DNA from: Candidatus Latescibacterota bacterium | GTDB lineage: Bacteria > Latescibacterota > UBA2968 > UBA8231 | Direction: 5' to 3' | NCBI GenBank assembly: GCA_965248355.1 | Contig: OZ252098.1 | Location: 1,854,423-1,918,422 of the forward strand | DNA length: 64,000 nt | Shown here: positions 1-64,000 of the stretch, piece by piece | Layout: every line of letters begins with the position of its first letter | How positions within the stretch are numbered: position 1 is the stretch's first letter | The notes under the pieces: generated by a model | The model's database searches: none | What the model saw: only the letters and a program-made list of their open reading frames with translations | What the model was told of the DNA's origin: nothing | Program-made: the position numbers and the translations under genes

Positions 1-1333
1 TGAGGATCTGCTGGCCTCCTTGGCGGGTCCAGCGCATGCCGCTGCGTTTGAGTCGATGGCCGACCAGGGTTTTGGCGGCGGCCTCCACGGGGCCGCTGGA
101 GAGGATCAGCCCCGCCGCGTGATAGCGCGCATAGTCCATTTTGTCGCGGTTGTTCCGGAAGTAGCCCATCTCGGTGGTCACCTGACGATGGCGTTCGGAG
201 CCTTTTCGAAGTTTGCGGCGGTGACAGGCCAGAGAGCGGATCAGGCCCTGCACGGCCCCGGGCTCGTGGCGCAGTTTGTGGCGCCAGGACCGGTACCAGC
301 GAGTGGCTTTGGCCGACAGCTTGCCGAAGAGATGCTCGGCCGCCTTCGACAGGTGTTGGGCGGCGTGATAGAAGTCGAGGATCCGGGTGAAGCCATCGAA
401 CACCGGCTGCCGGTCCACGGTGCGCCAGATCTCGCGCTTGCCGTCGGCCAACACCACCCGGTGATCATAGGTCCCTTGCTGCAAGGCCCGACCCGTCTGG
501 TCCACCAAGCCATCGACGAGGGTTTCCATCTTCGCCTCCGGCATGCGCGCGGCATAGCGCACATCGACGCGTTGGGGGTCTTCCGTCTCCGGATCCAGTG
601 GCGTCCGATACGTGGCGACCATGCCCACGCCCGCCTCTTTCCAGGCGGTAGGCGCCCGGTCGAGGTCGGCGTCCCTCGGTCGTTCGGCGGGCCGGCCGCG
701 TTTCGGCGCCGGCTCCCGCAGGGGCACGGTGACGCCGTCCCAACTGACCACCAGGGTGTCGCCTTCGGCCTTCAGCGGGGCCACATCCTGCAAGGCCAGC
801 TCGAGCTGCTCGGCGTGGTCTTCGGCGTACGGCCCGACGGTGGTCAACAGATGCTGTATGGCGGTGCGCGACGGGGGATCGGGCAGCACCTCGGTCAGGC
901 TGTCTTCGACTTCGGCCGGGACCAGGCGGGCCCCCAAGAAGGCGGTGAACCGCTCCAGGGCCGGCACCATGAATCGGCCGACCATGCCGCAGCGCTCATC
1001 CAAGAGCACCCGGCTGGGGCCGCCCCGATCTTGCTGAAACAGCCGCCGCGGCACCCGGACCTTGCCCCACAGGGTCATCCACTCCTTGTCAACCACCTGC
1101 TTGAACCGGTAGACCCGACCCTGGTGGACCACGGTGTCGTCGGTGATCTCACACGCCTGCGCCAGCCGTTGGAAACCGACTCGACCGAGGTCGTCCAACG
1201 CCTCTCGCAGCTCGCTCACCCTCTCGCGAAAGTCCTCCGGTCCGGCGTCCGGAGATTGCAGCCGATGCTCCCACTGGAGGACATTTTCCTCCAACTTCGT
1301 CATGCGAGCGCGAAAATCCTTCGTATCTTCCAT
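1..1333 (-). CDS. ISKra4-family transposase, 5'-complete, runs off window start (>=444 aa)
   Basis: Minus-strand translation from ATG (complement of 1331-1333) gives MEDTKDFRARMTKLEENVLQWEH...DYARYHAAGLILSSGPVEAAAKTLVGHRLKRSGMRWTRQGGQQIL with no stop before position 1. The C-terminal G-S-G-P-V-E-A-A-x-K-T-L-V...RLKRSGMRW block is the ISKra4-family signature as I recall it. This ORF is not in the supplied track because it has no stop inside the window. Confidence 0.8.
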   Translation of the reverse strand, partial: MEDTKDFRARMTKLEENVLQWEHRLQSPDAGPEDFRERVSELREALDDLGRVGFQRLAQACEITDDTVVHQGRVYRFKQVVDKEWMTLWGKVRVPRRLFQQDRGGPSRVLLDERCGMVGRFMVPALERFTAFLGARLVPAEVEDSLTEVLPDPPSRTAIQHLLTTVGPYAEDHAEQLELALQDVAPLKAEGDTLVVSWDGVTVPLREPAPKRGRPAERPRDADLDRAPTAWKEAGVGMVATYRTPLDPETEDPQRVDVRYAARMPEAKMETLVDGLVDQTGRALQQGTYDHRVVLADGKREIWRTVDRQPVFDGFTRILDFYHAAQHLSKAAEHLFGKLSAKATRWYRSWRHKLRHEPGAVQGLIRSLACHRRKLRKGSERHRQVTTEMGYFRNNRDKMDYARYHAAGLILSSGPVEAAAKTLVGHRLKRSGMRWTRQGGQQIL

Positions 1334-1794
1334 CTGGGACCCCTCTCCGGGTTTGGGCGTAAGTGCTTACACCCAAAGATACATTCGTGCCCGGACGTGG
1401 GGTCCCACCTTTCTTGAAAATCTGCGTAAAGTGGAAGCTACACCCATGGAAATGGCCACCTCTCGATACGCCCCACCCGAGAGTCCCATCAGGCCATCGG
1501 GATCGCTGGCCTCCTGTTGGTATACCCAAGTGTTACCTACCACCAGAGGTAAGTAATCCGAGGGCTGGTACGTCGTCTGGGAATGAGCTCTGGACGCTGA
1601 GATAGCTGACAGATGCTACGGAGAGGTACCAGCCTCCAAAGATCCGAGGCTTGCTTTTGTGCGACCCCAAGACGTGTCGGAGATCCTCGTATCCCAGTCA
1701 GGTTCAAACAGCAGTTTCCACCGCGGGAGTTTTGTAGAGTTGGCAGACCCCCAAGGAGAGAATGGAGGTCGTGTCAAAAGGTGTGTAAACGAGA

Positions 1795-2028
1795 TCAGGC
1801 GGCCCTCTGGATCCCTTCCCTGGTAGAGGCGTCCTCTTGGATCGGTTTTCCGTCCTGGTATCTCCGACCGGCGTAGACCGCCGGCAGGAGCTCGGGCGCG
1901 TTGAGCTTGCGGAATCGTGTCTCGGCCACCCTCAGCACGCGCCAGATGAGGGCGGTGGCCCCCTGGACCCGCTTGTAGCGTTTGCCCGCGTTGGTCCGCA
2001 GACGGACCGAGGCAAAAGGGCTCTCCAC
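1795..2028 (-). pseudogene. 77-aa C-terminal fragment of a transposase (IS256/Mutator-like tail)
   Basis: MESPFASVRLRTNAGKRYKRVQGATALIWRVLRVAETRFRKLNAPELLPAVYAGRRYQDG resembles the NxIESxN...KRR.RVV..F.N..A..LI..VL.E....W C-terminus of IS256-type transposases. Too short to be functional and lies between two other IS copies. Confidence 0.35.
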
Positions 2029-2149
2029 CGGGAGACGTTGGACTGAATCTTAAGGTCTCGCTCAGAACCGTAGCACAGCAAATAATGAGTAGCGACCACG
2101 ACTATCCGGAGCTAGGCCAAGCAAGAACCGGGGAGGTGTCGGAGGCCGG

Positions 2150-3565
2150 GCAAGTCCCATTTTCAGTTGAAACGTAGCCCAGGCTCGAGTGGATGAGTCA
2201 GCCCGTCATCGCGAGCTGTTTGAGGCCGAGTTCGGCTTGGAGCGCTTGTCGGAGCATCGGCAGGTGGTGGTAACCGTTGATCCGGCGCAGGCGAGGTTCG
2301 ATGTCGAGCAACGCCGTGGCGACCCAGCGGTGACGCTGCGACGAGTTCGTCCAGCGCCGCACGTTGTGCGTCAACTGCTCCAGGAGACTGTTGACGTTCT
2401 CGATACAGTTGGTGGTACGGAAGGAGGCCTTCAGCATCGGCATCAGGCCCAGGCGGTGGAGCGTGAGGGTTTCTTGCTGGCCTTCCTCCAAGCTGCGCAG
2501 GGCCGACTGGTTCATCAACTGCAACCCCGGTTTCAGCGCCTCCAGGGCGGCTTGGGCCTCCTCGTACGTCGAGTGCCCATACGCCGCTTCCAGCTTTCGA
2601 CGAAGGCCGGCCTGCTCGCTCTTGGGCAGGTACGAGACCACGTTCTGGCGCTTGTGATACTGGCATCGCTGCACGCAGGCATGGCCCTGGAGCACCGACC
2701 GCACTGCCTTGTACAGGCCCTTGCCTCCATCGATCACCACGAGCAGCCCGGCCTCGTATTGCAGGCCCCGCTCGACCAACTCCGCCAGGAAGCGACGACA
2801 GACGCGCTCGTTCTCGGTCGCCGCCTGCACGAAACCCAGAGGGATCTTGTGTCCTTCCACAGTGACGCCCAGGGCGATGAGGATTTCCTCGTCGGCAAAG
2901 CTCTTGCCGTCCAGAAACAGCGCCACCAGGTCGTAGCCTTCCAGGGATCGCTGCTGGAATTCGGCCAGCTTGCGCGCCGTGCCTTTCACATACCGGCGAG
3001 AGACCGAGGAACGGGACAGACCGAAGGCTTGCGGGACGGTCTCGGCGCAGGCCTCGTAGTTGCGCGTGGCCAGGCCCTTCAGCACCCGCAACAACAGCCC
3101 CTGATCCATCTGCCTCGGCGTCTGCAGGGCCTGGTAGGCCTCCAGCGGGACCTCGGTGCCGCGGACCACATCGCGCACGCGCGGCACCTCGACCGGCAGT
3201 TTCTGATCGCCCAGGTACACCGACCCGGCCTGCGCCCCCCAGCGGCGCAACGGCTGATCCGGCCCCTTGCGCTGATACCGAGGTCCGGCCAGGGCCTCCA
3301 CGCCCCGTCGCAGCTCCTCCCCAACCGCCTGCAGCCCCAGGGGGATCAGCAGCTGGATGATCTCGATGCGAGTCTCCAGATCGTCCATCGACGCGGTGGC
3401 TTGGCGGTTCACGGGGCCGATGGTCACGGTCCGTTTGACGCCCCTTTTCCGTGCTTGTAGCTTGCTCATGGCAGGCTCCTTGGGTTACCGAATACGAGGC
3501 TTCTTGGCGATTTCTCGTATCAAACGTAACGATGGGAGCCTGTGTTATTTCAACTAAGATCGGGA
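2150..3565 (-). mobile_element. IS256-family insertion sequence (approximate ends)
   Basis: A single 423-aa transposase is flanked by imperfect inverted ends sharing the core AGTTGAAA (2161-2177 tttcagttgaaacgtag; 3543-3559 tgttatttcaactaaga). GC drops abruptly to the right of 3560. Confidence 0.45.
2198..3469 (-). CDS. IS256-family (MULE) transposase, 423 aa, intact
   Basis: The protein MSKLQARKRGVKRTVT...LFLDGKSF...CVQRCQYHKRQNVVSYLPKSEQAGLRRKLEAAY...NCIENVNSLLEQL is typical of IS256 transposases (D-rich core, CxxH and NxIE motifs). Confidence 0.85.
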   Translation of the reverse strand: MSKLQARKRGVKRTVTIGPVNRQATASMDDLETRIEIIQLLIPLGLQAVGEELRRGVEALAGPRYQRKGPDQPLRRWGAQAGSVYLGDQKLPVEVPRVRDVVRGTEVPLEAYQALQTPRQMDQGLLLRVLKGLATRNYEACAETVPQAFGLSRSSVSRRYVKGTARKLAEFQQRSLEGYDLVALFLDGKSFADEEILIALGVTVEGHKIPLGFVQAATENERVCRRFLAELVERGLQYEAGLLVVIDGGKGLYKAVRSVLQGHACVQRCQYHKRQNVVSYLPKSEQAGLRRKLEAAYGHSTYEEAQAALEALKPGLQLMNQSALRSLEEGQQETLTLHRLGLMPMLKASFRTTNCIENVNSLLEQLTHNVRRWTNSSQRHRWVATALLDIEPRLRRINGYHHLPMLRQALQAELGLKQLAMTG

Positions 3566-4397
3566 CAATGCCCGGAGGCCTGTGCGACATGAAAATGGAA
3601 GGCAGTCTTCCTGCCTTCGACGTTTCGGAAACGAAGGTGGCCATGCCAGAAGAGCAGACTAGCACCGCTGGCCATGCACGCTCGTAACTATCTCCAATGA
3701 GCCCGATACCAAGCACGACACCTAGCCAACTGCTAATCAGTGCTAAGCCGAATTGACTCTCGGAATCCACTAGGCTCAGACCTGCCGCCGTTCCGAACCC
3801 AGTGCCGATGGATCCACCGACCAGGAACCCGATGCCTCCGCAGACACCCTGTCCGTTGCAACCGCTTGACAGAAGGCTTCCGCCGAGAAAACCACCAGCC
3901 GCGCCGGAAATGGATCCGGCGACGAACTTCAAAGCGATTCGTTTGGCATGCGTCAGTTCCTTTCCTTGAGTCGCTGTCGCGGCTGACGTGTCCGGCTTAG
4001 ACCCCTCGGTCCCCCCGTGAGTGATATGCATGTGACCAACTGGCTCTGAAGAGAACGTTGTCTTTAGAAGCAGCGTTCCGATGCCCGCGCCGTCACCGTG
4101 AGGGCGCCCTTGGCTCTGTCCCATTGGGGTACACATGGGTGAGAAGGTCAGTGGCAACTCCTGAGCCGAGGGCAATCCGGTCAGGTAGACGATCCCCGAG
4201 TCGAGCGCCTCCAGGACGGTCAGCTTCGCCAACTCCGCAGACGGAGTCGGGGCCCCGTCGGACAGACCGAGGTCCTTCAACATCGCACGCAGGGAGACGT
4301 CCGGCACGGTGACTTCTAGCGAAAGAATATCCGCGCCCAACCGGTCGGCAGAGCCCGCCAGGGTCAGCCCCAAGGCCAAGGGAATGATACCGAGCAT
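3563..4397 (-). CDS. hypothetical glycine-zipper-rich exported/membrane protein; 3' end may be cut by the IS256 terminus
   Basis: Start is ATG at 4397 with GGAG ~10 nt upstream. The N-terminus MLGIIPLALGLTLAGSADRL is hydrophobic, and the later GSISGAAGGFLGGSLLSSGCNGQGVCGGIGFLVGGSIGTGFGTAAGL has a glycine-zipper pattern. The segment 3560-4660 is visibly lower in GC than its flanks. The ORF has no stop before it runs into the IS256 end at about 3560. Confidence 0.3.
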
Positions 4398-4708
4398 GGT
4401 CTTCTACTCCCATCTGCCCGGCACGGGCAATAGCTCGACATGCCTGAGATCGGCGGAAACCGCACTCTGGAGTTATCCCGGTTTCGCGGACAGCTTTCCG
4501 TTTGTATTCTTTCGTGCGTGACGGATGATTCCTTGTTGACGGGCGACTGGTTGTCCAGGGCGGAGTGGGTGGGGACTTGCACCAGCACCAGCCAGTGTAT
4601 CCGTGGGGCCGAAGTATGTCAAGCGATATGTGATATGGTCATGGGTCGCCACGACTTCTGCACGGCCTCATGGAGGCGAGGAGGGCCTCAGGCGTGGTCT
4701 CCGGGCCC

Positions 4709-5918
4709 TCAGCTCTCCCCGCCTCCCTCCGAGTCTACGTCCCGCCCCCCAACCACCTCCCGCCCCCGCCACAGCTCGTAGACCGCCGGCAACACCAACA
4801 ACGCCAGCAGGGTGGCGGTCGCCAGCCCGCCGACCATGGGCGCCGCGATCCGCTTCATCACCTGCGACCCGGTGCCCGTGGCCCACATGATCGGCAGCAG
4901 GCCGCCCACCGTCGAACCCACGGTCATGAAGATCGGCCGCACGCGCCGGGAGGCGCCCTCGACAATGGCGGCGGCGAGATCTCCGGGGCTTTCGAGAGGG
5001 CCCTCCTGGCGGCGGGCCTCCAGCGCCTGGTCGAGGTAGGTGAGCATGACCACGCCCAACTCGGCGCTGACTCCGGCAAGGGCGATGAACCCCACGCCCA
5101 CGGCGACGCTCATGTTGTAGTCGAGCAGGTAGATGAGCCAGATCCCACCGACCAGGGCGAAGGGCAGGGTCAACATCACCATCAAACTTTCCACGACGCT
5201 GCGGAAGTGGAGGAAGAGGAGCAGGAAGATGATGGCGAGGGTCACCGGGACGACGAGGCTCAGCCGCTCCTTGGCCCTCTCCATGTATTCGTACTGGCCG
5301 CTCCAGACCAAGCTGTATCCCTGGGGCAGGTCGATCTCCTCGCCCACGATCTCCCTGGCGCGCTCGACATAGGTGCCCACGTCGACGTCGCGGATGTCGA
5401 TGTAGACCCAGGCGTTGAGGCGCGCGTTCTCGCTCTTGATGCCGGGGGGCCCCTTGCGGATGCGCAGGTCGGCGACCTGCCCGATGGGGATCTGCGCCCC
5501 CGTGGGCGTGGCCACCAGGACCCGCCGCAAGGCGGGCAGGTTGTCGCGCAGCTCGCGCCCGTAGCGCAGGTTGACCGGGTAGCGCTCGCGGCCCTCCACC
5601 GTGTGGGTGATGTTCATGCCGCCCATGGCCGACAGGATCACCTCCTGCACGTCGCCCACCGTGAGCCCGTAGCGCCCCGCCTCCGCGGTCGCTCTCGAAG
5701 TCGACGTAGTTGCCGCCGGCAACCCTTTCGGCGTAGACGCTGGCCGTGCCCGGGATCTCGCGCACCACCTGCTCGATCCGCCGGCCCACCTCCTGGAGCG
5801 TCTCGAGATCGCCGCCGGCGACCTTGATGCCCACGGGGGTCTTGATGCCGGTGGAGAGCATGTCGATGCGCGTCTTGATCGGCATCGTCCAGGCGTTGGT
5901 CAGGCCCGGGAAGCGGAC
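4709..5918 (-). pseudogene. CusA/CzcA-type heavy-metal-efflux RND transporter, C-terminal ~400 aa only, frameshifted
   Basis: The minus-strand sequence ...VRFPGLTNAWTMPIKTRIDMLSTGIKTPVGIKVAGGDLETLQEVGRRIE... then ...GRYGLTVGDVQEVILSAMGGMNITHTVEGRERYPVNLRYGRELRDNLPALRRVLV...PFALVGGIWLIYLLDYNMSVAVGVGFIALAGVSAELGVVMLTYLDQA...MTVGSTVGGLLPIMWATGTGSQVMKRIAAPMVGGLATATLLALLVLPAVYELW matches the CusA family closely. The reading frame breaks near 5700 (FESDR|GGGALR versus the expected FESDREAAGRYGL). No N-terminal ~600 aa exists upstream, where the sequence runs into an ISKra4 remnant. Confidence 0.75.
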
Positions 5919-6309
5919 ACCTGTCAAGGGACACCCAGATTCGCGCAGTTGGGGGACACGTGAATTCGCGCACCCCGGATGATCGGGGTCGGTGCTACCG
6001 GATCGGTCTTCCTCCCTCCTGAGGTGAGGCGTGGCACCGGGCCCGGGACCTGCAACGCACCCCGGGCGGAGTCCCCGGTCCCAACAAGGAACTCTCGTCG
6101 AACGAGGGGTGTGAGCGATGGTCCTGGCCTCCTTCCGTCCCCGTGTCATCGGTCCTGGGCCAGTTGCTGCTCCATGTCCCGGAGGCGGAAGCTGCGGCCG
6201 TCGATCTGCAGGACATGGTAGTAGTGGAGCAGACGATCCAGGATGCCGTGGCCGGGACCTCGTCGCCGGCCAACATCTCCGGCCATTCGCGGATGCTCTG
6301 TTGGAGGTG

Positions 6310-6395
6310 ATCAGGGTGCCGCCGACCAGGGTATTGGCGGCGGCCTTCACGGGGCCGCTGGAGAGGGATCAGCCCCGCCGCGCGAAGCGCGCAGT
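6310..6395. repeat. ~85-bp remnant of the ISKra4 transposase 3' coding end (second, degenerate copy)
   Basis: 6322-6392 (cgaccagggtattggcggcggccttcacggggccgctggagagggatcagccccgccgcgcgaagcgcgc) is ~90% identical to 61-130 of the window (cgaccagggttttggcggcggcctccacggggccgctggagaggatcagccccgccgcgtgatagcgcgc), with a 1-nt indel. Confidence 0.6.
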
Positions 6396-6459
6396 CTCAC
6401 TCTATAGTGGGTGTGGCTTTGGCGAGGATGGAATCGGCCGTAGTAGTCCAAACGTAGGA

Positions 6460-7185
6460 CTACGGGCCGGCCCGCCGCCGGGCGGCCTCGACAAAGCGCT
6501 GGGCCAGCTTCGGGCCCAGACCCTCGTCCTCGTGCTTGAAGAACACGAAGGCGCGGGTCCAGTCCTGCTCCAGGACGCGCGCCGCCCAGGCCGTCATCTC
6601 CTCGTCGGAATAGTCGCTGCCCCGCAGGCGCAGGTAGCCCCAGTCGGCGGTGCTGGCGAAGCGGCGCTCCACGTCGGGAGCGGTGTCGTCGTCCCCGTGG
6701 GCGAAGCAGAGGGCCCGGTTGCGTGAGCGCAGGCTGTCGCGGACCTCGTCGTCGAACCAGCTGTCGTGACGGAACTCCATCGCCGCCGGCAGCCGGTCCG
6801 GCAGCTGGTCGACGAAGGTGCGCAGCCGCTCCAGGTCTTTCTCGAAGGTCGGCGGGAACTGGAACAGGACCGCTCCCAGACGCTCGCCCAGCTCGCCGGC
6901 GATGCCGGCGAAATAGCCGGTCTCCTCGCCCACGTCCTTCAACCGCTTGAAGTGGGTGATGCGCCGCGTGGCCTTCATGGCGTAGCGGAACCCCTCGGGC
7001 ACGCGCTCGGCCCAGCCGCGCACCACCTCGGGCTTGGGCACCCGGTAGAAGGAGTTGTTGATCTCCACGGCGCGGAAACGCTGCCCGTAGAAGGAGAGCA
7101 TCTCCTTGTCGGGGAGCTTCTCGGGATAGAAGGGCCCCTTCCACTCCTTGTAGCTGTAGCCGCTGGTGCCGGCGTAAAGCTCCAC
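6460..7185 (-). CDS. DUF72 (YecE-like, UPF0759) family protein
   Basis: MELYAGTSGYSYKEWKGPFYP...FRAVEINNSFYR...HFKRLKD...VLFQFPPTF...MEFRHDSW is the classic DUF72 motif set. Confidence 0.85.
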   Translation of the reverse strand: MELYAGTSGYSYKEWKGPFYPEKLPDKEMLSFYGQRFRAVEINNSFYRVPKPEVVRGWAERVPEGFRYAMKATRRITHFKRLKDVGEETGYFAGIAGELGERLGAVLFQFPPTFEKDLERLRTFVDQLPDRLPAAMEFRHDSWFDDEVRDSLRSRNRALCFAHGDDDTAPDVERRFASTADWGYLRLRGSDYSDEEMTAWAARVLEQDWTRAFVFFKHEDEGLGPKLAQRFVEAARRRAGP

Positions 7186-7190
7186 GACCC

Positions 7191-7904
7191 TCAGACCTCG
7201 ATGGCGAAGAGGCGATTCACCGCCGGCAGGGTGATGCGCTCGGAGTAGTGGAAGACCTCGGCCGCCTGGGGGGCCTCACCGGTGCGGGTGGGTACTTCGA
7301 CCACGAAGTCGGCGAACCCCGGGACGTTGAAGGCGACGAAGGCCAGCCGCAGGGCGTCGACGCTGCGCTCGGGGCGGCGGGACAGGTCCGGCAGCACCAC
7401 CGGACCGGTGTCGACCTGGTAGATCCCCGGGCCGCGGCGGGTGTTCATCGTCTTCACCGGCGCCTCGATGACGGCCCGCAGGCCGGTGCCGGGATCGGCG
7501 ATCTCGGTCTGCGACACCAGCGGCTCGTGGGCATAGGTCGCCTCCAGGATCTCCTCCTGGGTCGTCAGCTCCCGCGCCGGGCCCTCCACCAGCCGGTAGC
7601 TCTGTCCGTCCCACCACCCGTCGGCCTCGCGGACCTCGCGGTAGCCGTCGTGGCGGACGGACTTGCGCCGGAAGACGATCGCCCACCGCGGTCCGAAGAC
7701 CGGCAGGAAATCGTAGTTGTCCTGAAGGAACAGGTCCCTCTCGGCGAAGGTGTCCTCGCTCTTGCAGGACCCGCACTGGACGTAGTCCTCATGCGTTCCC
7801 GAACGCTCGTCGATCCAGCGCGTGCGCGACTCCACCCAGAAGCGGACCTCGTTGGTGGGCGCCCGGCCGATGACGAAGGAGCGTCCGTAGTCGAGGGGGG
7901 TCAT
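7191..7904 (-). CDS. hypothetical protein (237 aa), translationally coupled to the upstream DUF362-domain gene
   Basis: Protein-like, acidic composition, unlike the Arg/Pro-rich antisense ORFs. Its ATG overlaps the stop of the upstream gene as ATGA at 7901-7904. No family recognised. Confidence 0.55.
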   Translation of the reverse strand: MTPLDYGRSFVIGRAPTNEVRFWVESRTRWIDERSGTHEDYVQCGSCKSEDTFAERDLFLQDNYDFLPVFGPRWAIVFRRKSVRHDGYREVREADGWWDGQSYRLVEGPARELTTQEEILEATYAHEPLVSQTEIADPGTGLRAVIEAPVKTMNTRRGPGIYQVDTGPVVLPDLSRRPERSVDALRLAFVAFNVPGFADFVVEVPTRTGEAPQAAEVFHYSERITLPAVNRLFAIEV

Positions 7905-10858
7905 GATCGGGACTCCTTTTCCGGCGCCTCGGCCGGCGTGGCCGGCACCGCCCAGAGGGTGACCGTGACCTCGTCTGAAAGCCGGCGCCAGCGCTCGTCG
8001 GCGGTGCGCACGACCGCGGTCCAGCCGTTGTCGGCGGACGGGCTCTGGCGGATCTCGTAGTAGCCGCTCCCCTCCGTCTCCAGGGCGAAGCGCCAGCCCC
8101 CTTCCTCGGGCACGGGTCCGTGGACCTCGGTGGTCACCTGCTCGGCCTGGCGGCCGTGCAACCAGCTGTACCTCAGGCCCTCGGCATTGTCGTAGTGGAT
8201 CTCGTAGATCCCCCCGCCGTAGCTCGAGCGCCAGGTGAAGAGGCGCACGCCGCGGTCCCTCTCGCGCAGGGGATCCTCGGCCGGCGGCGGGATCGGCCCC
8301 CGCTCGAGCAGGTCCGACAGCGCCTGCAGGGCCTGCCTCTCCAGACGCCGGGCCGCCCGCAGGCGGACCCTGGCCCTCGCAGGATCGATCCTCGTCCCGT
8401 CCGCTTCTCCCGCGAACACGCCGAGGTCGCGCTGCAGGCCGCCGGAATCCTCGTCGAGCTCGTCCGCCACCCTCTGGTAGGCCGTCCCCGCGGCGTGGAG
8501 CAGGTCGCGCCGGGGCCCGGGACTCTCGCGGCCGGCGGCGGCAAGGAGGAACCGCGCCGCCCTTCTTCGAGCCTCGATCAGGGGCGGCAGGTCCCCCGAG
8601 CCCATCCCCGCGAGCCGGTCCCGCTCGCCGTTAGCTGCGAGCCACTCCTCCGTCCACGGGAGCCGCTCCCAGTCCCGGACCCAGGAATCCCAGGCGTGGA
8701 GCCCGGCCGGCCGCCGCTGCACGCCCCATGGCTCCGGCTGGTCTTCGGTCCAGATGGTCAGACCCATCTCCAGGGCCAGGGCGGCGACACTGTCCACGAG
8801 GGCGCCTTCGGCCAGGGGTTCTCCGGCCTTCTCCACCACCAGGATGGGACAGTTGCGCCAGAGGCGGTCGGGATAGCGGGCCCACCACTGGTCCCCGACG
8901 AGGCGCCATCCCTCTTCCTCCGGCCCAAGCTCGTAGAGCTCGATGCCCTCCGCCGTCTCGCGGTAGCCGGCGGCCACCTTCCACCGCTGGTCATCATCCC
9001 CGATCACCACCGGCAGGCCCCACGACAGCCAGCCCTTGATCTCCTTGAGGCTCTCCCGCGCCTTGAAGCCGCTGGAGAGGCTGTAACCCAGGCCGAGCCA
9101 TTCGAGCATGCGCGGGGGCTCGGGACCGTACCTCGGCCACCCGACCGGGGAGTACGGACTCGAGTACGCGCCGGACCAGAACGGGGGCCCGCTCAGGGTC
9201 GCCAGGGTGAGGCTGTCGAGATCGGCCCGCCGCAGCCCGGCGGCGTCGGCCGCGGCTCCGAGCAGGCTCTCGGTGGTGGGCCGCGGAGGTTGCCGGAGGA
9301 GGACCGAGTCCGGGGCGGACAGGGCCGCCTCGAGGGGCTCGCCCCTCCCGAGATCCCCCACCCTCTCCTCGGAGAACCAGCCGTCGTAGATGTCCTCGGA
9401 GCGAACCCTCGCCGCCGGCGACAGGGGATCGGCGCCGGTGACGCTGTAACGGACGCCCGGATAGCGGTTGCCGGCGAAGCGCGGATCGTCGATCGGCTCG
9501 CAGACGTTGAAGGAGAAGTCGAACCGCCCCCGCCTCTGGGAGGCGCGCACGAGGAGCCTGTGCTCCCCGGCCTTCAGGTGTCCCCGCAGCTGCTCCTGCC
9601 CCAGCATGTGGCGGCGGCGGCCGTCGAACTCGTAGAGCGGCTCTCCGTCGATCCAGACGGTGAGGCCCTCGTCCGAGCCGAGCCAGAAGCGCACGGAGTC
9701 CGGACGCGCCATGGTGAAGGTCGTGTACGCATACACGGCGCAGTGGATGGGATCGTCGAAGTGGGAGTCCAGGTCGATCTTGTCGTGGCCGAACCAGGTC
9801 ACCTCGGACCAGCCGCCGCGGCCGGGCTCCGGGCGCAGCCCGGCCACCTCTTCGGGGGTGAACCGGTGATCGCGTTCCAGCGGTCCGAGAAGGGTCCAGC
9901 GGCGGGGGCCCATGCCGTAGTTGGCCTGCTCCGTCCACTCGCCGCCGCCGTAGTCGGCGCCCGCCTTGACGTAGCGCATGGCCAGGGACTCCACGTCGCC
10001 GCCGAGGACGCGGATGTTCTCGTACACGCCCGGTCCCCGGCCCCGCTGCCAGGCCAGGTCGGCGAACTCGAAGTCGTCCGGATTGAAGCCCATGAGCCGG
10101 GCCACCACGAGGTCGGTGGCCACCGGGTCGGCGCCGGCGACGATCGTGTTGGCCCGCCGGGGAGTGCCGCCGAAGGCGCCGCCCTCGCTGCCGGCGATCA
10201 TGTCGACCACGTTCAGGTCGACCTCGGTCAGGCCCCACAGGTCGACCCAGCACTCGTCCTGCACCCGCGGGGCGTGGGGGATGCCGGCGGGCCGGCGCTC
10301 GGTGCCGCCGCCCTTGTTCCAGCCGTAGATGTGCCCGGGAAGGATGCCGAGGTGGTTCTTCATCGCCGCCGTTAACTTGGCGCCGTGGGTCTTGGCCACG
10401 GGACAGTTGATCCAGGCGTCGGCCTCGAGGATGGTGGCGGCGATGTCGTAGTCCGGGTCGGCGAGGCCTCCGCCGCGGGGCGCCACGCGGACGGGACGGT
10501 CGAAGTTCAGGTCGACGCACTCGATGTCGACGCCCCGCCGGCGCAGCTCGCTCACCGTGGCCCGGTGTCCGGCGACCTCGAAGCCGTCCACCAGCCAGCC
10601 CGACGGCACCTCCTGGTCGGTGCTGTCCGCCAGGGTCGGGCTCATCCAGCCGCCGGCGCCCTCGGCGATGGAGATGCGCGCGCCCGGGGCCGCCTCGTGG
10701 ACCAGGATCGCCACGGCCCGCACCACGCGGGCGTCGGTGACGATGCCGGAGCCGGAGGGGTCGGGTATGGTGACGTTCGGCTTGATCGCCACCCACCGCG
10801 CCGTATCGGGCACGAAGGCCCCCATGCCCCCCACGAGGTCGACGGCGCGGCGCACCAT
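7901..10858 (-). CDS. large multi-domain protein with N-terminal DUF362, central PA14/jelly-roll-like domain and unknown C-terminal domains; probably secreted and N-terminally longer (candidate start 11011)
   Basis: DUF362 hallmarks are VAIKPNVT...TDARVVRAVAILVHEAAPGARISIAEGAGG...NCPVAKTHGAKLTAAMKNHLGILPG...LNVVDMIAGSEGGAFGGTPRRANTIVAGADPVATDLVVARLMGFNP. The jelly-roll-like block is ...VRFWLGSDEGLTVWIDGEPLYEFDGRRRH...HRLLVRASQRRGRFDFSFNV. In frame directly upstream lies NRIAHILLVLLFSSWAAAQSFRVGVVP, a signal-peptide-like segment, with no ATG/GTG/TTG before it (see findings). Confidence 0.7.
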   Translation of the reverse strand: MVRRAVDLVGGMGAFVPDTARWVAIKPNVTIPDPSGSGIVTDARVVRAVAILVHEAAPGARISIAEGAGGWMSPTLADSTDQEVPSGWLVDGFEVAGHRATVSELRRRGVDIECVDLNFDRPVRVAPRGGGLADPDYDIAATILEADAWINCPVAKTHGAKLTAAMKNHLGILPGHIYGWNKGGGTERRPAGIPHAPRVQDECWVDLWGLTEVDLNVVDMIAGSEGGAFGGTPRRANTIVAGADPVATDLVVARLMGFNPDDFEFADLAWQRGRGPGVYENIRVLGGDVESLAMRYVKAGADYGGGEWTEQANYGMGPRRWTLLGPLERDHRFTPEEVAGLRPEPGRGGWSEVTWFGHDKIDLDSHFDDPIHCAVYAYTTFTMARPDSVRFWLGSDEGLTVWIDGEPLYEFDGRRRHMLGQEQLRGHLKAGEHRLLVRASQRRGRFDFSFNVCEPIDDPRFAGNRYPGVRYSVTGADPLSPAARVRSEDIYDGWFSEERVGDLGRGEPLEAALSAPDSVLLRQPPRPTTESLLGAAADAAGLRRADLDSLTLATLSGPPFWSGAYSSPYSPVGWPRYGPEPPRMLEWLGLGYSLSSGFKARESLKEIKGWLSWGLPVVIGDDDQRWKVAAGYRETAEGIELYELGPEEEGWRLVGDQWWARYPDRLWRNCPILVVEKAGEPLAEGALVDSVAALALEMGLTIWTEDQPEPWGVQRRPAGLHAWDSWVRDWERLPWTEEWLAANGERDRLAGMGSGDLPPLIEARRRAARFLLAAAGRESPGPRRDLLHAAGTAYQRVADELDEDSGGLQRDLGVFAGEADGTRIDPARARVRLRAARRLERQALQALSDLLERGPIPPPAEDPLRERDRGVRLFTWRSSYGGGIYEIHYDNAEGLRYSWLHGRQAEQVTTEVHGPVPEEGGWRFALETEGSGYYEIRQSPSADNGWTAVVRTADERWRRLSDEVTVTLWAVPATPAEAPEKESRS

Positions 10859-11141
10859 CTGCAGGACCTGGCCGGCGGTGAGGGAATCGGTGCGCGCCGC
10901 GGGTGCGGCCAGGGATGCGTCGTCGGAGGGGACGACGCCGACGCGGAAGGACTGGGCCGCGGCCCACGAGGAGAAGAGCAGGACCAGCAGGATGTGGGCG
11001 ATTCGGTTCAGGACGGCTCTCTGCGGTCAAAAGGTCAGGGAAAAGGAATAGCGCCCCCCTGTGAGACATTGTCAAACGGTCGCCGGCTCACGCCGCGGCC
11101 CCGTTGACCCTCCTCCGGCCGGCGCCCAATATACCCGCCTC

Positions 11142-14100
11142 ATGGAACGACATCTCGAACGCGGCGACTTCCGCCTCCTCCTCGGATGCGCCGCCCTCAC
11201 CGTCCTCGGCCTGGTGGTGGGGGCCCGCTTCTTCTACGACGCCTTCCCCGAGGCGACCATCGACTTCGCCCTCACCCGCGGCGAAGCCCGGGAGGAGGCG
11301 GCCTCCTTCCTCGAGGGCCGGGGCCTCGACCTCGACGGCTACCGGCACGCCGTCCTGTTCCGCTACGACGACGGCGCCAAGACCTTTCTCGAGCGCGAGC
11401 TCGGCCTCGAGGGGGCCAGCGCCGCCATCGACGACCCGGTGCGCCTGTGGCGCTGGAGCAACCGCTGGTTCCGGGAGCGGCAGAAGGAGGAGTTCCGGGT
11501 CGAGCACACGACCACCGGGGACCTCGTCGGCTTCCGGCACCTGATCGAGGAGGAGGCCGCCGGCGACCGCCTGTCCCAGCCCGAGGCGCGGGGCTTGGCG
11601 CAGCGGTTCCTGTCGCAGGCGATGGGCCTCGACCCGGACCGGCTGGAGTTCGTCGAGGCCGAGACCACGGAGCGGCCCAACCGCGTCGACCACGCCTTCA
11701 CCTGGAAGCTGACCGGCTTCGAGGTCTCCGGGGCCAGCTACCGCTACCGCGTCGGCGTCCAGGGCGGCGAGGTCGGTGGCTTCACCGAGTTCCTGAAGGT
11801 GCCGGAAGCCTGGGAGCGGGACTACAAGGAGCTGCGTTCCCGCAACGAGACCACCGGCCTGGTGGCCTTCCTGTTCCTCTTCGCCACCTGGCTGGCCCTG
11901 CTCGTCCGTCTCGTCCTGAGCATCCGCAACCAGGACGTGCGGTGGCGCTTCGTCCTCGTCCTCGGGGGCATCGCCTTCGTCCTCACCTTCCTGGCCAACC
12001 TCAACGCCCTGCCGGTGGCGGTGTACAACTTCGACACCACCGGCACCTTCGGCAGCTTCCTGGCCGGGGGCGTGCTGGAAGCCGCCGCCGGCGCCCTGGC
12101 CATCGCCCTGGTCATCGCCTTCGTGGTGGCCGGCGGCGAGCCGGAGTACCGCCGCTGGTACGGGGACCACATCCGCCAGTCGAAGCAGTTCCTGCTCGAG
12201 GGGATCCGCACCCGGCGCTTCCTTACGGGCAGCGTCATCGGGCTGACGATGACGGCCCTCTTCATCGCCTACCAGAGCGTGTTCTACGTCGTGGCCGGAC
12301 GGTTCGGGGCCTGGAGCCCGGCCGACATCCCCTACCGGGAGATGGTCAACACCTACGTCCCCTGGGTCGTGGTGCTCCTCATCGGGTTCCTGCCCGCCGT
12401 CTCCGAGGAGTTCACCTCCCGCGCCTTCTCCATCCCCTTCCTGCACCGGATCCTCCGGCACCGCTGGGCGGCGGTGCTCATCTCCGCCGCCATCTGGGGG
12501 TTCGCCCACGCCGGCTATCCGCAGCAGCCCTTCTGGATCCGCGGCCTGGAGGTGGGGCTGGCAGGAGTCGCCGTCGGCTACGTCTTCGTGCGCTGGGGGC
12601 TGCTGCCGGTCCTGGTCTGGCACTACACGATCGACGCCTTCTACACGGCCCTGATCCTGCTGCGCTCCAGCGACCCCTACTTCGTGCTCTCCGCCGCCCT
12701 GTCGGTGGGCCTCCTGCTGCTGCCCCTCGGGGCGGCGGTGGTCCTCTACCTGCGGCGGGGGTCCTTCGTCGACCCCGGGCCGCTGCTGAACCAGGAGGAC
12801 AGCCCGCCCCTCGAAGAGGTGCGCCCGGACCCGCCCGCAGAGCCGGGACCCGGCGACGGGACCCCTCCCGAGGCCTCCGCCTACCGGCCGCTGAGCCGTG
12901 CCCGGCTCGCCGTCGCCGCCGCGGCCGTCCTTGCGGCGTTGTCGGTCTTCGCCCTCCAGAAGCCGGAACTGGCCCCGAAGGTCGACTACGGCCTGACCTC
13001 CGGGGCGGCCCTCGCCGAGGGCCGCCGGCACCTGTCCGCCCTGGGCGTCGACGTCGACTCCTGGCGCACGGTGGTGACCCAGGAGACCCCCTGGAGCTGG
13101 ACCGCCGTCGAGTACCGCGACGAGCGTGCCGGCCCGGCCATGGCCTCGGAGCCCTACAAGGGCGCTCTGGCGCCCTCTCTGTGGCGGGTCCGCTTCTTCC
13201 AGCCCGGGGAGAAGGAGGAGTGGTCGGTCCTGCTGCGCCCGGAGGACGGCGAGGTCTACGAGGTCCGCCACCAACTTGCCGAGGAGGCGCCGGGCGACAG
13301 TCTGTCCGAGGAGGAGGCGATGGCCGTGGCCCTGGACCACATGCGCGCCTTCGGCCTGGATCCGTCCTCCTTCACGCTCAAGGAGGCCTCCGCCGAGGAC
13401 CTGCCCGGGCGCCGCGACCACTGGTTCGAGTGGGAGGCGAAGGAGGGCGACCGGCGCAACCTCGACGAGGCCAGGTTCCGCTGCCGGGTGCACGTGGCCG
13501 GAGACCAGGCCGCCGGCCTGCACCGCTACATCAAGCTGCCCGAGGACTGGCTGCGGGAGCGCCGCCAGGGCTCCTGGTGGCGCACGACCTTGGAGTGGAC
13601 ACCCGCCGCCGTGGGCATGGCCGCGGCCGTGCACCTGCTGGTGCTCCTCGTGCAGCACATCCGCTCGGGAGCCCTGGCCTGGCGGCGGCCGTTCCGGCTC
13701 GGGCTCTTCGCAGCCGTGGTCTTCGCCCTCGCCCAGGTGAACGGGCTGCCCTCCTTCTACGGAGCCTACGCCACCGAGGTCCCCCTCACCCTCTACATGG
13801 TCATCCGCCTCGTGGGCTTTCTGTTCTCCGTGGTCACCGTCGGGCTTCTCGTGGCCGTGGCCGCCGGACTCTGCGGCTCCCTCTACCCGGCGGCCGAGGA
13901 CCGCATGGGCCGGACCGGCCTGCGCCTGCAACTGCGCGACGCCGTGCCCCTCGCCGCCCTCGCCGTCGCCGGGAGACTGGCCCTGGACCGCTTCTCGGGG
14001 ATCCTCGCCGCCGCCCTCCCCGCGGGGGCTTCCCCGCCCTCCCCCGAGATCCCGGAGGTCGGCTCCTGGGCGCCCGCCCTGGGCGGTCTCCTGGGCGCCG

Positions 14101-14555
14101 TGATGAGCGCGTTGCTCCTGCCCCTGGCCGCCGCCGTCCTCGTGTACTACGTCGTCCGCGTCCTCCGCCGCCCGGCGGTGGTGATCCTCGTCCTGCTCGC
14201 ATGCGGGGGGGCCCTGGCCGGCGCCGAGGCCCACCGGCCGGCCGAGTTCCTCTACGACCTGGCCTGGTTCGCCCTGACCGCCGCGCTGCTGGCCGCCGCC
14301 GTGTACTGGTTCTTCCGCGACAACGTCGCCGCTTACGCCCTCACCGGCTTCCTCTTCGCCGCCGCGGAGGGCGGCCTCGGCCTGCTGGATCAGTCGGCCT
14401 ATGCCGCCCAGGGCTGGGTGATGCTCGTCGGCGGCGCGGCTTTCCTGGCCGGCCTGTGGCTGCTGTCCGACGGGAGCGCCCCTCGTGGCGAGCTGGCCGG
14501 GGACCATCCCGCCCCTTCGGCCGAAGACCCGCCGGACCCGCCGCAAGGACCCTGA
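11142..14555 (+). CDS. giant CPBP-family (CAAX/Abi-type) intramembrane metalloprotease with internal duplication (1138 aa from ATG 11142; GTG 11061 possible)
   Basis: Catalytic motifs sit in the first half: VSEEFTSRAFSIPFL (EExxxR), AIWGFAHAGY (FxxxH), HYTIDAFY (HxxxD/N). There are two hydrophobic multi-TM blocks, each preceded by a similar soluble domain (see findings). The stop TGA at 14553-14555 overlaps the ATG of the next gene. Confidence 0.8.
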   Translation: MERHLERGDFRLLLGCAALTVLGLVVGARFFYDAFPEATIDFALTRGEAREEAASFLEGRGLDLDGYRHAVLFRYDDGAKTFLERELGLEGASAAIDDPVRLWRWSNRWFRERQKEEFRVEHTTTGDLVGFRHLIEEEAAGDRLSQPEARGLAQRFLSQAMGLDPDRLEFVEAETTERPNRVDHAFTWKLTGFEVSGASYRYRVGVQGGEVGGFTEFLKVPEAWERDYKELRSRNETTGLVAFLFLFATWLALLVRLVLSIRNQDVRWRFVLVLGGIAFVLTFLANLNALPVAVYNFDTTGTFGSFLAGGVLEAAAGALAIALVIAFVVAGGEPEYRRWYGDHIRQSKQFLLEGIRTRRFLTGSVIGLTMTALFIAYQSVFYVVAGRFGAWSPADIPYREMVNTYVPWVVVLLIGFLPAVSEEFTSRAFSIPFLHRILRHRWAAVLISAAIWGFAHAGYPQQPFWIRGLEVGLAGVAVGYVFVRWGLLPVLVWHYTIDAFYTALILLRSSDPYFVLSAALSVGLLLLPLGAAVVLYLRRGSFVDPGPLLNQEDSPPLEEVRPDPPAEPGPGDGTPPEASAYRPLSRARLAVAAAAVLAALSVFALQKPELAPKVDYGLTSGAALAEGRRHLSALGVDVDSWRTVVTQETPWSWTAVEYRDERAGPAMASEPYKGALAPSLWRVRFFQPGEKEEWSVLLRPEDGEVYEVRHQLAEEAPGDSLSEEEAMAVALDHMRAFGLDPSSFTLKEASAEDLPGRRDHWFEWEAKEGDRRNLDEARFRCRVHVAGDQAAGLHRYIKLPEDWLRERRQGSWWRTTLEWTPAAVGMAAAVHLLVLLVQHIRSGALAWRRPFRLGLFAAVVFALAQVNGLPSFYGAYATEVPLTLYMVIRLVGFLFSVVTVGLLVAVAAGLCGSLYPAAEDRMGRTGLRLQLRDAVPLAALAVAGRLALDRFSGILAAALPAGASPPSPEIPEVGSWAPALGGLLGAVMSALLLPLAAAVLVYYVVRVLRRPAVVILVLLACGGALAGAEAHRPAEFLYDLAWFALTAALLAAAVYWFFRDNVAAYALTGFLFAAAEGGLGLLDQSAYAAQGWVMLVGGAAFLAGLWLLSDGSAPRGELAGDHPAPSAEDPPDPPQGP

Positions 14556-16006
14556 TGCACCTGCTCGTCACCGGGGCCTCGGGCCGCGTCGGCGCCTGTG
14601 TGGTGCGCGGCCTGCGGGCCCGGGGCCACCGCGTGCGCGCCTTCGACCGCCGGGCCCCCGCCGACGGCGCCGGCGGGGAGAGCCTGCAGGGGGACCTGGG
14701 GGACTTCGATCAGGTCCGCCGCGCCGTGGACGGCGTCGATGCCGTAATCCACCTCGGGGGCAATGCCGGCGAGAAGCCCTGGCCGGAGATCGGCAACAAC
14801 AACTACATCGGCTGCTACCACGTCTTCGAGGCGGCGCGGGAGCTGGGCGTGCGGCGCGTGGCCTTCGCCAGCCGCGCCGGCCTGCTGCGTCTCTACCCGG
14901 ACGGCGTGCAGCGCCGGGTGGACATGCTCCCCCGTCCGGTGGGCCTCTACGACAACAGCAAGCTCTTCGGCGAGATGCTGGCGTCCATGTACGCCTCGCG
15001 CTTCGGCATGGAGTGCGTCTGCGTCCGCATCGGCAACTTCAGCCCCGACCGCGACGAGCCCGGGCACCCGCACGAGCTGAGCCACGGCGACTGCGTCCAC
15101 CTCTTCGAGCAGGCCGTCACCCATCCGGGGGTGGGCTTCGAGATCGTCTTCGGCGTCTCGGGGAGCGACTGGCCGCTCTACGACCTGGACCACGGCCGGC
15201 AGGCCATCGGCTACGATCCGCAGGACGTCTCCCGCGTGCCGGAGGACAAGCGCGTCTTCCGCGGCGCGGACGGGCCGGCGGAGCCCCTGTCGGAGGCGCC
15301 GCCCCGGCGGGTGCTGATCACCGGCGCCGCGGGGAGCGTGGGACGGGTCCTGGCCCGCGGCCTGCGCCGGCGCTACGAGATCCGCGGCATGGACCGGGCG
15401 GAGATGCCGGAGCTCTCCGACACCGTGGTGGCTCCCCTCGGCGACTTCGAGGCCTGCCTGCGGGCCACGCGGGACGTGGACGCCGTCGTCCACCTGGGAG
15501 GCACCCCCAGCGGGGGGTCGCCGTGGGAGGAGGTGTGGTCCTCCAACTTCGTCGGCACCTGGAACATCATGGAGGCGGTGAGGCGCAACCGGGTGCCCCG
15601 CGTCGCCTACGCCAGCCGCGCCGGTATCCTCTCCCCCTACCCGCCGGGTCTGCGGCGCACCGTCGACCTCTACCCGAGGCCGGAGAGCTACTACACGATC
15701 AGCAAGATCTTCGGAGAGGGCCTGGGCCACACCTGGGCCTGGCGCCACGGCACCCGCTTCGTCGGCGTGCGCATCGGCAACTTCAGCCGCGAGCGCGACC
15801 AGCCGGCGCACCCCCACCAACTGGGGCACGAGGACGCGGTGCGCGTCTTCGAGGCGGCCATCGCCCACACGGGGGCGACGTACGAGATCGTCTTCGGGGT
15901 ATCGGACAGCGACTGGTCCCTCTACGACGTCGACCACGGCCGGCGGGCGATCGGCTACGAGCCCGCCCAGCGCAGCGTCGTCCCGGAGTCGGAGCGGACG
16001 GGCTAA
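14555..16006 (+). CDS. tandem double NAD-dependent epimerase/dehydratase (SDR-fold) fusion protein, 483 aa
   Basis: There are two Rossmann starts, MHLLVTGASGRVGACVVRGLRARGHRV and RVLITGAAGSVGRVLARGLRRRYEIRG, each followed by DAVIHLGG/DAVVHLGG and YxxSK-like motifs (YDNSKLFGE / YTISKIFGE). The two halves are ~45% identical to each other. The ATG overlaps the CPBP stop (TGATG). Confidence 0.8.
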   Translation: MHLLVTGASGRVGACVVRGLRARGHRVRAFDRRAPADGAGGESLQGDLGDFDQVRRAVDGVDAVIHLGGNAGEKPWPEIGNNNYIGCYHVFEAARELGVRRVAFASRAGLLRLYPDGVQRRVDMLPRPVGLYDNSKLFGEMLASMYASRFGMECVCVRIGNFSPDRDEPGHPHELSHGDCVHLFEQAVTHPGVGFEIVFGVSGSDWPLYDLDHGRQAIGYDPQDVSRVPEDKRVFRGADGPAEPLSEAPPRRVLITGAAGSVGRVLARGLRRRYEIRGMDRAEMPELSDTVVAPLGDFEACLRATRDVDAVVHLGGTPSGGSPWEEVWSSNFVGTWNIMEAVRRNRVPRVAYASRAGILSPYPPGLRRTVDLYPRPESYYTISKIFGEGLGHTWAWRHGTRFVGVRIGNFSRERDQPAHPHQLGHEDAVRVFEAAIAHTGATYEIVFGVSDSDWSLYDVDHGRRAIGYEPAQRSVVPESERTG

Positions 16007-16019
16007 TCCTCGACGGGGG

Positions 16020-17804
16020 TCAGTCCGAGTACTCCACCGGCCCGACGCTCTCCTCGATCCGCCGCCGCAGTCCCGCCAGCTCTTCCTGCACGCGGGAGGC
16101 GACCTCGGCCACGGGCACTTCTTCTCCCCGGCCCCGGCCGCCGCGGATCTTCACCTCCAGCGTCCCCTTCTTCAGACCGCGGTCACCGACGGTGACCCGC
16201 ACCGGGCAGCCCAGGAGGTCGGCGTCGTTGAACTTGACGCCGGGGTTCTCGGCTCGGTCGTCGTAGAGGACCTCGACGCCGGCCGATCTCAACTCCTCGT
16301 AGAGGGTCTCGGCAGCCGACCGGACCGGTCCCTCGGCCCTGGCCAGGGAGACGAGATGCACCTGGTACGGGGCCACGGTCACCGGCAGGGAGAGGCCGTC
16401 GTCGTCGTGGTGCTCCTCGGCGACGCAGGCCAGCAGCCGGCCCACGCCGATGCCGTAGGAGCCCATGATGACGGGACGCTCCCGGCCCTGCTCGTCGAGG
16501 AAGGAGGCGCCCAGGGCCTCGCTGTAGCGCGTGCCGAGCTGGAAGATGTTGCCCATCTCGACGCCGCGGACGATGCGCAGGGCGGCGCCGCACGCGCCGC
16601 AGGCGTGTCCCGCCCCGGCCAGGGCGATGTCGTCGACCACGGCGGCCTTCCAGTCGCGGCCGTGGTTGACGTTGCGCACGTGGTACCCGGCCTCGTTGGC
16701 GCCGGACACGAGGTTCGGCGACGAGGCCACGGAGTCGTCGGCCACCACCAGGGCGCTCTCGTCCAGCCCCATGGGCGAGGCGTACCCAGGCACCGCGCCG
16801 GCCGCGGCGATCTCCTCGTCGCGGGCCGGCCTCAGGGACAGGGCGCCGGCGGCGTTGGCCAGCTTGATCTCGTTGACCTCGAGGTCCCCGCGGATGACGG
16901 CGAGGACGAGCCGTTCCGCGGACTCGCCGCCGGCCTCGGCGGCCTTGAAGCGGCCCACCAGGAAGACCGCCTTCGCCGTGCGGCTCCCGGGGACGTCGAG
17001 GAAGGCGGCCAGCTCGGCGATGGTCGCCGCCCCCGGGGTGGCCACCCGCTCCAGGGCCGCCGGTTCCTCCTCGGCGGCCGCCGCCTTGGCGAAGCCGGCG
17101 ACCTCGGTGTTGGCCGCGTACCCGCAGGCGTCGCACAGGGCCAGGGTGTTCTCCCCCACCTCGTTGAGATACATGAACTCGTGGGCCGCGGAGCCGCCCA
17201 TCATGCCCACGTCGGAGCGCACCGCCCGCACCGGCAGGCCGCAGCGCCGGAAGATGTTGAAGTAGGCCTGGTAGTGGGCCCGGTACTGGGCCTCCAGCCC
17301 CTCCGGCGCGGCGTCGAGGGAGTAGGAGTCCTTCATGGTGAACTCGCGCACCCGCAGCAGGCCGGAGGTGGGCCGCGCCTCGTCGCGCCACTTGGTCTGG
17401 AAGTGATAGACCATGCAGGGCAGCTGCCGGTACGAGCGGATCTCCCGGCTGGCCAGGTCGGCGACGATCTCCTCGTGGGTGGTGGCCAGCACCATGTCGC
17501 GGCCGTGACGGTCCTGGAAGCGGGTCAGCGACTCGTCGTACTCCTCGTAGCGGCCCGAGGTCTTCCACACGTCCGCGGCGTGGACCACGGGCATCTTGAT
17601 CTCCTGGCCGCCGATGGCATCCATCTCGCGGCGGATGATCTCCTCGATCTTGCCGAGGGACCGCTGCGCCAGCGGCAGGTAGCTGAAGATGCCGCTGGCG
17701 AGCTGGCGGATGTACCCGGCCCGCAGCAACAGGATGTGGCTGGCCACCTGGGCGTCCGCCGGGGCCTCCCGCAGGGTCTGGCTGAACAGTCGGCTCATGC
17801 GCAT
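16020..17804 (-). CDS. proS: proline--tRNA ligase (bacterial type)
   Basis: MRMSRLFSQTLREAPADAQVASHILLLRAGYIRQLASGIFSYLPL...FQTKWRDEARPTSGLLRVREFTMKDSYS...GSYGIGVGRLLA is near-canonical ProS with class II aaRS motifs. Confidence 0.95.
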   Translation of the reverse strand: MRMSRLFSQTLREAPADAQVASHILLLRAGYIRQLASGIFSYLPLAQRSLGKIEEIIRREMDAIGGQEIKMPVVHAADVWKTSGRYEEYDESLTRFQDRHGRDMVLATTHEEIVADLASREIRSYRQLPCMVYHFQTKWRDEARPTSGLLRVREFTMKDSYSLDAAPEGLEAQYRAHYQAYFNIFRRCGLPVRAVRSDVGMMGGSAAHEFMYLNEVGENTLALCDACGYAANTEVAGFAKAAAAEEEPAALERVATPGAATIAELAAFLDVPGSRTAKAVFLVGRFKAAEAGGESAERLVLAVIRGDLEVNEIKLANAAGALSLRPARDEEIAAAGAVPGYASPMGLDESALVVADDSVASSPNLVSGANEAGYHVRNVNHGRDWKAAVVDDIALAGAGHACGACGAALRIVRGVEMGNIFQLGTRYSEALGASFLDEQGRERPVIMGSYGIGVGRLLACVAEEHHDDDGLSLPVTVAPYQVHLVSLARAEGPVRSAAETLYEELRSAGVEVLYDDRAENPGVKFNDADLLGCPVRVTVGDRGLKKGTLEVKIRGGRGRGEEVPVAEVASRVQEELAGLRRRIEESVGPVEYSD

Positions 17805-17820
17805 CGGTATCCGCTCTCCT

Positions 17821-18513
17821 TCATCTCTTGGCCGCTTCGTGTTTCACCATGGAGCCCATGGCCCGGTACATCGCCCACAGGGACAACCACACCCAGGCGC
17901 CGGCGATGGGGTACGCCAGCCACGGCAGGCCGAGGTACGCCGCCAGGATGCCGGCGTCGGTGCGCCCGGCGAACCACCACAGGTCGGTGCGGAAGTCGTG
18001 CAGGCTGTAGAGACAGAGCATCACCCCCAGCCACACGGCCCCGGCCGATCCCGACCGGGCCGAGTACACGGCCGTGCAGATCAGGACCAGGCCGCCGCCG
18101 ATCCCGAGGTAGAAGTCGAGCCCCCCCGCGGGCGTGAAGGCCAGGGTCATGCCCAGGGTCACGGCGCCCACGAGAAGCAGGCCCAGGCGCTGCAGCTGGG
18201 GCAGCACGCCGGACCAGATCAGGGCGGCGCCCACGAGGGCGGAGCCCAGGTACCCGGCCGACGCGATGACGACCGGCCAGCCGCCCCGGGAGAGGGTGTA
18301 GCCGTGCTCCCCCCAGGCGGTGCGCATCTCGAGAACCTCGCCGCCCGTGACCACCGCGGCGGCGGCGTGGCAGACCTCGTGGACCATGACCACGAAGACG
18401 CGGAAGGGCTTGATCCAGGCGGTATCCCACAGCAGCAGGGCGGCGGCGGCGCAGGCCAGGTGAAAGCGGAAACGCCACAGGATCCGGGCCCCGCGGCGGA
18501 CCCCGTTCCCCAC
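17821..18513 (-). CDS. M50-like membrane metallopeptidase (HExxH in a TM segment), ~230 aa; GTG start assumed
   Basis: Contains VFVVMVHEVCHAAAAVVTGG (HExxH) and several TM segments. The longer annotated ORF start overlaps thrS, so I chose GTG 18513 (GGAA 7-9 nt upstream), 5 nt downstream of the thrS stop. Confidence 0.55.
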   Translation of the reverse strand: MGNGVRRGARILWRFRFHLACAAAALLLWDTAWIKPFRVFVVMVHEVCHAAAAVVTGGEVLEMRTAWGEHGYTLSRGGWPVVIASAGYLGSALVGAALIWSGVLPQLQRLGLLLVGAVTLGMTLAFTPAGGLDFYLGIGGGLVLICTAVYSARSGSAGAVWLGVMLCLYSLHDFRTDLWWFAGRTDAGILAAYLGLPWLAYPIAGAWVWLSLWAMYRAMGSMVKHEAAKR

Positions 18514-18518
18514 CGGGG

Positions 18519-20474
18519 CTATTCCGGCGCCCGCGAGGCGATGCGGCCGGCGATCAGGGCCACCGCCTCGTCCACCGCCATGGGATCGAGGGTCTGCCCG
18601 CTGCGCAGGCGGAGGGCCGCTTGGCCGTCCTCCATCTCGCGGTCGCCGAGGACCAGCATGAAGGGCACCTTCTGCTTCTGCGCCGCGCGGATCCGGTAGT
18701 TCAGGCTCTGATCCTCGTGCAGCTCGGCGCGCACCCCGACCGCGGTCAGGGCGCCGCACATGCGGGCCCCGTACTCGGCGTGGCGCTCGGCGATGGGCAG
18801 CACCGCCGCCTGCACCGGCGCCAGCCACGGCGGGAAGGCGCCGGCGTAGTGCTCGATCAGGAAGCCGATCGTGCGCTCGTGAGTTCCCAACGTGGCGCGG
18901 TGGATGCAGATCGGCGTCTCCTCCCTGCCCTCGGCGCTGGTGTAGACCAGGCCGAAGCGGCCCGGCACCGCGAAGTCGACCTGGTTGGTGGCGATGGAGA
19001 ACTCGCGGCCGATGGCGCTCCAGACCTCGACGTCGATCTTGGGCCCGTAGAAGGCCGCCTCCCCGGCGACCTCGACGTGGTTGATGCCGCCGTTGGCCAG
19101 GGCGCGGCGCACCCTCTCCTCGGTCTCGAGCCAGAGCTCCGGCTCGCCCACGTATTTCCGGCCCAGCTCCTCCGGGTCGTGGGTGCTGAAACGCATCACG
19201 TACTTGTCGATGCCGAAAAGCTCGAAGTAGCCGAGGTACATGCGGCAGACGGCGAGGAACTCCTCCTCGAACTGGTCGAGGGTGCAGTAGATGTGGGCGT
19301 CGTTCATCTGCATGGAGCGCACCCGCATCAGCCCGAAAAGCTCCCCGGACTGCTCGTAGCGGTAGCAGGTGCCGTACTCGGCCAGGCGCAGGGGCAGGTC
19401 GCGGTAGCTGCGCGGAAGCGAGGCGAAGACCTTGTGGTGGTGGGGGCAGTTCATCGGCTTGAGGTAGTACTTCACCCCCTCCAGCTCCATGGGAGGGAAC
19501 ATCGACTCGGCGTAGTAGGGCAGGTGGCCGCTACGCACGAACATCGCGTCCTTGCAGATGTGGGGGGTGCGCACCTGCAGGTACCCGGCCTCGCGCTCCG
19601 TCTCCTTCGCCAGCCGTTCCAGCTCCTCGATCAGGATCGTCCCCTTCGGCTGCCACAGGGGCAGGCCCGGGCCCACCTCGTCGTCGAAGAAGAACAGCTC
19701 CAGCTCCCGCCCGAGGCGGCGGTGGTCCCGCTTCTTCGCCTCCTCCAGCATCTTCAGGTGGCGGTCGAGGGCCTCGCGGCTGGCGAAGGCGGTGCCGTAG
19801 ATGCGCTGCAGCATCTTGTTGCCCTCGTCGCCGCGCCAGTAGGCGCCGGCGACGCTGAGCAGCTTGTAGTGGCGGACCTGTCCCGTGCTCAGCACGTGGG
19901 GCCCGCGGCAGAGGTCGACGAAGTCGCCGTCGCGGTAGAAGGTGAGGGACTCGTCCGCCTCGAGGTCGTCGAGGATCTCCAGCTTGTAGGGCTCGTCCCG
20001 CAGGCGGCGGCGGGCCTCGTCGCGGCTCACCTCCTCGCGCTCGAAGCGGTGGTTCTGGCGGACCACCCGCTTCATCTCCTTCTCGATCCGCCCCAGGTCC
20101 TCGGCGCTGAAGGGCTCGGGCACGTCGAAGTCGTAGTAGAAGCCGTCGTCGATGGCCGGGCCGATGGCCAGCCGGGCCCCGGGGAAGAGCCGGCGGACGG
20201 CCTGGGCCAGCACGTGGGACAGGCTGTGACGGTAGACCCGGCCCGCCTCCTCGGCCTCCCAGGGGACGAGCTGGACCTCGGCGGAGGCCTCCAGCTCGGT
20301 ATGGAAGTCGATCCACTCGTCGTCCCGGCGGGCGGCCACGAACTCCCGCAGCAGCTTCCGGTCGTGCTCGAGGAGGATCTCCTTGAGGCGGCCTCCCCCC
20401 TCGTGCTCGAGCACCTCCTGTTCGCGGATCCGGATCCTCACACCTCGCTCCTGTCCGTCAAGAGAAAAGCCCAC
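18519..20474 (-). CDS. thrS: threonine--tRNA ligase
   Basis: Has the TGS-like N-terminus, HRDLG-like RDHRRLGRELELF, the class II core ...YLKPMNCPHH...RVRSMQMNDAHIY...FYGPKIDVEV, and a C-terminal anticodon-binding domain. Confidence 0.95.
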   Translation of the reverse strand: MGFSLDGQERGVRIRIREQEVLEHEGGGRLKEILLEHDRKLLREFVAARRDDEWIDFHTELEASAEVQLVPWEAEEAGRVYRHSLSHVLAQAVRRLFPGARLAIGPAIDDGFYYDFDVPEPFSAEDLGRIEKEMKRVVRQNHRFEREEVSRDEARRRLRDEPYKLEILDDLEADESLTFYRDGDFVDLCRGPHVLSTGQVRHYKLLSVAGAYWRGDEGNKMLQRIYGTAFASREALDRHLKMLEEAKKRDHRRLGRELELFFFDDEVGPGLPLWQPKGTILIEELERLAKETEREAGYLQVRTPHICKDAMFVRSGHLPYYAESMFPPMELEGVKYYLKPMNCPHHHKVFASLPRSYRDLPLRLAEYGTCYRYEQSGELFGLMRVRSMQMNDAHIYCTLDQFEEEFLAVCRMYLGYFELFGIDKYVMRFSTHDPEELGRKYVGEPELWLETEERVRRALANGGINHVEVAGEAAFYGPKIDVEVWSAIGREFSIATNQVDFAVPGRFGLVYTSAEGREETPICIHRATLGTHERTIGFLIEHYAGAFPPWLAPVQAAVLPIAERHAEYGARMCGALTAVGVRAELHEDQSLNYRIRAAQKQKVPFMLVLGDREMEDGQAALRLRSGQTLDPMAVDEAVALIAGRIASRAPE

Positions 20475-20675
20475 TGTCGGTCGGTATCGACAGCGGGCTC
20501 TCTCGGAAGTCTTCGGTCGGGAATCGCTTATCCCGGAGGGTCCACCGTCGAATGTCGGTCACGGGTACCCGTGACGGGCGAAGTCGTTCCGGGAGTGGAG
20601 GTCTCCCGGCGCGAGGGGCGCCCCGCCCGGCGACGGCTTTCATCGGCTCCCGGTAGCCGCCCTTCCCGAGGAATG
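20475..20675 (-). promoter_or_regulatory. structured ~200-nt 5' leader of thrS with several strong hairpins
   Basis: Perfect palindrome gtcacgggtacccgtgac (about 20552-20569), cccactgtcggtcggtatcgacagcggg (about 20471-20498), and the GC-rich palindrome ggggcgcccc (about 20607-20616). It lies between MOSC and thrS on the same strand. Confidence 0.3.
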
Positions 20676-21139
20676 TCAAACCGGCCGCGGCGTCTCGACG
20701 ACGGCGATCGGGTCGCCTCGGCGGATGCGTCCGCTGCGCTCCACGGGGCCGAAGACACCGCCGCGCATCCGCGGGCTCAGGGCCTCCCGCAGGCCCACGG
20801 CCTGCAGTTCCATCTGGTCGCAGGGAACGGTCTCGCCGCGCACCAGCATCTCGGCGTCGCCGATGCGCAGCCTGCGGCCCACGAGGGAGCCCAGGTCGAG
20901 GCCGCGGACCACGAGATTGGCGCGCCTGGCCCGCGGCGGCAGGTCGGCGCCCATCCCTCCCATGGCCTCTTCCCAGGCCTCGACGGAGAGCAGGGTCACG
21001 GCCCTGGACGGGTTGCGGCGGTGATCTCCCGCCAGCCCCACGCCGGAGACGGCGATCGCCTCCTCGCACTCCCGGGCCGGCGCCCGGCGCTCCGGGTACA
21101 CGAGGATCTCCTCGACCCTCCCGGACGGCGGCGCCCCGC

Positions 21140-21143
<4 letters not shown>
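20676..21143 (-). CDS. MOSC-domain protein (~155 aa), GTG start overlapping upstream stop
   Basis: ...VEEILVYPERRAPARECEEAIAVSGVGLAGDHRRNPSRAVTLLSVEAWEEA...ANLVVRGLDLGSLVGRRLRIGDAEMLVRGETVPCDQME has the MOSC pattern, including the conserved Cys. GTG 21143-21141 overlaps the TGA of the upstream TPP-enzyme gene (GTGA). Confidence 0.65.
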
Positions 21144-22774
<1,631 letters not shown>

Positions 22775-22865
22775 GCCTCTCCTCGGATAAGCCGTTCTCC
22801 GTCGGGCCGGCATCTCACCGCGGACCGGCCCTTCTCCCCCGGGCGCTCACCAGCCGGCGAGTCCA

Positions 22866-24389
22866 TCATCCATCGATCCCCACCAGCGCTGCCAGGAGTT
22901 GCCGCGCCTGGGGCCGGGAGAGCCCCGCCTCGCGGGCGGCCCCGCGCAGCAGCTCCTCGGAGGTGGCCGTGCGCCGCTCCTCGAAGAGCCTGCGGCCCCG
23001 GGCGCTCAGGGCGCGCGCGAAGAGACCCACCGCCCCGGCCTCGAGATCCAGCCTCCCGGCGGCCCGGGCGTACCAGGCCAGGGCGCTCTCGTCCTCCCGT
23101 TCTTCCAGGTGCTTCAGCAGGTCCACGAGGAACCGCCGCGCCTGGATGCGGCCTCCCCCGGCGGCGTCGGCCATGTCGACGACGAAGATGTCGACCCGCA
23201 CGCTGAGCTTGTCGACGACGATGCGCCGCAGGTGGCGGCGCAGCACGATGCAGTAGGAATCGACCTGGGCCTCCGAGAGGCGGCTGTCCCGCTCCAGCCG
23301 GCGGATCCAGTCGGGGGCCCGGGTGGCGGCCCGGCGGGCGAGGAGCTGGCGGTTCAGGCGCGCCCTCAGGGAGCCCTGCCCGCGGTCCTGGCCGCCGGCG
23401 GAGGCGACGGTCCCGTCGCCGCTCGACGCCGCGGCGGCGGGGGCGCCGGGCGCCGGGGCCGTGGCCGCCGCGATGCCCGGGGAGGGCTCGGTCGGCGGCC
23501 CGGTGGAGGGCGTCGTGGAAGCCGGGGCCGCCGGCGGCGAGTCGGCCGCCGCCGCATCGGCCCGGCGCGAGCGTTCGATGGCCCGCTGAAGGCGCGCGTC
23601 GGGGGCCGCCTCGGCCACCCTCACGGTCCGGTCCTTGACCTTCTGCTCGGGCTCCGGCCTGGGGCGCAGCCCCTCCGGCCGCCCCTTCAGCACCAGATGG
23701 CCCTGCCACCAGATCCAGCGGCCTCGGCCGCTGCGGATCTTGCCGCCCACCGGCTGGCCAGGCTGGTCGGAGTCGACGAACAGGAAGAGGGCGTCGAACT
23801 CGTCCCCGGGCTGCGGGTAGGCATCGAGCCACGTCCAGGGCAGGGCCACCTCGAAGGTGCGCGCCCGGCCCCGGGTGCGCCCGGCCACCTCCACCGGAGG
23901 GCGCTCCACCGGCAACCGGCGCTGGCGCCCGCCCCACCAGTAGGGCCGGGACCCGCCGCCCTCCGGACCGTCGCCGGCCGGGGGGGCGAACCACAGGTTG
24001 TAGCCGGCGTCGGCCCCGGGCTCGCGGACGAAGAGCTTCATGTGATCGTAGTAGAACATGCGGTCCTTGCGCTCGCCGGAGGGCCCGTGCCACTCGCGCC
24101 GGCCGGGCGGGATCCACCCGGCGTCGAGGGTGTCGTCGTGGACGGCCGCCGCCACGTAGAGATAGCGGGCGTCCCACTGCACGAGGACGACCGCCTCGTG
24201 GTCGAGAGCGTCCGGGAACACCCCGCGAAGCCCGACCCCGTCGGCGGCGGGCTCCACCGGGATCCAGGCGGCCTCCCCCCACTCGCGCAGATCGCCGTCG
24301 AGGGTCACCGGACGCGACGGCAGGGGCACCTCCACGGCCGCCGCCGGCCCCGCCAGCAGCAGGGCGAAGAGGGCGCTGAAGCGGCTCAG
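22866..24389 (-). CDS. secreted protein with CBM9/DOMON-like domain, Pro/Ala/Thr-rich linker and a C-terminal helical domain; start codon uncertain (CTG 24389 or upstream)
   Basis: Signal-like LSRFSALFALLLAGPAAAVEV, then ...VTLDGDLREWGEAAWIPV...VLVQWDARYLYVAAAVHDD...TFEVALPWTWL (CBM9-like). The low-complexity stretch is AAAADSPPAAPASTTPSTGPPTEPSPGIAAATAPAPGAPAAAASSG. No ATG/GTG/TTG lies immediately before the signal. The CTG overlaps the dCMP-deaminase stop (CTGA) with GGGAGG 7 nt upstream. Confidence 0.5.
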   Translation of the reverse strand: MSRFSALFALLLAGPAAAVEVPLPSRPVTLDGDLREWGEAAWIPVEPAADGVGLRGVFPDALDHEAVVLVQWDARYLYVAAAVHDDTLDAGWIPPGRREWHGPSGERKDRMFYYDHMKLFVREPGADAGYNLWFAPPAGDGPEGGGSRPYWWGGRQRRLPVERPPVEVAGRTRGRARTFEVALPWTWLDAYPQPGDEFDALFLFVDSDQPGQPVGGKIRSGRGRWIWWQGHLVLKGRPEGLRPRPEPEQKVKDRTVRVAEAAPDARLQRAIERSRRADAAAADSPPAAPASTTPSTGPPTEPSPGIAAATAPAPGAPAAAASSGDGTVASAGGQDRGQGSLRARLNRQLLARRAATRAPDWIRRLERDSRLSEAQVDSYCIVLRRHLRRIVVDKLSVRVDIFVVDMADAAGGGRIQARRFLVDLLKHLEEREDESALAWYARAAGRLDLEAGAVGLFARALSARGRRLFEERRTATSEELLRGAAREAGLSRPQARQLLAALVGIDG

Positions 24390-24916
24390 CCTCCGGCCTC
24401 CCGCCTGCGCGAGACCGCCCAGGTCTCGTCGTGGTCGACCAGGTCCACCTGGTGCACGCCGCCGGGGAACCACGACTGCAGGTCCAGGTAGCCCTGCTGC
24501 ATCTCCTCGTCCGGATAGACCCAGTCGTGCAGGTAGTGGACGGCGGAGATCCGCGCCTGCAGCAGCTCCTTGGTGCAGCCGAAGCAGGGGCGCATGGTGG
24601 AGTACAGGACCGCCCCTTCGGTGGCGATGCCGAAGCGCGCCGCCGTGAGCAGGGCGTTCTGCTCGGCGTGGACGCAGATGCAGATGTCGTAGGCCCGCCC
24701 CGAGACGTAGCGCTCGCGGTCGGCGCACCGGGCGCACCCCCCCTGGGTGCAGTTGGTCATGTTCGCCGGCGTGCCGTTGTACCCGGTGGAGATGATGCGG
24801 TCCTCCAGCACCATGACCGCCCCGATGCGGTTGCCGAGACAGTCGGCGCGGGCTCTCACGGCCATGGCGATGCCCATGTAGTAGTCGCCCCGCTCCGGAC
24901 GGACGTGGGCGTTCAC
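24386..24916 (-). CDS. dCMP/cytidine deaminase family zinc enzyme (ComEB-like)
   Basis: DYYMGIAMAVRARADC...HAEQNAL...PCFGCTKELLQARI has the H(A/C)E...PC..C zinc-binding signature of CDA-fold deaminases. Confidence 0.85.
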   Translation of the reverse strand: MNAHVRPERGDYYMGIAMAVRARADCLGNRIGAVMVLEDRIISTGYNGTPANMTNCTQGGCARCADRERYVSGRAYDICICVHAEQNALLTAARFGIATEGAVLYSTMRPCFGCTKELLQARISAVHYLHDWVYPDEEMQQGYLDLQSWFPGGVHQVDLVDHDETWAVSRRREAGG

Positions 24917-25027
24917 GGCAGGCCGTCCGGCGGGCTCATTTGCCGCCGGTCCGGCCCGGTCGGATACTTAGCGCCAGCCTCTCTCACCCTTGTCTCACCC
25001 CTCGTCGCCTCGTGCGAAGGAGGTGCC

Positions 25028-25159
25028 GTTGAACCCTCGCGAGCAGCGGATCATGGTCGCCATCGCCGCGGTGGCCGCCCTCTACTTCTTCGAATTCAAC
25101 GCCCTGTACCTGTTCGGCATCGCCGGCGTCATCTACATCATCCTGCGCAACCGCACCTG
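25028..25159 (+). CDS. small hydrophobic protein (43 aa), TTG start, not in ORF track
   Basis: A strong Shine-Dalgarno GAAGGAGGTG sits at 25013-25022, 5 nt before TTG 25028. The protein (M)NPREQRIMVAIAAVAALYFFEFNALYLFGIAGVIYIILRNRT* is a single predicted TM helix with a basic tail. An ATG at 25052 is an alternative start. Confidence 0.35.
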
Positions 25160-25188
25160 ACGGCGAAGCCCCCGGCGCCGTGTCCAAC

Positions 25189-25698
25189 CTAGACCTCGCC
25201 CCGCCGACGCGCTTCCAGATGCCGGCGGATGTCCGTCAGCCGTTTGCGTCCCAACCCCTTCACCTCGTCCAGGCCGCCGGCCTCCAGGCGCCGCTCCAGG
25301 GCCTCGAGCCCGTCGATGCCGAGGCCCAGGTACAGGGTGCGCGCCATCTTCGCGCCGAGGCCGGGGATGTCGCGAAGCTCGAGGACCGACTCGGGCACCC
25401 GCCCCTTCCAGTCCTCCCACTTGCCGCAGGTCCCGGTGTCGACGATCTCGGTGAGCAGCGCCTGGATCGTGGGTCCCACGCCGGGCAGCTCCTTCAGCCG
25501 GCCCTCGTGCCTCAGCCTCTCCACCGACTCGGGCCAGCGGCTGACGGTGTGCGACAGCCTCTTGTAGACCGTGGCGTGCGACTCCTCGTAGCCGCCGATG
25601 ACGAGGTAGTCGGCGAGGCGTGAGAGCCGGTCGGCGACGCGCTCGTTCAGCTCCCACCGTGTGCGCCCCTTCCCGTCCGTGTGCGAACGGTCCTCCAT
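25189..25698 (-). CDS. helix-hairpin-helix DNA-binding protein (PolX N-terminal-like), 169 aa
   Basis: MEDRSHTDGKGRTRWELNERVADRLSRLADYLVIGGYEESHATVYKRL...LKELPGVGPTIQALLTEIVDTGTC...LRDIPGLGAKMARTLY...GLDEVKGLGRKRLTDIRRHLE carries multiple HhH GxG motifs. The longer Arg-rich N-extension in the ORF track was rejected. Confidence 0.6.
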   Translation of the reverse strand: MEDRSHTDGKGRTRWELNERVADRLSRLADYLVIGGYEESHATVYKRLSHTVSRWPESVERLRHEGRLKELPGVGPTIQALLTEIVDTGTCGKWEDWKGRVPESVLELRDIPGLGAKMARTLYLGLGIDGLEALERRLEAGGLDEVKGLGRKRLTDIRRHLEARRRGEV

Positions 25699-25823
25699 GG
25701 GGCCGCTCACGCCCGGCCCCTCGGGATCCGGCGGCCCTCGAACGACTCCGACATGATCATCATCGGATCGAGAAGATACGCACTCCGGGTCCGGCCGGGA
25801 TACCCGATCGGGGTACCGGACGG

Positions 25824-27227
25824 CTGACCGCGCCGCGTCGTGTCCTGCTCTGGCCGGCCGTGGCCCTGGTGATCGGTAGCCACCCCGAGGCCTGGCCGCA
25901 GGCTGCCCCGCAGGAGCGCGTGGCCAACACCAGCCTGCTCGTCGACCTGACCGCCGGACCTCCTCCCGCCACGATCTCGGCCTCCGGCCTCTACAGCGAC
26001 ATCGAGGCCCGAACACCCTCTTCCGGACTGATCCCGTTCTCCGTCAACTCGCCCCTGTGGTCGGACGGCGCCCACAAGGTCCGCTACCTCGCCCTGCCGG
26101 GCCTGTCCCGGATCGAGTTCTCCCGCGACGGCCATTGGCGGTTCCCGCCCAACACCGTCCTGGTGAAGAGCTTCTACCTGGACATGGTGCGGGGCGATCC
26201 CTCGTCGCGGCGGATCGTGGAGACCCGGCTGCTGATCAGGGCCGGCGAGAGCGAGCGCTGGGAGGGCTTCAGCTACCGCTGGAACGAGGCCGGCACCGAC
26301 GCGGAGCTGCTCATCCCCGGGGGCACCGGACGCTACGAGATCGTCGATCCGGAGGCCCCCGGAGGCCGCTCCCAGGTGGACTACATCTTCCCCGCCACCG
26401 AGGACTGCAGCCGCTGCCACACCCCGCAGGTGGGGCAGGTGCTCGGGGTGCGCACGGCCCAGCTCAACGGCCTGCACGACTACGGCGGCCCCCTCGCCCA
26501 CCAGCTGGAGGTCTGGAAGGAACTCGGCCTGTTCACCGAGGAGATCGGCGGCGGCTTCGAGGGGTTCCCGCGCTGGGAGGACCCCGCCGACGCCTCCGCG
26601 CCGCTGGCCGGACGGGCGAGGTCCTACCTGGCCGCCAACTGCGCCCACTGCCACCGGCCCGGCGGCCTGCGGCGCACCGAGATCGACCTGCGCTACGAGA
26701 CCGGGCTGGCGGCCACGGGCATGGTGAACGCGCCCCCCAACCTCGACGTGGACGGCGTCGACCGGCGCATCCTCCTGCCCGGGGGCGCGGCCAACTCCGT
26801 CCTGGTCCTGCGCATGCTGGTTCTCGACGACCGGCGCATGCCGCCCCTGGCCTCGGGGATCGTCGATGTGGAAGCGGTTCGCCTGGTCTCGCGCTGGATC
26901 GATGGCCTGGGCGCGCCAACCGCCATCTCCGCCCCGCCCGCGGCCCCGGCCGCCGCGACCCTGGTGAGTGGCCATCCCAACCCCTTCAACGCCTCCACGA
27001 CGATCATCTGCACCCTGGCCCGGGGGGGCCGGGTGGACCTCGCCGTCCACGACGTCACCGGCCGGCGGATCCGCACCCTGGTCTCCTCCCGGCTGGCGGC
27101 GGGCCCTCACCACGTCCGGTGGGACGGCCTCGACGACAGGGGCGCGCCGGCGGCCAGCGGCGTCTACCTCGTGCGCCTGCGGACCGCCGCCGAATCCCGC
27201 ACCTTCAAGCTGACCCTGCTCCGATGA
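25824..27227 (+). CDS. secreted protein with two CxxCH haem-c motifs and a C-terminal T9SS type-A / FlgD-Ig-like sorting domain; start uncertain (CTG 25824; ATG 25620 would overlap the divergent gene)
   Basis: Motifs CSRCH (DCSRCHTPQ) and CAHCH (ANCAHCHRPGG). C-terminus HPNPFNASTTIICTLARGGRVDLAVHDVTGRRIRTLVSSRLAAGPHHVRWDGLDDRGAPAASGVYLVRLRTAAESRTFKLTLLR matches the Por_Secre_tail / FlgD_ig pattern. Signal-like RRVLLWPAVALVIGSHPEAWPQAAP. Confidence 0.65.
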   Translation: MTAPRRVLLWPAVALVIGSHPEAWPQAAPQERVANTSLLVDLTAGPPPATISASGLYSDIEARTPSSGLIPFSVNSPLWSDGAHKVRYLALPGLSRIEFSRDGHWRFPPNTVLVKSFYLDMVRGDPSSRRIVETRLLIRAGESERWEGFSYRWNEAGTDAELLIPGGTGRYEIVDPEAPGGRSQVDYIFPATEDCSRCHTPQVGQVLGVRTAQLNGLHDYGGPLAHQLEVWKELGLFTEEIGGGFEGFPRWEDPADASAPLAGRARSYLAANCAHCHRPGGLRRTEIDLRYETGLAATGMVNAPPNLDVDGVDRRILLPGGAANSVLVLRMLVLDDRRMPPLASGIVDVEAVRLVSRWIDGLGAPTAISAPPAAPAAATLVSGHPNPFNASTTIICTLARGGRVDLAVHDVTGRRIRTLVSSRLAAGPHHVRWDGLDDRGAPAASGVYLVRLRTAAESRTFKLTLLR

Positions 27228-27270
27228 CGCGCGCCGCCGGCAGATGGCCGCGCCCTGCGAAAGGAGATCC

Positions 27271-28848
27271 ATGCACCGTCTCGCCCTCATCCTCCTGACC
27301 GCGGCCGCCCTCCAGGCGGGCCCCGCTGACGCCCAGTTCTCCATCGGGGGAGATCCGCGCGTGAACCCGGAGGACTTCACCATCACCACCTTCGCCGGCG
27401 GCCTCAACTTCCCGGTGGGCATGGTCGAGCTGGAGGACGGCTCGATCCTGACCGCCCTGGCCAACGGCGCCTCCTTCTTCGGCAGCTCCTCGGGGCGGAT
27501 CCTGCGACTCGTCGACGACGACGGCGACGCCATGGCCGACCGCTGGATCGTCCTCGAGGAGGAAATCCCCGTGGGCGGACCGACGGCGGTGGACAAGGCC
27601 GGCGACCTCCTCTTCGTCACCGGCCAGGGCCAGCCGATCCTGATTCTGAGGTTGGGGCCGGCCCCGGAGTACGAGGTGACCCAGGTGGGCCGCATCGACC
27701 TCAACGACGCCTCGCTGCTGCATCCGAACTCCGCCCTGGCGGCGCGGCAGGTGGACGGCGTCTACGAGCTGTTCTTCCCCCTCGGCTCGGCGGTCAACTT
27801 CGCCAGGACCACCCAGACCCGGCGCCTGACCAGCGACTTCGGCCTGGCCGCCGATCTGGGCTGCGACGCCATCCACCGCCTCACCTTCCGCTTCGACGGG
27901 GAGACCATCACCGGCGCGGAGGTGATCCAGATCGCCACCGGCCTGCGCTCGGCCTCCGGCCTGGCCTTCCACCCCGAGACGGGGGACCTCTACTTCGAGG
28001 ACAACGGCATCGACGGGCTGCAGAACGCCATCGAGGCCCACAGCGCCGACGAGATCAACAGGATCCCCGACGACCAGCTCGGCGGGGAGATCGAGGACTT
28101 CGGCTTCCCCGACCACTACATCGCCTACCGCACGGGCGAGTTCGTCGGCGGCGGCGCCATCCCGCCCCTGGTGGCCTTCCTGCCCCTGCCCGACCCGGCC
28201 ACCGGCTCCGAGGCCGAGGGACCCAACGAGATCGCCTTCGCGCCGCCCGGGTTCCCTCCGGGTCTCAACAACGGCCTCTTCGTAGGGTTCCACGGCCAGT
28301 TCTTCCTCGGCGGCCGGGCCAACGAGGAGAACCCCCTGGTCTACGTCGATCTGGAGACGCGGGAGTACTTCCACTTCATCAGCAACGAGGAGCCCGCCGT
28401 GGGCCATCTCGACGGGCTGCTCGCCTCCCACGACCGGCTCTACGTCTCCGACATCTCGAACCGGGGGGGACTCGGCCGGTCGGAGCGCAACTCCGGCGCC
28501 ATCTACGTGATCCGCTACACCGGCCCCACGGCGGTCGGAGATGGACCCGCTCCCCGGCCCGAAGGGTTCTCGTTGGGCAGCGCCTTCCCCAACCCCTTCA
28601 ACCCCTCCACGACGATCCGCTTCACGGTGCCGGAGGGGGCGGCGCTGCCGGCGCGGCTGGAGGTCCACGGCCCGACGGGACAGCGGGTGAGGAGCCTCTT
28701 CGACCAGACCGTCACCGGCGGCGCCTACGCCGTCACCTGGGACGGCCGCGACGACGCCGGCCGTCCGGCAGCCAGCGGCACCTACCTCTGCCGCCTCGTC
28801 TGGGGGGACCGGTTGTCCGCCTGGGGACGGGTGACCCTGCTCAAGTGA
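27271..28848 (+). CDS. secreted beta-propeller protein (soluble glucose/sorbosone dehydrogenase-like) with C-terminal T9SS type-A / FlgD-Ig-like sorting domain
   Basis: SD AAGGAG sits 6 nt before ATG 27271. Signal MHRLALILLTAAALQAGPADAQ. GLNFPVGMVELEDGSILTA...GRILRL... resembles SGDH propeller blades. C-terminus FPNPFNPSTTIRFTVPEGAALPARLEVHGPTGQRVRSLFDQTVTGGAYAVTWDGRDDAGRPAASGTYLCRLVWGDRLSAWGRVTLLK. Confidence 0.75.
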   Translation: MHRLALILLTAAALQAGPADAQFSIGGDPRVNPEDFTITTFAGGLNFPVGMVELEDGSILTALANGASFFGSSSGRILRLVDDDGDAMADRWIVLEEEIPVGGPTAVDKAGDLLFVTGQGQPILILRLGPAPEYEVTQVGRIDLNDASLLHPNSALAARQVDGVYELFFPLGSAVNFARTTQTRRLTSDFGLAADLGCDAIHRLTFRFDGETITGAEVIQIATGLRSASGLAFHPETGDLYFEDNGIDGLQNAIEAHSADEINRIPDDQLGGEIEDFGFPDHYIAYRTGEFVGGGAIPPLVAFLPLPDPATGSEAEGPNEIAFAPPGFPPGLNNGLFVGFHGQFFLGGRANEENPLVYVDLETREYFHFISNEEPAVGHLDGLLASHDRLYVSDISNRGGLGRSERNSGAIYVIRYTGPTAVGDGPAPRPEGFSLGSAFPNPFNPSTTIRFTVPEGAALPARLEVHGPTGQRVRSLFDQTVTGGAYAVTWDGRDDAGRPAASGTYLCRLVWGDRLSAWGRVTLLK

Positions 28849-28855
28849 GGATGCC

Positions 28856-29770
28856 ATGACACCCGAGCTGCTCTCCCTGACCCGCATCTGGGACCAGGCC
28901 CCGCACAGCGCCTTCACCGACCTGCTGCGGCACGACGGGCGCTGGTGGTGCACCTTCCGCGAGGCCCTCGATCACGGTCCCAGCCCCGGCACCCTGCGGG
29001 TCCTCCGCTCGGCCGACGGCGACAGCTGGACCAGCGCCGCCGAGGTCGCCGAGCCCGGCGTCGACCTGCGCGACCCGAAGCTCTCGGTGAGACCCGACGG
29101 CCGCATGATGCTGCTCACCTGCGCCTGCGTCTACGACGACGAGAACGTCTACCGGATCCGCTCTCCGAGGGTCTGCTTCTCCGACGACGGCCGGAGCTGG
29201 ACGGCGCCGGCCCGCTTCCTGGCCGAGGACCACTGGCTGTGGCGGGTCACCTGGCACGGCGGTGTCGGCTACGGCGTCTCCAAGCTGGGCGAGGGCAGCC
29301 ACCCGCGCCGGGGCTTCCTCTACCGCACCCGGGACGGCCTGGAGTGGGAGTGGCTCACCGAGTTCCTCCTGCCCCGCGACATCTGGACGGCGAGCGAGAC
29401 GACGCTGAGGATCCTGACCGATGGGCGCATGGTGGCCCTCATCCGGCCCAACTGGATCGGCGTGAGCGCGCCGCCGTACAGGGACTTCGAGTTCACCGAG
29501 CTCGAGGAGCGCTTGGGGGGCCCGAACTTCCTGGTGCTCCCCGACGGCGGCATGTGGGCCTGCGCCCGGGGCCGCCACCTCGACGGCGGCGCCGCCACCG
29601 TCCTGGCGCGGATGACGGCGACGGAGTACGAGCCCGTCATGCGGCTGCCGAGCGGCGGCGACTGCTCCTACCCGGGCATGGTCTGGCACGAGGGCCTGCT
29701 GTGGATGAGCTACTACTCCTCCCACGAGGGCAAGGCCTGCGTCTACCTGGCGCGGCTCCGCCTGCCCTGA
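28856..29770 (+). CDS. BNR/sialidase-like beta-propeller protein (no signal peptide)
   Basis: Repeated S-x-D-G-x-x-W/T-like blocks (SADGDSWTS, SDDGRSWTA, TRDGLEWEW) are typical of BNR/GH33-like propellers. Confidence 0.65.
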   Translation: MTPELLSLTRIWDQAPHSAFTDLLRHDGRWWCTFREALDHGPSPGTLRVLRSADGDSWTSAAEVAEPGVDLRDPKLSVRPDGRMMLLTCACVYDDENVYRIRSPRVCFSDDGRSWTAPARFLAEDHWLWRVTWHGGVGYGVSKLGEGSHPRRGFLYRTRDGLEWEWLTEFLLPRDIWTASETTLRILTDGRMVALIRPNWIGVSAPPYRDFEFTELEERLGGPNFLVLPDGGMWACARGRHLDGGAATVLARMTATEYEPVMRLPSGGDCSYPGMVWHEGLLWMSYYSSHEGKACVYLARLRLP

Positions 29771-29801
29771 GGGCACCGCGGCCGGGGCCGCGCCCTCGGA
29801 G

Positions 29802-30497
29802 CTAGGAGTCCGACCCCGCCTCTCCGTCGAGCATGGCCGCCACCTCCCCGGCCACGCCCTCCACCACGGCCTGGAGGATGGCCTTGCCCTTGGCGGTGCT
29901 CGCCTTCTTCGCGTTCTCGTAGTTGACGCTGCCGACCCGCACCCGCTCGGGGAAGCGCGCCAGGGCGAAGGAGGTCTCGAACTCGCCGGCGTGGCCCGCC
30001 GAGCGCTCCAGCTCGAGGTTGGCCTCGTACCACTCCTGGCTCACCGTCTCCCAGTAGGTCACGTAGCGCACGCCCCTGGCGTCGAGCCGGGCCAGGGCCT
30101 CGGGGGCCTTGGTCTCCATGTTCCTGCGCTTGTTGCCGCCGTGGCCGTTGACCACCATCACCTGGCCCACGCCGAGGCGCATGAGGCTGTCGCAGACGTC
30201 GTGAACGGTCTCCATGTGGATCTCGGCGCGCACCGTGAGGGCGCCGCCGCGGGCCATGTGGTGCTCGGAGACGGTCATGGGAATGGTGGGGGCGACGATC
30301 ACCCGCGGCCAGAACCGCAGGGCCACCCGGCGCACGATCTCGGTGACCGACGCCGTGTCGTGGATCATGGCCAAGTGGTCCTGGTGCTGCTCGGTGGCCC
30401 CCGTGGGCACGATGGCCGCCTCGATCGTGCCGGCCGCCACGGCGTCGTTGAACTCCTTCCGCGTCAGTTCCCCGAAGTAGACGTTGCCCGGTCGCAT
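29802..30497 (-). CDS. creatininase-family amidohydrolase
   Basis: MRPGNVYFGELTRKEFNDAVAAGTIEAAIVPTGATEQHQDHLAM...VVNGHGGN...GHAGEFETS is the creatininase/MftE-like signature. SD AGGAGAG sits before ATG 30497. Confidence 0.85.
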   Translation of the reverse strand: MRPGNVYFGELTRKEFNDAVAAGTIEAAIVPTGATEQHQDHLAMIHDTASVTEIVRRVALRFWPRVIVAPTIPMTVSEHHMARGGALTVRAEIHMETVHDVCDSLMRLGVGQVMVVNGHGGNKRRNMETKAPEALARLDARGVRYVTYWETVSQEWYEANLELERSAGHAGEFETSFALARFPERVRVGSVNYENAKKASTAKGKAILQAVVEGVAGEVAAMLDGEAGSDS

Positions 30498-30576
30498 GGA
30501 CTCTCTCCTGTGACTACGATTTGAACCGCCGTCTGCAAGTATAGCCCTTCGCCCGCACCCGATCAGGAGACCGCAC

Positions 30577-30909
30577 ATGTACTCCACCGCCCTCGTCATG
30601 CGCCTGCGCCCGGACGGATACCCCGGCTACAAGAAGGCCCACGACGAGCTCTGGCCCGAGATCAACCGCTCCATGGCCGACCACGGCGTCAGCATGGGCA
30701 TCTACCGCCACGGCGACCGGCTCTTCCTCTTCGCCTGCGCGCCCACCGAGGCCGACTGGGAGGCCAGCCGGGAGTACCCGATCCTGGAGGAGTGGACGAA
30801 ATACATGCGCGAGTTCCTCGACGACGGCGACGACGGGGAGCTGTTCTTCGAGCCCTTGGAGGAAGCCTTCGTCTTCGGCCTCTTCGATACGCGGGGAGCG
30901 CACCGATGA
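30577..30909 (+). CDS. rhaM: L-rhamnose mutarotase
   Basis: MYSTALVMRLRPDGYPGYKKAHDELWPEINRSMADHGVSMGIYRHGDRLFLFA...WTKYMREFL aligns with RhaM (YiiL) over its full ~105 aa. Confidence 0.8.
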   Translation: MYSTALVMRLRPDGYPGYKKAHDELWPEINRSMADHGVSMGIYRHGDRLFLFACAPTEADWEASREYPILEEWTKYMREFLDDGDDGELFFEPLEEAFVFGLFDTRGAHR

Positions 30910-31919
30910 GGACCCGGGAGCTGGTCGTCGTCGAGCCGGGGCGGATCGAGCTGCAGGAGGCCACCCTCGACGAGGAGCTGGCCCCCCACGAGGCTCTTGT
31001 GGAGACGGAGCACTCCATCGTCTCCGCCGGCACCGAGGGCGCCGGGTTCACGGGCCTGGTGAGGCAGATGCCCTTCGGAGACGCCGGCCGCTACCCCCGC
31101 GGCACGGGCTATGGCAACCTCGGCCGCGTGCTCGCCACCGGCTCCCCCGACCTCGGCTGCGCCCCCGGGGACCGGGTCCTCACCTTCGCCCGCCACGCCT
31201 CCCACGCAAAGGCCGACGCCGGCCGTTTCGCCCTGCCGGTCCCGGCCGGACCGCCGGGGGAGCACCTCGTCTTCGCGCGCATGGCCGGGGTGTCGATCTC
31301 GGCCCTGCGCTCCTCCTCCGTGCAGCCCGGGGACACGGTCCTCGTCATCGGCATGGGCCTGGTGGGCAACCTCGCCGCCCAGCTCTTCCACCTGGCCGGC
31401 GCCGACGTGGCCGTGGCCGATCTCTCCGGCCTGCGGCTGCAGCGGGCCCGCCAGTGCGGCATCGAGCGCGTCATCCACCCGCCCGGCGAGGACCTGGAGG
31501 AGGCGGTGATGGAGTGGACCGGCGGCCAGGGGGCGCGCATCACCGTGGAAGCCATCGGCGTCAGCGAGGTCGTCGCCCAGGCCGTGGACTGCACAGCCCG
31601 CCACGGCGAGGTGATCCTCCTCGGCAGCCCGCGGGCCCCGGCCTCCTTCGACGCCACCCCCATGCTCCTGCGCATCCACCTGGAGGCGATCCACATGATC
31701 GGCGCCCTGGAGTGGCGCTGGCCGCAGCACGCCACCGAGCGCACCCGCGACCTCGACGCCAACTACCGGCAGCTGGCCGACTGGATCGCCGGGGGCCGGC
31801 TGCAGGTGGAGCCCCTGCTGACGCACCTGGTCTCGCCGGCGGAGTGCCAGCGGATGTACGACGGCCTCGCCCACCGGCGGGAGGAGTACCTCGGGGTGGT
31901 GTTTGACTGGGGGATGTAG
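30906..31919 (+). CDS. zinc-binding medium-chain dehydrogenase/reductase (threonine/sorbitol dehydrogenase-like), coupled to rhaM by ATGA
   Basis: MRTRELVVVEPGRIELQEATLDEELAPHEALVETEHSIVSAGTEG...VLVIGMGLVGNLAAQLFHLAGADVAVADLS has the GxGxxG Rossmann and MDR architecture. Confidence 0.85.
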   Translation: MRTRELVVVEPGRIELQEATLDEELAPHEALVETEHSIVSAGTEGAGFTGLVRQMPFGDAGRYPRGTGYGNLGRVLATGSPDLGCAPGDRVLTFARHASHAKADAGRFALPVPAGPPGEHLVFARMAGVSISALRSSSVQPGDTVLVIGMGLVGNLAAQLFHLAGADVAVADLSGLRLQRARQCGIERVIHPPGEDLEEAVMEWTGGQGARITVEAIGVSEVVAQAVDCTARHGEVILLGSPRAPASFDATPMLLRIHLEAIHMIGALEWRWPQHATERTRDLDANYRQLADWIAGGRLQVEPLLTHLVSPAECQRMYDGLAHRREEYLGVVFDWGM

Positions 31920-32171
31920 GCGGGTGGCGGCTTGGGAACCGGGAAGCCCGTCCTCCTCATCGACGCCAGAGGCGAGTTCCAGGACTACGACAGGACTATA
32001 CTCGACGAGATCATCCGGTCTTCGGGACCTTCAGAGCGCGGTTGACAGGTACGCCTTGGCGGCCACATTCGAGGAGATCGCCGAGAACTGCGTCAGCCTC
32101 AACATCCCCCGCTGCGGGGACACTTACAGCCGGCACCGGAGGTTGAAGGGGTATCTGAAGGAGCCTGATTT

Positions 32172-33251
32172 GTGAGGCGGAACTGCCCTGTTACCGGAGA
32201 GACGGCCCGGGTCGCAGAGGCCGGGGACCGAGTTACGGTCGAGCACCCCAGGCTCGGCCGCTACGTGCTCCACGCCGAGGCGCTCCCCTCCCTGGAGGCC
32301 GACGCCGGGGCCAGGGAGCGAATGGCCCGCTGGATCGCCGAATCACGGTCATTGGAAACCGAGGTGCCGGGCCTCACCGTTGAGCACGTTCACCTCTTTC
32401 AGCGACTTGCGGACCTGGAGGCGGCGGTCTCCGAATGGAACGAGCGGCGCCAAGCCATGACAGAGGCTGACGAGGACCGCCTCTGGAGAAAACTCCGACT
32501 GGAATGGAACTACAACAGCAACCACATCGAGGGCAACACTCTCACCTACCACGAGACCGAGCTGCTGCTCATCCACGGCCGCACGGCCGGCGGCCACCCG
32601 ATGCGGGACTACGAGGAGATGAAGGCGCACGATGTCGCCATCGACCATACCCGGTCCCTCGCAGGCGCGGAGCAGGCCATTGGGGAAGGCGATGTGCGGG
32701 ACCTGAACCAGATTCTACTGAAGGAGCCGTTCTGGCAGAGCGCGGAGACCCCGGACGGCCAGCCAACCCACAAGCGCATCGTCCCCGGCCAATACAAGAC
32801 ACAGCCGAACCATGTGCGAACAGCCACGGGAGAACTCCATCGATTCGCCGAGCCCGAGGAAACGTCCGCCTTGATGGCGGAATGGACACGTGAATTCCGT
32901 CGCGACCTGGAGCGAACAGCCTGCCCTCTGCCGTTGTTCCTGGCCGAATCGCATTGGAGCTTTCTCCGCATCCATCCATTCGACGACGGCAACGGACGCA
33001 CTGCGCGCCTACTCGCCAATTACGCTCTGCTTCGGGAAGACCTGCCGCCCATCGTGATCAGGAGCGAAGACCGTGACCCCTATATCGGTGCGCTCCAGAA
33101 TGCAGATCTCGGCTTCACGTTGCCCCTCGCCCAGTTCATGCTGGAGAATGTTCTCTGGTCGCTTGGGATAGGGATCCGGGCTGCCTCGGGTGAGTCGATC
33201 CACGAACCCGACGATACGGCCCAAGAAGGTGGATCTCTTCGTACGACATGA
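32172..33251 (+). CDS. Fic-family protein (class II: internal inhibitory SxxxEG motif), 359 aa
   Basis: The Fic motif is HPFDDGNGRTARLLANYALL. An inhibitory-type motif SNHIEGN lies ~150 aa upstream within the same polypeptide. The segment from 31.9 kb onward is lower in GC. Confidence 0.85.
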   Translation: MRRNCPVTGETARVAEAGDRVTVEHPRLGRYVLHAEALPSLEADAGARERMARWIAESRSLETEVPGLTVEHVHLFQRLADLEAAVSEWNERRQAMTEADEDRLWRKLRLEWNYNSNHIEGNTLTYHETELLLIHGRTAGGHPMRDYEEMKAHDVAIDHTRSLAGAEQAIGEGDVRDLNQILLKEPFWQSAETPDGQPTHKRIVPGQYKTQPNHVRTATGELHRFAEPEETSALMAEWTREFRRDLERTACPLPLFLAESHWSFLRIHPFDDGNGRTARLLANYALLREDLPPIVIRSEDRDPYIGALQNADLGFTLPLAQFMLENVLWSLGIGIRAASGESIHEPDDTAQEGGSLRTT

Positions 33252-33408
33252 GAGAGGGCCCGAGCCGCGCAGATCCGACATCGAAGTACTGGATAGCGTC
33301 TTTCACCTGCATGTTCGCCCAACCCTTGATGGCTTGGAGGATGCGCTCCACCGTCTGTCGGCGCTGTTTCGCGTCTCCCGCCGTATCTCGGGTATTGGGC
33401 AACTTCAG

Positions 33409-33777
33409 ATGATAGGGGGCGGCCTATTTGCGGGCGACCAGTGGGAACAGACGAAACAGCACCATATCGCAAGACGAGGATTCAAGCTGAGTGATGGGCG
33501 GCAAGTCCACCTACGGGAGGATTGCATATTCGAGGATTACACAGGAAGGGGAGACAGCAGTTTTGGGCTGATCCTGTCCGTCATGTGGAAACTGGGAGGA
33601 GAGGGATTCTCTTTCGAGGCAGCGATTGACGAGAAACCTCTCACGGAGATAGGTCACCGAATCCCCTATTCGGAACTCGACGAGCCAACCCTTGAAGTGG
33701 ACCCCACTGTGGACAGGCTCTCCAAGGCCATGATGAATGAAATCGTCAGTCGATCTGAAGGACCACAACAGAAGTGA
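33409..33777 (+). CDS. hypothetical protein (122 aa), weak call
   Basis: MIGGGLFAGDQWEQTKQHHIARRGFKLSDGRQVHLREDCIFEDYTGRGDSSFGLILSVMWKLGGEGFSFEAAIDEKPLTEIGHRIPYSELDEPTLEVDP... has protein-like composition and low GC. No family recognised and the start is unclear. Confidence 0.25.
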   Translation: MIGGGLFAGDQWEQTKQHHIARRGFKLSDGRQVHLREDCIFEDYTGRGDSSFGLILSVMWKLGGEGFSFEAAIDEKPLTEIGHRIPYSELDEPTLEVDPTVDRLSKAMMNEIVSRSEGPQQK

Positions 33778-33859
33778 TGGCCCACGACGCCCGCCTGGGA
33801 TGCGGCAAGGAACGACAGGCCTCCCCGAAGGATACCACCTCTACAATAGAGAGGATCGT

Positions 33860-34132
33860 ATGCTGCACGACGTTGTCTCTGCCGTCTATCGGGGTGGCTA
33901 CCTGATCGAGCTGGAGTTCGACGACGGCCAGCGCGGAACCGTTGATTTCGCAAAGTACTTGGAGAGGCGGGGTGTGTTCGAGCGGTTCCGGAATCTCGAG
34001 TTCTTTCGGAGCTTTGCTATCAACAAGGAGCTTGGGGTTCTGACGTGGGGCGACGAGATCGACATTGCGCCGGAAACCCTGTATGCGGAAGCCACGGGGA
34101 CCGGTCTTCCGGCTTGGACTGAATCCGGATAG
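33860..34132 (+). CDS. DUF2442-family small protein (90 aa)
   Basis: MLHDVVSAVYRGGYLIELEFDDGQRGTVDFAKYLERRGVFERFRNLEFFRSFAINKELGVLTWGDEIDIAPETLY matches the DUF2442 pattern (DG..G..DF......G.F..L.....F......G.L.W.....D..P). SD GAGAGG sits before the ATG. Confidence 0.6.
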   Translation: MLHDVVSAVYRGGYLIELEFDDGQRGTVDFAKYLERRGVFERFRNLEFFRSFAINKELGVLTWGDEIDIAPETLYAEATGTGLPAWTESG

Positions 34133-34560
34133 ACCGCCAGCCAGCCCAACCGAATGTGAGACGTGCATGCCGGACTGGGAGAAACGGGAGGCGCGTCTCG
34201 ATGCCGTGGTGCCGCGGTAGCCTCAGGCCGCGGCGATTGTTCCCCCAAGCGTTTCAAACAGCCGCTCGCAGTGAGCACACCGCTTCTTGACCTTGCCCGC
34301 ATCAATCACTTTCAACAGATCGCTCGCATGTTTGATCTTGTGGTAAGGTCCCTTCTGTGTGCCCTTCGTCGCTTCATCTAGAGACCGTTCGACGGTAGTC
34401 TTGGGAAGTGTACCCCGTCAACTGGACAGGAATTGGGCTTGTACAAGCGAGAGTCTCGAGATGTAATGGAGCCGTACTGCGCCCCGGCGCTGGGACCGAA
34501 GCCCCGCCTCCCGGACTTGCACCCAGGCCGGGCCACCGAGGCCGTGAGGAGCCCCCGCGC

Positions 34561-35388
34561 TCAGGCCGCCCGGTGGTAGACATCGCTGGGGGTCTCGTAG
34601 TCGAAGGCCTGGTGCGGCCGCTCGAGGTTGTAGAAGCGGAAGTAGGCCGCCACGCCCTCGATCAACTCGGGGACGCTGTCGTAGGCCTTCAGGTAGATGT
34701 CCTCGTACTTCAGGGAGCGCCACAGCCGCTCGATGAAGATGTTGTCCAGCACCCGGCCGCGGCCGTCCATGCTCACCCGGGCCCCGGCCGCCTCGACCCG
34801 CCCGGTGAAGGCGGTGCTGGTGAACTGGGCCCCCTGGTCGGTGTTGAAGATCTCCGGCCGCCCCTGGCTCAGGGCTTCCTCCAGGGCCTCCAGGCAGAAG
34901 GCCGCGTCGAGGGTGTTGGAGACCCGCCAGGCCAGCACGTAGCGGCTGAACCAGTCCATGACCGCCACCAGGTAGACGAAGCCGGAGGGCATCGGCAGAT
35001 GGGTGATGTCGCTGCACCACACCTGGTCCGGCCGGTTCACGGTCACCCCTCGCAGCAGATACGGATAGACCCGGTGCTGAGGGTTGGGGGTAGTCGGTCG
35101 CGGCCGGGGATAGATCGCCTGCAGGCCCAGGGCCTTCATCAGGCGGTGCACGCGCTTGGGATTGACCGGGTAGCCGTCCCGCCTCAGGGCCGCGCAGATC
35201 CGGCGCACGCCGTAGACCGGGTGCTCGGTGTAGATCCGGTCGATGGCGTTCATCAGGTCGAGGGTGAGCCGATCCGGCGCCTCCGGGCGGTAGTAGAAAC
35301 TGGAGCGGGCCAGCCCGAGCAGTTGGCACTGCCGATGCACGCTCAGCGGGCCGGGGTGCGGCTCGATGAGGGCGCGGCGCTCAGCCAC
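34561..35388 (-). CDS. IS3-family transposase OrfB (DDE integrase core)
   Basis: ...[42 protein letters not shown]...[11 protein letters not shown]...[13 protein letters not shown] has the rve-type integrase motifs. Confidence 0.85.
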
Positions 35389-35674
35389 CGAGAGCCTCGT
35401 GTTTTTTTTGAAGCCACTCCAGTTCCATCTGCAGCCGCCCGATCTGCTGGTAGAGCTCGGGCACCAAGGCGGCCTCGTCGTCGCCCCGGCGGGTCCCGGG
35501 GCCCCGGAAGACCTCGGGCAGCCGCTCCAGCAACTGCTTCTTCCAGCCGTGGATCTGGCTGGGGTGGACGGAGAACTTGTGGGCCAGCTCGTTGACTGTC
35601 TGCCGTTCGCGCAGAGCCTCCAAGGCCACCTTGGCCTTGAACTGCGCCGAATGCGTCTTGCGTTTCCTCGTCAT
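35381..35674 (-). CDS. IS3-family transposase OrfA (HTH_Tnp_1)
   Basis: [50 protein letters not shown]... is the typical IS3/IS911 OrfA. It overlaps orfB across the A-run frameshift window. Confidence 0.8.
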
Positions 35675-35717
35675 CCAAGCCCCTCCGGACAGTGGGTCGG
35701 TGGACGCAAAGTCTCGC

Positions 35718-36194
35718 TTAGCCACCTGTCCAGGATTTGGGGTACACTACCGGGAGCACGGCCTCGAGGTTCTTCGCCTTCGGAAATCTGCTCACCCTGA
35801 AGTCTTGCCCGTAGTAGGCTGTGAGAGCCTGCGGGTCGGCAACGATCCAGGTTTCCATCGACTGCACCATGAGGTGAACGCAAGCCTCTTCAGCAAAGCT
35901 CAGATCCCATCTGTCCCGGCTTTGCAGATGATCTCGAGAAGACTGATTGACCTTGACCGGTCCTTCGGCATCCACCAGCAGGACATTCACCACATTGTCA
36001 CTGCTCTTGACGGCATTCCTGAATCCTCGAAATGCCTCATCGCGGGGGCCGCAACAGACCAACTTCCAACGCATGGCCTTGCTCCTGGCCGCTTCCTTGA
36101 GGGACTGAAGAAAGGCGTCCATCCCCTGGCGAAGAGCCGCCCGGTTCTCCTTGCCGGTACCTCCGCCCTCCAAGTAGATGGCAATACCACTCAC
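35718..36194 (-). CDS. DUF4276-like (Toprim-like) protein, partner of the AAA ATPase; C-terminal 9 codons supplied by the IS3 terminus
   Basis: GTG 36194 overlaps the ATPase stop (GTGA). The protein [32 protein letters not shown]...[17 protein letters not shown]...[11 protein letters not shown]... has a Toprim-like acidic core. The last residues ...VYPKSWTGG* are encoded by the IS3 right inverted repeat (35725-35746). Confidence 0.6.
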
Positions 36195-37384
36195 GGGTTG
36201 GCGCCAAGCTCGCCCATCCGCCACAGGTCGCCAAGCCGGTAGTCGTCCAGCCAACTTGAGAGCTTCTCTGGATCGAGCCGCCGCAGCTCCGTGCCGGCTC
36301 CGGGTCGCTCGCAGGCGACGATGGCGGCTGGCTGATCGGTCAGCGCCGACACCAAGGCGTCGGAGTGCGTCGTGACCACAAGCTGCATCCGCTCTGAGGC
36401 CTCAACGAGAAGATCCGCGAGCATGGTCACGGCGTCGGGATGCAATCCGAGCTCGGGCTCCTCCATACAGACCAACGGTGGAGGTGTTGGGGACAGCAGA
36501 GTCGCCAACAGCCCAATGAATCGGAGAGTGCCATCAGACAGACGTGTTGCGGGGATAGGCGTGCGGAAGCCGGACTCGTGTAGGTAGAACTGTACTGTGC
36601 CCCCCGATATCGACGTGGTCATGCGCTCGAACCGGGGAAAGAACCGCTTGAGATGCTCATTGAATACCGGACCGGACTTGTGCTCGATCTGGTTGAGCAC
36701 CAATGCGAGATTACTGCAGTCGGGGAGCAGCCATTGCTCCGGAAGATCGGCGCGCTGCGGCTGTCGTATCCCGCCGTACCGGCCGAAGGTCCATTCTCGG
36801 AAGGTCTGAATGAGGTGGAACTTCACGCCGAGCCATGTCAGTTCGGGATATAGATCCAAGTCCTTACGCTGCGACAGTACCGACTGTTCCAAGGTGGGTT
36901 CGTCCAACTGCAATGTGCGCTCCTGGGACTGTTCACCAGGTGTCCTCACTCGAATCTTGATCATCCCTTTCTGATACTTGTAGTAAGAATATGGCCCGTC
37001 CCCCGGCGGAGTAGCTTCCTCGATTACCTCCTCCTGGATGTGGGCCTTTGGACCCATGATGGTAAAGGACAGACGGTACTTCAACGGCCTGCCGCTTCCA
37101 TAGCCGATGCTCTCGTAGGAACCTGTCTCGACTTCCAGGGTTGCAGCAGGCGGAGGCTTCGAGCCACTGCCCTTCCAGAGCCACTCCAGGGCACCGCCTC
37201 CGTCCCTGATCGCGGCCGCAAAATCCTTCGGTGCGGCTCTCAGGAGTTCCAGCACCTCGATGAAGTTGGTCTTCCCCGAGGCATTCGGACCGATGAGGAC
37301 GTTCAGAGGCTGCAGTTCGAAGGACTCCATGTCCGGAGGGAACGACAACAGCCCGCCCATGCGAAGACGCTTGATGAACTGCAT
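36191..37384 (-). CDS. AAA_21-type ATPase (OLD/PARIS/AbiL-like ATPase component), 397 aa
   Basis: Walker A LIGPNASGKTNFIEVLELL. Walker B/D-loop-like ...PPPLVCMEEPELGLHPDAV...VVTTHSDALV is the ABC-ATPase/SMC-like fold typical of abortive-infection ATPases. Confidence 0.8.
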   Translation of the reverse strand: MQFIKRLRMGGLLSFPPDMESFELQPLNVLIGPNASGKTNFIEVLELLRAAPKDFAAAIRDGGGALEWLWKGSGSKPPPAATLEVETGSYESIGYGSGRPLKYRLSFTIMGPKAHIQEEVIEEATPPGDGPYSYYKYQKGMIKIRVRTPGEQSQERTLQLDEPTLEQSVLSQRKDLDLYPELTWLGVKFHLIQTFREWTFGRYGGIRQPQRADLPEQWLLPDCSNLALVLNQIEHKSGPVFNEHLKRFFPRFERMTTSISGGTVQFYLHESGFRTPIPATRLSDGTLRFIGLLATLLSPTPPPLVCMEEPELGLHPDAVTMLADLLVEASERMQLVVTTHSDALVSALTDQPAAIVACERPGAGTELRRLDPEKLSSWLDDYRLGDLWRMGELGANP

Positions 37385-37750
37385 GGTTACCGGCTCCTCT
37401 CCCCCTGCAGTAATCTGTCAGGCGTGCAGTGACTCACCGAACCACCTCGTCCACCTGCGCCAGGATCTCCTCGACCGCCGGCCGGTCGGAGATGCTCTCC
37501 CCTGTGAACCTCCAGACGATGCGGCGCTCCGGGTCGATGATGAAGGCCGACGGCGCGGCGACGCCGTCGTTCAGGAGGTTGTAGACCCCGTAGTCCCGGG
37601 CCACGGCGCCGTCCTCGTCCGAGAGGATGGGGAACCCGGCGGCGGTGAGCTCCGCCATGTTGCGCGCGTCCTCCATGTCGTCGGTGCTGATGGCGGCGAG
37701 CGACATGTCGCGCTCCAGGAAGGCGGGATGGGACTCTGCCAGCTCACCTA

Positions 37751-38982
37751 GTGGTCAATCCACTTAGAATTGCGGAACAAGAGTGGCAGCCGTATCCTTT
37801 TTCCCCATCCCCTTTGTTGGAAAAGGAGTACGGCGTTGCCCAAGAAGAGATACATCGTCACTCTCACAGCCGAGGAGCGCACCGGGTTGCGCGATCTGAT
37901 CTCCAAGGGGAAAGCGGCGGCTTTCAAGCAGCGGCATGCGCGCCTTCTCCTGAAGACGGATCAAGGACCGCAGGGAGAGGGCTGGACCGACGAACGGATC
38001 GGGCAGGCGCTCGAGGTCCATCCCAGCACGGTCGAGCGTCTGCGCAGGCGATTCGTCGAAGAAGGCCTGGAGGCCGCCCTGCAGCGCAAGGAGCAGAAGA
38101 ATCGCCGGGCCAAGAAGATCGACGGGGAAGGCGAGGCTCGTCTCGTCGCGCTGGCCTGCAGTCCGCCGCCGGAGGGGAGAAAGGGCTGGACCCTCCGATT
38201 GCTGGCCGACCGCCTGGTGGCCTTGGAAGTGGTCGACCGGGTCAGCCCGGAAACCGTCCGAAAGACACTAAAAAAAACGACTTGAAGCCCTGGCGGCAGG
38301 AAATGTGGTGCCTGCCGGGCGCCCCCAATGCCGCCTTCGTCTGTGCCATGGAGGATGTGCTGGATGTTTATACCCGGCCCTACGATCCCCAACATCCCAC
38401 GGTCTGCCTGGACGAGACCAGCAAACAACTGGTGGGCGAGGTGCAGGCCCCTCGGCCGGCGATTCCGGGCCATCCGGCCCGGTATGATCATCATTATGTC
38501 CGCCAGGGCGTGGCCAACGTCTTCATGATGCTGGAACCGCTCACCGGCCGCTGCCACGTCCAGGTCACGCAGCAGCGCACCAAGAAAGATTGGGCTCGGG
38601 TGATGAAAGACCTGGTCGACCGCTACTACCCGGAGGCCGAGCGCCTGACCTTGGTCATGGACAACCTGAGTTCGCACCAGAAGGCGGCGTTGTACGATGT
38701 CTTTGCGCCGGCCGAGGCCAAACGCATCGCCGACAAGATCGACATTCATTTCACCCCGAAACGGGGCAGTTGGCTCAACATGGCCGAAATCGGGTTGAAG
38801 ATGCTGTCCCGGCAGTGTCTGGACCGACGCATCGCAACGATTCAGCAACTGAGCCAACAGGTCCAGGCTTGGCTGTCGCAACGCGAGAACAGCCAGGCCC
38901 CGGTCAAATGGCGATTCACCACCGAGAAGGCGCGCATCAAGCTGCACCGCCTCTATCCAGCATTGTTACCTGGATGAACCAC
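37751..38982 (+). mobile_element. IS630-family insertion sequence flanked by TA target-site duplication
   Basis: The ends are gtggtcaatccac... and ...ggatgaaccac, a perfect 8-bp match (GTGGT[C/T][A/C]ATCC). Flanking TA dinucleotides sit at 37749-37750 and 38983-38984. Confidence 0.8.
37770..38977 (+). CDS. IS630-family transposase (HTH N-part 37770-38285; DDE part continues in -1 frame after an A8 run at 38266-38273)
   Basis: The N-part MRNKSGSRILFPH...LTAEERTGLRDLISKGKAAAFKQRHARLLL is the HTH. The C-part ...VCLDETSKQL...LVMDNLSSHQ...WLNMAEIGLKMLSRQC is DDE-like. The slippery CTAAAAAAAACG joins the two frames (-1). Confidence 0.75.
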
Positions 38983-39224
38983 TAGCTGGGCCTTGCAGAA
39001 GCCTCAGAAGAATCCCCGGTAGAACACGAGGACCGCGGCGGCGCGGTCGTCGAGCAGGTCGGACAGGGACACGGGGTCGCCGTCCGCCGCTGGCAGGGTG
39101 AAGGCCGGCGCCTGCTCGTCGACGGAGACCGCCTTGGAAGAGGAACCGCAGCCCGGCAGAACCGCCAGGGCCGCGGCCGCCAGGAGCGGGACCACCCCTC
39201 TCGCCCCGCTCCTGGTGACGCCGT

Positions 39225-40052
39225 TCATCCTCCCTGCGCCTCGTTCAGCACCTCGCGCAGGTGCCGCACGGCGAGGCGGACGCACTCCTCCCAGCCGCAG
39301 CTGTTGCGGTCGCCGATCTCGAAGACGAGGCCCAGGCTGCTGTTGAACCCGACCTCCTGCAACAGGCGGACGACGCGCGGGTAGTCGATCCACTCCTCGT
39401 GCCCGGCGTCGATCTTGTAGATCTTGGCGCGCACGTACACGGCGTGGGGCGCCGTGGGCCGCAGGTAGTCCTCGTAGAGGTCGACGTCCGGGTCGAACTC
39501 GCCCCGGATATGGGAACCGATCGCCCCCTTCCACTGCCCCGTGTCCATTAGGAAGCGGAAGTTCGGGCGGTCCACGTCGCCCAGGATGCGCAGGGCCTGG
39601 TGGGCGGTCATGCAGCAGCTGCTCTCGTCGTGGTTCTGCAGGGCCAGGGTCACGCCCTGCGCGGCGGCGTAGTCGGACAGCTCCTGGAAGCTGGCCACCA
39701 TGGGCGCCCACAGGCGCTCCTGCTCCTCCTCGGTGTCCGGCCACTTGGCGCGGGCGAAGACGCGCAGCATCTGGGCGCCCAGCAGCGCCGCCGTGTCCAC
39801 GTCCTGCCGGCCCTGGGCGAGGCGCCGCTCCTTCTCCTCCACGGGGCCGGCGTAGGAGCCGGAGCCGGCGTAGCCGATGGTCAGGCCCCGGCGTACGCAG
39901 TGCCAGCGCACGGCCTTGACCCGCTCCGGGTCGCGGTCCATGCCCGACAGGTGGATGTCGATCCCGTCGAGACCCAGCCCTGCGGCCAGGTCCACGGTCT
40001 CGTCGATGGGGGCTCCCGCCCCCTCGCGCGCCATCATGCTCAGTCGAATCAC
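39225..40052 (-). CDS. sugar phosphate isomerase/epimerase (xylose-isomerase-like TIM barrel)
   Basis: ...IDIHLSGM...GYAGSGSYAGPVEEKERRL...VTLALQNHDESSCCMT... follows the AP-endonuclease-2/XylA-like TIM pattern. Its stop overlaps the downstream redoxin ATG (ATGA). Confidence 0.75.
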   Translation of the reverse strand: MIRLSMMAREGAGAPIDETVDLAAGLGLDGIDIHLSGMDRDPERVKAVRWHCVRRGLTIGYAGSGSYAGPVEEKERRLAQGRQDVDTAALLGAQMLRVFARAKWPDTEEEQERLWAPMVASFQELSDYAAAQGVTLALQNHDESSCCMTAHQALRILGDVDRPNFRFLMDTGQWKGAIGSHIRGEFDPDVDLYEDYLRPTAPHAVYVRAKIYKIDAGHEEWIDYPRVVRLLQEVGFNSSLGLVFEIGDRNSCGWEECVRLAVRHLREVLNEAQGG

Positions 40053-40957
40053 TCGTCCCTCTCCTTCAGGCTTTCGGGTGAAAGGCTCTCCACGATCAGT
40101 CGGCAGGCCTCGGCGATGGTCCCGGCGCCGTCCGCGTCGTCGCCGGCGGCGGTGGCGAAGCCGGCCGCCGCCAGCGGGCCCGACGGCAGGAACAGGAGGC
40201 CCGCGTCCCCCTTGATCCGTCCGCTCGAGCCGTACTTGTGCGCCACCTCCACCTCCGGATCGAGGTGGCGGGGCAGCATGGTGCGGTTGGCGGCGCTCCT
40301 CAGCAGGTCCATCATCCGCGACGAGGCAGCCTCGTCGACCACCTGGCCCTCGTGCAGGGCCTTCAGCAGGCCGCCCATGTGGGCCGGGGAAGCGACGTTG
40401 TTCTCGGGCGCGTCATGGTAGGGCCAGGCGCCGTGGTCGAGCCCCTCCGTCCGCATGCGCCGCATCATCTCCTCGTCCGCCTCCAGGCTCGGGGTCCGGT
40501 CGGGCATGTTCACCATGGCGTAGTGGTAGCGGCCCATGGTGCTGCGAGTGCGCAGGTCCGGGAAGCCGAGGCGCTCCATGGTGGCGTTCACGTTCTCCAG
40601 GCCCACCACGCCCATGAGCATGTCCGTGGCCACGTTGTCGCTGACGCCGATCATCAGGCGGCAGTAGTCGAGGAGGGTCAACTCCGGCTCGTCCTTGGTC
40701 AGGCTCAGGGCGCCGGAGCCGTGGGTGCTGATGGGGCCGCCCAGCCGCCGGCGCTCGGACAGGGACAGCTCGCCGGCCGCGGCCTGGCGGAAGAGCTCGA
40801 CCATGACCGGCACCTTGCAGACGCTCGCCGTGGGGAACCGCTGGCCGGCGTTGACCGCCGCCGTGGCCCCCGAGGCGAGGTCCTCCGCGTAGAAGCCGAA
40901 GCGACCGTCGAAGGCCGCCGCGAGGGCCTCCAGCTCGCGCTGCGGAAAGGCGGTCAC
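40049..40957 (-). CDS. class A beta-lactamase-related serine hydrolase
   Basis: Motifs: SxxK (TASVCKV), SDN (GVSDNVATD), and KTG-like (HKYGSSG). No obvious signal peptide. Its stop overlaps the downstream GTG (GTGA). Confidence 0.7.
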   Translation of the reverse strand: MTAFPQRELEALAAAFDGRFGFYAEDLASGATAAVNAGQRFPTASVCKVPVMVELFRQAAAGELSLSERRRLGGPISTHGSGALSLTKDEPELTLLDYCRLMIGVSDNVATDMLMGVVGLENVNATMERLGFPDLRTRSTMGRYHYAMVNMPDRTPSLEADEEMMRRMRTEGLDHGAWPYHDAPENNVASPAHMGGLLKALHEGQVVDEAASSRMMDLLRSAANRTMLPRHLDPEVEVAHKYGSSGRIKGDAGLLFLPSGPLAAAGFATAAGDDADGAGTIAEACRLIVESLSPESLKERDE

Positions 40958-40982
40958 GGCGACGCCCCGCGGGCCGGGCGGA

Positions 40983-42551
40983 TCACGTCGACCTGGGGCT
41001 GATGCGGTCCTGCTTCAGGCCGAGGGGACGCTCCATGTCGCGGTAGCGCATGTTCAGCTCGACGCCGCTCAGGGAGCGGGTGAAGGCGGCCCGGGGCTCG
41101 CAGCGCTTCACGTCCACCTCGAGGATGTTCTCCCCGTGGTCCACGCTGTCGACGTCCAGGCGGAAGCGGAACCAGTGATAGGAGCCGGCCAACGGCGCCT
41201 GGAGCTCCTGGGTGCCATACAAGCGCACCGGAAAGAACAGGGCGCGCTCGTCGGTGATCTCGGCCTCGTCCAGGTCCAGCGTCCGGCCGTTGAAGCGCAT
41301 CTCGACGTCGTCCTCGGGGCAGTAGAACTGGAAGAGGAGGGTGAGGATCGGCTTGCGCATCTCCCCGTCGGCGCGGGCCCCGTCGACGTCGTCGGCCACG
41401 TGGATGGGGACGCGCAGGACCTCGCCCTCCTCCAGGGCCAGGGGCAGCAGCCGGTGGGGGGTGGTCGTCTCGGCGTCGGCCGGGCCCTCCCGCGGCGCCA
41501 GGAAGTAGCGCTTGTCGCGGCGGCCCGTGGTCTCCGGGTAGGCCATCTCCCGCAGGAAGGCGTACTCGTCGTCGTCGAAGGGCCAGGGCATGTACCCGTG
41601 GTAGAGGCCGGCCCAGCCGTCGCGGGCCAGGGTCTGCTGCAGGGCCCGCCACATCTCGATGTGCGGGAAGGGGACGGCTTCGTGCAGAACCCGGCGCGGC
41701 GGCCGGTAGTAGGCGGCGCCGCCGGCGGCGTTGGCCGCCCGGGGCAGCCACGTCGGCTTGGGCTCGGTGTCGTTGAGGACCCACCCGTCCTGACCGACCA
41801 CGTGGTTCACGCTCCCGGCCTTGATCCAGCCGGCCACGTCGAGACCCGCGGCCTGGTTGCGCTCCTCGTCCAGGTCGACGCGCACCATCAGAGGCAGCCG
41901 CTCCTGGCCGTCAGGCGTGACCTCGTCCATGAGCCGGCGCAGGTCGGCCACGAAGCCGCTCATGATCTCGGCGGCGCGCTCCTCGCCGCTCTTGAAGTAC
42001 TGCGTGCCGAAGAGGAAGTCGAGCTCGAGGCCGTCGGGCCCGTAGTCCTCCAGCACCTCCCGCAGCAGGGCGAGCTTGTAGTCGCGCACCTCGGCGAGGG
42101 CGTAGTCGTACCCGAAGAGGTGGCGGCCCTCCTCGCCGATGCTGACGGCGGCGCCCCGCTCCCACTTCAGGGTGCCGCAGCGCTGCGCCCCGGGCGCGTG
42201 CGAGTCCTGCAGCTTGAGGCTCGGGACGACGCGCACCCCCAACTCCCGCCCGCGCTCCACGCAGGCCCGCAGTTGGTCGGTGCCCAGGCGCCGGCCCTCC
42301 TCGACCATGCGCATGATGCGCCAGTCGATGTAGGACTCCCAGCTCTCCTTCCGCTGCCCCACGGAGCGGCCCACCTTGGTGTCGTGGAAGAACACGTCGC
42401 CGTAGCCGAGACCGAGGGCGAGGGTGTCCGCCCCGGTGCCGGCCAGCTCGTCCACCGGCCACTGCAGCATGTGCAGGCTCGCCGGCGGCTCGAGGCGCTT
42501 GGCGTGGTAGTGGTGGGCGTCGTTGTAGTAGATCAGGCGCGGTCTGTGCAT
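40983..42551 (-). CDS. putative glycoside-hydrolase-like TIM-barrel protein (uncharacterised family), 522 aa
   Basis: MHRPRLIYYNDAHHYHAKRLEPP...ADTLALGLGYGDVFFHDTKVG...LELDFLFGTQYF... has an alternating beta-alpha character and a conserved acidic pattern. I chose ATG 42551 because the upstream extension is Arg/Pro-rich. Confidence 0.55.
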   Translation of the reverse strand: MHRPRLIYYNDAHHYHAKRLEPPASLHMLQWPVDELAGTGADTLALGLGYGDVFFHDTKVGRSVGQRKESWESYIDWRIMRMVEEGRRLGTDQLRACVERGRELGVRVVPSLKLQDSHAPGAQRCGTLKWERGAAVSIGEEGRHLFGYDYALAEVRDYKLALLREVLEDYGPDGLELDFLFGTQYFKSGEERAAEIMSGFVADLRRLMDEVTPDGQERLPLMVRVDLDEERNQAAGLDVAGWIKAGSVNHVVGQDGWVLNDTEPKPTWLPRAANAAGGAAYYRPPRRVLHEAVPFPHIEMWRALQQTLARDGWAGLYHGYMPWPFDDDEYAFLREMAYPETTGRRDKRYFLAPREGPADAETTTPHRLLPLALEEGEVLRVPIHVADDVDGARADGEMRKPILTLLFQFYCPEDDVEMRFNGRTLDLDEAEITDERALFFPVRLYGTQELQAPLAGSYHWFRFRLDVDSVDHGENILEVDVKRCEPRAAFTRSLSGVELNMRYRDMERPLGLKQDRISPRST

Positions 42552-42631
42552 GGTTTCTCTCCCTCCGAAGGTGGGGGTAAGTTGGGCGCCCGGGGCTCGT
42601 CCCGGCAAATGCGGCCCCCGGGGACGGGGGC

Positions 42632-43648
42632 TCAGGACGGCGGCTCCTTGCGCAGGGCGTTGCCGTCGGCGACCCCGCAGCCGGCCAGCAGGGTCCGCTG
42701 CACGGCCAGGTCGTGGTCCGCCCCGTAGTCGGGGTCCTTGTCGCCGCGGATGCAGGCGGCCAGCTCCCGCAGCAGGGTGGGATCGCTCTCCCCGGAGGCG
42801 CGGTCGGCGGTCACCCACTCGCCGGCGGGGTACCCGTCGGCGGGGCTCTTCAGGAACAGTCGCAGGCCGTCGGATCCCAGGGGCTCATGGAGGGCCGTGC
42901 CCGCCGTGCCGTGCACCTCCAGGCGGCGGTCCATGCCGATCTGCATGCCCGTGGTGTCCACTGTTCCCAGGCCGTCCCGGCCCTCGTGGACGACCACCGC
43001 GTTGTCGATTTCGGAGCGGTCGCCGTAGTGGCGGCCCAGGGCCGGGTGGACCCGCACCGGCTCCCCCATGAGGGTGACCATCAGGTCGAGGAGATGGCCC
43101 GCCATCTCGAAGTAGACGCCGCCGTGATAGACGGTGAACTCCTCGGCCAGCTGCGGATGCCAGCCCATGGGCTTGGGGATGTGGCCCCGGAACTGGTAGA
43201 CCTGGCCGAGGGAGCCGGCGGCGGCCAGGCGCAGCAGCTCGCGGACGGCGGCGTTGCAGCGCCACATGTAGGCCAGGTGCAGCTGCAGGCCGCTCTGACT
43301 GGCCAGGTCCTGGATCCGCGAGAAGTGGGCGAGGTCGGTGCCCGCGGGCTTTTCCAACAGGACGTGCTTGCCGGCCCGCAGGGCGGCCTCGGCGTAGCCG
43401 AGGTTCTGGTAGACGTGGCCCTCGACGACCACGGCCTCGGCCTCGCTCTCCAGCACCGCCTCCACCGAAGGGAAGACGGCCAGCGGCGGTCCGTGTCCGG
43501 CCCAGCGCTCCCGGTTGCGGGCGATGACCGCCTCGTCGGGGTCGTACATGCCGAGCAGCTCGAACTCGTCCGGGCGCCGGGCGGCCTCCTGCACGTGCAT
43601 GGAGGCGTGGCTGTGCCAGGCTCCGAGAAACGCGAACTTGAGTCTCAT
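42632..43648 (-). CDS. Gfo/Idh/MocA-family NAD(P)-dependent oxidoreductase
   Basis: MRLKFAFLGAWHSHASMHV... plus EKP (HVLLEKPAG), the signature of this family. Confidence 0.85.
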   Translation of the reverse strand: MRLKFAFLGAWHSHASMHVQEAARRPDEFELLGMYDPDEAVIARNRERWAGHGPPLAVFPSVEAVLESEAEAVVVEGHVYQNLGYAEAALRAGKHVLLEKPAGTDLAHFSRIQDLASQSGLQLHLAYMWRCNAAVRELLRLAAAGSLGQVYQFRGHIPKPMGWHPQLAEEFTVYHGGVYFEMAGHLLDLMVTLMGEPVRVHPALGRHYGDRSEIDNAVVVHEGRDGLGTVDTTGMQIGMDRRLEVHGTAGTALHEPLGSDGLRLFLKSPADGYPAGEWVTADRASGESDPTLLRELAACIRGDKDPDYGADHDLAVQRTLLAGCGVADGNALRKEPPS

Positions 43649-43695
43649 CCTCCTTCTCCCTTATTCTCCGGCCCCCCTTGAGAGGAGCCCCCGAG

Positions 43696-44703
43696 ATGAC
43701 GGATACGCCCCTTGGCTGGGGCCTCATCGGCTGCGGCGGCGCCGGCCGCGGCCACGCCCGCGGCGCGGCGGAGGACCCCGACGTGGCCGTGCGCGCCTTC
43801 TGCGACGTCGCTCCACAGGCCGCCCAAAGACTCGCCGCAGAGCACGAGGGCGCCGTGCACACCACCGACCCGGAGCGGCTGTTCTCCGACCCCGGCATCG
43901 ACATCCTGTCCATCGCCACGGCCCACGATTCCCACGCCGACCTGGCCGTGGCCGCCTTCGAGGCCGGCAAGCACCTCTACCTCGAGAAGCCCATGGCCAT
44001 GACGGTGGCCGACTGTCTGCGCATCGAGGCGGCGCGCAAGGCCGCGGACCGCCGCCTGATGCTGAATTTCTCCATCCGCTTCTCCGGCGCCGCCCGCGCC
44101 GTGCGCCAGCGCCTCGGCCGCCCCCTGGTCAGCCACGGCCAGTGCACCCAGGCTCCCGCCGACCTGACGCGCTGGCGCTGGCACCCGGAGATCGGCGGCG
44201 GCCCCCTCTACGACGTGGGCGTGCACGCCCTCGACCTGCTGTGCTGGCTCCACGACGACGAGCCCGTGGAGGTCTTCGCTACCGGCGGCCAGGTCACCCA
44301 CCCCGGCGAGCTCGGCAGCCCGGACCTGGTCGACACGGCGGCCGCCACCCTGCGCTTCGCCAACGGCTCGGTGGCCACCTTCCTCATGACCGACGCCGGA
44401 CGCAACGAGCTGCTGTCGAAGTGGTTCTTCGAGTTCTTCGACGGCTCCGGCACCGCCGTCCTCCACGAGCACTTCCGGACCGCCACCTTCACCGCCCCCG
44501 ACCCCGATTCGGGCGATCTCGTCACCGAGCGGGTCAGCCCCGGGGCCGCGCCGCGCATCGGGGACCTGGTGGCCGCCATCCGCGCCGGCGTCGATCCGGC
44601 CATCGGGGCCCGGGAAGGCATCCGCTCGACCCTGCTCGTGGAGCTCATCATCGAATCGATCCGCAGCGGCCGGCCTCAGAAGGTGGAGATGCCCGCCTTC
44701 TGA
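43696..44703 (+). CDS. Gfo/Idh/MocA-family oxidoreductase
   Basis: MTDTPLGWGLIGCGGAGRGHARG...GKHLYLEKPMAMT. It is divergent from the 42632-43648 paralogue. Confidence 0.85.
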   Translation: MTDTPLGWGLIGCGGAGRGHARGAAEDPDVAVRAFCDVAPQAAQRLAAEHEGAVHTTDPERLFSDPGIDILSIATAHDSHADLAVAAFEAGKHLYLEKPMAMTVADCLRIEAARKAADRRLMLNFSIRFSGAARAVRQRLGRPLVSHGQCTQAPADLTRWRWHPEIGGGPLYDVGVHALDLLCWLHDDEPVEVFATGGQVTHPGELGSPDLVDTAAATLRFANGSVATFLMTDAGRNELLSKWFFEFFDGSGTAVLHEHFRTATFTAPDPDSGDLVTERVSPGAAPRIGDLVAAIRAGVDPAIGAREGIRSTLLVELIIESIRSGRPQKVEMPAF

Positions 44704-44706
44704 GCG

Positions 44707-45398
44707 GTGGCAAACCTAATGAACGAGCCTCGCCGCATCAGCCGCATCATCGAGCACTGGACGCTGCCCGATTCCTGGAGAGGTTCGTGCGCGAAGGGGG
44801 GCGCCTGGTCTTCACCGGCGGCAGCGGGGGCCTCGATCTCGAGGGGTCGCCGCAGGCGCCGCCCCTGTTCCCGGCCTGGCGGGTCGAGCCGGCGGAGGGG
44901 TCGATCGCAGGGATCGCCGGCGGCGAGGGCGGGGGCGCCATGCACATTCCCGCCGGCCCCTGGAAACCCGAGAAGATGCCGGTCCGGGGCATCCAGCAGG
45001 AGATGCCCGTCTATCCGATGCTCGCCGACGATCCCTTCGGCCAGCGGTTCCTGCAGGAGCTGCAGCGGTTCGTGGGGCGGGCCCGGGTCGTCACCGACGC
45101 CCCCTGGTTCGTGCGGGTCCGCGCCTGGCGCCCGCATGACGTGGACGCCCTCGTCGTGCACTGGATCAACTACCGGCAGGACGAGGAGTCGGCCGTCGAG
45201 ACCCCCATCCCCGTGGGGCCCCTGCAGGCCGAGTGCGCGGTGCCGGAAGGGTATCTGGTGGAGCGGGTGGAGTGGCGCTATCCCGAGATGCGGGAGCCCC
45301 GGGTCCTCGAGCACGAGACGAGAGGGTCGAGCATCCGCTTCACCATCCCCCGCCTCGTGGTCCACGGCATGAGCGTGCTGCGTCTGCGCAGGGAGTGA
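44707..45398 (+). CDS. hypothetical protein; reading frame ambiguous near 44770 (possible frameshift)
   Basis: ATG 44707 gives MANLMNEPRRISRIIEHWTLPDS, then an Arg/Ser-rich junk frame. The adjacent frame reads ...LDAARFLERFVREGGRLVFTGGSGGLDLEG...WINYRQDEESAVETPIPVGPLQAECAVPEGYLVERVEWRYPEMREPRVLEHETRGSSIRFTIPRLVVHGMSVLRLRRE*, which is protein-like to its stop at 45398. Confidence 0.3.
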
Positions 45399-45442
45399 CC
45401 GGAGCCGGGGTGCGCCGCTTTCGAGGGGCTCCGGCCCCGCCG

Positions 45443-46342
45443 TCAGCGCCCGGCGCCGCCTTCCGCGTGGCCGCGGTCGGATCGACGCGGCATCCCCAGG
45501 GTCCGGTGCCTCTGCTTCCAGTTCCAGCGGTGGCTGCCCGACAGCAGGGGCCGGTGCTCCTCGGGCGCGGCGGCGACGAACCCGGGGCTCGGCTCCTGGC
45601 CGTTCCAGGCCTGGAACATGGTCGGCGTGTACCCGCCGATGACGATGACGCGCTCGCGGTCGGACCGGATGTGCCCCGTGGCGTGGATCAGGGCCTCGCC
45701 GAAGAGCATGGTCGAGCCCGCCGGCGCCACCACCTGGCGGATCAGCGACGGGTCCTCTACGGCGCAAGCGATGATCTCCTCGCGCGGCGCCTTGATCTTG
45801 TGGCTGCCGGCGATGCAGACCGTGCCGCCGTCGTCGGGTCCGAGTTCGGTGAGGTTGGTCAGGGTCTTGACGAAGGTGCAGTGGAACAGCCCGTTCTCGG
45901 TGTAGGTCCCCAGGTCGGGGCGGGTGCCGGTGTGGAAGCCGTAGCGGTCGCCTGGCCCCGGCGGATCGTCCGGGTCGCGCTCGTTGATGACCGCTTCCGA
46001 CTCCTCGAGCCGCACCTCGCCGCCCACCAGCTCCTCGGCCATGCCCACCAGCCGCGGGTGGGTCAGGTAGTCGTAGATCGCCGGGTCCGCCTCCAGGATA
46101 TGGGCGAAGTGCCGGTGGTGGGGGCGGTTGGCGCCCAGCCGGCAGCCGCGCACCACGGCGCCCTCGCCCGCCGCCACCAGGTCGGCCTTGAGCCGCTGCA
46201 TGGCCGCCAGCAGGCGGCCGGTCTCCTCCGCGGCGAGGGTGCCCGGCACGACGACGTAGCCGAAGACGTCCAGGTGGTACCGCTGGGCGGGTGTCAGGGC
46301 GGGGAAGGGGCGTTCGAACCCGCTGCCATTGCTGTCGCTCAT
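45443..46342 (-). CDS. phytanoyl-CoA dioxygenase (PhyH)-family Fe(II)/2OG oxygenase
   Basis: MSDSNGSGFERPFPALTPAQRYHLDVFGYVVVPG...HTGTRPD...IAGSHK... carries the HxD...H facial-triad pattern of PhyH. Confidence 0.75.
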   Translation of the reverse strand: MSDSNGSGFERPFPALTPAQRYHLDVFGYVVVPGTLAAEETGRLLAAMQRLKADLVAAGEGAVVRGCRLGANRPHHRHFAHILEADPAIYDYLTHPRLVGMAEELVGGEVRLEESEAVINERDPDDPPGPGDRYGFHTGTRPDLGTYTENGLFHCTFVKTLTNLTELGPDDGGTVCIAGSHKIKAPREEIIACAVEDPSLIRQVVAPAGSTMLFGEALIHATGHIRSDRERVIVIGGYTPTMFQAWNGQEPSPGFVAAAPEEHRPLLSGSHRWNWKQRHRTLGMPRRSDRGHAEGGAGR

Positions 46343-46465
46343 GCCTTGCCTCCTGGGTTGCGGGATCGGCCCAAGATACCGCCGGCGCCGGCCCCGGAAA
46401 ACCTCCCGCGGGTGCCGGTCCCGGTCCGTTGACCGGGGCCGCAACGGCTGTCGAACTTAGCCGCC

Positions 46466-47686
46466 ATGCAGACGATCACGGTATCGCGCAACGACGAGAT
46501 CTACGAGGCCTTCGCCGACGTGGCCCAGGCCGCCGACGGCACCCTGGTCTGCACCTACCGCGAGAGCATGGGTCACAGCTCTCGCCCCTTCTCCCGCGTC
46601 ATCGTGCGCCGCAGCTTCGACCGCGGCCTGACCTGGGGGCCGCGCCAGGTGGTGATCGAGCGGACCGAGGAGGAGACGGCCCGGGGGCTGGGCCGGCTCA
46701 ACTGCTCCCGCATCGCCGCCTGCGGGGACGGCACCCTGCTGCTCATCGTCGACCTGCTGCTGAGGGAGACCTTCGAGGAGTACCTGGAGCCGCGCCCGTG
46801 CATGAACCTGCTGCTGCGCAGCCGCGATGACGGGGCCACCTGGGAAGGGCCGGAGGAGACCGGCCTCACCGAGGGCATCGTCCCCTCCATCAAGGAGCTG
46901 TCCAACGGCGACCTGGTCGTCGGCCTCGCCGAGCAGTGGCCGGGTCCGAAGGGCGTGGAGGACTACGTCGAGGTGCAGACCACCTACCGGTCCACCGACC
47001 GGGGCCGCACCTGGGAAGGGCCGTTCAAGGTGCCCGACCCCGAAGGATCCCCTTGCACCGGGCGGCCCTGGCGCCTCAACGAGGGGGACTACGCCGAGAT
47101 GGACGACGGCACCCTGGTGATCTACATGCGCGAGGACGGCGAGGGTCTGAGCGGCTGGAAGAGCTTCTCCCGCGACGGCGGCCGCACCTGGTCGGCGCCG
47201 GTGCGCACCCGGATGCTGCGCTGCCTGGGCCGGCCCTCGGTGGGCCGCCTGCGGTCGGGGGAGGTGGCCGTCACCTACCGGGTCTCCTGCGGCCTGTCCA
47301 CCTCCCTGGGCCTCTACGTGGAGACCGCGGCCCAGGCCCTGCGCGGCGCCCCGGAGCAGTACCAGGGCGAGACCGAGATCCGCTTCGCCTTTCTGGACAA
47401 CGACCGCGCCCTGTCGGCCGACAGCGGCTACTCGGGCTGGGTGCAACGGCCCGACGGCTCCCTCTACGTGGTCAACTACGTCACCGACGACGCGCCCCGG
47501 GCCCACATCCGCGGCTACGTCGTCAACCGCGAGGACTGGTACCTCTTCCCCGAGGGGGCGATCCGCGCCAACCACCCCCTGTCGGCGAATCCCGGCTACT
47601 GCGAGAAGGGCCAGCAGATGGCCCGCGGCCAGCAGAGCTGGGCGGACGGCCAGGACTGGTCCCGCCGGGTGCCCACGCAGAAGTAG
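46466..47686 (+). CDS. sialidase/BNR-repeat glycoside hydrolase-like protein
   Basis: Several S-x-D-x-G-x-T-W blocks (SFDRGLTWG, SRDDGATWEG, STDRGRTWEG, SRDGGRTWSA) mark the BNR repeats of GH33-like propellers. Confidence 0.8.
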   Translation: MQTITVSRNDEIYEAFADVAQAADGTLVCTYRESMGHSSRPFSRVIVRRSFDRGLTWGPRQVVIERTEEETARGLGRLNCSRIAACGDGTLLLIVDLLLRETFEEYLEPRPCMNLLLRSRDDGATWEGPEETGLTEGIVPSIKELSNGDLVVGLAEQWPGPKGVEDYVEVQTTYRSTDRGRTWEGPFKVPDPEGSPCTGRPWRLNEGDYAEMDDGTLVIYMREDGEGLSGWKSFSRDGGRTWSAPVRTRMLRCLGRPSVGRLRSGEVAVTYRVSCGLSTSLGLYVETAAQALRGAPEQYQGETEIRFAFLDNDRALSADSGYSGWVQRPDGSLYVVNYVTDDAPRAHIRGYVVNREDWYLFPEGAIRANHPLSANPGYCEKGQQMARGQQSWADGQDWSRRVPTQK

Positions 47687-47850
47687 GGTTGCCCACCGCC
47701 CGAGGGTGATCGGCAGGCGCCGGTCGGGGCCTCGGTGAGCGCCGGGTTGGCGTCGAGGCACAGGCGCAGGGCGTCGAGATCCCGGTCGCGGACGGCGGCG
47801 AAGAAGCCGACCAGCTCGGCGTGGGAGAACGCCCCATTCGCGTCGTTCAC
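47596..47850 (-). pseudogene. ankyrin-repeat-like N-terminal fragment ORF (84 aa) overlapping the convergent sialidase 3' end
   Basis: SD AAGGAGG sits 4-5 nt before GTG 47850, which overlaps the ankyrin-gene stop (GTGA). The first ~40 aa, VNDANGAFSHAELVGFFAAVRDRDLDALRLCLDANPALTEA, read as an ankyrin N-cap. The remainder is low-complexity and overlaps 46466-47686 by ~90 bp. Confidence 0.3.
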
Positions 47851-48968
47851 GACGCCTCCTTCAGGAACTTGCACCCGAACCGGGCCAGCTGGACGGCGGT
47901 CTTGCCCGCGGGCGTCTCGATCGAAGTGTCCGCTCCGAGCACGATCAGGATCTCCGCCGCTTCGACCTCGCCGGTGTAGGTCGACCTGTGCAACGGCGTG
48001 CGCCCCTTCGAGTCGGGCTGGTTCAGGTCGGCGCCGCGGGCGGCCAGCAACCAGATCATCTCCGTGAGTCCCCACTCCGCGGCCAGGTGCAGCGGCGTGC
48101 GATCGGTCTCCGTGACGGCATCGACCTCGGCTCCATTCGCCAGCAACCAGGTTGCGCAGCGCGCGGCATCGCCTCGCACCGCCCAGTGCAGCGGCGTCAT
48201 GCCGGCCTCGTGGCGGGCCGTGACCGCGTCCGCATCGCTCTCCACCAGTTCCCTCACACGGGCCAGGTCGTCCCGGCCGCAGGCCGAGTAGATGTCGTGG
48301 TACGCGCCACGCTCGAGGAGGAACTCGGCGAACTGCATCCGCTCGCTCCACAGCTTCGGATTGTGCCAGGGCGCAAAGGCGCCATCGAAGGGCGGCGCCA
48401 CCGCGTCCTGCAGCACCGTCCGGCCCCGTTCGCCGTTGCCGGTGACCTCGGCTTCCAAGTCGCCCCCGTACTCGAGGACGAACTCCGCCACCTCCCGTGG
48501 CTTGTGGATGCACCCGTACAACAAAGTCGCGTGGCCGGGGATTCCCCTGGGCTTGGCGTTGACCACATTCGCGTTGGAGACCCCCGCGTCGAATAGCGTC
48601 CGCAGGGACTGCTGGTTGCCCTTGGCGAAGGCCCGGAAGATCGGGTGGTACTCGTGCCCGCGGTCCATCCCCGTCTGGCAGTCGTACAGCTCATCGACGC
48701 CCTGCTCCAGAAGGAACCGCACCGCGTCGAGGGTCCCGTGGTAGACGGCGGCCGGCACGAGAGCCAGCGATCCGACCGTGCCGACGAGGGAAGAGTCCTC
48801 CTTCAGCAGGGCCTTCATCCGGGGCACATCGCACTCGGCGTGGCTGTCGTCGGTCGCGCCGTGAGCGGCGGCCGTGACGAACTCTCTCTCACGGCGGGTC
48901 AGCTTCCGGCCCTCTCGCCGCTCGAAGGCGGCCTCCACCCGAATCCTCACTCTCTCCGCAGGGTCCAT
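47847..48968 (-). CDS. ankyrin-repeat protein (373 aa)
   Basis: Repeated ...GMTPLHWAVRGDAARCATWLLANGAEVDAVTETDRTPLHLAAEWGLTEMIWLLAARGADLNQPDSKGRTPLHRS... is canonical ANK consensus. Confidence 0.8.
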   Translation of the reverse strand: MDPAERVRIRVEAAFERREGRKLTRREREFVTAAAHGATDDSHAECDVPRMKALLKEDSSLVGTVGSLALVPAAVYHGTLDAVRFLLEQGVDELYDCQTGMDRGHEYHPIFRAFAKGNQQSLRTLFDAGVSNANVVNAKPRGIPGHATLLYGCIHKPREVAEFVLEYGGDLEAEVTGNGERGRTVLQDAVAPPFDGAFAPWHNPKLWSERMQFAEFLLERGAYHDIYSACGRDDLARVRELVESDADAVTARHEAGMTPLHWAVRGDAARCATWLLANGAEVDAVTETDRTPLHLAAEWGLTEMIWLLAARGADLNQPDSKGRTPLHRSTYTGEVEAAEILIVLGADTSIETPAGKTAVQLARFGCKFLKEAS

Positions 48969-48973
48969 TTCGG

Positions 48974-50350
48974 TCAGCGAAACAGGAGTGCGCCGAAGTC
49001 GTCCGGGTTGTGGGCGCTGATGCCGAAGGTGCGGACCCACTGCGCGTATTCGCGCCCGCGGAAGGTCCGGGAGAAGTTGAAGCCCCAGACCGTCCCGGGC
49101 TTCGGCCGTTGCAGCTGCGGCTGGCCGAACTCCAGCCGGTACTCCAGCGACCAGAGATCGTCCCCGACGTGGGCGGCGGCCTCGCCGTCGGCATCCCAGG
49201 CCCGTTCCTCGTCGGTGATCCGCCGCTCACCCCTGGACAGGAATCTGTCCGATACGACCCCCATCGTGTTGACCCCGGCGTGCACGTAGTCCCGTCGATC
49301 GAGGTCCGCATCGATGAAGAGCTCCACCATGTCGTCCCACCAGATCTCCCCGTCGCGACCGTGATCCCCGACGACGAGGCTGTCGGGGTGATCGTCGAAC
49401 CCCCGGAAGCCGATGAACAGGGCCTCGGATGTGTAGCCCGCGAGGAGCTGGGTCCGGAGATCGGAAGCCATGGCGGCGTTGTGCCTGTTGCTGAACTGGT
49501 AGAAGGTGTCGGCCCGCGCCGCCGTGGCCCACAGGGGCTCATCGAGCCGGCCGTCGATCCGCGGCGCCGATCGAAACCGGGGAACGTCCAGAAGCATGCC
49601 GTGCTGCCGCAGGCGCTCCAGACCTTCGTCGACGCGGCCGTTGTCGTAGAGGTGCCGGCCCAGCCGGTAGTTGGCTCGCCGGCTGCCGGGCCAGGCGGCG
49701 ACGGCCTGACGGTACAGGTCCACCGCCAGAGCCAGGTCGGCCTGCAGTTCGGCCTTGCGGGCGGCTTCCAGCAACTCGTCCACGGTGCCGGAGAGTTGGA
49801 TCCGCGCCTCCAGGCGGGTGCCGTCGTGGCTGGAGCTCGCGAGCGGCAGCGCCAACGCCCGGGCGCGCCTGCGCAGGTCCTCGTCCAGTCCGTCGAGTTG
49901 GTTCAGGGCCTGGAGGAGCTCATAGCGAACCTCGGCCTGGCTCTCCGTCTCCAGGGCCTGCACGAGAGCGCCGGCGGCCTCGGCGCGCCCCTGCAGGCCC
50001 AGACCCCGGGCGATGCGAGCGCGGACCTCGGCGTCGGCGTCGGTGAGCATGTGGTGCTCCAGACGGAGACGGATGCGTTCGTCCTCGACTCGCGTCAGCA
50101 GGCTCAGCAGGACATCGACCAGGTACGGCCGGGCCGCGGCCCGGGCGGGATCCTCGAGGGCGGCCAGCAGGGGCGTCACGGAGCGGTCGGTGGCCAGCAG
50201 CAGCTCCTGGCGGGCCGATTCCCGCTGCTCGGGGTCTTCGAGCTGCTCCACCAGGCCGTCGAGACTCGGCCCGCATGCCGTCAGACTCAGAGCCTGCAGG
50301 AAGGCCAGGGCTCGCGTGCGTCTTTGAGCGCCGGAGGGTTGGTGTCTCAT
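48974..50350 (-). CDS. lipoprotein with HEAT/TPR-like helical repeats and C-terminal CBM9/DOMON-like domain (458 aa)
   Basis: Lipobox LSLTAC is in MRHQPSGAQRRTRALAFLQALSLTACGP. Helical repeats span ...LLAALEDPARAAARPYLVDVLLSL...VRARIARGLG... The C-terminus ...GRLDEPLWATAARADTFYQFSN...ALFIGFRGFDD...WSLEYRLEF...GFNFSRT is CBM9-like. Confidence 0.7.
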   Translation of the reverse strand: MRHQPSGAQRRTRALAFLQALSLTACGPSLDGLVEQLEDPEQRESARQELLLATDRSVTPLLAALEDPARAAARPYLVDVLLSLLTRVEDERIRLRLEHHMLTDADAEVRARIARGLGLQGRAEAAGALVQALETESQAEVRYELLQALNQLDGLDEDLRRRARALALPLASSSHDGTRLEARIQLSGTVDELLEAARKAELQADLALAVDLYRQAVAAWPGSRRANYRLGRHLYDNGRVDEGLERLRQHGMLLDVPRFRSAPRIDGRLDEPLWATAARADTFYQFSNRHNAAMASDLRTQLLAGYTSEALFIGFRGFDDHPDSLVVGDHGRDGEIWWDDMVELFIDADLDRRDYVHAGVNTMGVVSDRFLSRGERRITDEERAWDADGEAAAHVGDDLWSLEYRLEFGQPQLQRPKPGTVWGFNFSRTFRGREYAQWVRTFGISAHNPDDFGALLFR

Positions 50351-50606
50351 GGGACGGACATTTCTACAGATCCCGGTGACTCTCCTGCACGCGCTCATCG
50401 CCATCGCACGGCGTTGCGCGCCTCGTCGAAGGCTGCCGCGAGACGCCAGTTGGTCTGAGAACCCGCCCGGCGCCCGACCTCGCCGCGCGCTGCCGCCAGG
50501 TCCACGGAGGCCGTCACGAGGTCGTCGGCCTCTTGAACCGGGCTCCTCGACGGCGCACAATACGACATCCGCGGCCCCGATGCCCCCCCCACCAGGAGCG
50601 GCCCCC

Positions 50607-51686
50607 ATGAGCAACCCCTCTCCCGAGCTGCACCAGGTCGACCCCCTCACCGAGGAACAGATCGCGCGGTTCAAACGCGACGGCATGCTCGTGCTCCCCG
50701 GCGTGCTCGACGCGGACCTGTGCCGCCGGGCGCGGGACCAGATGTGGGAGATCATCGACGAGCACCGCCCCGCGATGCGCCGCGGCGATCCGGCCACCTG
50801 GGTCCCCTTCTCCGAGGACGAGAAGGCCAGCTACCCGCGCGCCGACACCGGGGGCGATCCGTACTTCTCCGGCAGCCGGCACCGGTACTTCATCCGCAAC
50901 GGTGTCGAGGAGCTGCTGCTGAACCTGGCGCCCCGCGCCCTGTGGCGCGTCGCCGAGCAGCTGCTGGGCGAGGGCGAGGTGGTGTGGCCGGCCGGCGCCG
51001 ATGACGACGGCGTCACCACGGGCCCGTGCCTGCTGACAGAGAGGACCGTCAAGGGCTTCGAGCCCCACCTGGGCGGCGAGCCCGAGAGGTGGATCGGCCC
51101 GGTCACGGGCCGGACCGAGCAGGTGCGCCTGCCGAAGACCGGACCGACGTGGATGACGGGTCAGGGAACGCGCGGCCTGTACTGCACCCTGCCGAACAGC
51201 CCGCCGCCCGCCCCGCACTACCGCGGCGCCCACGCCGAGGCCCTCTACGACACGCGCTGGCGGATCCAGATCGCCGCCTACATCGACGACCTGCCGGAGA
51301 AAGCCGGCGGCCTGACCCTGTTCCCGGGCAGCCACCGGCGCATCTGGGACCACCGGGAAGCCCTGCACCGGGACACGCCGCCGCCCGCCGTGCCGGAGGG
51401 GTCGCCGGAGTGGAACGGGTACACCGCCCCCCCGCTTCCGGAGATCAAGGCCGACACCGAGCCGGTGGAGACGACCGGGCCCTCGGGCTCGGTCGTGCTC
51501 TGGCACGCGAACCTGCTCCACATGGCCGGTCAGAACCAGCGCGGCGACGTGATCCGCCAGGCCACGATCTACGCTTTCGCCAAGACGACCGGGTCGGTTC
51601 CGGACGAGGTGGTCAAGCGCGACCCCAGCGGCGATCTGTGGCGGGACTGGTCGGAGGCGGTGCGCTCGATCGCGGCGGCGGCCTAG
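50607..51686 (+). CDS. phytanoyl-CoA dioxygenase (PhyH)-family oxygenase
   Basis: SD AGGAG sits before ATG 50607. MSNPSPELHQVDPLTEEQIARFKRDGMLVLPGVLDADLCRRARDQMWEII...LFPGSHR...VLWHANLLHMAGQN fits PhyH. Confidence 0.8.
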   Translation: MSNPSPELHQVDPLTEEQIARFKRDGMLVLPGVLDADLCRRARDQMWEIIDEHRPAMRRGDPATWVPFSEDEKASYPRADTGGDPYFSGSRHRYFIRNGVEELLLNLAPRALWRVAEQLLGEGEVVWPAGADDDGVTTGPCLLTERTVKGFEPHLGGEPERWIGPVTGRTEQVRLPKTGPTWMTGQGTRGLYCTLPNSPPPAPHYRGAHAEALYDTRWRIQIAAYIDDLPEKAGGLTLFPGSHRRIWDHREALHRDTPPPAVPEGSPEWNGYTAPPLPEIKADTEPVETTGPSGSVVLWHANLLHMAGQNQRGDVIRQATIYAFAKTTGSVPDEVVKRDPSGDLWRDWSEAVRSIAAAA

Positions 51687-51776
51687 AGCGGAAGCACGCC
51701 GCCCGGCGGCAGCACTGCATCGGCGTCCTGCCATCGGCTGCCTCGAGGGGGCGGCCCATTGGAGCGCCGCCTTCGA

Positions 51777-54700
51777 TCAGTGCGCAACGGCCTCCCTTTG
51801 TGACCCCGGAGCAGCCGCCGCTTCCGCCAGCGGCAGCAGCCACAGCACCTGCTCCGGCGCGTGGCGCTCGTCGGCGGGAATGCCTGCGGCGTGCACGGCC
51901 GCCGAGCCTTCCAGGCGCCCGTGGTTCCCGTGGGGCGACCGGTCCGCCAGCGGATCCGGCCCATCCATCGGCAACCAGCCCACCAGACCCGGCTCGTCGC
52001 CCCGCAGCCCTTCGTGCATGGACTGCCGGATCTGTTCCTGAGTGCGCGCCACGTTCCAGATCTGGGCGTCGTCGATCAGGGCCGCCGTGTGATCGTTATA
52101 GCCGCTGGCGCCGATCCAGACCGGATTGGTCGTCGAGTTGATCCGCCGGCCGTGGACCGGCTCTTCCGCCACCAGCTCGCCATTGACGAACACCCGCATG
52201 TGCCTGCCGTCGTAGGTGGCCGCGTAGTGCACCCACTCGTGGTAGGGCAGCCAGTAGCCCCGCAGGCCGGTCTGGCTGCCGTCCTCCCAGCGCAGGTGGA
52301 AGCCGCCTCGGGGCAGGTGCAGCACGTACGACCAGGTCTCGTCGGCCTGCCGCCACTTGCCGATGACGGTGCCGGCACCGCCGCCGTCGTCGACTCGATA
52401 GATCCAGGCCGCCATGGTGATCTGGTCGCCAATGTCGAGCGAGGCCGTCGGCTTCAGGTGCATGTAGCCGGGGTGGCCGCGCGTCGCAGTGACCTGCGAC
52501 AGCACGCTGTGCACGCTGTGTGACGGACCCACCTCGGCCAGCATCGACTGCACCCGCTGGTTGAAGGTGCCCCCCGCGGCGCGCAGAACCGTCTCGAGCT
52601 CGGGGCGCTCCTGGTCCACCGCGATATCGAGGGCCGAGCGACCGTCCCAGCGCAGTTGCTGAATCCGCGCCGGATCCTCGGAGAGGATCGCACGCACCCG
52701 CTCGACATCGCCGGTCGTCACCGCGGAGATCAGGTCCACGTGGGCGCCGCGGTCGAGGAGCAGCCCGATGAAGTCGTCACCGCAGCCCTCGTCCAGGGCC
52801 CGCTGCAGCGGCGTCCAGCCCTTGCTGTCGCGCCCGTTCACGTCGGCGCCGCGGTCGAGGAGGGCCGCGGCGATTTCGGTCTCGCAGCCGTCGGCGGCGT
52901 GGTTCAGCGGCGCGCCCGTCGTTCCCCGGTCCCAGATCAGCGGCGACACCTCGTGGAGGCGCCGGGGATCCTCGTCCAGCTCGGCCAGCAGCCGTTCACC
53001 GTTTCCGAGCATGACGAGGTGGGCCAGGTCGTAGGGCCCGCCCGCCTCGATCAGCATCTCGAAGGCCGGGATGTAGGTCCGCTTGTTGCGCTCCTGCGAG
53101 CCCTCCCTGGCCGTGCCGTGCATGACCTCCTCGGTGGGCTCGCCGCCGTGGGCCAGGTAGAGCTCGACCAACCGCGGGTTGCCGAAGAACCCCGCGTAGC
53201 CCATGGCCGTGCGGCCCTGTCCGCGCGCCTGGCCGCCTCTCGCGTTGACGTCGGCGCCGTGCTCGATCAGCAGCCGGGCGATCTCGTACTCGGCATCGCT
53301 GGCGTTGGTGTACACCGTGACGACGCGATGCAGGAAGGTGCTGCCGTGGACCGGCGCATCGGGCGAATGGATCCTCGCCGACGCCAGGCTCGGATCCCCC
53401 TCCAGCAGGGTCGCCACGGCGGCGGGGTCGTCGCGGTCGACGGCCATCATCATGTTCAGGCTGCCGGCCACCTGCCGGGCGGCGCGCACCGGATAGCGCT
53501 CGCCGGCGTCGATTCGAAAGTCCTCCATGAAGACGTCGCGCACGGCGATGCGCCACCAGCCGCCCGACGGCCCTCCGGGGCGACTGAAGTAGGCGATGAA
53601 GGGACGCAGCGCCAGGCCCCAGGCCGCCTCGCCGGTCACCAGGGTCTCGTCGTATCCGGCGCCGACGAAGGTGACGCCGCTGATCAGCTCGACATGGTTC
53701 GCGTACGTGCCGGGCGCCAGCTGCACGGTGTCGCCGTAGCTGGTCGCCGCCAGCGACCGCTGGATCGTCGCGAAGGGACGCTCGGCGCTGCCGTCGCCGC
53801 CGGGCGCCGCGTCGTCGTCGACGTGGAAGCGAGTGCCCAGGTCCTGCAGCGTGACGCTCACCGCCGAGGTCTCGCCGCTGTCGATGTCGACGCCCTCGGC
53901 GAGCGCCCGGTAGCCGTTGGTGTTCAGCCGCACCGTGTACGACCCCGGCGGCAGCGGCTGCCGGGCGAGGCCCTCGGCGTTCGTGATGTCGGCCATGACC
54001 AGCCCGTCGCCCTGCCAGACCTCGTACCGCGCCCCCTCGAGCGGCGCCTCGCCGCCTCGGGCGTCCACCTGCAGCGTGCCCAGCGGCCCGGCCGCCAGGA
54101 TGAGCCGGCCCACGTTGGGCGGCCGGTGCTTGGCGCGGTTGGGCGTCCACGCGATCCAGGCCGAGGTGTCCCCGGGCCCGTCGTTGTCGACGGCGACCAC
54201 GTCGAAGGACAGGATCAGCCCCGGCCGCAGCTCGACCGGCTCGTCGGCCGATTCGCCAAGGGCGGTCAGGGCCCACTCGTACACGCTGACGTCGCCGCGG
54301 CGCCCGAACACGGCCCGCGTGCCGACACTCTCGGCGGACTTCTCGTCGTCCAGGTGCTCGTGGTACACGGCGGGATTGCCGGCTTCGAAGTAGCCTCCGC
54401 CGGGCGGCACCAGGCTGTAGCAGTAGGGCGGCACGTGCAGAAGGCCGGCCAGGTTGATCTCGCCCGCGTCGGTGGCGCGCACGTTGTGCCAAGCCGTCTG
54501 CACCCGGTCGTCCCGGTGCTCCATGGCGACGTAGATCTTTTGCGCTTCGACGCTGTAGCCGACGCGGAAGCTCGGGCTGAAATCGGCGCTGATATCCAGA
54601 TCGGTGCCCGACAGATCGGTGGAGCCGTAGACGTCCGTGTTCTCCCGCGGCGTGAACACCGCCATGTCCCCGGGCCAGTCGTCGAGCTTCCCGTCGACGG

Positions 54701-54884
54701 TGATCCCCGACAGGGGCACGGCGAAGGCCGTCCGGCCGACGGGCGGCTCGACCGGCGCCGCCGGCTCCGCCTCGGCGCGCGGAGTCCCGGCGGCCGCTAG
54801 CCCCGCCGCCGCCATCACCACCGCGAACGCCTTGGCGGCAAACCGGCTGGTACGGCGCACCGCGCCGTCTCGCGTGAATTTCAT
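51777..54884 (-). CDS. 1035-aa secreted multi-domain protein: signal peptide, CBM9-like, carboxypeptidase-regulatory-like, pectin-lyase-type beta-helix, ankyrin repeats, C-terminal LamG/concanavalin-like lectin domain
   Basis: SD GGGAGG sits before ATG 54884. Signal MKFTRDGAVRRTSRFAAKAFAVVMAAAGLAAAGTPRAEA. CBM9-like ITVDGKLDDWPGDMAVF...SVYEWAL. CarboxypepD_reg-like GARYEVWQGDGLVMADITNAEGLARQPLPPGSYTVRLN. Beta-helix ...ERPFATIQRSLAATSYGDTVQLAPGTY... ANK LIEHGADVNARGG... and LLDRGADVNGRDSKGWTPLQRAL. LamG ...MAAWIYRVDDGGGAGTVIGKWRQADETWSYVLHL...VHYAATYDGRHMRVFVNGELV...IDDAQIWN. Confidence 0.75.
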   Translation of the reverse strand: MKFTRDGAVRRTSRFAAKAFAVVMAAAGLAAAGTPRAEAEPAAPVEPPVGRTAFAVPLSGITVDGKLDDWPGDMAVFTPRENTDVYGSTDLSGTDLDISADFSPSFRVGYSVEAQKIYVAMEHRDDRVQTAWHNVRATDAGEINLAGLLHVPPYCYSLVPPGGGYFEAGNPAVYHEHLDDEKSAESVGTRAVFGRRGDVSVYEWALTALGESADEPVELRPGLILSFDVVAVDNDGPGDTSAWIAWTPNRAKHRPPNVGRLILAAGPLGTLQVDARGGEAPLEGARYEVWQGDGLVMADITNAEGLARQPLPPGSYTVRLNTNGYRALAEGVDIDSGETSAVSVTLQDLGTRFHVDDDAAPGGDGSAERPFATIQRSLAATSYGDTVQLAPGTYANHVELISGVTFVGAGYDETLVTGEAAWGLALRPFIAYFSRPGGPSGGWWRIAVRDVFMEDFRIDAGERYPVRAARQVAGSLNMMMAVDRDDPAAVATLLEGDPSLASARIHSPDAPVHGSTFLHRVVTVYTNASDAEYEIARLLIEHGADVNARGGQARGQGRTAMGYAGFFGNPRLVELYLAHGGEPTEEVMHGTAREGSQERNKRTYIPAFEMLIEAGGPYDLAHLVMLGNGERLLAELDEDPRRLHEVSPLIWDRGTTGAPLNHAADGCETEIAAALLDRGADVNGRDSKGWTPLQRALDEGCGDDFIGLLLDRGAHVDLISAVTTGDVERVRAILSEDPARIQQLRWDGRSALDIAVDQERPELETVLRAAGGTFNQRVQSMLAEVGPSHSVHSVLSQVTATRGHPGYMHLKPTASLDIGDQITMAAWIYRVDDGGGAGTVIGKWRQADETWSYVLHLPRGGFHLRWEDGSQTGLRGYWLPYHEWVHYAATYDGRHMRVFVNGELVAEEPVHGRRINSTTNPVWIGASGYNDHTAALIDDAQIWNVARTQEQIRQSMHEGLRGDEPGLVGWLPMDGPDPLADRSPHGNHGRLEGSAAVHAAGIPADERHAPEQVLWLLPLAEAAAAPGSQREAVAH

Positions 54885-55020
54885 TCCCGATTGCCTCCCG
54901 GCTCTCGCGCAGGCACCAGCGCAGCTCGTCGCCATCGTGCTCAACTCTCCTGTCGCGCTTACTATCATGGGGCCGCTCTCATAGGGCCGCTCGGCCTGCC
55001 TTCCACCCGGAGACTCCTCG

Positions 55021-56022
55021 ATGACCAGTCCCGAACCGATCAACTGGGGAATCCTGAGCACCGGCCGCATCGGCTCCACCGCCTTCATCCCCTCGGCCCG
55101 GGCCACCCCCGGCGCCCGGGTCCACGCCGTGGCCAGCCGCAGTCAGGACAGGGCCGACGCCTTCGCCCGCCAGCACGACATCCCGGTGGCCCTGGCCGGT
55201 TACCAGGCCCTCGTCGAACATCCCGAGATCGACGCCATCTACATCTCGCTGCCCAACTCGCTCCATGCCGAGTGGACCCTGGCCGCGGCCCGGGCGGGCA
55301 AGCACGTGTTCTGCGAGAAGCCCCTGGCCGTCACCGCGGCCGAGGGCCGGCGGATGGTCGCCGCCTGCCGCGAGGCGGGGGTCCTGCTCTTCGAGGCCTT
55401 CGTCTTCATGCACCACCCCCAGAGCCGGCGCCTTCTGCAGATCATCGGGTCGGGGGAGATCGGGGCCCTGCGCCACATCGATGCCGGCATGACCTTCGTC
55501 GTCGACGATCCCGCCAATATCCGCATGATCGAGGCGCTGGGCGGCGGCAGCATCTACGACGGCGGGGTCTACCCCATCACCTTCTCACGCTTCATCGCCG
55601 GCGCCGACCCCGTGAGCGTGCTGGCACACATGCGCTTTGACGAGCACGCCGGGGTCGACGTGGCGGTCTCGCTGATTCTCGAGTTCCCCGGCGGGCTCAC
55701 GGCGACCTTGTACTGCGGCTTCCAGGGCCGTGGCGGCGCCCATGCCCGGATCACCGGGGACCGGGGCCGGGTGGTGGTGCCCAGCCCCTACCATCCCGGC
55801 CCCGAGAGCCGCTTCGAGGTCGTCCCGGCCTCCGGCGAGGAGCGCACCGAGACGACCCGCACGGGGACCCCGCCGTTTCAGCCCGCCATCCACTTCTTCC
55901 AGCGGTGCATGCGCGCCGAGGAGACCCCCGCGTACATGGCCGACCACGCCGAGGGCACCCTCAGGGTGGTGGAGGCGGCCTTTGCATCCGCCCGTACCGG
56001 CCGGCGGGTGGATCTGGCCTGA
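55021..56022 (+). CDS. Gfo/Idh/MocA-family oxidoreductase
   Basis: INWGILSTGRIGSTAFIPS... plus HVFCEKPLA fits this family. Confidence 0.85.
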   Translation: MTSPEPINWGILSTGRIGSTAFIPSARATPGARVHAVASRSQDRADAFARQHDIPVALAGYQALVEHPEIDAIYISLPNSLHAEWTLAAARAGKHVFCEKPLAVTAAEGRRMVAACREAGVLLFEAFVFMHHPQSRRLLQIIGSGEIGALRHIDAGMTFVVDDPANIRMIEALGGGSIYDGGVYPITFSRFIAGADPVSVLAHMRFDEHAGVDVAVSLILEFPGGLTATLYCGFQGRGGAHARITGDRGRVVVPSPYHPGPESRFEVVPASGEERTETTRTGTPPFQPAIHFFQRCMRAEETPAYMADHAEGTLRVVEAAFASARTGRRVDLA

Positions 56023-56029
56023 GGGAAGG

Positions 56030-57916
56030 TCACTCCGCCACCACCTTGATCTGCAGGCTCCGGGTGCCCTCGAGCAATAGATCGACATCCTCCTGGGTGG
56101 AGACCGTCGGCGGGGGCCCCGGGTTCTGGGGGAAGAAGCCGTTCCCGGAGTCCCCCCCAGACCCGGCCTCGCCACCCTCCACCGGAAGGGGCATGAGGTA
56201 GGTCAACCGGGCCTTCAGCTGGACGCTCTCGTCCGCCCCGTTCACCCGGTCGAAGACATCCTCGACCGTCTCCTCGCCATCGTCACCCGGAAATCCGAAG
56301 CCGTCCAGGAACCCGAAGAAGGGGTCCACGCCCCCTCCGGCGTCCGGCCCCAGTTCCGCCGCCGAACCGGCCTCGAGCTGGTAGACGCCGGTGGGCAGGG
56401 TATCCGGCAGGCTGAGGGCCAGCTCGATATCCCGGTCGCTGCGCCGCCCCACGCGCATCGAGGTCGTGACGGTCAGCATCTCCCCCGGGCTGACGACGGT
56501 GTCGGCGGCGACCTCGACCAACGTGGCGAACCGGGGCTCGGAGATCACCTCCACATGGACCTCGGCCTCCCGGATCCGCAGGACGTAGTCGTTCCGGGAC
56601 ATGATCTGCCCGAGCACGTCCGACAAGTCGAACCAGGCGTTGTCAACCAGCGAGAACAGCCTCCCCGCCGGGGACGCGTAGAGGCGGGAGCGGGAGAGAG
56701 TCGAAGCCGTGCCCGCAAAGGAGATGTCCGTCGTCACCCGAAGGCTGTGGTTCCCCTCGTTGTCGATCCGGTTGAACAGGGGGGCGAAGGAGGCGTTCGG
56801 GAGGAGCCCCCCCTGGTTGACGCTGGCGGGCATCCTGTGCACCAGCTCGACCTCGGCCCCCGAGGCCAGGGTATACACGGCCGTGACGGGCACCAGCTCC
56901 GGCCCCCCGTCGAGGACGCCGCGCACGGCGGGCAGGCTGTCCTCGGTGAGGGTGCCGCGGACCGTGGGGTTCAGGGCGGCGAACTTGAACGGCGCCGACA
57001 AGTTGGAGATCTCTCCGAGGATCCGTCCTTCGATGATGGGCAGCTCCACCGGGCCGCTCTGACTCATGGGATGTCCGAACCCGTGGATCCGGTCGCCGTC
57101 GACGTAGGAGATGGTTCCGATGGCACCCGCGGTGATCTCGCCAGTCAGGAGGCCGACGACGAGCGGCCGGCCGGCCTCGAAGCTCTCCTGGCGCTCCTGG
57201 GTCAGACCCGCCGCGGCCGCTCCGGCCAAGGGCGATCCCGCGACCGGAGGCCGCGCGCCATGGAGTCCCGTGCTCACCAGCGGGGTTTCCAGGGGCGTGA
57301 TGCGGGCACCTCCCCAGGTGGCCACGGGTTTGGCCAACGGTACGGTCGAGCGCTCGCCGATCACCCATTCGATCGGGGTTGCGAAGAAGTAGTACGGCGG
57401 ACTGTCCTGGGCGCTGAACCCGTAGGCGATGGCCCCCCAGGTGCCCTCCTCCGAAAAGACGGGCGACCCGCTCATGCCCCGGGCGATCCCGCCGAGCTGG
57501 ATCAGGACCGGGTCGGAGGCCTCCACCATGATCACCGGCATGGGCGGCAGGAAGTCGTCCACCACCTGCACGAACCTCATCTCCAGATCGGCGAGCTCGC
57601 CGTTGGCGAACTCGGTCCGCATGTACAGGGGCATGCCCCCGGGCATGGACCGAACCGAGTCGATGGGGACGATGGCCGACAGATCCCAGGGCAGCAGCTC
57701 TCCGCTGGGCCTCAGGACCGTCTCGCCGGCGGCCGCCAGGGAATCCGCAGCGGTCTCCATGGAACCGGCGGCCGCCAGCATTGAATCGGCTGCGGCAATC
57801 ATCGAATCGGCCGCCGCGGCCCTCGGGTCGACAGCGGTCGGTGCGGCATCATCGTCGTCTCCACAGGCCCACAGGCCGAGAAAGAGCAGCGGGAGCAGCA
57901 CGGAACGGATGGACAT
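56030..57916 (-). CDS. lipoprotein peptidase, S55 (SpoIVB-like) family candidate, 628 aa
   Basis: SD AGGAGG sits before ATG 57916. Lipobox LFLGLWACGDDDD. GIARGMSGSPVF resembles the S55 catalytic-serine motif (G-x-S-G-S-P). The N-region has AAADSM/AAAGSM repeats. Confidence 0.55.
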   Translation of the reverse strand: MSIRSVLLPLLFLGLWACGDDDDAAPTAVDPRAAAADSMIAAADSMLAAAGSMETAADSLAAAGETVLRPSGELLPWDLSAIVPIDSVRSMPGGMPLYMRTEFANGELADLEMRFVQVVDDFLPPMPVIMVEASDPVLIQLGGIARGMSGSPVFSEEGTWGAIAYGFSAQDSPPYYFFATPIEWVIGERSTVPLAKPVATWGGARITPLETPLVSTGLHGARPPVAGSPLAGAAAAGLTQERQESFEAGRPLVVGLLTGEITAGAIGTISYVDGDRIHGFGHPMSQSGPVELPIIEGRILGEISNLSAPFKFAALNPTVRGTLTEDSLPAVRGVLDGGPELVPVTAVYTLASGAEVELVHRMPASVNQGGLLPNASFAPLFNRIDNEGNHSLRVTTDISFAGTASTLSRSRLYASPAGRLFSLVDNAWFDLSDVLGQIMSRNDYVLRIREAEVHVEVISEPRFATLVEVAADTVVSPGEMLTVTTSMRVGRRSDRDIELALSLPDTLPTGVYQLEAGSAAELGPDAGGGVDPFFGFLDGFGFPGDDGEETVEDVFDRVNGADESVQLKARLTYLMPLPVEGGEAGSGGDSGNGFFPQNPGPPPTVSTQEDVDLLLEGTRSLQIKVVAE

Positions 57917-58380
57917 ACATCCTCCTTTTTCTACACGGCGTAGAAGTGTGTGTGTCGTTGTGTACTCATGCGTATCGATGCAGGACCTGGCGCGAAGCTG
58001 CGCAGAGGGCTGCGCGAAGGGGCGCGCGCCGCTCGCCAAGGAGCAGGCGCAACGCGCCCTGCGTCAGGATCCGCCCTGCCGAATCAGACGAGCCCTGTCG
58101 GGATTGGTTCCCTTCTCGAGGTCAGACAGGGGCCGGCAGTTCGACGCTCCTGGCGAATACGGAGCGATGTTGGAAACAGCCGGCAAAGCTGGGCGGCGCC
58201 GGGCAAACCTACCCCTCCCTGGCTGCACCGGCAACATCGATCCCGCCCGTCACCACGGCCCACGGACAACGCGAAGAACCACGGCAACGCCTCGAACGCG
58301 GGACCGCGGGCGGGGCCACCGGGGCACTTGAGCCCCTCCCCGCCTTGCCCTTCCTTCCGGCGCCAGGGAGCAAGCTGCGG

Positions 58381-59436
58381 ATGAGCGATACGGGAGAGTG
58401 GGGACTGTCCCGGGGCGAACGGGCCCCCGACTTCGTGGCCCCCCTCGAGGGAGCCGGGCCGGCCCGCTTCTATGCCCGGGCCGGGGGCCGGCCCGCCGTG
58501 GTGATCTTCACGCCGCGGGTGTGCGCGGCGACACAGGCGGCCCTCGAGGCCGCGGGGGACGCCGCCAGCGGCCACGTGGTCGTGCCTGACGCGGCCGAAG
58601 CGCCCCCCCTGCCGGAGATCGACGTGTTCCGCGACGACGGCAAGCTGAGGGCCGCCTTCCGGCTGCCCGAGGACGGATCCCCCCGCGCCATCGTCCTCGA
58701 CCGCAACCTGCGCGCCCTGGAGGCTCTCGTCCTCGACGGGGAGCCCGCCGCCGCCCGCCTGGCGGATCTCCTGCGCCAGGCCTCCGGCGAGGCCCCGGCC
58801 GCCACCGTCACCGCCCAGGCCCCTGTGCTGTTCGTCCCCCGCGTCCTGGATCCCGATCTCTGCGAGCATCTGCAGCAACTCTGGTCCGCATCGCACGCCG
58901 ACACCGGCGTCGAGCGCTCGGCCGGCGGGCGCCGCCGGGAGGTGCTCGCGGCGGAGGCCAAGCGCCGCCGGGACCACGTGGTGGAGGAGGCGGAGCTTCT
59001 GCGGCTGCTCACCCGCACCCTCGGCCGCCGGCTCCTGCCCGAGGTGCGGCGCGCCTTCGCCTTCGGCGCCGACCGCTTCGAAGGCTTCAAGATCGCCTGC
59101 TACGAGGCCTCCTCCGGCGGCTTCTTCGCCCCTCACCGGGACAACCTCAGCCCGGCCACCGCCCACCGCCGCTTCGCCCTGTCCCTCAACCTCAACGACG
59201 GCTACCACGGCGGCGAGCTGCGCTTCCCCGAGTACGGGGCGGCCCTCTACCGCCCGGCCGCCGGCGAGGCCCTGGTGTTCTCCTGCGCCCTGCTGCACGA
59301 GGTCGTGCCGCTGACCCGGGGGCGCCGGTTCTCCCTGCTCTCCTTCCTCTTCGGGCCGCAGACGGCGCGCGCCGCGACCGGGGAAAGAGCGCTTAACCCT
59401 CCACCATCAGCCCGTGACGGGCACGGAGAGAGCTGA
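58381..59436 (+). CDS. fusion of an N-terminal thioredoxin-like (redoxin) domain and a C-terminal prolyl-4-hydroxylase-type 2OG-Fe(II) oxygenase domain
   Basis: N-part MSDTGEWGLSRGERAPDFVAP...PAVVIFTPRVCAATQAAL (one Cys, redoxin-like). C-part ...FFAPHRDN...RFALSLNLNDGYHGGELRF...EALVFSCALLHEV has the HxD...H P4H pattern. Confidence 0.65.
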   Translation: MSDTGEWGLSRGERAPDFVAPLEGAGPARFYARAGGRPAVVIFTPRVCAATQAALEAAGDAASGHVVVPDAAEAPPLPEIDVFRDDGKLRAAFRLPEDGSPRAIVLDRNLRALEALVLDGEPAAARLADLLRQASGEAPAATVTAQAPVLFVPRVLDPDLCEHLQQLWSASHADTGVERSAGGRRREVLAAEAKRRRDHVVEEAELLRLLTRTLGRRLLPEVRRAFAFGADRFEGFKIACYEASSGGFFAPHRDNLSPATAHRRFALSLNLNDGYHGGELRFPEYGAALYRPAAGEALVFSCALLHEVVPLTRGRRFSLLSFLFGPQTARAATGERALNPPPSARDGHGES

Positions 59437-59437
59437 A

Positions 59438-60703
59438 ATGCGCATCACCGATATCGAGGTCATCCCCCTGCGCATCCCCTACGAGGACCGCCTGCGCAGG
59501 CGCTATCACCACTTCGCGATGCAGGAGGAGGTGACGCTCTACAAGTTCCACACCGACTCGGGGCTCGTCGGCCTCGGCGAGAACCCGGGGCCGCCGATGG
59601 CCGCCGAGGTGGTCGAGGCCTACGCCGGCACCGACCCCTTCGACCACGTCATGAGCACCGGCCCCTTCAACCTGGACATGGCCTGCTACGACCTGATGGG
59701 CAAGCATCTCGGCGTGCCCATGTGGAAGGTCCTGGGCCAGCAGGTGCGCCAGTGGGTGAGCATGGGCTGGTGGATGCCGAGCATGTCCCCCGAGGACTCG
59801 GCCGCCGAGGTCCGGGCCGCCGCCGGGCGCGGCTACCGCGGTCTGAAGTGCAAGGCCCGCGCCTTCTACGACGTGGTCGAGCAGGCCCGGGCCATGCAGG
59901 AGGCGGCCCCGCCCGACTTCCGGGTCGAGTTCGACTTCAACGGTTCCCTGGTCGACGTCGAGCGCGCCCTGCCGATCCTGCGGCAGCTGGAGGAGATCCC
60001 GGTCGTCAAGGGCGTGGAGGAGCCGATCTTCGCCTACGACGTGGAGGGCTGGCGGCGTCTGCACCAGGAGATCCGCATCCCCTTCTACCTGCACGGCGTG
60101 GGCACGATCTTCGACGGACCCTCCCGGCAGCCGTCGGGTCCGTGGCTCGGACTGCGGGCCGGGGACTTCGACGGCGCCTTGTGCAGCCACGAGAACGTGC
60201 GCAACGCCATGGCCGCCTCGTGGGCCTTCGCCGCCGCCAACACGCCGATCCTGCTGCAGTACGTGGGCACCGGGATCACCGCCGCCTTCGCCTGCCACCT
60301 GGGCGCCGTCATGCACACGGCGACGCTGCCGGGCGTGACCGCCCACCACACGCGGGACGACCTGATCGCCGAGCCCCTGGTGATGCAGCGGGGCTTCATG
60401 AAGGTCCCCGAGGGCCCCGGCCTGGGGGTCGAGCTGGACGAGGACGCCGTAGCGCGCTTCCGGGAGACGCCGGCCGCCGACTGGCCGCGCCACTTCTCCG
60501 TGGTCACCCTGCCCGGGGGCCTGAGGCACTACTACCGCGATCTGCGGCAGGCCGAGGGGCTGATGAAGCAGGGCGTGGACGAGGCCTTCGCCCCCGGCGT
60601 GCGCCTCACCGAGCGCGAGGACGACGGCAGCGAGGAGTTCGACCGCATCTGGAACCGGCTGCAGGGGCAGGACTGGCCGATCTGGGAGACGGAGGGGGCG
60701 TGA
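59438..60703 (+). CDS. enolase-superfamily enzyme (mandelate racemase/muconate-lactonizing-enzyme family)
   Basis: MRITDIEVIPLRIPYE...GLVGLGEN...LKCKARAF...EFDFNGSL...EEP... has the capping domain followed by the K-x-K and D-E-D barrel pattern. Confidence 0.85.
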   Translation: MRITDIEVIPLRIPYEDRLRRRYHHFAMQEEVTLYKFHTDSGLVGLGENPGPPMAAEVVEAYAGTDPFDHVMSTGPFNLDMACYDLMGKHLGVPMWKVLGQQVRQWVSMGWWMPSMSPEDSAAEVRAAAGRGYRGLKCKARAFYDVVEQARAMQEAAPPDFRVEFDFNGSLVDVERALPILRQLEEIPVVKGVEEPIFAYDVEGWRRLHQEIRIPFYLHGVGTIFDGPSRQPSGPWLGLRAGDFDGALCSHENVRNAMAASWAFAAANTPILLQYVGTGITAAFACHLGAVMHTATLPGVTAHHTRDDLIAEPLVMQRGFMKVPEGPGLGVELDEDAVARFRETPAADWPRHFSVVTLPGGLRHYYRDLRQAEGLMKQGVDEAFAPGVRLTEREDDGSEEFDRIWNRLQGQDWPIWETEGA

Positions 60704-60963
60704 CCTCGCCTGTGGGAGGGAGCGGCGGCCCCGACGCCGGCCAGCTGCGCGCCATGCAGGCCGGCGACTACGTCCTGCTGGCCCGCGGCCGGGAGTTGAT
60801 CCGGGTGCCGGTCCGCAAGACGCGGCTGCCCCTCGATCCCGTGGGCCGACGGCGAGTCCTTCCTGACCCTCACCGGCTCCTGCTACGCCGACGTCGACTC
60901 CGGCTGGGACGCGGCCATCGGCACGACGCGTTTCGCCCTCATCCGCTGGCGGCCCGTGGACTG
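60700..60963 (+). CDS. small ORF with apparent frameshift (weak)
   Basis: GTG 60700 overlaps the racemase stop (GTGA). The N-frame gives ...RAMQAGDYVLLARGRELIRVPVRKTRLPLDPV. From about 60840 the +1 frame reads protein-like WADGESFLTLTGSCYADVDSGWDAAIGTTRFALIRWRPVD* and ends at 60963. Confidence 0.2.
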
Positions 60964-60977
60964 AGCGGCGCCGGCCT

Positions 60978-61997
60978 TCAGGGGCGGGCCTGCTCGACGA
61001 ACTGGATCCACAGGGGGCTCTCGCCGACGTCGCAGGTCTGGATCCGCTCCAGGGCGCCGCTGCCGGCGTCGATGCGGAAGACCGCCACCTTTCCCGAATT
61101 CTGCCCCGCGGAGTAGAGGTAACGCCCCGTCGGGTCCAGGTCGAAGAACCGGGGCGTGGGCTCGGTGGGCGTGTGTCCTTTGGGGGTGAGCCGGCCGTCG
61201 CCGGCGACCTCGAAGAGGGCCAGGCTGTCGTGGCCGCGGTTGGAGCCGTAGAGGTGCCGGCCGTCGGGGGTGATGGCGATCTCGGCCGTGGAATCCCCCT
61301 TGGCGGGGGCCCCATGGGGCAACGTGGAGAGGACCTGGAAGGAGGACAGGCGGCCGCTGGCCGGGTCGAAGTGGTGGGCGGAGACGGTGCAGCCGTCCTC
61401 GTTGATGGAGTAGAGGACGTCCAGGGAGGGGTGGAAGACGAAGTGGCGGGGCCCCTCCCCGGTCTCGGGCTGGACCTTGGGCGGGTCGTTGGGCGTCAGG
61501 GCGCCCGTCGCCTCGTCGAAGCGGAACTGGAAGATGGCGTTGGCCGGCATCGTGTGCGGCACGTAGGCGAAGCGGTTGGAGCGGTCGGTCTGGATGCTGT
61601 GGGCGTGGGTGTCGGTCTCGATCCACTGCAGCGGCTCCGGCGACAGGCGGCCGTCGGCCCCGATGCCGTGTACGGAGACGCCGCCGGCCCCGTAGTAGGT
61701 GGCCAGCAGGAAGCGGTCGGTGTTGTCCGTGGCCAGGTAGGGAGCCCCCTCGGAGACGGCCGTGGCGTCGATCTTCGACAGGGCGCCGGTCCTGCGGTCG
61801 AGGTCGTAGCTGACGTACTGCCCCAGGGAGCGCATGCAGGCGAAGAGGCGGCTGCCGTCCCGGTTGGTGGCCACGGCCCCCGGCGAGCCCCCCATGGCGA
61901 TATCGGGCTGCGGCTGAAGGGTCCCGCTCTCCTCGTCCATGAGGAAGTGGGACAGGAAATCGCTGCCTGCGTTCGACACGTACACGTGATAGGGCAT
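60978..61997 (-). CDS. 7-bladed beta-propeller lactonase (6-phosphogluconolactonase/3-carboxymuconate-cyclase type)
   Basis: MPYHVYVSNAGSDFLSHFLMDEESGTLQPQ...GAPYLATDNTDRFLLATYYGAGGVSVHGI...VPHTMPANAIFQFRFDEATGAL... resembles YbhE/Pgl-type lactonases. Confidence 0.75.
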   Translation of the reverse strand: MPYHVYVSNAGSDFLSHFLMDEESGTLQPQPDIAMGGSPGAVATNRDGSRLFACMRSLGQYVSYDLDRRTGALSKIDATAVSEGAPYLATDNTDRFLLATYYGAGGVSVHGIGADGRLSPEPLQWIETDTHAHSIQTDRSNRFAYVPHTMPANAIFQFRFDEATGALTPNDPPKVQPETGEGPRHFVFHPSLDVLYSINEDGCTVSAHHFDPASGRLSSFQVLSTLPHGAPAKGDSTAEIAITPDGRHLYGSNRGHDSLALFEVAGDGRLTPKGHTPTEPTPRFFDLDPTGRYLYSAGQNSGKVAVFRIDAGSGALERIQTCDVGESPLWIQFVEQARP

Positions 61998-62143
61998 GAC
62001 CTCTCCTCGTCCTTCGGTTGTCTGTCCTGGCCGTTTCTCGGGGCCCCGGCCGGACCGGGGGCCGCAGAAGATAGCGCCCCTTCCCGGGAGCGCGAGCCCC
62101 CGAGGTTGGCGGCCCCCGGCGCGGGGTCTACCGTTGTGCGGCC

Positions 62144-64000
62144 ATGAGAATCGGAATCCCCCAGGACTTCCGCCGCTACCTGTCCCTGCGCGGCGCCTCG
62201 GTGACGCGGGAGAGCGAAGCCGACCACCAGCCCCTGACCGCCCGCGCCCTGGCCGTGGGCACCTTCCTCTCCTTCTTCCTCGGCGTCGGCTCCAACTACG
62301 CCGACATCGTGATCAAGGGCAGCTACATGACCCTCGACATGAGCACGCCGGGGGCGATCTTCCTCTTCCTCTTCCTCGTGGGGTTCCTCAACACCCTCTT
62401 CAAGGCCACGGCGCGCGCCTGGTGGATCTCCGCCCTCGTCACCGCCGCCCTGGGCCTGGCCTGCGGCTACCAGTTCGCCCCCTTCGACCACCTGCCCCTG
62501 TACTCCCCCGGGGTGCTGCTGGCCGCCTTCCTGCTGACGGCCATGGCCGCCAACACCGTGCTCGCCGCCGGGGGCCGCAGCCTGGCCCTGAACCGGTCGG
62601 AGCTGATCGTCGTCTACATCATGCTCATCGTCGTCGCCTCGGTCTCGACCATGGGTGTGTGCGAGGCGATCCTGCCTTCGATCAGCGGCTTCTTCTACTA
62701 CGCCAACCCCGAGAACAAGTGGGAGCAGCTCCTCTTCCCCCACCTGCCGCCGGCGATCACCGTGAACGACGGCGCCGGCAACGAGGCCTTCTTCGAGGGT
62801 CTCGGCGCCGACGCCTACTTCGTGCCTTGGGAGCTGTGGCTGCGGCCGGTGGCCCTGTGGGGCATCTTCCTCGTCGCCCTCTACCTGGCCATGGTCGGCA
62901 TCGCCGTCATCCTGCGGCGCCAGTGGATGGACCGCGAGCGCCTCTCCTACCCGCTGGTGCAGGCCGCCCAGGTCATGATCCGCGGCGAGGAGCCCGGCCG
63001 CCTGGTCAACCCCTTCTTCCGGAGCCGCGTCATGTGGGCCGGCGCCGCCGTGCCCATGCTCGTGGGCCTGCTCACCGGCCTCAACAAGTACCTGGGCACC
63101 TTCCCCACCATCCCCACCGCCTGGACGATCCCCATCGGCTTCGGCCAGTCGATCAACATGACCCTCAGCTTCGCCGTCGTCGGGTTCTCCTACCTGATCG
63201 GACCGGACATCGCCGCCGGCATCTGGGGGTTCGCGCTGCTGTCGAAGCTGGAGAAGATGGTCTTCGTGGCCAACGGCGTGACCAAGCAGCAGGACGTGTG
63301 GGGCGTGCACGTGACGGAGTTGATGAACTACCAGGGCCTCGGCGCCCTGGTCCTGTTCGTCGCCCTGGGCCTGTGGGTCGGCCGCGAGCACCTGAAGCAG
63401 GTGGGCCGGTGCTTCCTCGGCCTCGACACGCCCCTGAGCGACGACGACGAGATCATGTCCTACCGCACCGCCGTGGTGGCCACCCTCCTGGGGACGGGGG
63501 TGATGGTGGGGTGGTTCGCCTTCATCGGCACGCCGCTGTGGGCCAGCCTCCTCTTCATCGCGCTGGTGATGGTCATCTTCACGGGCCTCTCGCGCATCGT
63601 CGCCGAGTCGGGCGTCTCCGCCATCATCACGCCCATGAACGCCCCCGACTTCATGATGTTCGGCCTCGGCTCCAAGCTCGTGGGCATCAAGGCGATCGCC
63701 AACTTCTCCCTCGGCTACATCTTCCTCGCCGACCTGCGCACCTTCCTCATGGGCGTCGTGGCCAGCGGTCTCAAGCTGATCGAGGGCATGAGCAAGCAGA
63801 GCCGCCGCGTGGTGATGCAGGCCATCCTCGTCGCCGTGTTCTTCGGCGTCGCGGGCTCCCTGTACACCGTGCTGGAGCTCTCCTACCGGGACGGCGGCAT
63901 CAACTTCAGCGGCTGGTTCTTCAAGAGCCTCCCCCTGCGCATGGGCAACACCGCCCTGAAAGGCATGGAGACGGAGGGGCTGTACTGGTCCGGTCTGGGC
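62144..64000 (+). CDS. large polytopic integral membrane protein, 5'-complete, runs off window end (>618 aa)
   Basis: ATG 62144 opens a continuous frame to the window end: MRIGIPQDFRRYLSLRGASVTRESEADHQPLTARALAVGTFLSFFLGVGSNYADIVIKGSYMTLDM... with more than 12 hydrophobic segments. It is absent from the ORF track because it has no stop. Family not recognised. Confidence 0.7.
   Translation, partial: MRIGIPQDFRRYLSLRGASVTRESEADHQPLTARALAVGTFLSFFLGVGSNYADIVIKGSYMTLDMSTPGAIFLFLFLVGFLNTLFKATARAWWISALVTAALGLACGYQFAPFDHLPLYSPGVLLAAFLLTAMAANTVLAAGGRSLALNRSELIVVYIMLIVVASVSTMGVCEAILPSISGFFYYANPENKWEQLLFPHLPPAITVNDGAGNEAFFEGLGADAYFVPWELWLRPVALWGIFLVALYLAMVGIAVILRRQWMDRERLSYPLVQAAQVMIRGEEPGRLVNPFFRSRVMWAGAAVPMLVGLLTGLNKYLGTFPTIPTAWTIPIGFGQSINMTLSFAVVGFSYLIGPDIAAGIWGFALLSKLEKMVFVANGVTKQQDVWGVHVTELMNYQGLGALVLFVALGLWVGREHLKQVGRCFLGLDTPLSDDDEIMSYRTAVVATLLGTGVMVGWFAFIGTPLWASLLFIALVMVIFTGLSRIVAESGVSAIITPMNAPDFMMFGLGSKLVGIKAIANFSLGYIFLADLRTFLMGVVASGLKLIEGMSKQSRRVVMQAILVAVFFGVAGSLYTVLELSYRDGGINFSGWFFKSLPLRMGNTALKGMETEGLYWSGLG

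Follow-up and report, generated by a model that had tools for sequence, protein, structure and literature searches.

A probable CPBP intramembrane protease with an intact and a degenerate module in one polypeptide from Candidatus Latescibacterota

Within a 64,000-nucleotide window of Candidatus Latescibacterota bacterium contig OZ252098.1 (the whole stretch of DNA analysed), the product of gene A is probably a CPBP (Rce1-like) glutamic intramembrane protease of the inner membrane, built as a covalently fused heterodimer of a live protease and a pseudoprotease. Known CPBP/Rce1-like proteins are single modules of ∼200–350 residues. Compared with these, the gene A product is longer (1137 residues) and has an extra transmembrane anchor, a tandem PepSY-like domain in the periplasm and, in full, a second module that appears to be dead (Table 1). 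The reading frame extends from ATG 11142 to the TGA stop at 14553–14555 on the + strand and stands as first annotated, except that the earlier length of 1138 residues had counted the stop codon. Each half begins with an N-terminal transmembrane helix, continues with a tandem PepSY-like domain in the periplasm and has nine more helices. CPBP enzymes belong to the glutamic intramembrane proteases and have the catalytic motifs EExxxR and HxxxN; in prokaryotes they are abundant and mostly of unknown function (PMC11980579).

Table 1. Features of gene A, gene B and their junction (positions are those of the window; aa, residues of the respective product).
Feature	Residues (aa)	Positions	Strand	Basis
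Gene A, membrane protein, ∼20 helices, two homologous modules		11142..14555	+	ORF, translation, self-similarity, AF2 model
Module 1 TM1, N-terminal anchor	7-34	11160..11243	+	AF2 helix 7-34, hydropathy peak
Module 1 periplasmic tandem PepSY-like (DUF4901) domain	37-221	11250..11804	+	Pfam, AF2 model, Foldseek
Module 1 helices 2-5	222-387	11805..12302	+	AF2: 222-262, 268-295, 303-339, 358-387
Module 1 CPBP core, putatively active (E422, E423, R427, H456, H494, D498)	398-539	12333..12758	+	Pfam Rce1-like, residue conservation
Pro/Glu-rich, low-confidence cytoplasmic linker	540-585	12759..12896	+	pLDDT <50 at 558-578
Module 2 TM1'	586-604	12897..12953	+	AF2 helix 586-604; aligns with module 1 TM1
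Module 2 periplasmic tandem PepSY-like domain	607-800	12960..13541	+	homology to aa 37-221, Foldseek 5BOI
Module 2 helices 2'-5'	801-958	13542..14015	+	AF2: 812-842, 848-875, 882-914, 924-958; hhalign
Module 2 degenerate CPBP core, catalytic positions all lost	978-1109	14073..14468	+	hhalign vs module 1 core
Gene B, tandem Udh/Azf-like short SDR, 483 aa		14555..16006	+	Pfam Epimerase x2, NCBIfam Azf, PDB 3RFT
Gene B N domain	1-235	14555-15259	+	
Gene B C domain	250-483	15302-16003	+	
A/B junction: AAGGA (14545-14549), TGA (14553-14555), ATG (14555-14557)		14545..14557	+	sequence

The two halves of the protein are homologous at the sequence level, with a similarity far above chance, and self-alignment bears out the internal duplication proposed in the first-pass annotation. 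A BLASTP comparison of residues 1–570 with 571–1137 gave E = 9e-25 (28–31% identity over ∼280–370 residues), and a profile–profile comparison of the two half families with hhalign gave E = 2.7e-45 over 473 collinear columns; the block of helices 2–5 in module 1 aligns by hhalign with residues 805–955 of module 2 (E = 4e-23). The second half diverges faster, with a mean identity to the query of 25.6% versus 42.7% for the first half and the lower value in all 125 of 125 comparisons, and the linker between the modules is the least conserved stretch of the protein. In the AF2 models the helices match one-to-one in number and order between the halves, with a pLDDT of ∼88–95 for half 2. The full-length model (pLDDT 87.1, pTM 0.85) has a pTM similar to that of a half modelled alone (0.84), suggesting that the halves are packed in a fixed way; a pseudo-dimer interface between them may be proposed from the pTM only. 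Helix counts and the positive-inside rule suggest a topology with the N-terminus inside, both PepSY domains in the periplasm and the linker and C-terminus in the cytoplasm, with TM1 of module 1, which is preceded by positive residues, predicted to run from in to out.

Module 1 matches the Rce1-like family PF02517 over residues 407–499 (42.4 bits against a gathering cut-off of 22.4) and carries the motifs EEFTSR (422–427), WGFAH with His456 and HYTID (494–498). Since the second motif reads WGFAH, the first position of the expected FxxxH is Trp452 (W452-x3-H456). Glu422, Glu423 and Arg427 sit within the modelled helix 407–437 and, like His456, are kept in 126/126 diverse relatives, with His494 kept in 125/126 and Asp or Asn498 in 126/126. 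As judged from these residues the first half is catalytically complete, in agreement with the first-pass annotation, and it shares the EExxxR motif, the motif-2 histidine and HxxxD/N within transmembrane helices with family members such as Rce1, the myxosortase MrtX and MroQ. Conservation of catalytic residues does not by itself prove proteolysis, since some bacterial CPBP homologues act non-catalytically despite having kept them. Searches of gene A and of half 2 with Pfam, NCBIfam and PADLOC found neither a dedicated family nor a match to a defence system; the best NCBIfam match to gene A scored 34.8 bits against a cut-off of 435, and the family sequence profile had no matches in the PDB at E ≤ 1.

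The absence of catalytic motifs from the second half is likewise confirmed. An EExxxR motif beyond residue 900 is found in 2/237 full-length relatives and is missing from the other 235, and Glu422, Glu423, Arg427, His456, His494 and Asp498 align with Leu993, Pro994, Ala997, Glu1029, Gly1069 and Ala1073, positions that are variable and mostly hydrophobic or small throughout the family.

The soluble domain of module 1 matches DUF4901 (PF16244) over residues 104–195 (31.5 bits against a cut-off of 27) and models as two helix-plus-sheet units; a Foldseek search matched it to the C-terminal PepSY domains of YpeB (PDB entry 5BOI, probability 1.00), the sole match at this probability. That this domain is repeated in the second half was also correct: residues 607–800 have no Pfam match but are homologous to residues 37–221 by BLASTP and profile comparison, match 5BOI with a probability of 1.00 (E = 0.047, TM-score 0.43) and keep the same core positions (Trp681/Arg684, Arg757/Asp759, Gly787 and Pro800-Glu801). 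The first two of these pairs correspond to the conserved Trp103/Trp105/Arg108 and Arg181/Asp183 of module 1. Both soluble domains thus resemble YpeB PepSY and DUF4901 (YcdB/YcdC repeat) domains as tandem helix-plus-sheet units, although they share just 10–18% sequence identity with 5BOI at TM-scores of 0.41–0.43. YpeB is a spore protein and the partner of the lytic enzyme SleB. A literature search returned nothing on DUF4901, no relevant link between CPBP and PepSY domains and nothing on tandem CPBP proteins.

The full ∼1100-residue form is present in at least 362 species genomes from Latescibacterota, Acidobacteriota, Zixibacteria, KSB1, WOR-3 and Cloacimonadota, and relatives form ∼1000 clusters at 50% identity (1005 cluster representatives at E < 1e-30). 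Nearly all relatives detected are full length, as judged from the 362 species genomes and the best 150 of the 1005 cluster representatives. Two candidate single-module relatives of 572/573 residues (P0180 and P0194) were rejected, as both stop at contig ends and are fragments. A misassembled or chimeric reading frame was also rejected: the same architecture recurs in hundreds of independent assemblies, closed chromosomes included, so that gene A is not a one-off fusion. The first-pass view of the protein as an oddity therefore does not hold; the two-module form is standard across a large family, is of old origin and occurs widely in several bacterial phyla that have received little study.

These observations are best accommodated by a model in which the tandem duplication of an ancestral module would have preceded the spread of the family across phyla. 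This module would have had a transmembrane anchor, a tandem PepSY-like domain in the periplasm and a bundle of nine helices with the CPBP core at its end. Module 1, having retained the Glu-Glu/Arg/His/His-Asp(Asn) set, would presumably be the working protease. Module 2 would have shed all catalytic residues and evolved faster. That it has nevertheless been kept in full length, with a fold predicted at high confidence, suggests that it serves as a pseudoprotease partner, which may stabilize or gate the active module or may provide a docking site for the substrate or for the lipid anchor of the substrate, in the way of non-catalytic CPBP homologues like SpdC. Together the two PepSY pairs would cap the protein on the periplasmic side and bind either a partner or the part of the substrate that is exposed.

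The closest precedents for module 2 are the non-catalytic CPBP (Abi-domain) proteins SpdC, LyrA and Abx1, in which a CPBP-derived bundle likewise lacks catalytic residues (10.1101/2020.05.21.109470; PMC5854430; PMC3578759); SpdC is a non-catalytic scaffold for SagB (10.1101/2020.05.21.109470), and by analogy module 2 plausibly has a scaffolding or docking role. However, each of these is a protein of its own that has a hydrolase or a histidine kinase as its partner, whereas the dead copy in gene A is fused in cis to its intact paralogue and has its own periplasmic domain. The rhomboid pseudoproteases iRhom and Derlin embody the same concept of an inactive paralogue kept for client recognition or regulation (PMC6451368), but their fold and catalytic class are unrelated and iRhoms are encoded by separate genes, unfused to active relatives.

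It is unlikely that the entire gene A protein lacks proteolytic activity and serves as a scaffold or regulator in the membrane, with both modules binding partners or lipid carriers in the manner of SpdC with SagB or Abx1 with CovS. SpdC mutants in the putative catalytic residues do look wild-type (10.1101/2020.05.21.109470), Abx1 and SpdC work via histidine kinases (PMC3578759, PMC5854430) and half 2 is itself proof that this scaffold tolerates catalytic loss; however, the six catalytic positions of half 1 are near-invariant down to 28% identity while their counterparts in half 2 drift freely, a contrast that marks selection on the chemistry of half 1. Very unlikely is a history in which the duplication comprised only TM1, the PepSY domains and helices 2–5 and the C-terminal helices of half 2 were recruited from another bundle, possibly one with a transport or other function. 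Half 2 has no Pfam match (residues 571–1137, even at E ≤ 10), residues 976–1110 contain nearly no invariant residue and comparison of the two CPBP cores with a low-diversity alignment (Neff ∼1.6) was not significant (E = 0.03–0.05), significance being reached only with 126 diverse sequences. A Foldseek search with half 2 also gave no structural match to Rce1, but the genuine CPBP half used as a control missed Rce1 too, so that this negative is uninformative. Against recruitment, the diverse profiles of the cores alone align collinearly (hhalign probability 94–96%, E = 9e-8 to 1.3e-9; module 2 against module 1, 94.4%, E = 9e-8, 127 columns), well above non-cognate and reversed controls (E = 8.5e-4 to 0.44), the number and order of helices are those of half 1, and the conserved Arg484 of half 1 aligns with the conserved Arg1059 of half 2. 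The profiles thus argue for the second half being a dead derivative of the same module, as first annotated, rather than an unrelated transmembrane domain.

The start codon of gene B has one base in common with the gene A stop (TGATG), an overlap with a tandem SDR that was correctly noted in the first-pass annotation, and a Shine–Dalgarno-like AAGGA lies 5 nt upstream of it; a promoter and terminator scan of positions 10700–16300 gave no signal usefully above shuffled expectation. The two domains of gene B share 50% identity (E = 2e-79), match the NAD-dependent epimerase/dehydratase family PF01370 over two stretches (E = 1.4e-42) and both carry GxxGxxG and YxxxK motifs (TGASGRVG with YDNSK and TGAAGSVG with YTISK). 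The best PDB match is uronate dehydrogenase (3RFT, E = 4e-36), and the score against the NCBIfam Azf model NF041293, 250 bits summed over two domains, is below the equivalog cut-off of 400, making gene B a relative rather than a demonstrated orthologue. Each half of ∼235 residues is a short SDR similar to Udh (3RFT) and to the haloarchaeal NAD-dependent glucose-6-phosphate dehydrogenase Azf, but gene B fuses two such domains whereas most related genomes have a single 232-residue copy.

The first-pass annotation took the pairing as a sign of a membrane-anchored processing or modification system. A single pathway of this kind, comprising gene A, gene B and, in relatives, a metallophosphoesterase, and acting for instance on an envelope sugar or on an intermediate linked to a lipid, is improbable. 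The overlapping junction with its upstream AAGGA would favour such a pathway, as would the ability of SpdC-type CPBP proteins to bind polyprenyl-linked glycans (10.1101/2020.05.21.109470) and the surroundings of related genes: a Udh-like SDR lies downstream on the same strand within ∼1.6 kb in 34 of 43 informative Latescibacterota-type loci, often with a metallophosphoesterase between it and the CPBP gene, and in other lineages it is a metallophosphoesterase gene whose start overlaps the CPBP stop. However, nine of the 43 clade members are without a nearby SDR, and ∼27–30 informative loci from Acidobacteriota, Zixibacteria, KSB1, TA06 and Ignavibacteria have no SDR near the CPBP gene and, in the same lineages, no phosphoesterase, the neighbours being unrelated. 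ORF clustering of 35 non-Latescibacterota loci found no partner conserved across phyla, only clade-local neighbours (a methyltransferase and an MFS transporter). Conservation of the pair therefore stands for an SDR in the Latescibacterota-type clade but not for the tandem form, which occurs in just eight of the 34 SDR-bearing loci, nor for other phyla, and this absence makes a functional link weak. Because synteny in the same clade extends to ProRS, OmpA-like and GFO/IDH/MocA genes, the adjacency may be inherited gene order. Gene B has no transmembrane segment and no signal peptide, and it resembles cytoplasmic sugar dehydrogenases rather than enzymes that modify the envelope. In the preferred model of a fused live and dead protease, the tandem SDR would be co-transcribed and translationally coupled here as a lineage-specific neighbour, not a core component.

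The few prokaryotic CPBP proteins that have been studied are either true proteases or non-catalytic scaffolds, and the gene A family joins both in one polypeptide. Its live and dead pairing, kept across several phyla, is a natural experiment on the contribution that a dead module makes to its live partner, and ∼1000 clusters together with a confident AF2 model make the family a clear target for structural and genetic work. More doubtful is a phylum-spanning envelope machine, an obligate live and dead CPBP pair with twin periplasmic PepSY caps, in which the dead module, in the manner of SpdC, would bind a polymer linked to a lipid or a lipid anchor and present a membrane-tethered substrate to the live module; if so, it could, for example, serve Latescibacterota, Acidobacteriota and related phyla as a protease that sorts or releases surface proteins anchored at their C-termini, comparable to myxosortase (MrtX), whose substrates were identified by partial phylogenetic profiling. 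The ∼1100-residue proteins merit a family model of their own for annotation. In databases they carry the generic label ‘CPBP family intramembrane metalloprotease’, which hides their architecture.

The two-module architecture encoded by gene A, a gene for a CPBP-type membrane protein, is real, ancient and undescribed, and its members are already in the databases under generic names (where named, 'CPBP family intramembrane metalloprotease', 'type II CAAX endopeptidase family protein' or 'lysostaphin resistance A-like'). To our knowledge, known CPBP proteins are single modules, and the literature covered, which excludes most subscription journals, contained nothing on DUF4901, CPBP-PepSY combinations or tandem CPBP proteins. 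Counted from the ATG, the product has 1137 residues; the length of 1138 in the first-pass annotation included the stop codon. The region of gene A and the downstream gene B (a tandem Udh/Azf-like SDR) has a G+C content of ∼72%, and the numerous overlapping 'ORFs' in other frames are shadows of the kind common in high-GC DNA. Both Pfam domains identified lie in module 1 (residues 1–570), with no match in module 2 (residues 571–1137) even at E ≤ 10. A dedicated NCBIfam model was not found for the product; the top match, to a model for an ABC-permease/CPBP fusion, covers the CPBP end of that model and reaches 34.8 bits (cut-off 435). Module 1 belongs to the CPBP family by every sequence test applied, whereas the tests place module 2 there as a degenerate homologue, not as an active member.

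More than 120 full-length relatives (1113–1146 residues, 47–100% identity) came from a word-indexed search, and scanning a single genome for each species yielded 362 loci encoding relatives. The 80 loci fetched all match the query across approximately residues 1–1100 and derive from Latescibacterota, MAGs labelled Gemmatimonadetes, Zixibacteria, KSB1, TA06, Ignavibacteria and Acidobacteriota (Bryobacterales, Solibacteraceae and Terriglobia); members were also found in WOR-3 and Cloacimonadota. With half 1 as the query, an exhaustive HMMER search gave 1005 cluster representatives at E < 1e-30, and among the best 150 nearly all have 1080–1230 residues, each matching half 1 twice. Matches of 572/573 residues, considered as single-module forms, were rejected as contig-end fragments. 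Since full-length relatives match twice and the short ones are fragments, the two-module form is the norm of a large family. Identical or near-identical proteins are encoded on related contigs of 2.3–5.6 Mb; among the species representatives, the nearest has 89% identity. The protein encoded on the 2.8 Mb contig L001 has 1136 residues and is otherwise identical, so that these very close strains differ here by an indel of one codon.

The AF2 model of the full-length product, based on a 40-sequence alignment, has a pLDDT of 87.1 and a pTM of 0.85 (87.6 and 0.84 for the second half alone), with low confidence confined to the C-terminal tail and the linker (558–578). As the pTM is no lower for the full-length protein than for the single half, the two halves probably pack against each other in a defined way. 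Both halves consist of one TM helix, a soluble alpha/beta domain of two helix-plus-sheet units and then nine helices that pair one by one, in agreement with the repeated soluble and polytopic architecture noticed in the first pass. The soluble domains are PepSY-like. With ten helices in each module, and applying the positive-inside rule (Arg/Lys clusters at 262–269, 337–359, 436–441 and 538–539), we infer that both soluble domains are periplasmic and that the linker and both termini are cytoplasmic.

The two halves align by BLASTP (E = 9e-25, 28–31% identity) over TM1, the soluble domain and the three following helices. Profiles built on 37 nonredundant relatives align residues 14–511 with 590–1086 over 473 collinear columns (probability 100%, E = 2.7e-45), so that the internal duplication originally proposed is significant on self-alignment. 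For the CPBP core alone this shallow alignment gave no significant similarity between the halves, as might be expected if the last helices of half 2 were of non-CPBP origin. With profiles of 126 diverse relatives (28–60% identity), residues 395–545 align collinearly with 965–1115 (probability 94.4%, E = 9e-8, 127 columns) and 340–545 with 915–1115 (probability 96.4%, E = 1.3e-9). The cognate pairs score 46–62 against 10–25 for non-cognate TM blocks and reversed sequences, which match over short stretches with E-values of 8.5e-4 to 0.44. These alignments, standing above the controls, lead us to conclude that the entire module, CPBP core included, was duplicated; a non-CPBP origin of the last helices of half 2 is very unlikely. 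Half 1 of the query resembles the first halves of distant relatives more closely than it resembles half 2 of the same protein, so that the duplication is older than the spread of the family.

The catalytic residues Glu422, Glu423, Arg427, His456, His494 and Asp498 align in the profile alignment with Leu993, Pro994, Ala997, Glu1029, Gly1069 and Ala1073 of half 2, in columns that hold variable, mostly hydrophobic or small residues family-wide. Of 237 full-length relatives, 235 carry EExxxR in half 1 and only two carry it anywhere past residue 900. Glu422, Glu423, Arg427 and His456 are each found in 126/126 relatives and His494 in 125/126, while position 498 is Asp in 98 and Asn in 28. Judged from sequence, the half 1 catalytic residues are essentially invariant and half 2 is catalytically dead, a state that is ancestral; the earlier picture of a first half carrying all CPBP motifs and a dead second half is borne out. 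Half 2 evolves faster: on average it is 25.6% identical to the query, versus 42.7% for half 1 (lower in 125/125 comparisons), with 23% versus 51% for the cores. A full-length half 2 is nevertheless kept, together with half 1, in nearly every full-length relative examined.

One reading, which we consider reasonably likely, combines a live protease in module 1, a pseudoprotease partner in module 2 and a PepSY cap. Module 1 would be active as a glutamic intramembrane endopeptidase (the chemistry of CPBP enzymes is summarized in PMC11980579), module 2 could stabilize or gate module 1 or dock the substrate or its lipid, and the PepSY pairs may form a periplasmic cap binding the substrate or a partner. 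The CPBP homologue SpdC serves SagB, a hydrolase, in this kind of role and does not depend on catalytic residues of its own to do so (10.1101/2020.05.21.109470), and Abx1 and SpdC do a similar job with histidine kinases (PMC3578759, PMC5854430). A pure scaffold would resemble these proteins and is unlikely beside the near-invariant catalytic set of module 1. Known non-catalytic CPBP proteins are separate proteins, whereas the gene A product carries its dead module within one polypeptide.

The overlap of gene A with a double SDR, as first described, is confirmed, and translational coupling in the window is real. The two Epimerase/SDR domains of gene B are 50% identical (E = 2e-79), each with GxxGxxG and YxxxK; among proteins of known structure, the closest match by sequence is uronate dehydrogenase (3RFT, E = 4e-36), and the top NCBIfam model, the haloarchaeal NAD-dependent G6P dehydrogenase Azf, scores under its cut-off. 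A Udh-like SDR gene follows on the same strand within ∼1.6 kb in 34 of 43 informative Latescibacterota-type loci, the other nine having none nearby, but it is tandem in only eight of the 34 (the closest clade) and elsewhere a single 232-residue copy. Synteny in this clade extends to ProRS, an OmpA-like gene and a GFO/IDH/MocA oxidoreductase. Informative loci of other phyla have no SDR or phosphoesterase near the gene, and the synteny comparison found no neighbour common across phyla. The evidence speaks more for a gene order inherited within one lineage than for a functional partnership at the core of the family; the proposed joint system, consistent with the coupling but set against a lineage-local pairing, is only weakly supported, and a genuine CPBP-SDR pathway is improbable. 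In related genomes a metallophosphoesterase gene (Pfam Metallophos, ∼390–416 residues) often lies between the CPBP and SDR genes, and in some the CPBP stop overlaps this gene and not the SDR; it is absent from the window.

Features of the two-module CPBP gene, its product and its surroundings (window coordinates unless a residue range or another contig is named)
Feature	Position	Strand	Details
Gene A ORF	opens GTG 11061; first ATG 11142; stop TGA 14553–14555	+	gene A 11142–14555
DUF4901	residues 104–195		'YcdB, YcdC repeated domain'; Pfam 31.5 bits, cut-off 27
Rce1-like/CPBP domain	residues 407–499		Pfam 42.4 bits, cut-off 22.4
EEFTSR motif	residues 422–427
WGFAH motif	His456
HYTID motif	residues 494–498
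AF2 helix pair 1	222–262 / 812–842		half 1 / half 2
AF2 helix pair 2	268–295 / 848–875
AF2 helix pair 3	303–339 / 882–914
AF2 helix pair 4	358–387 / 924–958
AF2 helix pair 5	407–437 / 978–1008
AF2 helix pair 6	441–455 / 1011–1029
AF2 helix pair 7	464–485 / 1033–1058
AF2 helix pair 8	487–506 / 1062–1082
AF2 helix pair 9	512–539 / 1085–1109
Gene A/B junction	TGATG		A of stop is A of next ATG; AAGGA 5 nt upstream, 14545–14549
Gene B	14555–16006	+	483 residues
Near-identical gene A	L001 6001–9411
Metallophosphoesterase after two-module CPBP gene	L005 9358–10608; L008 8351–9529; P0013 contig		related genomes
237-residue protein	7194–7907	−	homologues: L004 3125–3829, P0013 contig
985-residue protein	7901–10858	−	DUF362, residues 23–253
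ProRS	16020–17804	−
M50B-like membrane peptidase	within 17821–18828	−	230 residues as called in related contigs
ThrRS	18519–20474	−
Fic/DOC protein	32172–33251
AAA_21 ATPase	36191–37384	−	Pfam description 'putative AbiEii toxin'
DDE_3 transposase	37751–38977

The 985-residue protein is encoded divergently from gene A, in the same position in near-identical contigs, and has ∼730 residues without a Pfam match besides its DUF362 domain. The 237-residue protein has no Pfam match, TM segment or signal sequence, and its homologues (∼234–237 residues) recur upstream of the CPBP gene in other Latescibacterota loci. The order of ProRS, the M50B-like peptidase and ThrRS (16020–20474) is kept in the related Latescibacterota contigs L001 and L004. 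No tRNA genes or Rfam families were found at threshold in the whole 64 kb window. The stretch from ∼32000 to 39000, which encodes the Fic/DOC protein, the AAA_21 ATPase and the DDE_3 transposase and has a G+C content of 0.61–0.67 against 0.70–0.74 nearby, has the appearance of a mobile or defence island. Positions 1–6000 also lie below the bulk of the window in G+C content (0.62–0.66).

Follow-up and report, generated by a model that had tools for sequence, protein, structure and literature searches.

In a window of 64,000 nucleotides of Candidatus Latescibacterota DNA (the whole stretch that was analysed), we found a two-gene locus that we regard with good confidence as a stand-alone chromosomal copy of HEC-01, a candidate anti-phage family already catalogued and modelled by PADLOC; this copy has probably been inactivated. 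An intact gene for an ABC ATPase of the HEC-01A type is followed directly downstream, on the same strand, by a DUF4276/HEC-01B Toprim gene that is split by an IS3-family insertion sequence. The native C-terminus of the DUF4276 protein is displaced 1.35 kb downstream by a simple insertion and is neither lost nor replaced. A preliminary description of this DNA had held that the insertion rewrote the 3' end of the small gene and replaced its native C-terminus. This is misleading, since the remaining 59 codons and the stop codon are intact at 34402->34223.

The ATPase gene is located at 36191..37384 on the minus strand. It encodes 397 amino acids and the Walker A motif GPNASGKT, both as originally described, along with a signature-like LSDGT, a Walker B motif LVCMEEPE and an H-loop TTHS. 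The Pfam AAA_21 profile was matched over its whole length (positions 1-304 of 304) with an E-value of 1.6e-36, while the PADLOC HEC-01A model PDLC04177 aligned to residues 2-396 over profile positions 3-391 of 393 with an E-value of 3.8e-149. A profile search against solved structures returned, for the ATPase, only SMC heads and one Walker-B stretch of OLD. The tblastn search with the ATPase gave one single full-length match per genome in 80 genomes.

The small gene starts within the end of the ATPase gene. The GTGA overlap at 36191-36194 had been pointed out before, and we see the same arrangement, with the GTG start at 36194-36192 and the ATPase stop TGA at 36193-36191; a second in-frame GTG start for the small ORF is present at 36224-36222. 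As found, the ORF ends with TAA at 35720-35718 and codes for 158 amino acids; the length of 159 originally given is reached only if the stop codon is counted. The native 5' fragment, codons 1-147, occupies 35754..36194 on the minus strand, with the junction set against an uninterrupted metagenomic allele, L001. It is continued by a chimeric tail at 35718..35753 on the same strand, in which 11 foreign codons and TAA are read from the end of the IS. That the end of the small gene is IS-encoded, including its stop, had thus been recognised correctly, but the comparison with L001 gives 11 foreign codons, not nine. The gene is split after codon 147 (L147, codon CTC), between EAVL and KTTV, and the alignment with L001 diverges right after this CTC.

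The rest of the gene is found on the other side of the element. The displaced 3' fragment (34223..34402, minus strand) contains codons 148-206 (KTTVERSLDEATKGTQKGPYHKIKHASDLLKVIDAGKVKKRCAHCERLFETLGGTIAAA) and the native stop, with the coding part running 34402->34226 and the stop codon at 34225-34223. The minus-strand translation just past the IS reads LPKTTVERSLDEATKGTQKGPYHKIKHASDLLKVIDAGKVKKRCAHCERLFETLGGTIAAA followed by a stop, and from K148 onward it coincides residue by residue with the C-terminal end of P0001, the closest homologue. A stretch of 315 nt in the window (positions 34089-34403) shows 100% DNA identity to L001. With its reading frame preserved and its sequence unchanged from the uninterrupted allele, the displaced fragment makes the insertion look recent.

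For the small ORF as encoded, the HEC-01B model PDLC04201 of PADLOC had an E-value of 1.8e-49 over profile positions 1-143 of 202 only, and HEC-01B models were the sole matches of the small protein in the PADLOC search. Similarity to Pfam DUF4276, which the preliminary description had proposed, is present as well (2e-08, profile positions 6-137 of 192 only). When the IS was removed in silico and the fragments were joined, we obtained a 206-aa protein that is a full-length HEC-01B; it matched the HEC-01B profile at positions 1-198 of 202 with an E-value of 1.3e-70 and DUF4276 at positions 10-191 of 192 with an E-value of 3.7e-20. Searches with the small protein detected 1014 homologues, and the best 120 of them were nearly all 197-233 aa long (typically 204), a few fragments excepted. 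Intact homologues of 204-206 aa extend well past the IS junction, and about 59 residues are absent from the truncated ORF.

The IS3-family insertion spans 34404..35753 on the minus strand (1350 bp, plus or minus 1 nt), as defined by the blastn boundaries against L001. The element noted earlier is real, with orfA, orfB, an A8 run and inverted repeats, but the bounds first assigned to it, 34410-35746, are changed by the comparison with L001. The stop of orfA (HTH_Tnp_1) is at 35381, orfB (HTH_21, rve and rve_3) occupies 34561-35388, and the A8 slippery run for frameshifting is at 35402-35409. The terminal inverted repeats are imperfect and 27 nt long (34404-34430 and 35725-35751), with cores at 34409-34430 and 35725-35746. 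The core TGTACCCC-N5-CTGGACAGG is common to at least 120 metagenomic elements, which reach 5 nt further outward. The element is apparently intact. A second insertion, a clean one of the IS630 type with a TA duplication, is situated 370 bp upstream of the ATPase gene and shows that IS traffic in this genome is active. We found no further copies of either the IS3 or the IS630-type element in the window or in 80 related loci.

One could suspect that the IS3 insertion arose during assembly, through the erroneous fusion of this locus with a read that carried the IS. Such a suspicion could draw on the lack of a clean target-site duplication: no clean 3-5 bp repeat was found with the boundaries placed at the TG...CA cores (34409/35746), at the 5-nt-extended ends or at the L001 junction, and the two junctions have only 1 nt in common. 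On the other hand, both flanks of the element meet at one and the same nucleotide of the uninterrupted allele (L001 position 740), the element is complete with both inverted repeats, and the neighbouring IS630-type insertion with its TA duplication is clean. We consider an artefact extremely improbable.

The Toprim character of the DUF4276 protein was assessed from an alignment of 84 sequences and from a structure model. Invariant in the alignment are E9, G10-12, D75, E77, K164, Y167, K169 and H172; E114, D120, C189 and C192 are near-invariant. The Toprim-like acidic core that had been suggested for the small protein is thus borne out by E9, D75 and E77, invariant in the 84 homologues. The AlphaFold2 model of the intact homologue P0001 (pLDDT 93.8, pTM 0.89) has four parallel strands (residues 3-10, 42-49, 68-75 and 106-109) that alternate with helices, and residues 148-205 add four more helices at the C-terminus. 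As in Toprim domains, a Glu follows strand 1 (E9), a DxD-type acidic motif follows strand 3 (D75-A-E77), and the sheet is four-stranded and parallel. The best PDB match of the model in Foldseek was the C-terminal part of Xanthomonas OLD that includes the Toprim domain (6njv), a weak match with an E-value of 0.011, a probability of 0.95 and a TM score of 0.42; Thermus OLD (6p74) came at rank 6, and the remainder were generic alpha/beta folds. A search of the DUF4276 alignment profile against solved structures gave nothing meaningful, the best E-value being 0.065 for a response regulator. We therefore describe the DUF4276 protein as a predicted metal-dependent nuclease with a Toprim fold, for which the structural support is weak and agrees with two papers. 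The first describes HEC-01 as an ABC ATPase with a TOPRIM protein and finds the OLD metal site conserved in HEC-01B (Payne et al., bioRxiv 10.1101/2024.01.29.577857). The second, the Menshen study, assigns DUF4276 to the Toprim superfamily and treats it as equivalent to Mad4 (PMC12065111).

The conserved residues are distributed over both parts of the split gene. The 5' fragment keeps the Toprim acidic residues E9, D75 and E77 (D75-x-E77), E114 and D120, while the displaced 3' fragment carries the invariant K164, Y167, K169 and H172 and the near-invariant C189 and C192. All four Toprim strands and all five acidic residues lie upstream of the break, so one might argue that the truncated 158-aa protein (147 native and 11 foreign residues) is still a working nuclease and the system is active. 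Still, the truncation costs about 29% of the protein, and with it the four helices and the invariant K164, Y167, K169 and H172, and all but a few fragments among the best 120 of the 1014 homologues retain a length of 197-233 aa. An active truncated protein is, in our judgement, highly improbable. The truncated product is most likely dead, because the break after residue 147 removes the four C-terminal helices together with the invariant K/Y/K/H block. Likewise, with these helices, K164, Y167, K169, H172, C189 and C192 all absent from the truncated protein, we infer from the sequence that the system in this genome is most likely non-functional.

The pair is located in a lower-GC island from approximately 32 kb to 39 kb, with 57-65% GC compared to 70-75% in the flanks. 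The island includes genes of Fic and DUF2442 proteins, as had been noted before; the Fic-domain gene is at 32172-33251 (plus strand, Pfam Fic 4.2e-15) and the DUF2442 gene within 33737-34132 (plus strand, Pfam DUF2442 9.3e-14). This Fic/DUF2442 block, 32172..34132 on the plus strand, is convergent with the HEC-01 pair. No Hma, MADS or RM system surrounds the pair here. A scan of positions 34100-37800 for promoters and terminators found nothing.

The closest genomes are metagenome-assembled genomes of Candidatus Latescibacterota, with ATPase identity up to 91%. Two loci on long contigs, L002 and L003, have the gene order of the window: a beta-lactamase-like gene, AP_endonuc_2, redoxin, the ATPase and DUF4276, and then the convergent DUF2442 and Fic genes. 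In L002, a HicB gene also neighbours the pair. Since both L002 and L003 keep this order without either IS, the HEC-01 module is ancestral to the clade, while the IS insertion is peculiar to this genome. Beyond the clade, relatives at 58-78% identity were found in Vicinamibacterales, Paracoccaceae, Spirochaetia, Binatia, Gammaproteobacteria, Thermodesulfobacteriota, Rhodothermales and others, a patchy spread over at least eight phyla or classes. Because the distribution is so patchy at this level of identity, it indicates that the HEC-01 pair has spread horizontally. A scan with the ATPase found no relatives among viral contigs and, therefore, gave no evidence that the pair is phage-borne.

RecF, an ABC ATPase, and RecR, a Toprim protein, form a comparable pairing. 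This likeness, together with a weak N-terminal match of the ATPase to recF (TIGR00611, E-value 5.6e-05), could suggest that the pair is not immune at all and is either a repair or housekeeping module of the RecF-RecR kind or a selfish cassette of the addiction or toxin-antitoxin type; the toxin-antitoxin-like neighbours (Fic and DUF2442 here, HicB in L002) and one published HEC-01 test without phage defence would fit as well. However, the recF match scored 22.5 bits, far under the 172-bit cut-off, the patchy distribution over at least eight phyla or classes (59-78% identity) speaks for horizontal transfer, and pseudogenisation is frequent. The family was, moreover, discovered inside the Hma and MADS defence systems and has one positive defence assay. 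A non-immune role is thus very unlikely, and we keep to the reading of the pair as a candidate defence module.

Conservation of the pair was analysed in 80 species-level genomes whose ATPase homologue is full length; the loci were chosen by ATPase score, which favours intact ATPases. A full-length DUF4276 ORF starting in overlap with the ATPase stop was present in 59 of the 80 loci, with the start either at -3 nt or at a conserved in-frame codon at -33 (an overlap of 4 nt or 34 nt). In about 19-21 of the 80, the ATPase was a single full-length match and DUF4276 was deleted, truncated, frameshifted or interrupted. For example, in L030 an IS5-type element sits at about codon 143 of the DUF4276 gene, four codons from the site of the IS3 element here, and in L078 the partner carries a 2.3-kb cargo insertion. 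Several Vicinamibacterales loci have N-terminal DUF4276 remnants of 8-30 codons; in several cases, genes for DUF2442 fusions and a large gene resembling a methyltransferase come next. Each degraded locus has a closely similar intact counterpart (dS 0.15-0.3), and the partner has therefore been lost many times and recently.

DUF4276 may have been destroyed repeatedly and independently while the ATPase stayed intact, and we put forward tentatively that this could reflect either a costly, self-toxic effector that is shed quickly or a role of the ATPase that does not depend on the effector. If true, quick shedding is what abortive-infection effectors would be expected to show. The asymmetry of partner loss may partly be due to ascertainment, since the sample was picked by ATPase score. 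Median pairwise dN/dS of the ATPase was 0.157 for intact/intact and 0.197 for degraded/degraded pairs; the values of approximately 0.16-0.20 in all classes are too confounded by shared history and ascertainment to speak for or against selection on the orphan ATPase.

If the ATPase kept a use after loss of the Toprim protein, by itself or through a different effector, the IS would remodel the system rather than kill it. The 19-21 genomes with a full-length ATPase and a decayed DUF4276, the dN/dS near 0.2 in pairs with both partners degraded and the genes that follow remnants in Vicinamibacterales (DUF2442 fusions and a large methyltransferase-like gene) can all be cited in favour of such a role. 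Conversely, the choice of loci by ATPase score favours intact ATPases from the outset, and with dS of 0.15-0.3 between degraded and intact loci most of the pairwise dN/dS predates the loss. MADS also needs both of the corresponding genes, mad3 and mad4 each being required for defence (bioRxiv 10.1101/2023.03.30.534895). We find a useful orphan ATPase unlikely and retain a probably inactivated HEC-01 copy as the explanation of this locus.

How an intact copy would act can be proposed from PARIS, OLD/Gabija and the MAD3-MAD4 pair of MADS. The ATPase is translationally coupled to a DUF4276 protein of about 205 aa, and its oligomer would serve as an infection sensor that holds or regulates the Toprim nuclease. 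Upon a phage cue, the DUF4276 nuclease would cut nucleic acid (DNA or tRNA), and this cleavage would block phage growth, possibly at a cost to the cell. In PARIS, a sensor hexamer of AriA holds AriB, and a trigger releases AriB, which cleaves tRNA (PMC11464382). In MADS, the mad5 methylase can be deleted only in combination with mad2 or mad3, its loss alone being lethal (bioRxiv 10.1101/2023.03.30.534895). For HEC-01 or DUF4276 proteins themselves no biochemical mechanism has been published, and the published defence results for HEC-01 are mixed, with one screen negative and one positive: E. coli MG1655 was not protected by the HEC-01 of Payne et al. (bioRxiv 10.1101/2024.01.29.577857), while E. 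coli B with a cold-seep representative was protected from at least one of the phages T4, T5 and T7 (PMC12881386).

With this locus, the family gains a stand-alone HEC-01 copy of Candidatus Latescibacterota, probably inactivated by an IS, which alone matters little. The uninterrupted alleles (L001, L002 and L004) and the sequence repaired in silico make up, with the broken gene, a matched intact/broken pair for probing the C-terminal helices of DUF4276. The high rate of partner decay in the clade is a hint of a costly Toprim effector and the sole lead that may be worth a dedicated study.

With respect to known systems, the preliminary description had named the pair an OLD/PARIS/AbiL-like candidate. 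The assignment to this wider superfamily of defence modules, in which an ABC/AAA_21 ATPase is combined with a Toprim-like protein, is supported by the PADLOC HEC-01A and HEC-01B matches, by the fold match of the intact homologue to the Toprim region of OLD and by the literature, but the precise family is HEC-01, because other models score far lower on the ATPase and the small protein matches HEC-01B models only. The lower-scoring PADLOC models on the ATPase were AriA (3.7e-34), mad3 (1.1e-19), AbiLi (3e-19, partial), NsnB (1.7e-16) and Old (6.9e-13); the Old model covers only 65 residues, and the Old and ATPase-Toprim models are limited to approximately 50-65 residues near Walker B.

PARIS is also a two-gene system of an ABC ATPase (AriA) and a Toprim effector (AriB). 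However, AriB is a DUF4435 protein of about 35 kDa, compared to a DUF4276 partner of about 23 kDa here, and the AriA models fall well behind HEC-01A on the ATPase (3.7e-34 versus 3.8e-149). DUF4435 was among the profiles initially considered for the small protein; the protein had no DUF4435 match in Pfam at E-values up to 10 and no AriB match in PADLOC at E-values up to 1, and PARIS was rejected. In OLD and Gabija GajA (class 1 and class 2 OLD), too, an ABC ATPase goes with a Toprim nuclease, and the PDB structure that ranks first for the DUF4276 model is OLD 6njv. Class 1 OLD and GajA were rejected because both domains are fused there, while here they are encoded by two overlapping ORFs. AbiL was rejected with the AbiLi match being partial (3e-19) and the small protein matching no AbiLii model.

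The MAD3-MAD4 submodule of MADS from Pseudomonas aeruginosa is, again, an AAA_21-type ATPase with a DUF4276 protein. Membership in MADS is defined by the MAD3 equivalog score and by the mandatory mad6-8 genes nearby. The NCBIfam MAD3 model (NF047739) gave the ATPase 78 bits against a cut-off of 420; no mad1, mad2 or mad5-8 genes were found near the pair, which is adjoined by redoxin, Fic and DUF2442 genes and by IS elements, and the small protein had no mad4 match in PADLOC. MADS was, therefore, rejected. In Menshen, NsnC variants with a DUF4276 C-terminal domain place the same Toprim effector domain beside the ABC ATPase NsnB (PMC12065111), but Menshen has three genes (NsnABC), and here there is no NsnA or NsnC architecture. 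HEC-01 (Hma-embedded candidate 01) differs from this copy in its setting, as the copy is not nested in Hma and adjoins redoxin, Fic and DUF2442, and in that the Toprim gene here is split by the IS3 element. In composition the two are alike: an ABC ATPase gene precedes an overlapping DUF4276/Toprim gene, and both HEC-01 HMMs are covered almost completely when the IS is taken out.

Upstream of the ATPase gene of the HEC-01 pair, the minus strand of the window carries an AhpC/TSA (redoxin) gene (37434-39222), in which an in-frame TGA (39006-39004) occupies the redox-active position. This TGA was conserved in the window and in the related loci L002 (8195-8764), L003, L004 and L008, where it lies in the context FYRGFF-TGA-GFC (TGA-PVC in the variant of L008), that is, in a U-x-x-C motif. 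In all four of these relatives 113 further codons remained open past the TGA, and a conserved hairpin, CAGCU-AGGUG-AGCUG, begins 17 nt 3' of it. Judged from these sequence features, the gene appears to encode a peroxiredoxin-like protein containing selenocysteine, with the hairpin as its SECIS-like element. A search for tRNA-Sec within the window found none.

In the window, the redoxin gene is split by an IS630-type element with a DDE_3 transposase (37751-38982; inverted repeats GTGGTTCATCC and GTGGTCAATC). The target of this insertion was the CTAG of the putative SECIS hairpin, 21 nt past the TGA, with duplication of the TA. The element is located upstream of the ATPase gene, with 367 nt separating its end from the ATPase start; therefore, two different IS insertions, the IS630-type and the IS3-family elements, bracket the HEC-01 operon.

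Comparison of window positions 35754-36472 with positions 22-740 of L001, the metagenomic allele with an uninterrupted DUF4276 gene, gave 84% identity over the whole stretch. The similarity was unevenly distributed: from about codon 43 of DUF4276 through the 3' end the two alleles were identical or nearly so, with a single amino acid difference (S/R at residue 134), while DUF4276 codons 1-42 and the 3' end of the ATPase gene were strongly diverged. The window allele is a mosaic with respect to L001, a pattern that suggests a recombination breakpoint within the DUF4276 gene.

Among the species-level genomes having a full-length ATPase homolog, the DUF4276 partner was decayed in about one quarter, through independent events. 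The loci concerned, in each of which the decayed gene follows closely after position ~11180, are L011, L014, L016, L020, L024, L025, L028, L029, L030, L033, L034, L040, L041, L046, L050, L056, L062, L071, L078 and L080. In L030 the DUF4276 gene is interrupted by an IS5-type element, at a site only some four codons from the IS3 insertion in the window.

Tandem arrangements of two divergent HEC-01-like pairs occur in some Vicinamibacterales (L040, 7962-11433; L024, ~9670-11182). The extra pair, an ATPase and a DUF4276 protein at 35-38% identity, lies immediately 5' of the second ATPase gene, and the DUF4276 copy of the second pair has decayed in both loci.

Deletion of DUF4276 was observed in the Vicinamibacterales loci L024, L028 and L034 (about 11100-12700 in these three) and in L029, L046 and L062. 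Located 3' of the ATPase in such loci are one or two DUF2442-like genes, one of them fused in some cases to an unknown domain of ~300 aa, and an ORF for a putative methyltransferase-like protein of ~1260 aa. This neighborhood is possibly an Hma/BREX-like context.

Follow-up and report, generated by a model that had tools for sequence, protein, structure and literature searches.

Interrupted and intact forms of the redoxin gene

One gene in the 64-kb window (the whole stretch of DNA analysed here) appears to be broken twice, by an in-frame TGA and, shortly downstream, by an insertion sequence (IS). This raises the question of whether a selenoprotein gene has been knocked out by transposition or a pseudogene with a mutated Cys codon has acquired a passenger. 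The sequence-only reading had put forward both possibilities. Our analysis indicates that the locus is very probably a gene for an exported UxxC selenoprotein lipoprotein of the AhpC/TSA type, inactivated by insertion of an IS630-family element into its SECIS hairpin.

The redoxin gene lies on the minus strand and begins with an ATG at 39228. Its 5' segment (codons 1-82, 38983-39228) encodes a putative signal peptide with a lipobox and the start of the AhpC/TSA domain, and it holds both the predicted selenocysteine (Sec) codon and the upstream half of the putative SECIS element; tblastn places residues 1-82 of the rebuilt protein at 39228-38983. Codons 83-186 and the stop codon make up the 3' segment (37434-37748, minus strand), which has no other lesion. 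Between the two segments lies a 1,232-bp IS on the plus strand (37751-38982), flanked by the two copies of a TA target-site duplication at 38983-38984 and 37749-37750, features to which no strand is assigned. Deletion of the IS and one TA restores the reading frame, as had been proposed from the letters alone, and yields an ORF of 561 nt (186 codons plus stop). Its sole internal stop is the TGA at 39006-39004, which corresponds to residue 75 and stands in the context FYRGFF-U-GFCKAQLGEL. The codon for Cys78, the second redox residue of the UxxC motif, is at 38995-38997 on the same strand. The rejoined protein also contains the complete Prx/TlpA-like domain anticipated for it: Pfam AhpC-TSA (PF00578) spans residues 36-161 and model positions 1-123 of 124 (E = 7.7e-30; 103.8 bits vs. 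a cutoff of 26). A tblastn search with the rebuilt protein found no intact paralogue elsewhere in the 64-kb window, and a GC3-guided scan of the window for further selenoprotein genes with an in-frame TGA returned none.

Uninterrupted alleles are present in three syntenic relatives (L088, L089, and L090), whose DNA is 85-90% identical to that of the window. In each, the site of the IS is empty and the redoxin gene is intact, and the IS-deleted window is colinear with L089 (87.8% identity over 5,016 bp) as well as with L090 and L088. Compared with these three nearest orthologues, the redoxin gene has a dN/dS of 0.26-0.46. This ratio and the lack of any other lesion argue against long-term decay. 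Intact orthologues also occur on complete Latescibacterota chromosomes (for example OZ220690, OZ244561, and CBDCSU01).

Conservation of the in-frame UGA

We examined about 165 redoxin homologues from genomes and metagenomes of Latescibacterota, Chloroflexota, and Spirochaetes. All but one have TGA at the codon in question; the tally comprises 147 matches to a strict regular expression and 22 further loci with a stop at this codon, TAA being found in one. TGC or TGT was found in none of the approximately 165, although one of the scan patterns was biased toward Cys. The reading frame is open and conserved on both sides of the TGA in the homologues, and in the DNA of the orthologues the frame continues directly after it. 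Public gene calls of the nearest homologues are split at the same codon, with N-terminal pieces ending in ...VLVFYRGFF and C-terminal pieces of 102 aa.

These observations bear directly on the idea that the TGA is a nonsense-mutated Cys codon in a gene that was already a pseudogene when the IS arrived. Two points agree with it, namely that distant relatives with at most 37% identity (P0021 and P0028) have CxxC and that the window shows no Sec machinery. A chance mutation is contradicted, however, by the conservation of TGA at this codon in some 165 homologues of three phyla, both uninterrupted orthologues and distant sequences, all with a conserved open frame and none with Cys. The dN/dS of 0.26-0.46 and the otherwise undamaged frame likewise speak against a long period of decay. 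We consider this account refuted for practical purposes, with a probability close to negligible. Viewed against the distant CxxC relatives, the gene has an in-frame UGA where homologues have a redox-active Cys, the pattern by which a selenoprotein is predicted.

Searches for the decoding machinery covered the immediate genomic surroundings of these genes. ARAGORN detected no tRNA-Sec in the window or in 60 homologue loci. Neither selA, selB nor selD was found in the 64-kb window (Pfam annotation of about 35 ORFs) or in the flanking sequences searched. The single hit from tblastn searches of the window and 166 loci with E. coli SelD and SelA was a weak SelA-like match in L150.

UGA might instead specify one of the standard amino acids (Trp, Gly, or Cys), either through a variant genetic code or through read-through stimulated by the hairpin. 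The absence of tRNA-Sec and SelB from the window and homologue loci searched would fit this reading, as would two full-length database homologues with "W" at the Sec position, which are TGA codons called under code 4. Yet TGA is the ordinary stop of 18 of the 23 confidently predicted genes in the window, the hosts of the homologues range from 30 to 70% GC and belong to several phyla, and the codon falls where a thioredoxin fold has its redox-active Cys. The downstream hairpin lies where a bacterial SECIS would be expected and has the G-rich apex of one, and the family is listed among selenoprotein families in the literature; both points are taken up below. We also know of no host phylum of these homologues in which UGA is reassigned. 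Decoding as a standard amino acid is accordingly judged very unlikely, and Sec remains our preferred assignment for the codon.

A small SECIS-like hairpin supported by covariation

Downstream of the UGA, the IS-deleted window sequence contains the hairpin CCAGCU-AGGUG-AGCUGG, just as the sequence-only reading described it. Counting the U of UGA as 1, positions 18-24 pair with positions 28-34 across the family. The stem thus starts 14 nt past the UGA, and its apex falls some 21-25 nt downstream, with a loop that has G followed by G or U. In the window, the 5' arm (C18-U23) occupies 38984-38989, while G25-G28 of the loop (GGUG) and A29-G34, which form the 3' arm, occupy 37739-37748, both on the minus strand. 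The two arms now lie 1,234 nt apart, separated by the IS.

The window alone is insufficient to judge whether this hairpin exceeds chance, since its 22 nt fold at -8.8 kcal/mol (z = -0.7), and with z-scores ranging from -0.7 to -1.25 it is thermodynamically unexceptional. Folding energy of a single sequence is not distinctive here, so energy by itself neither supports nor refutes the hairpin. That it goes beyond chance is established by the joint conservation of TGA and hairpin in about 165 homologues. Within the alignment, 91.2% of cells in the proposed pairs are paired, vs. 14.8-39.4% when partners are slid out of register. The covariation score of 0.300 compares with at most 0.076 for the controls, and none of 500 shuffles reached it. 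Pairing is retained through exchanges of both bases: pair 21-31 is G-C in 69 sequences and A-U in 47 (G-U in 7, A-C in 6), pair 18-34 is C-G in 49, G-C in 34 and U-A in 8, pair 22-30 is C-G in 120 and A-U in 6, and pair 24-28 is C-G in 82 and G-C in 9.

A more prosaic explanation is that the hairpin is a by-product of a conserved Q-L-G/V-E-L peptide whose codons happen to be self-complementary, with no function at the RNA level. Positions 19, 20, 23, 29, and 32 are indeed fixed by amino acids. Q-L-x-E-L provides part of the pairing for free, so the evidence has to come from synonymous and compensatory changes alone. The unremarkable z-scores and an RNAalifold consensus of only -1.72 kcal/mol, with 4 of 7 pairs recovered, are also what a by-product would give. 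The synonymous positions nevertheless covary strongly, with a Fisher p of 6e-21 for the association of G21-C31 vs. A21-U31, at least 21 independent G-C/A-U switches on a neighbor-joining tree, and significance within each GC3 tertile (p = 4e-6, 1e-5, and 3e-7). Compensatory changes extend to substitutions that alter the protein, where L-to-I accompanies E-to-D (A22-U30) and CUG accompanies CAG (G24-C28), and pair 18-34, which flanks the motif, covaries as well. Codon choice argues in the same direction: G is the third base of the 3'-arm Leu codon in 98% of sequences, vs. 53% for other Leu codons of the same genes, and the window retains at the hairpin apex, in a 70% GC genome, the rare codons CTA (0.5% of its Leu codons) and GGT (5% of its Gly codons). 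We therefore regard a mere coding by-product as highly improbable. A Cys-form paralogue with the pattern C..C..QL.EL, which would have allowed a direct comparison of the hairpin region, was not found in the DNA of the window or the homologue loci.

Covariation thus delineates a putative SECIS element in the family at large as well as in the IS-deleted window sequence; in the window as it now stands, the element is physically split. It would be an unusually small one, with either 7 bp and a triloop or 6 bp and a pentaloop. Like the SECIS elements of E. coli fdhF and fdnG, it is a stem-loop within the coding sequence directly 3' of the UGA. It differs in size, the E. coli fdhF element being about 40 nt long whereas the hairpin here has a stem of 6-7 bp and a loop of 3-5 nt, and in having no evident bulged U. 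In such elements, the apical loop presents a G-U that SelB contacts. Rfam models searched against the window and the intact L089 site gave no relevant match, and Rfam has no model with which the hairpin could be compared. The clade that includes the window gene (Latescibacterota together with MAGs labelled "Gemmatimonadaceae") has the 5-nt AGGUG loop with CUAG at the apex, while most members of the family have a triloop closed by C-G.

Affiliation and predicted role of the protein

The redox motif of the protein is U-G-F-C, and its best matches among solved structures are BCP (2cx3, 2.6e-12), Mycobacterium tuberculosis AhpE, and ResA. In alignments with solved peroxiredoxins, U75 falls at the Thr/Ser of the Prx T/SxxC and Cys78 at the position of the peroxidatic Cys; the placement of U75 is equivalent to that of the first Cys of a thioredoxin-type CxxC, which is itself present in the more distant relatives such as P0021 and P0028. 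The proposal that the TGA replaces the nucleophile of a CxxC thus holds for the position, the first of a CxxC-type motif, but calling this residue the nucleophile is less secure, as Cys78 holds the peroxidatic position.

Assignment to a characterized family was considered in several directions. A canonical peroxiredoxin (PrxQ/BCP or AhpC) was rejected because the NCBIfam peroxiredoxin models scored 22-48 bits against cutoffs of 140-272. The PxxxT/SxxC active site is also absent, since Sec replaces Thr/Ser and Arg replaces Pro (FYRGFFUGFC), although a Cys is present at the peroxidatic position. PrxQ/BCP and ResA/TlpA provide the closest solved structures, and the peroxidatic Cys of the former type aligns with Cys78; the redoxin differs from them in its predicted Sec in place of the Prx Thr/Ser, which creates a thioredoxin-like UxxC, and in its predicted lipoprotein signal. 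The ResA models, like those for peroxiredoxins, stay far under their cutoffs, and PrxU, ResA, and WAxxUGC families of NCBIfam were all ruled out by score. The best NCBIfam match was the SelL-related redox protein NF040769, at 68.4 bits vs. a cutoff of 120, and four other members of the redoxin family likewise fell short of it (48-77 bits). The alignment with that model takes in the redox motif and the N-terminal 100 residues, but it reaches only the first 100 of the 173 model positions, and we do not consider the redoxin a member. No NCBIfam model covers this subfamily.

A closer affiliation emerged from the marine selenoproteome literature. The "Prx-like 1" selenoprotein family was described from the GOS and Sargasso Sea datasets and is listed with a UxxC motif (Zhang and Gladyshev, 2008; PMC2398784, Table 2). 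In the family listing given by PMC13188914, it also appears as "Prx-like thiol:disulfide oxidoreductase," PF00578, UxxC/UxxU (Kryukov and Gladyshev, 2004). JCVI_READ_852987, which stands under "#Prx-like 1" in supplementary file 3 of the GOS study, is 32% identical to the redoxin over its full length (pairwise E = 2e-38) and is a close homologue of P0018/L005. The two share PF00578, a UxxC at the same place, and full-length homology that includes the putative N-terminal lipoprotein-type signal; the window copy differs in being interrupted by an IS. On this homology, we assign the redoxin to the already published Prx-like 1 family, as a new and disrupted member and not as a new kind of system.

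Export and lipidation are predicted from the N-terminus. The lipobox, L-P-G-C at residues 24-27 (39148-39159, minus strand), is a match of sequence pattern, and its Pro at -2 is atypical for [LVI][ASTVI][GAS]C; orthologues have LAGC, LVGC, IAGC, and FIGC at this position. The mature protein would begin with Cys27, which is predicted to be lipidated. Most likely, the intact protein would act as an extracytoplasmic thiol-disulfide (selenenylsulfide) oxidoreductase or thiol peroxidase.

The family is widespread, with members in Latescibacterota, Spirochaetes, and Chloroflexota (SAR202 and Dehalococcoidia among them), and public gene calls systematically leave it split in two or mistranslated with Trp. 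Our 129-sequence alignment and a simple hairpin rule would allow its annotation to be repaired.

Insertion of an IS630-family element into the hairpin

The disrupting element belongs to the IS630 family, as the sequence-only reading had recognized. Its orfA (37836-38285, plus strand) starts with TTG after an AAGGAG ribosome-binding site and encodes the helix-turn-helix DNA-binding part of the transposase (Pfam HTH_32 and HTH_23), and orfB (38276-38977, plus strand), in the -1 frame, encodes the DDE_3 catalytic domain (E = 1.4e-24). A run of eight A residues (38270-38277, plus strand) provides a -1 shift site at which the two would be fused by ribosomal or transcriptional slippage, and the resulting 380-aa transposase scores 237.8 bits against the IS630 transposase model NF033545 (cutoff 100). 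The element is poorer in GC than the window (61.6 vs. 69.5%), and its terminal inverted repeats are imperfect, matching at 19 of 30 positions. With its HTH and DDE_3 transposase, imperfect inverted repeats, TA duplication, and 5'-CTAG-3' target, it resembles IS630 of Shigella sonnei and the wider IS630/Tc1/mariner group. Unlike the prototype, it requires a -1 shift on the A8 run, a trait known for some family members; frameshifting has been documented in IS630 elements such as that of Roseiflexus (PMC5009743). A second copy of the element was not found in the window or in loci L001-L166.

The TA copies flank the IS at 38984-38983 and 37750-37749, and both junctions read CTAG. IS630 prefers CTAG targets, according to work cited in PMC2170065 (Tenzen and Ohtsubo, 1991). 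This tetranucleotide is scarce here, with 12 occurrences in 64 kb vs. 77-179 expected (a 6- to 15-fold depletion), and two of the 12 flank the IS. The target TA is the middle of a CTAG that the rare codons of the hairpin apex create. The first TA copy corresponds to U23-A24 of the apical CUAG, where U23 belongs to the last stem pair and A24 is the first loop base, which bears out the earlier placement of the target inside the stem-loop.

Taken with the conserved TGA, the covarying hairpin, and the homologue in a published selenoprotein family, these boundaries support a selenoprotein gene inactivated by an IS in its SECIS. In the intact gene, the mRNA would fold, 14 nt past the UGA, into a hairpin of 6-7 bp whose apex is G-G/U-rich. 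By recruiting SelB with Sec-tRNA(Sec), this hairpin would direct Sec insertion at the UGA, and an exported thioredoxin-fold AhpC/TSA lipoprotein with a U-x-x-C motif would be made. An IS630-family element presumably entered the TA of the apical CUAG and duplicated it, leaving the hairpin arms 1.2 kb apart and the ORF split. Translation would now end either at the UGA, after 74 residues, or at a TAG within the IS 17 codons further on, after 16 additional residues, and either termination would leave a redoxin null.

The insertion could also be a minority allele or an assembly join, with a functional redoxin in most cells. The locus is known from a single assembly, populations are classically heterogeneous at IS elements, three different IS types occur in this window, and the redoxin gene has no secondary decay. 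On the other side stand the perfect TA duplication, complete inverted repeats, intact transposase, and canonical CTAG, which are marks of true transposition and not of a mis-join, together with flanks that are colinear with the relatives on both sides. We hold this scenario to be unlikely and favor a knock-out of the gene by transposition.

On that reading, the locus is a natural knock-out in which an IS parts a UGA from half of its predicted SECIS while relatives keep the empty site. It would document the loss of a selenoprotein through transposition; the genome resembles that of an IS-rich sponge symbiont. The locus is a neat case of gene loss, and the present understanding of Sec decoding is unchanged by it.

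Since the apical CUAG makes for a CTAG site, which is rare in this genome, one may ask whether the CUAGGU apex, held in place by selection on the RNA, is a recurrent target of IS630-type elements and of rearrangements linked to them, and hence a specific route of selenoprotein loss in IS-rich symbionts. We regard this as a rather improbable extension. Separately, a metagenome contig (L172) carries a redoxin gene 88-90% identical to those of L090 and L088, in which all homology ends precisely where the 3' arm of the hairpin lies. An ORF upstream of the break, ending in "...YVIMHE", was considered as a Y1 (IS200/IS605) transposase, but by its Pfam match it is a YgjP-like metallopeptidase (HExxH), and there is thus no evidence for a second mobile element at this break. 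The break itself, with this unrelated YgjP-like gene upstream, lies about 10 nt from the IS site of the window and is one hint of recurrence at the hairpin.

The disrupted redoxin gene and the inserted element

The redoxin gene, which encodes a putative lipoprotein of the AhpC/TSA fold, starts on the minus strand with an ATG at 39228 and reads MNGVTRSGARGVVPLLAAAALAVLPGCGSS...VLVFYRGFF up to an in-frame TGA at 39006-39004. Seven codons after this TGA, behind ...CAG CTA, the insertion begins, and beyond it the gene resumes with GGT GAG CTG GCA GAG... As an earlier reading made from the sequence alone had described, removal of the element together with one TA leaves an ORF interrupted solely by the TGA (561 nt, 186 codons). 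When the stop is replaced by Cys, the rebuilt protein hits two Pfam models, Redoxin and AhpC-TSA, the second of them end to end (E = 7.7e-30; residues 36-161 on model positions 1-123 of 124). The redoxin ATG overlaps the stop of an upstream xylose-isomerase-like TIM-barrel gene as ATGA (39225-39228), which suggests that the two are translationally coupled within an operon; this operon would also include a gene of the beta-lactamase family (40049-40957).

The inserted element (37751-38982, 1,232 bp) has a TA on either side and ends in imperfect inverted repeats, with 19 of 30 positions matching. Its orfA (37836-38285, plus strand; Pfam HTH_32 and HTH_23) has a TTG start behind AAGGAG and is overlapped in the -1 frame by orfB, on the same strand up to 38977 (Pfam DDE_3). 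When a -1 shift within the A8 run (38270-38277) joins both frames, the result is a 380-residue transposase with a score of 237.8 bits to NCBIfam NF033545 'IS630 family transposase' (cutoff 100). Frameshifting or transcriptional realignment has been documented in IS630-family elements (PMC5009743). The GC content of the element is 61.6%, versus 69.5% for the window, and neither the window nor any of the retrieved loci contains a second copy.

Conservation of the in-frame TGA

Searching protein databases with the rebuilt redoxin returned fragments: about 17 of the nearest relatives are pieces of 102-112 residues covering the C-terminal 55% only, and three more are N-terminal pieces that each end exactly at ...VLVFYRGFF. 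Gene callers split selenoprotein genes at the selenocysteine (Sec) codon in this fashion. At the DNA level, four uninterrupted loci read TTC TGA GGN NNN TGY ... CAR CTA GGT GAG YTG, with the frame then open to a normal stop. Two database proteins (P0017 and P0018) are full-length and carry a 'W' at the Sec position, that is, TGA translated under genetic code 4; the Trp rendering in public gene calls concerns P0017 and P0018 and the loci L005, L006 and L007. Apparently the caller switches to code 4 on short contigs, an artefact that could conceal other selenoproteins.

To these loci we added 80 from metagenomes and 79 from the genomes of GTDB species, the peptide pattern for the genome scan allowing Cys at the Sec position, so that any sampling bias would act against TGA. 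A regular expression run over all loci identified 147 family members in which the homologous codon is TGA, one in which it is TAA, and none in which it is TGC or TGT. A further 22 loci outside this expression also have a stop at the same codon, in variants such as FYRTGG-U-GPCRTQLGEL. The carriers of TGA span Latescibacterota (some labelled Gemmatimonadetes), Chloroflexota (Dehalococcoidia, SAR202 and Anaerolineae) and Spirochaetes, and the homologous loci range in GC from about 30% to about 70%. UGA is not reassigned in the genome of the window, since TGA serves as the regular stop in 18 of its 23 confident genes. The sequence-only reading had offered a nonsense-mutated Cys codon as the alternative to a selenoprotein; with TGA in 147 relatives and a Cys codon in none, that alternative is ruled out. 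The selenoprotein reading is supported by the retention of TGA in homologues, together with the covarying hairpin and the published family described below.

Several variants were seen among the homologues. The one TAA (L014:1385-1387, in a Dehalococcoidia-like metagenome homologue) lies in an otherwise intact gene and reflects true pseudogenisation or else an error in sequencing. Two loci (L084 and L086, motif FFQRCG-U-GPD) have Asp for the downstream Cys of UxxC and a Cys two residues upstream of U, a CxU arrangement that could represent a possible shift of the resolving residue. Some Chloroflexota encode two tandem Sec-containing paralogues, each with its own TGA and hairpin (L132:9362 and 10115; L144:9047 and 9569).

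A covarying hairpin downstream of the TGA

The SECIS-like hairpin proposed from the sequence alone is borne out by covariation over 129 distinct, gap-free 48-nt segments. Numbering the U of UGA as 1, positions 18-24 pair with 28-34: 18-34 is C-G in 49 segments, G-C in 34 and U-A in 8; 19-33 is C-G in 126 of 129; 20-32 is A-U in all 129; 21-31 is G-C in 69, A-U in 47, G-U in 7 and A-C in 6 (Fisher p = 6e-21); 22-30 is C-G in 120 and A-U in 6; 23-29 is U-A in 118 and U-G in 11; and 24-28 is C-G in 82 and G-C in 9. Paired cells amount to 91.2%, compared with 14.8-39.4% after shifting the 3' partner by 1-3 columns, and the covariation score is 0.300, compared with at most 0.076 and attained in none of 500 shuffles. 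Because relatedness inflates such statistics, we counted events on a neighbor-joining tree of the proteins, which gave at least 21 independent G-C/A-U switches at pair 21-31.

The codons of the peptide Q-L-x-E-L are by nature complementary to one another, and a CAA accompanied by TTG might merely mark AT-rich genomes. To control for this, we split the sequences into tertiles by the GC3 of their own genes, and the association was significant in each (p = 4e-6, 1e-5 and 3e-7). In the 3' arm, the Leu codon has a terminal G in 98% of sequences, versus 53% for other Leu codons of the same genes, and some compensations alter the protein (Q-I...D-L with A22-U30; CUG...CAG with G24-C28). The clade of the window has A at position 24, which shortens the stem to 6 bp and leaves a loop, AGGUG, that comes from the codons CTA (0.5% of Leu codons in window genes) and GGT (5% of Gly codons). 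Two rare codons retained in a 70% GC genome are a mark of RNA-level selection, and the hairpin is real. Its folding energy is unremarkable (-8.8 kcal/mol, z = -0.7), RNAalifold recovered the central four pairs and no others, and no Rfam family matched it. The stem begins 14 nt past the UGA with G-G/U at the apex (positions 25-26), a placement that we take to agree with bacterial SECIS elements (E. coli fdhF, bSECIS search rules).

Protein identity and relation to published selenoproteins

The best solved relatives of the redoxin are BCP/PrxQ (2cx3, 2.6e-12), Mycobacterium tuberculosis AhpE and Bacillus subtilis ResA. In these alignments U75 stands where the peroxiredoxin T/SxxC motif has its Ser/Thr, and Cys78 where it has the peroxidatic Cys, and the pair thus forms a thioredoxin-style U-x-x-C site. 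Combined with the predicted signal peptide and putative lipobox, this site points to an extracytoplasmic redox role, predicted from sequence to be that of a selenenylsulfide-forming oxidoreductase or a thiol peroxidase. No NCBIfam model attained its cutoff; the best match, 'SelL-related redox protein', scored 68 bits against a cutoff of 120, with four other family members likewise below it at 48-77 bits.

The family has already been published. The GOS selenoproteome lists 'Prx-like 1, pfam00578, UxxC, 225 selenoprotein sequences' in its Table 2 (PMC2398784), sharing both pfam00578 and UxxC with our redoxin, and a 2026 review lists a 'Prx-like thiol:disulfide oxidoreductase, PF00578, UxxC/UxxU' as a high-confidence prediction since 2004 (PMC13188914). 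JCVI_READ_852987, from the '#Prx-like 1' section of the GOS supplement (...VIIVFYRGYFUGICRAQLGELSQNH...; PMC2398784), aligns with the window redoxin over its full length including the signal peptide (32% identity, pairwise E = 2e-38) and is a close homologue of P0018/L005; the redoxin family is therefore that published selenoprotein family. What is new here is small: the IS-disrupted member, the taxonomic spread in MAGs, explicit covariation support for a minimal SECIS, and a CTAG account of the insertion site.

No tRNA-Sec was found in the window or in 60 flanks, and no SelA, SelB or SelD among the approximately 35 ORFs of the window, which covers 64 kb of a genome of about 6 Mb. A tblastn search of the window and 166 loci with E. 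coli SelD and SelA gave no more than one weak SelA-like match (L150).

Insertion into the hairpin and its consequence

The duplicated TA is U23-A24, within a C-T-A-G at the top of the hairpin, so the target site had been correctly placed inside the stem-loop by the sequence-only reading. The window contains 763 TA dinucleotides and 12 CTAG sites, two of them IS junctions, leaving 11 before insertion, where a Markov model predicts 77 and base composition 179. IS630 favours TA within 5'-CTAG-3' (Tenzen and Ohtsubo, 1991, cited in PMC2170065), which places the SECIS apex of this clade among the few sites in the genome that such an element prefers. The landing of an IS in a SECIS is explicable in this way, and a remarkable coincidence need not be invoked. 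A limited literature search found no description of an IS within a bacterial SECIS.

The hairpin can no longer form, as its two arms are now 1,234 nt apart. Translation would stop at the UGA after 74 residues or, were the UGA read through, at a TAG after 16 further residues; both truncated products lack the thioredoxin fold. No intact redoxin paralogue is present in the window. Once the IS is deleted, the window is colinear across the junction with three loci: L089, from a Candidatus Latescibacterota MAG (87.8% over 5,016 bp), L090 (84.7% over 4,664 bp) and L088, labelled 'Gemmatimonadaceae' COS4_bin_9 (89.6% over 3,340 bp). The redoxin genes of all three are intact, with a lipobox of LAGC and 81-85% protein identity to that of the window. 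The insertion looks recent, as dN/dS against these genes is 0.26-0.46 and the window copy carries no further lesion. We regard the locus as an ordinary, well-documented pseudogenisation in a known selenoprotein family.

A contig from a separate sequencing run (L172; Logan SRR14652024, 1-934, 934 bp) holds only the 3' half of a redoxin, 88-90% identical to L090 and L088. Homology ends at the equivalent of window 37739, where the 3' arm has its base, roughly 10 nt away from the position of the IS, and upstream lies an unrelated YgjP-like metallopeptidase gene in opposite orientation. The contig may record a separate rearrangement at the hairpin, or it may be chimeric. The observation is single and post hoc, and a random breakpoint within a 560-nt gene would fall so close with a chance of about 4%; this contig is the sole hint that breakpoints may recur in the SECIS region.

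Neighbouring genes and other features of the window

Directly downstream of the redoxin, on the minus strand, lie an AAA_21 ATPase (36191-37384; PADLOC HEC-01A, 495 bits) and a DUF4276 protein (35718-36254; HEC-01B, 164 bits), a PADLOC candidate defence pair that is syntenic in L089, L090 and L172 and absent from L088. An IS3-type element (34561-35746, minus strand; rve, HTH_21 and rve_3) abuts the 3' end of HEC-01B, and synteny with L089 ends at 35758, a second IS-associated breakpoint less than 2 kb from the first. Elsewhere on the minus strand, a Mutator/IS256-type transposase (2198-3484) lies beside an ORF (4709-5899) matching only the last approximately 300 of 1,021 AcrB model positions, probably another gene wrecked by a mobile element. 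The same strand encodes two large ankyrin-repeat proteins (47847-49226 and 51777-55142), one of which also contains Laminin_G_3, PEGA and CarboxypepD_reg. Eukaryote-like ankyrin-repeat proteins are typical of sponge symbionts, and the isolate labels of several of the closest MAGs (COS4_bin_9, SB0670_bin_29 and SB0661_bin_36) resemble what we take to be sponge-metagenome bin names.
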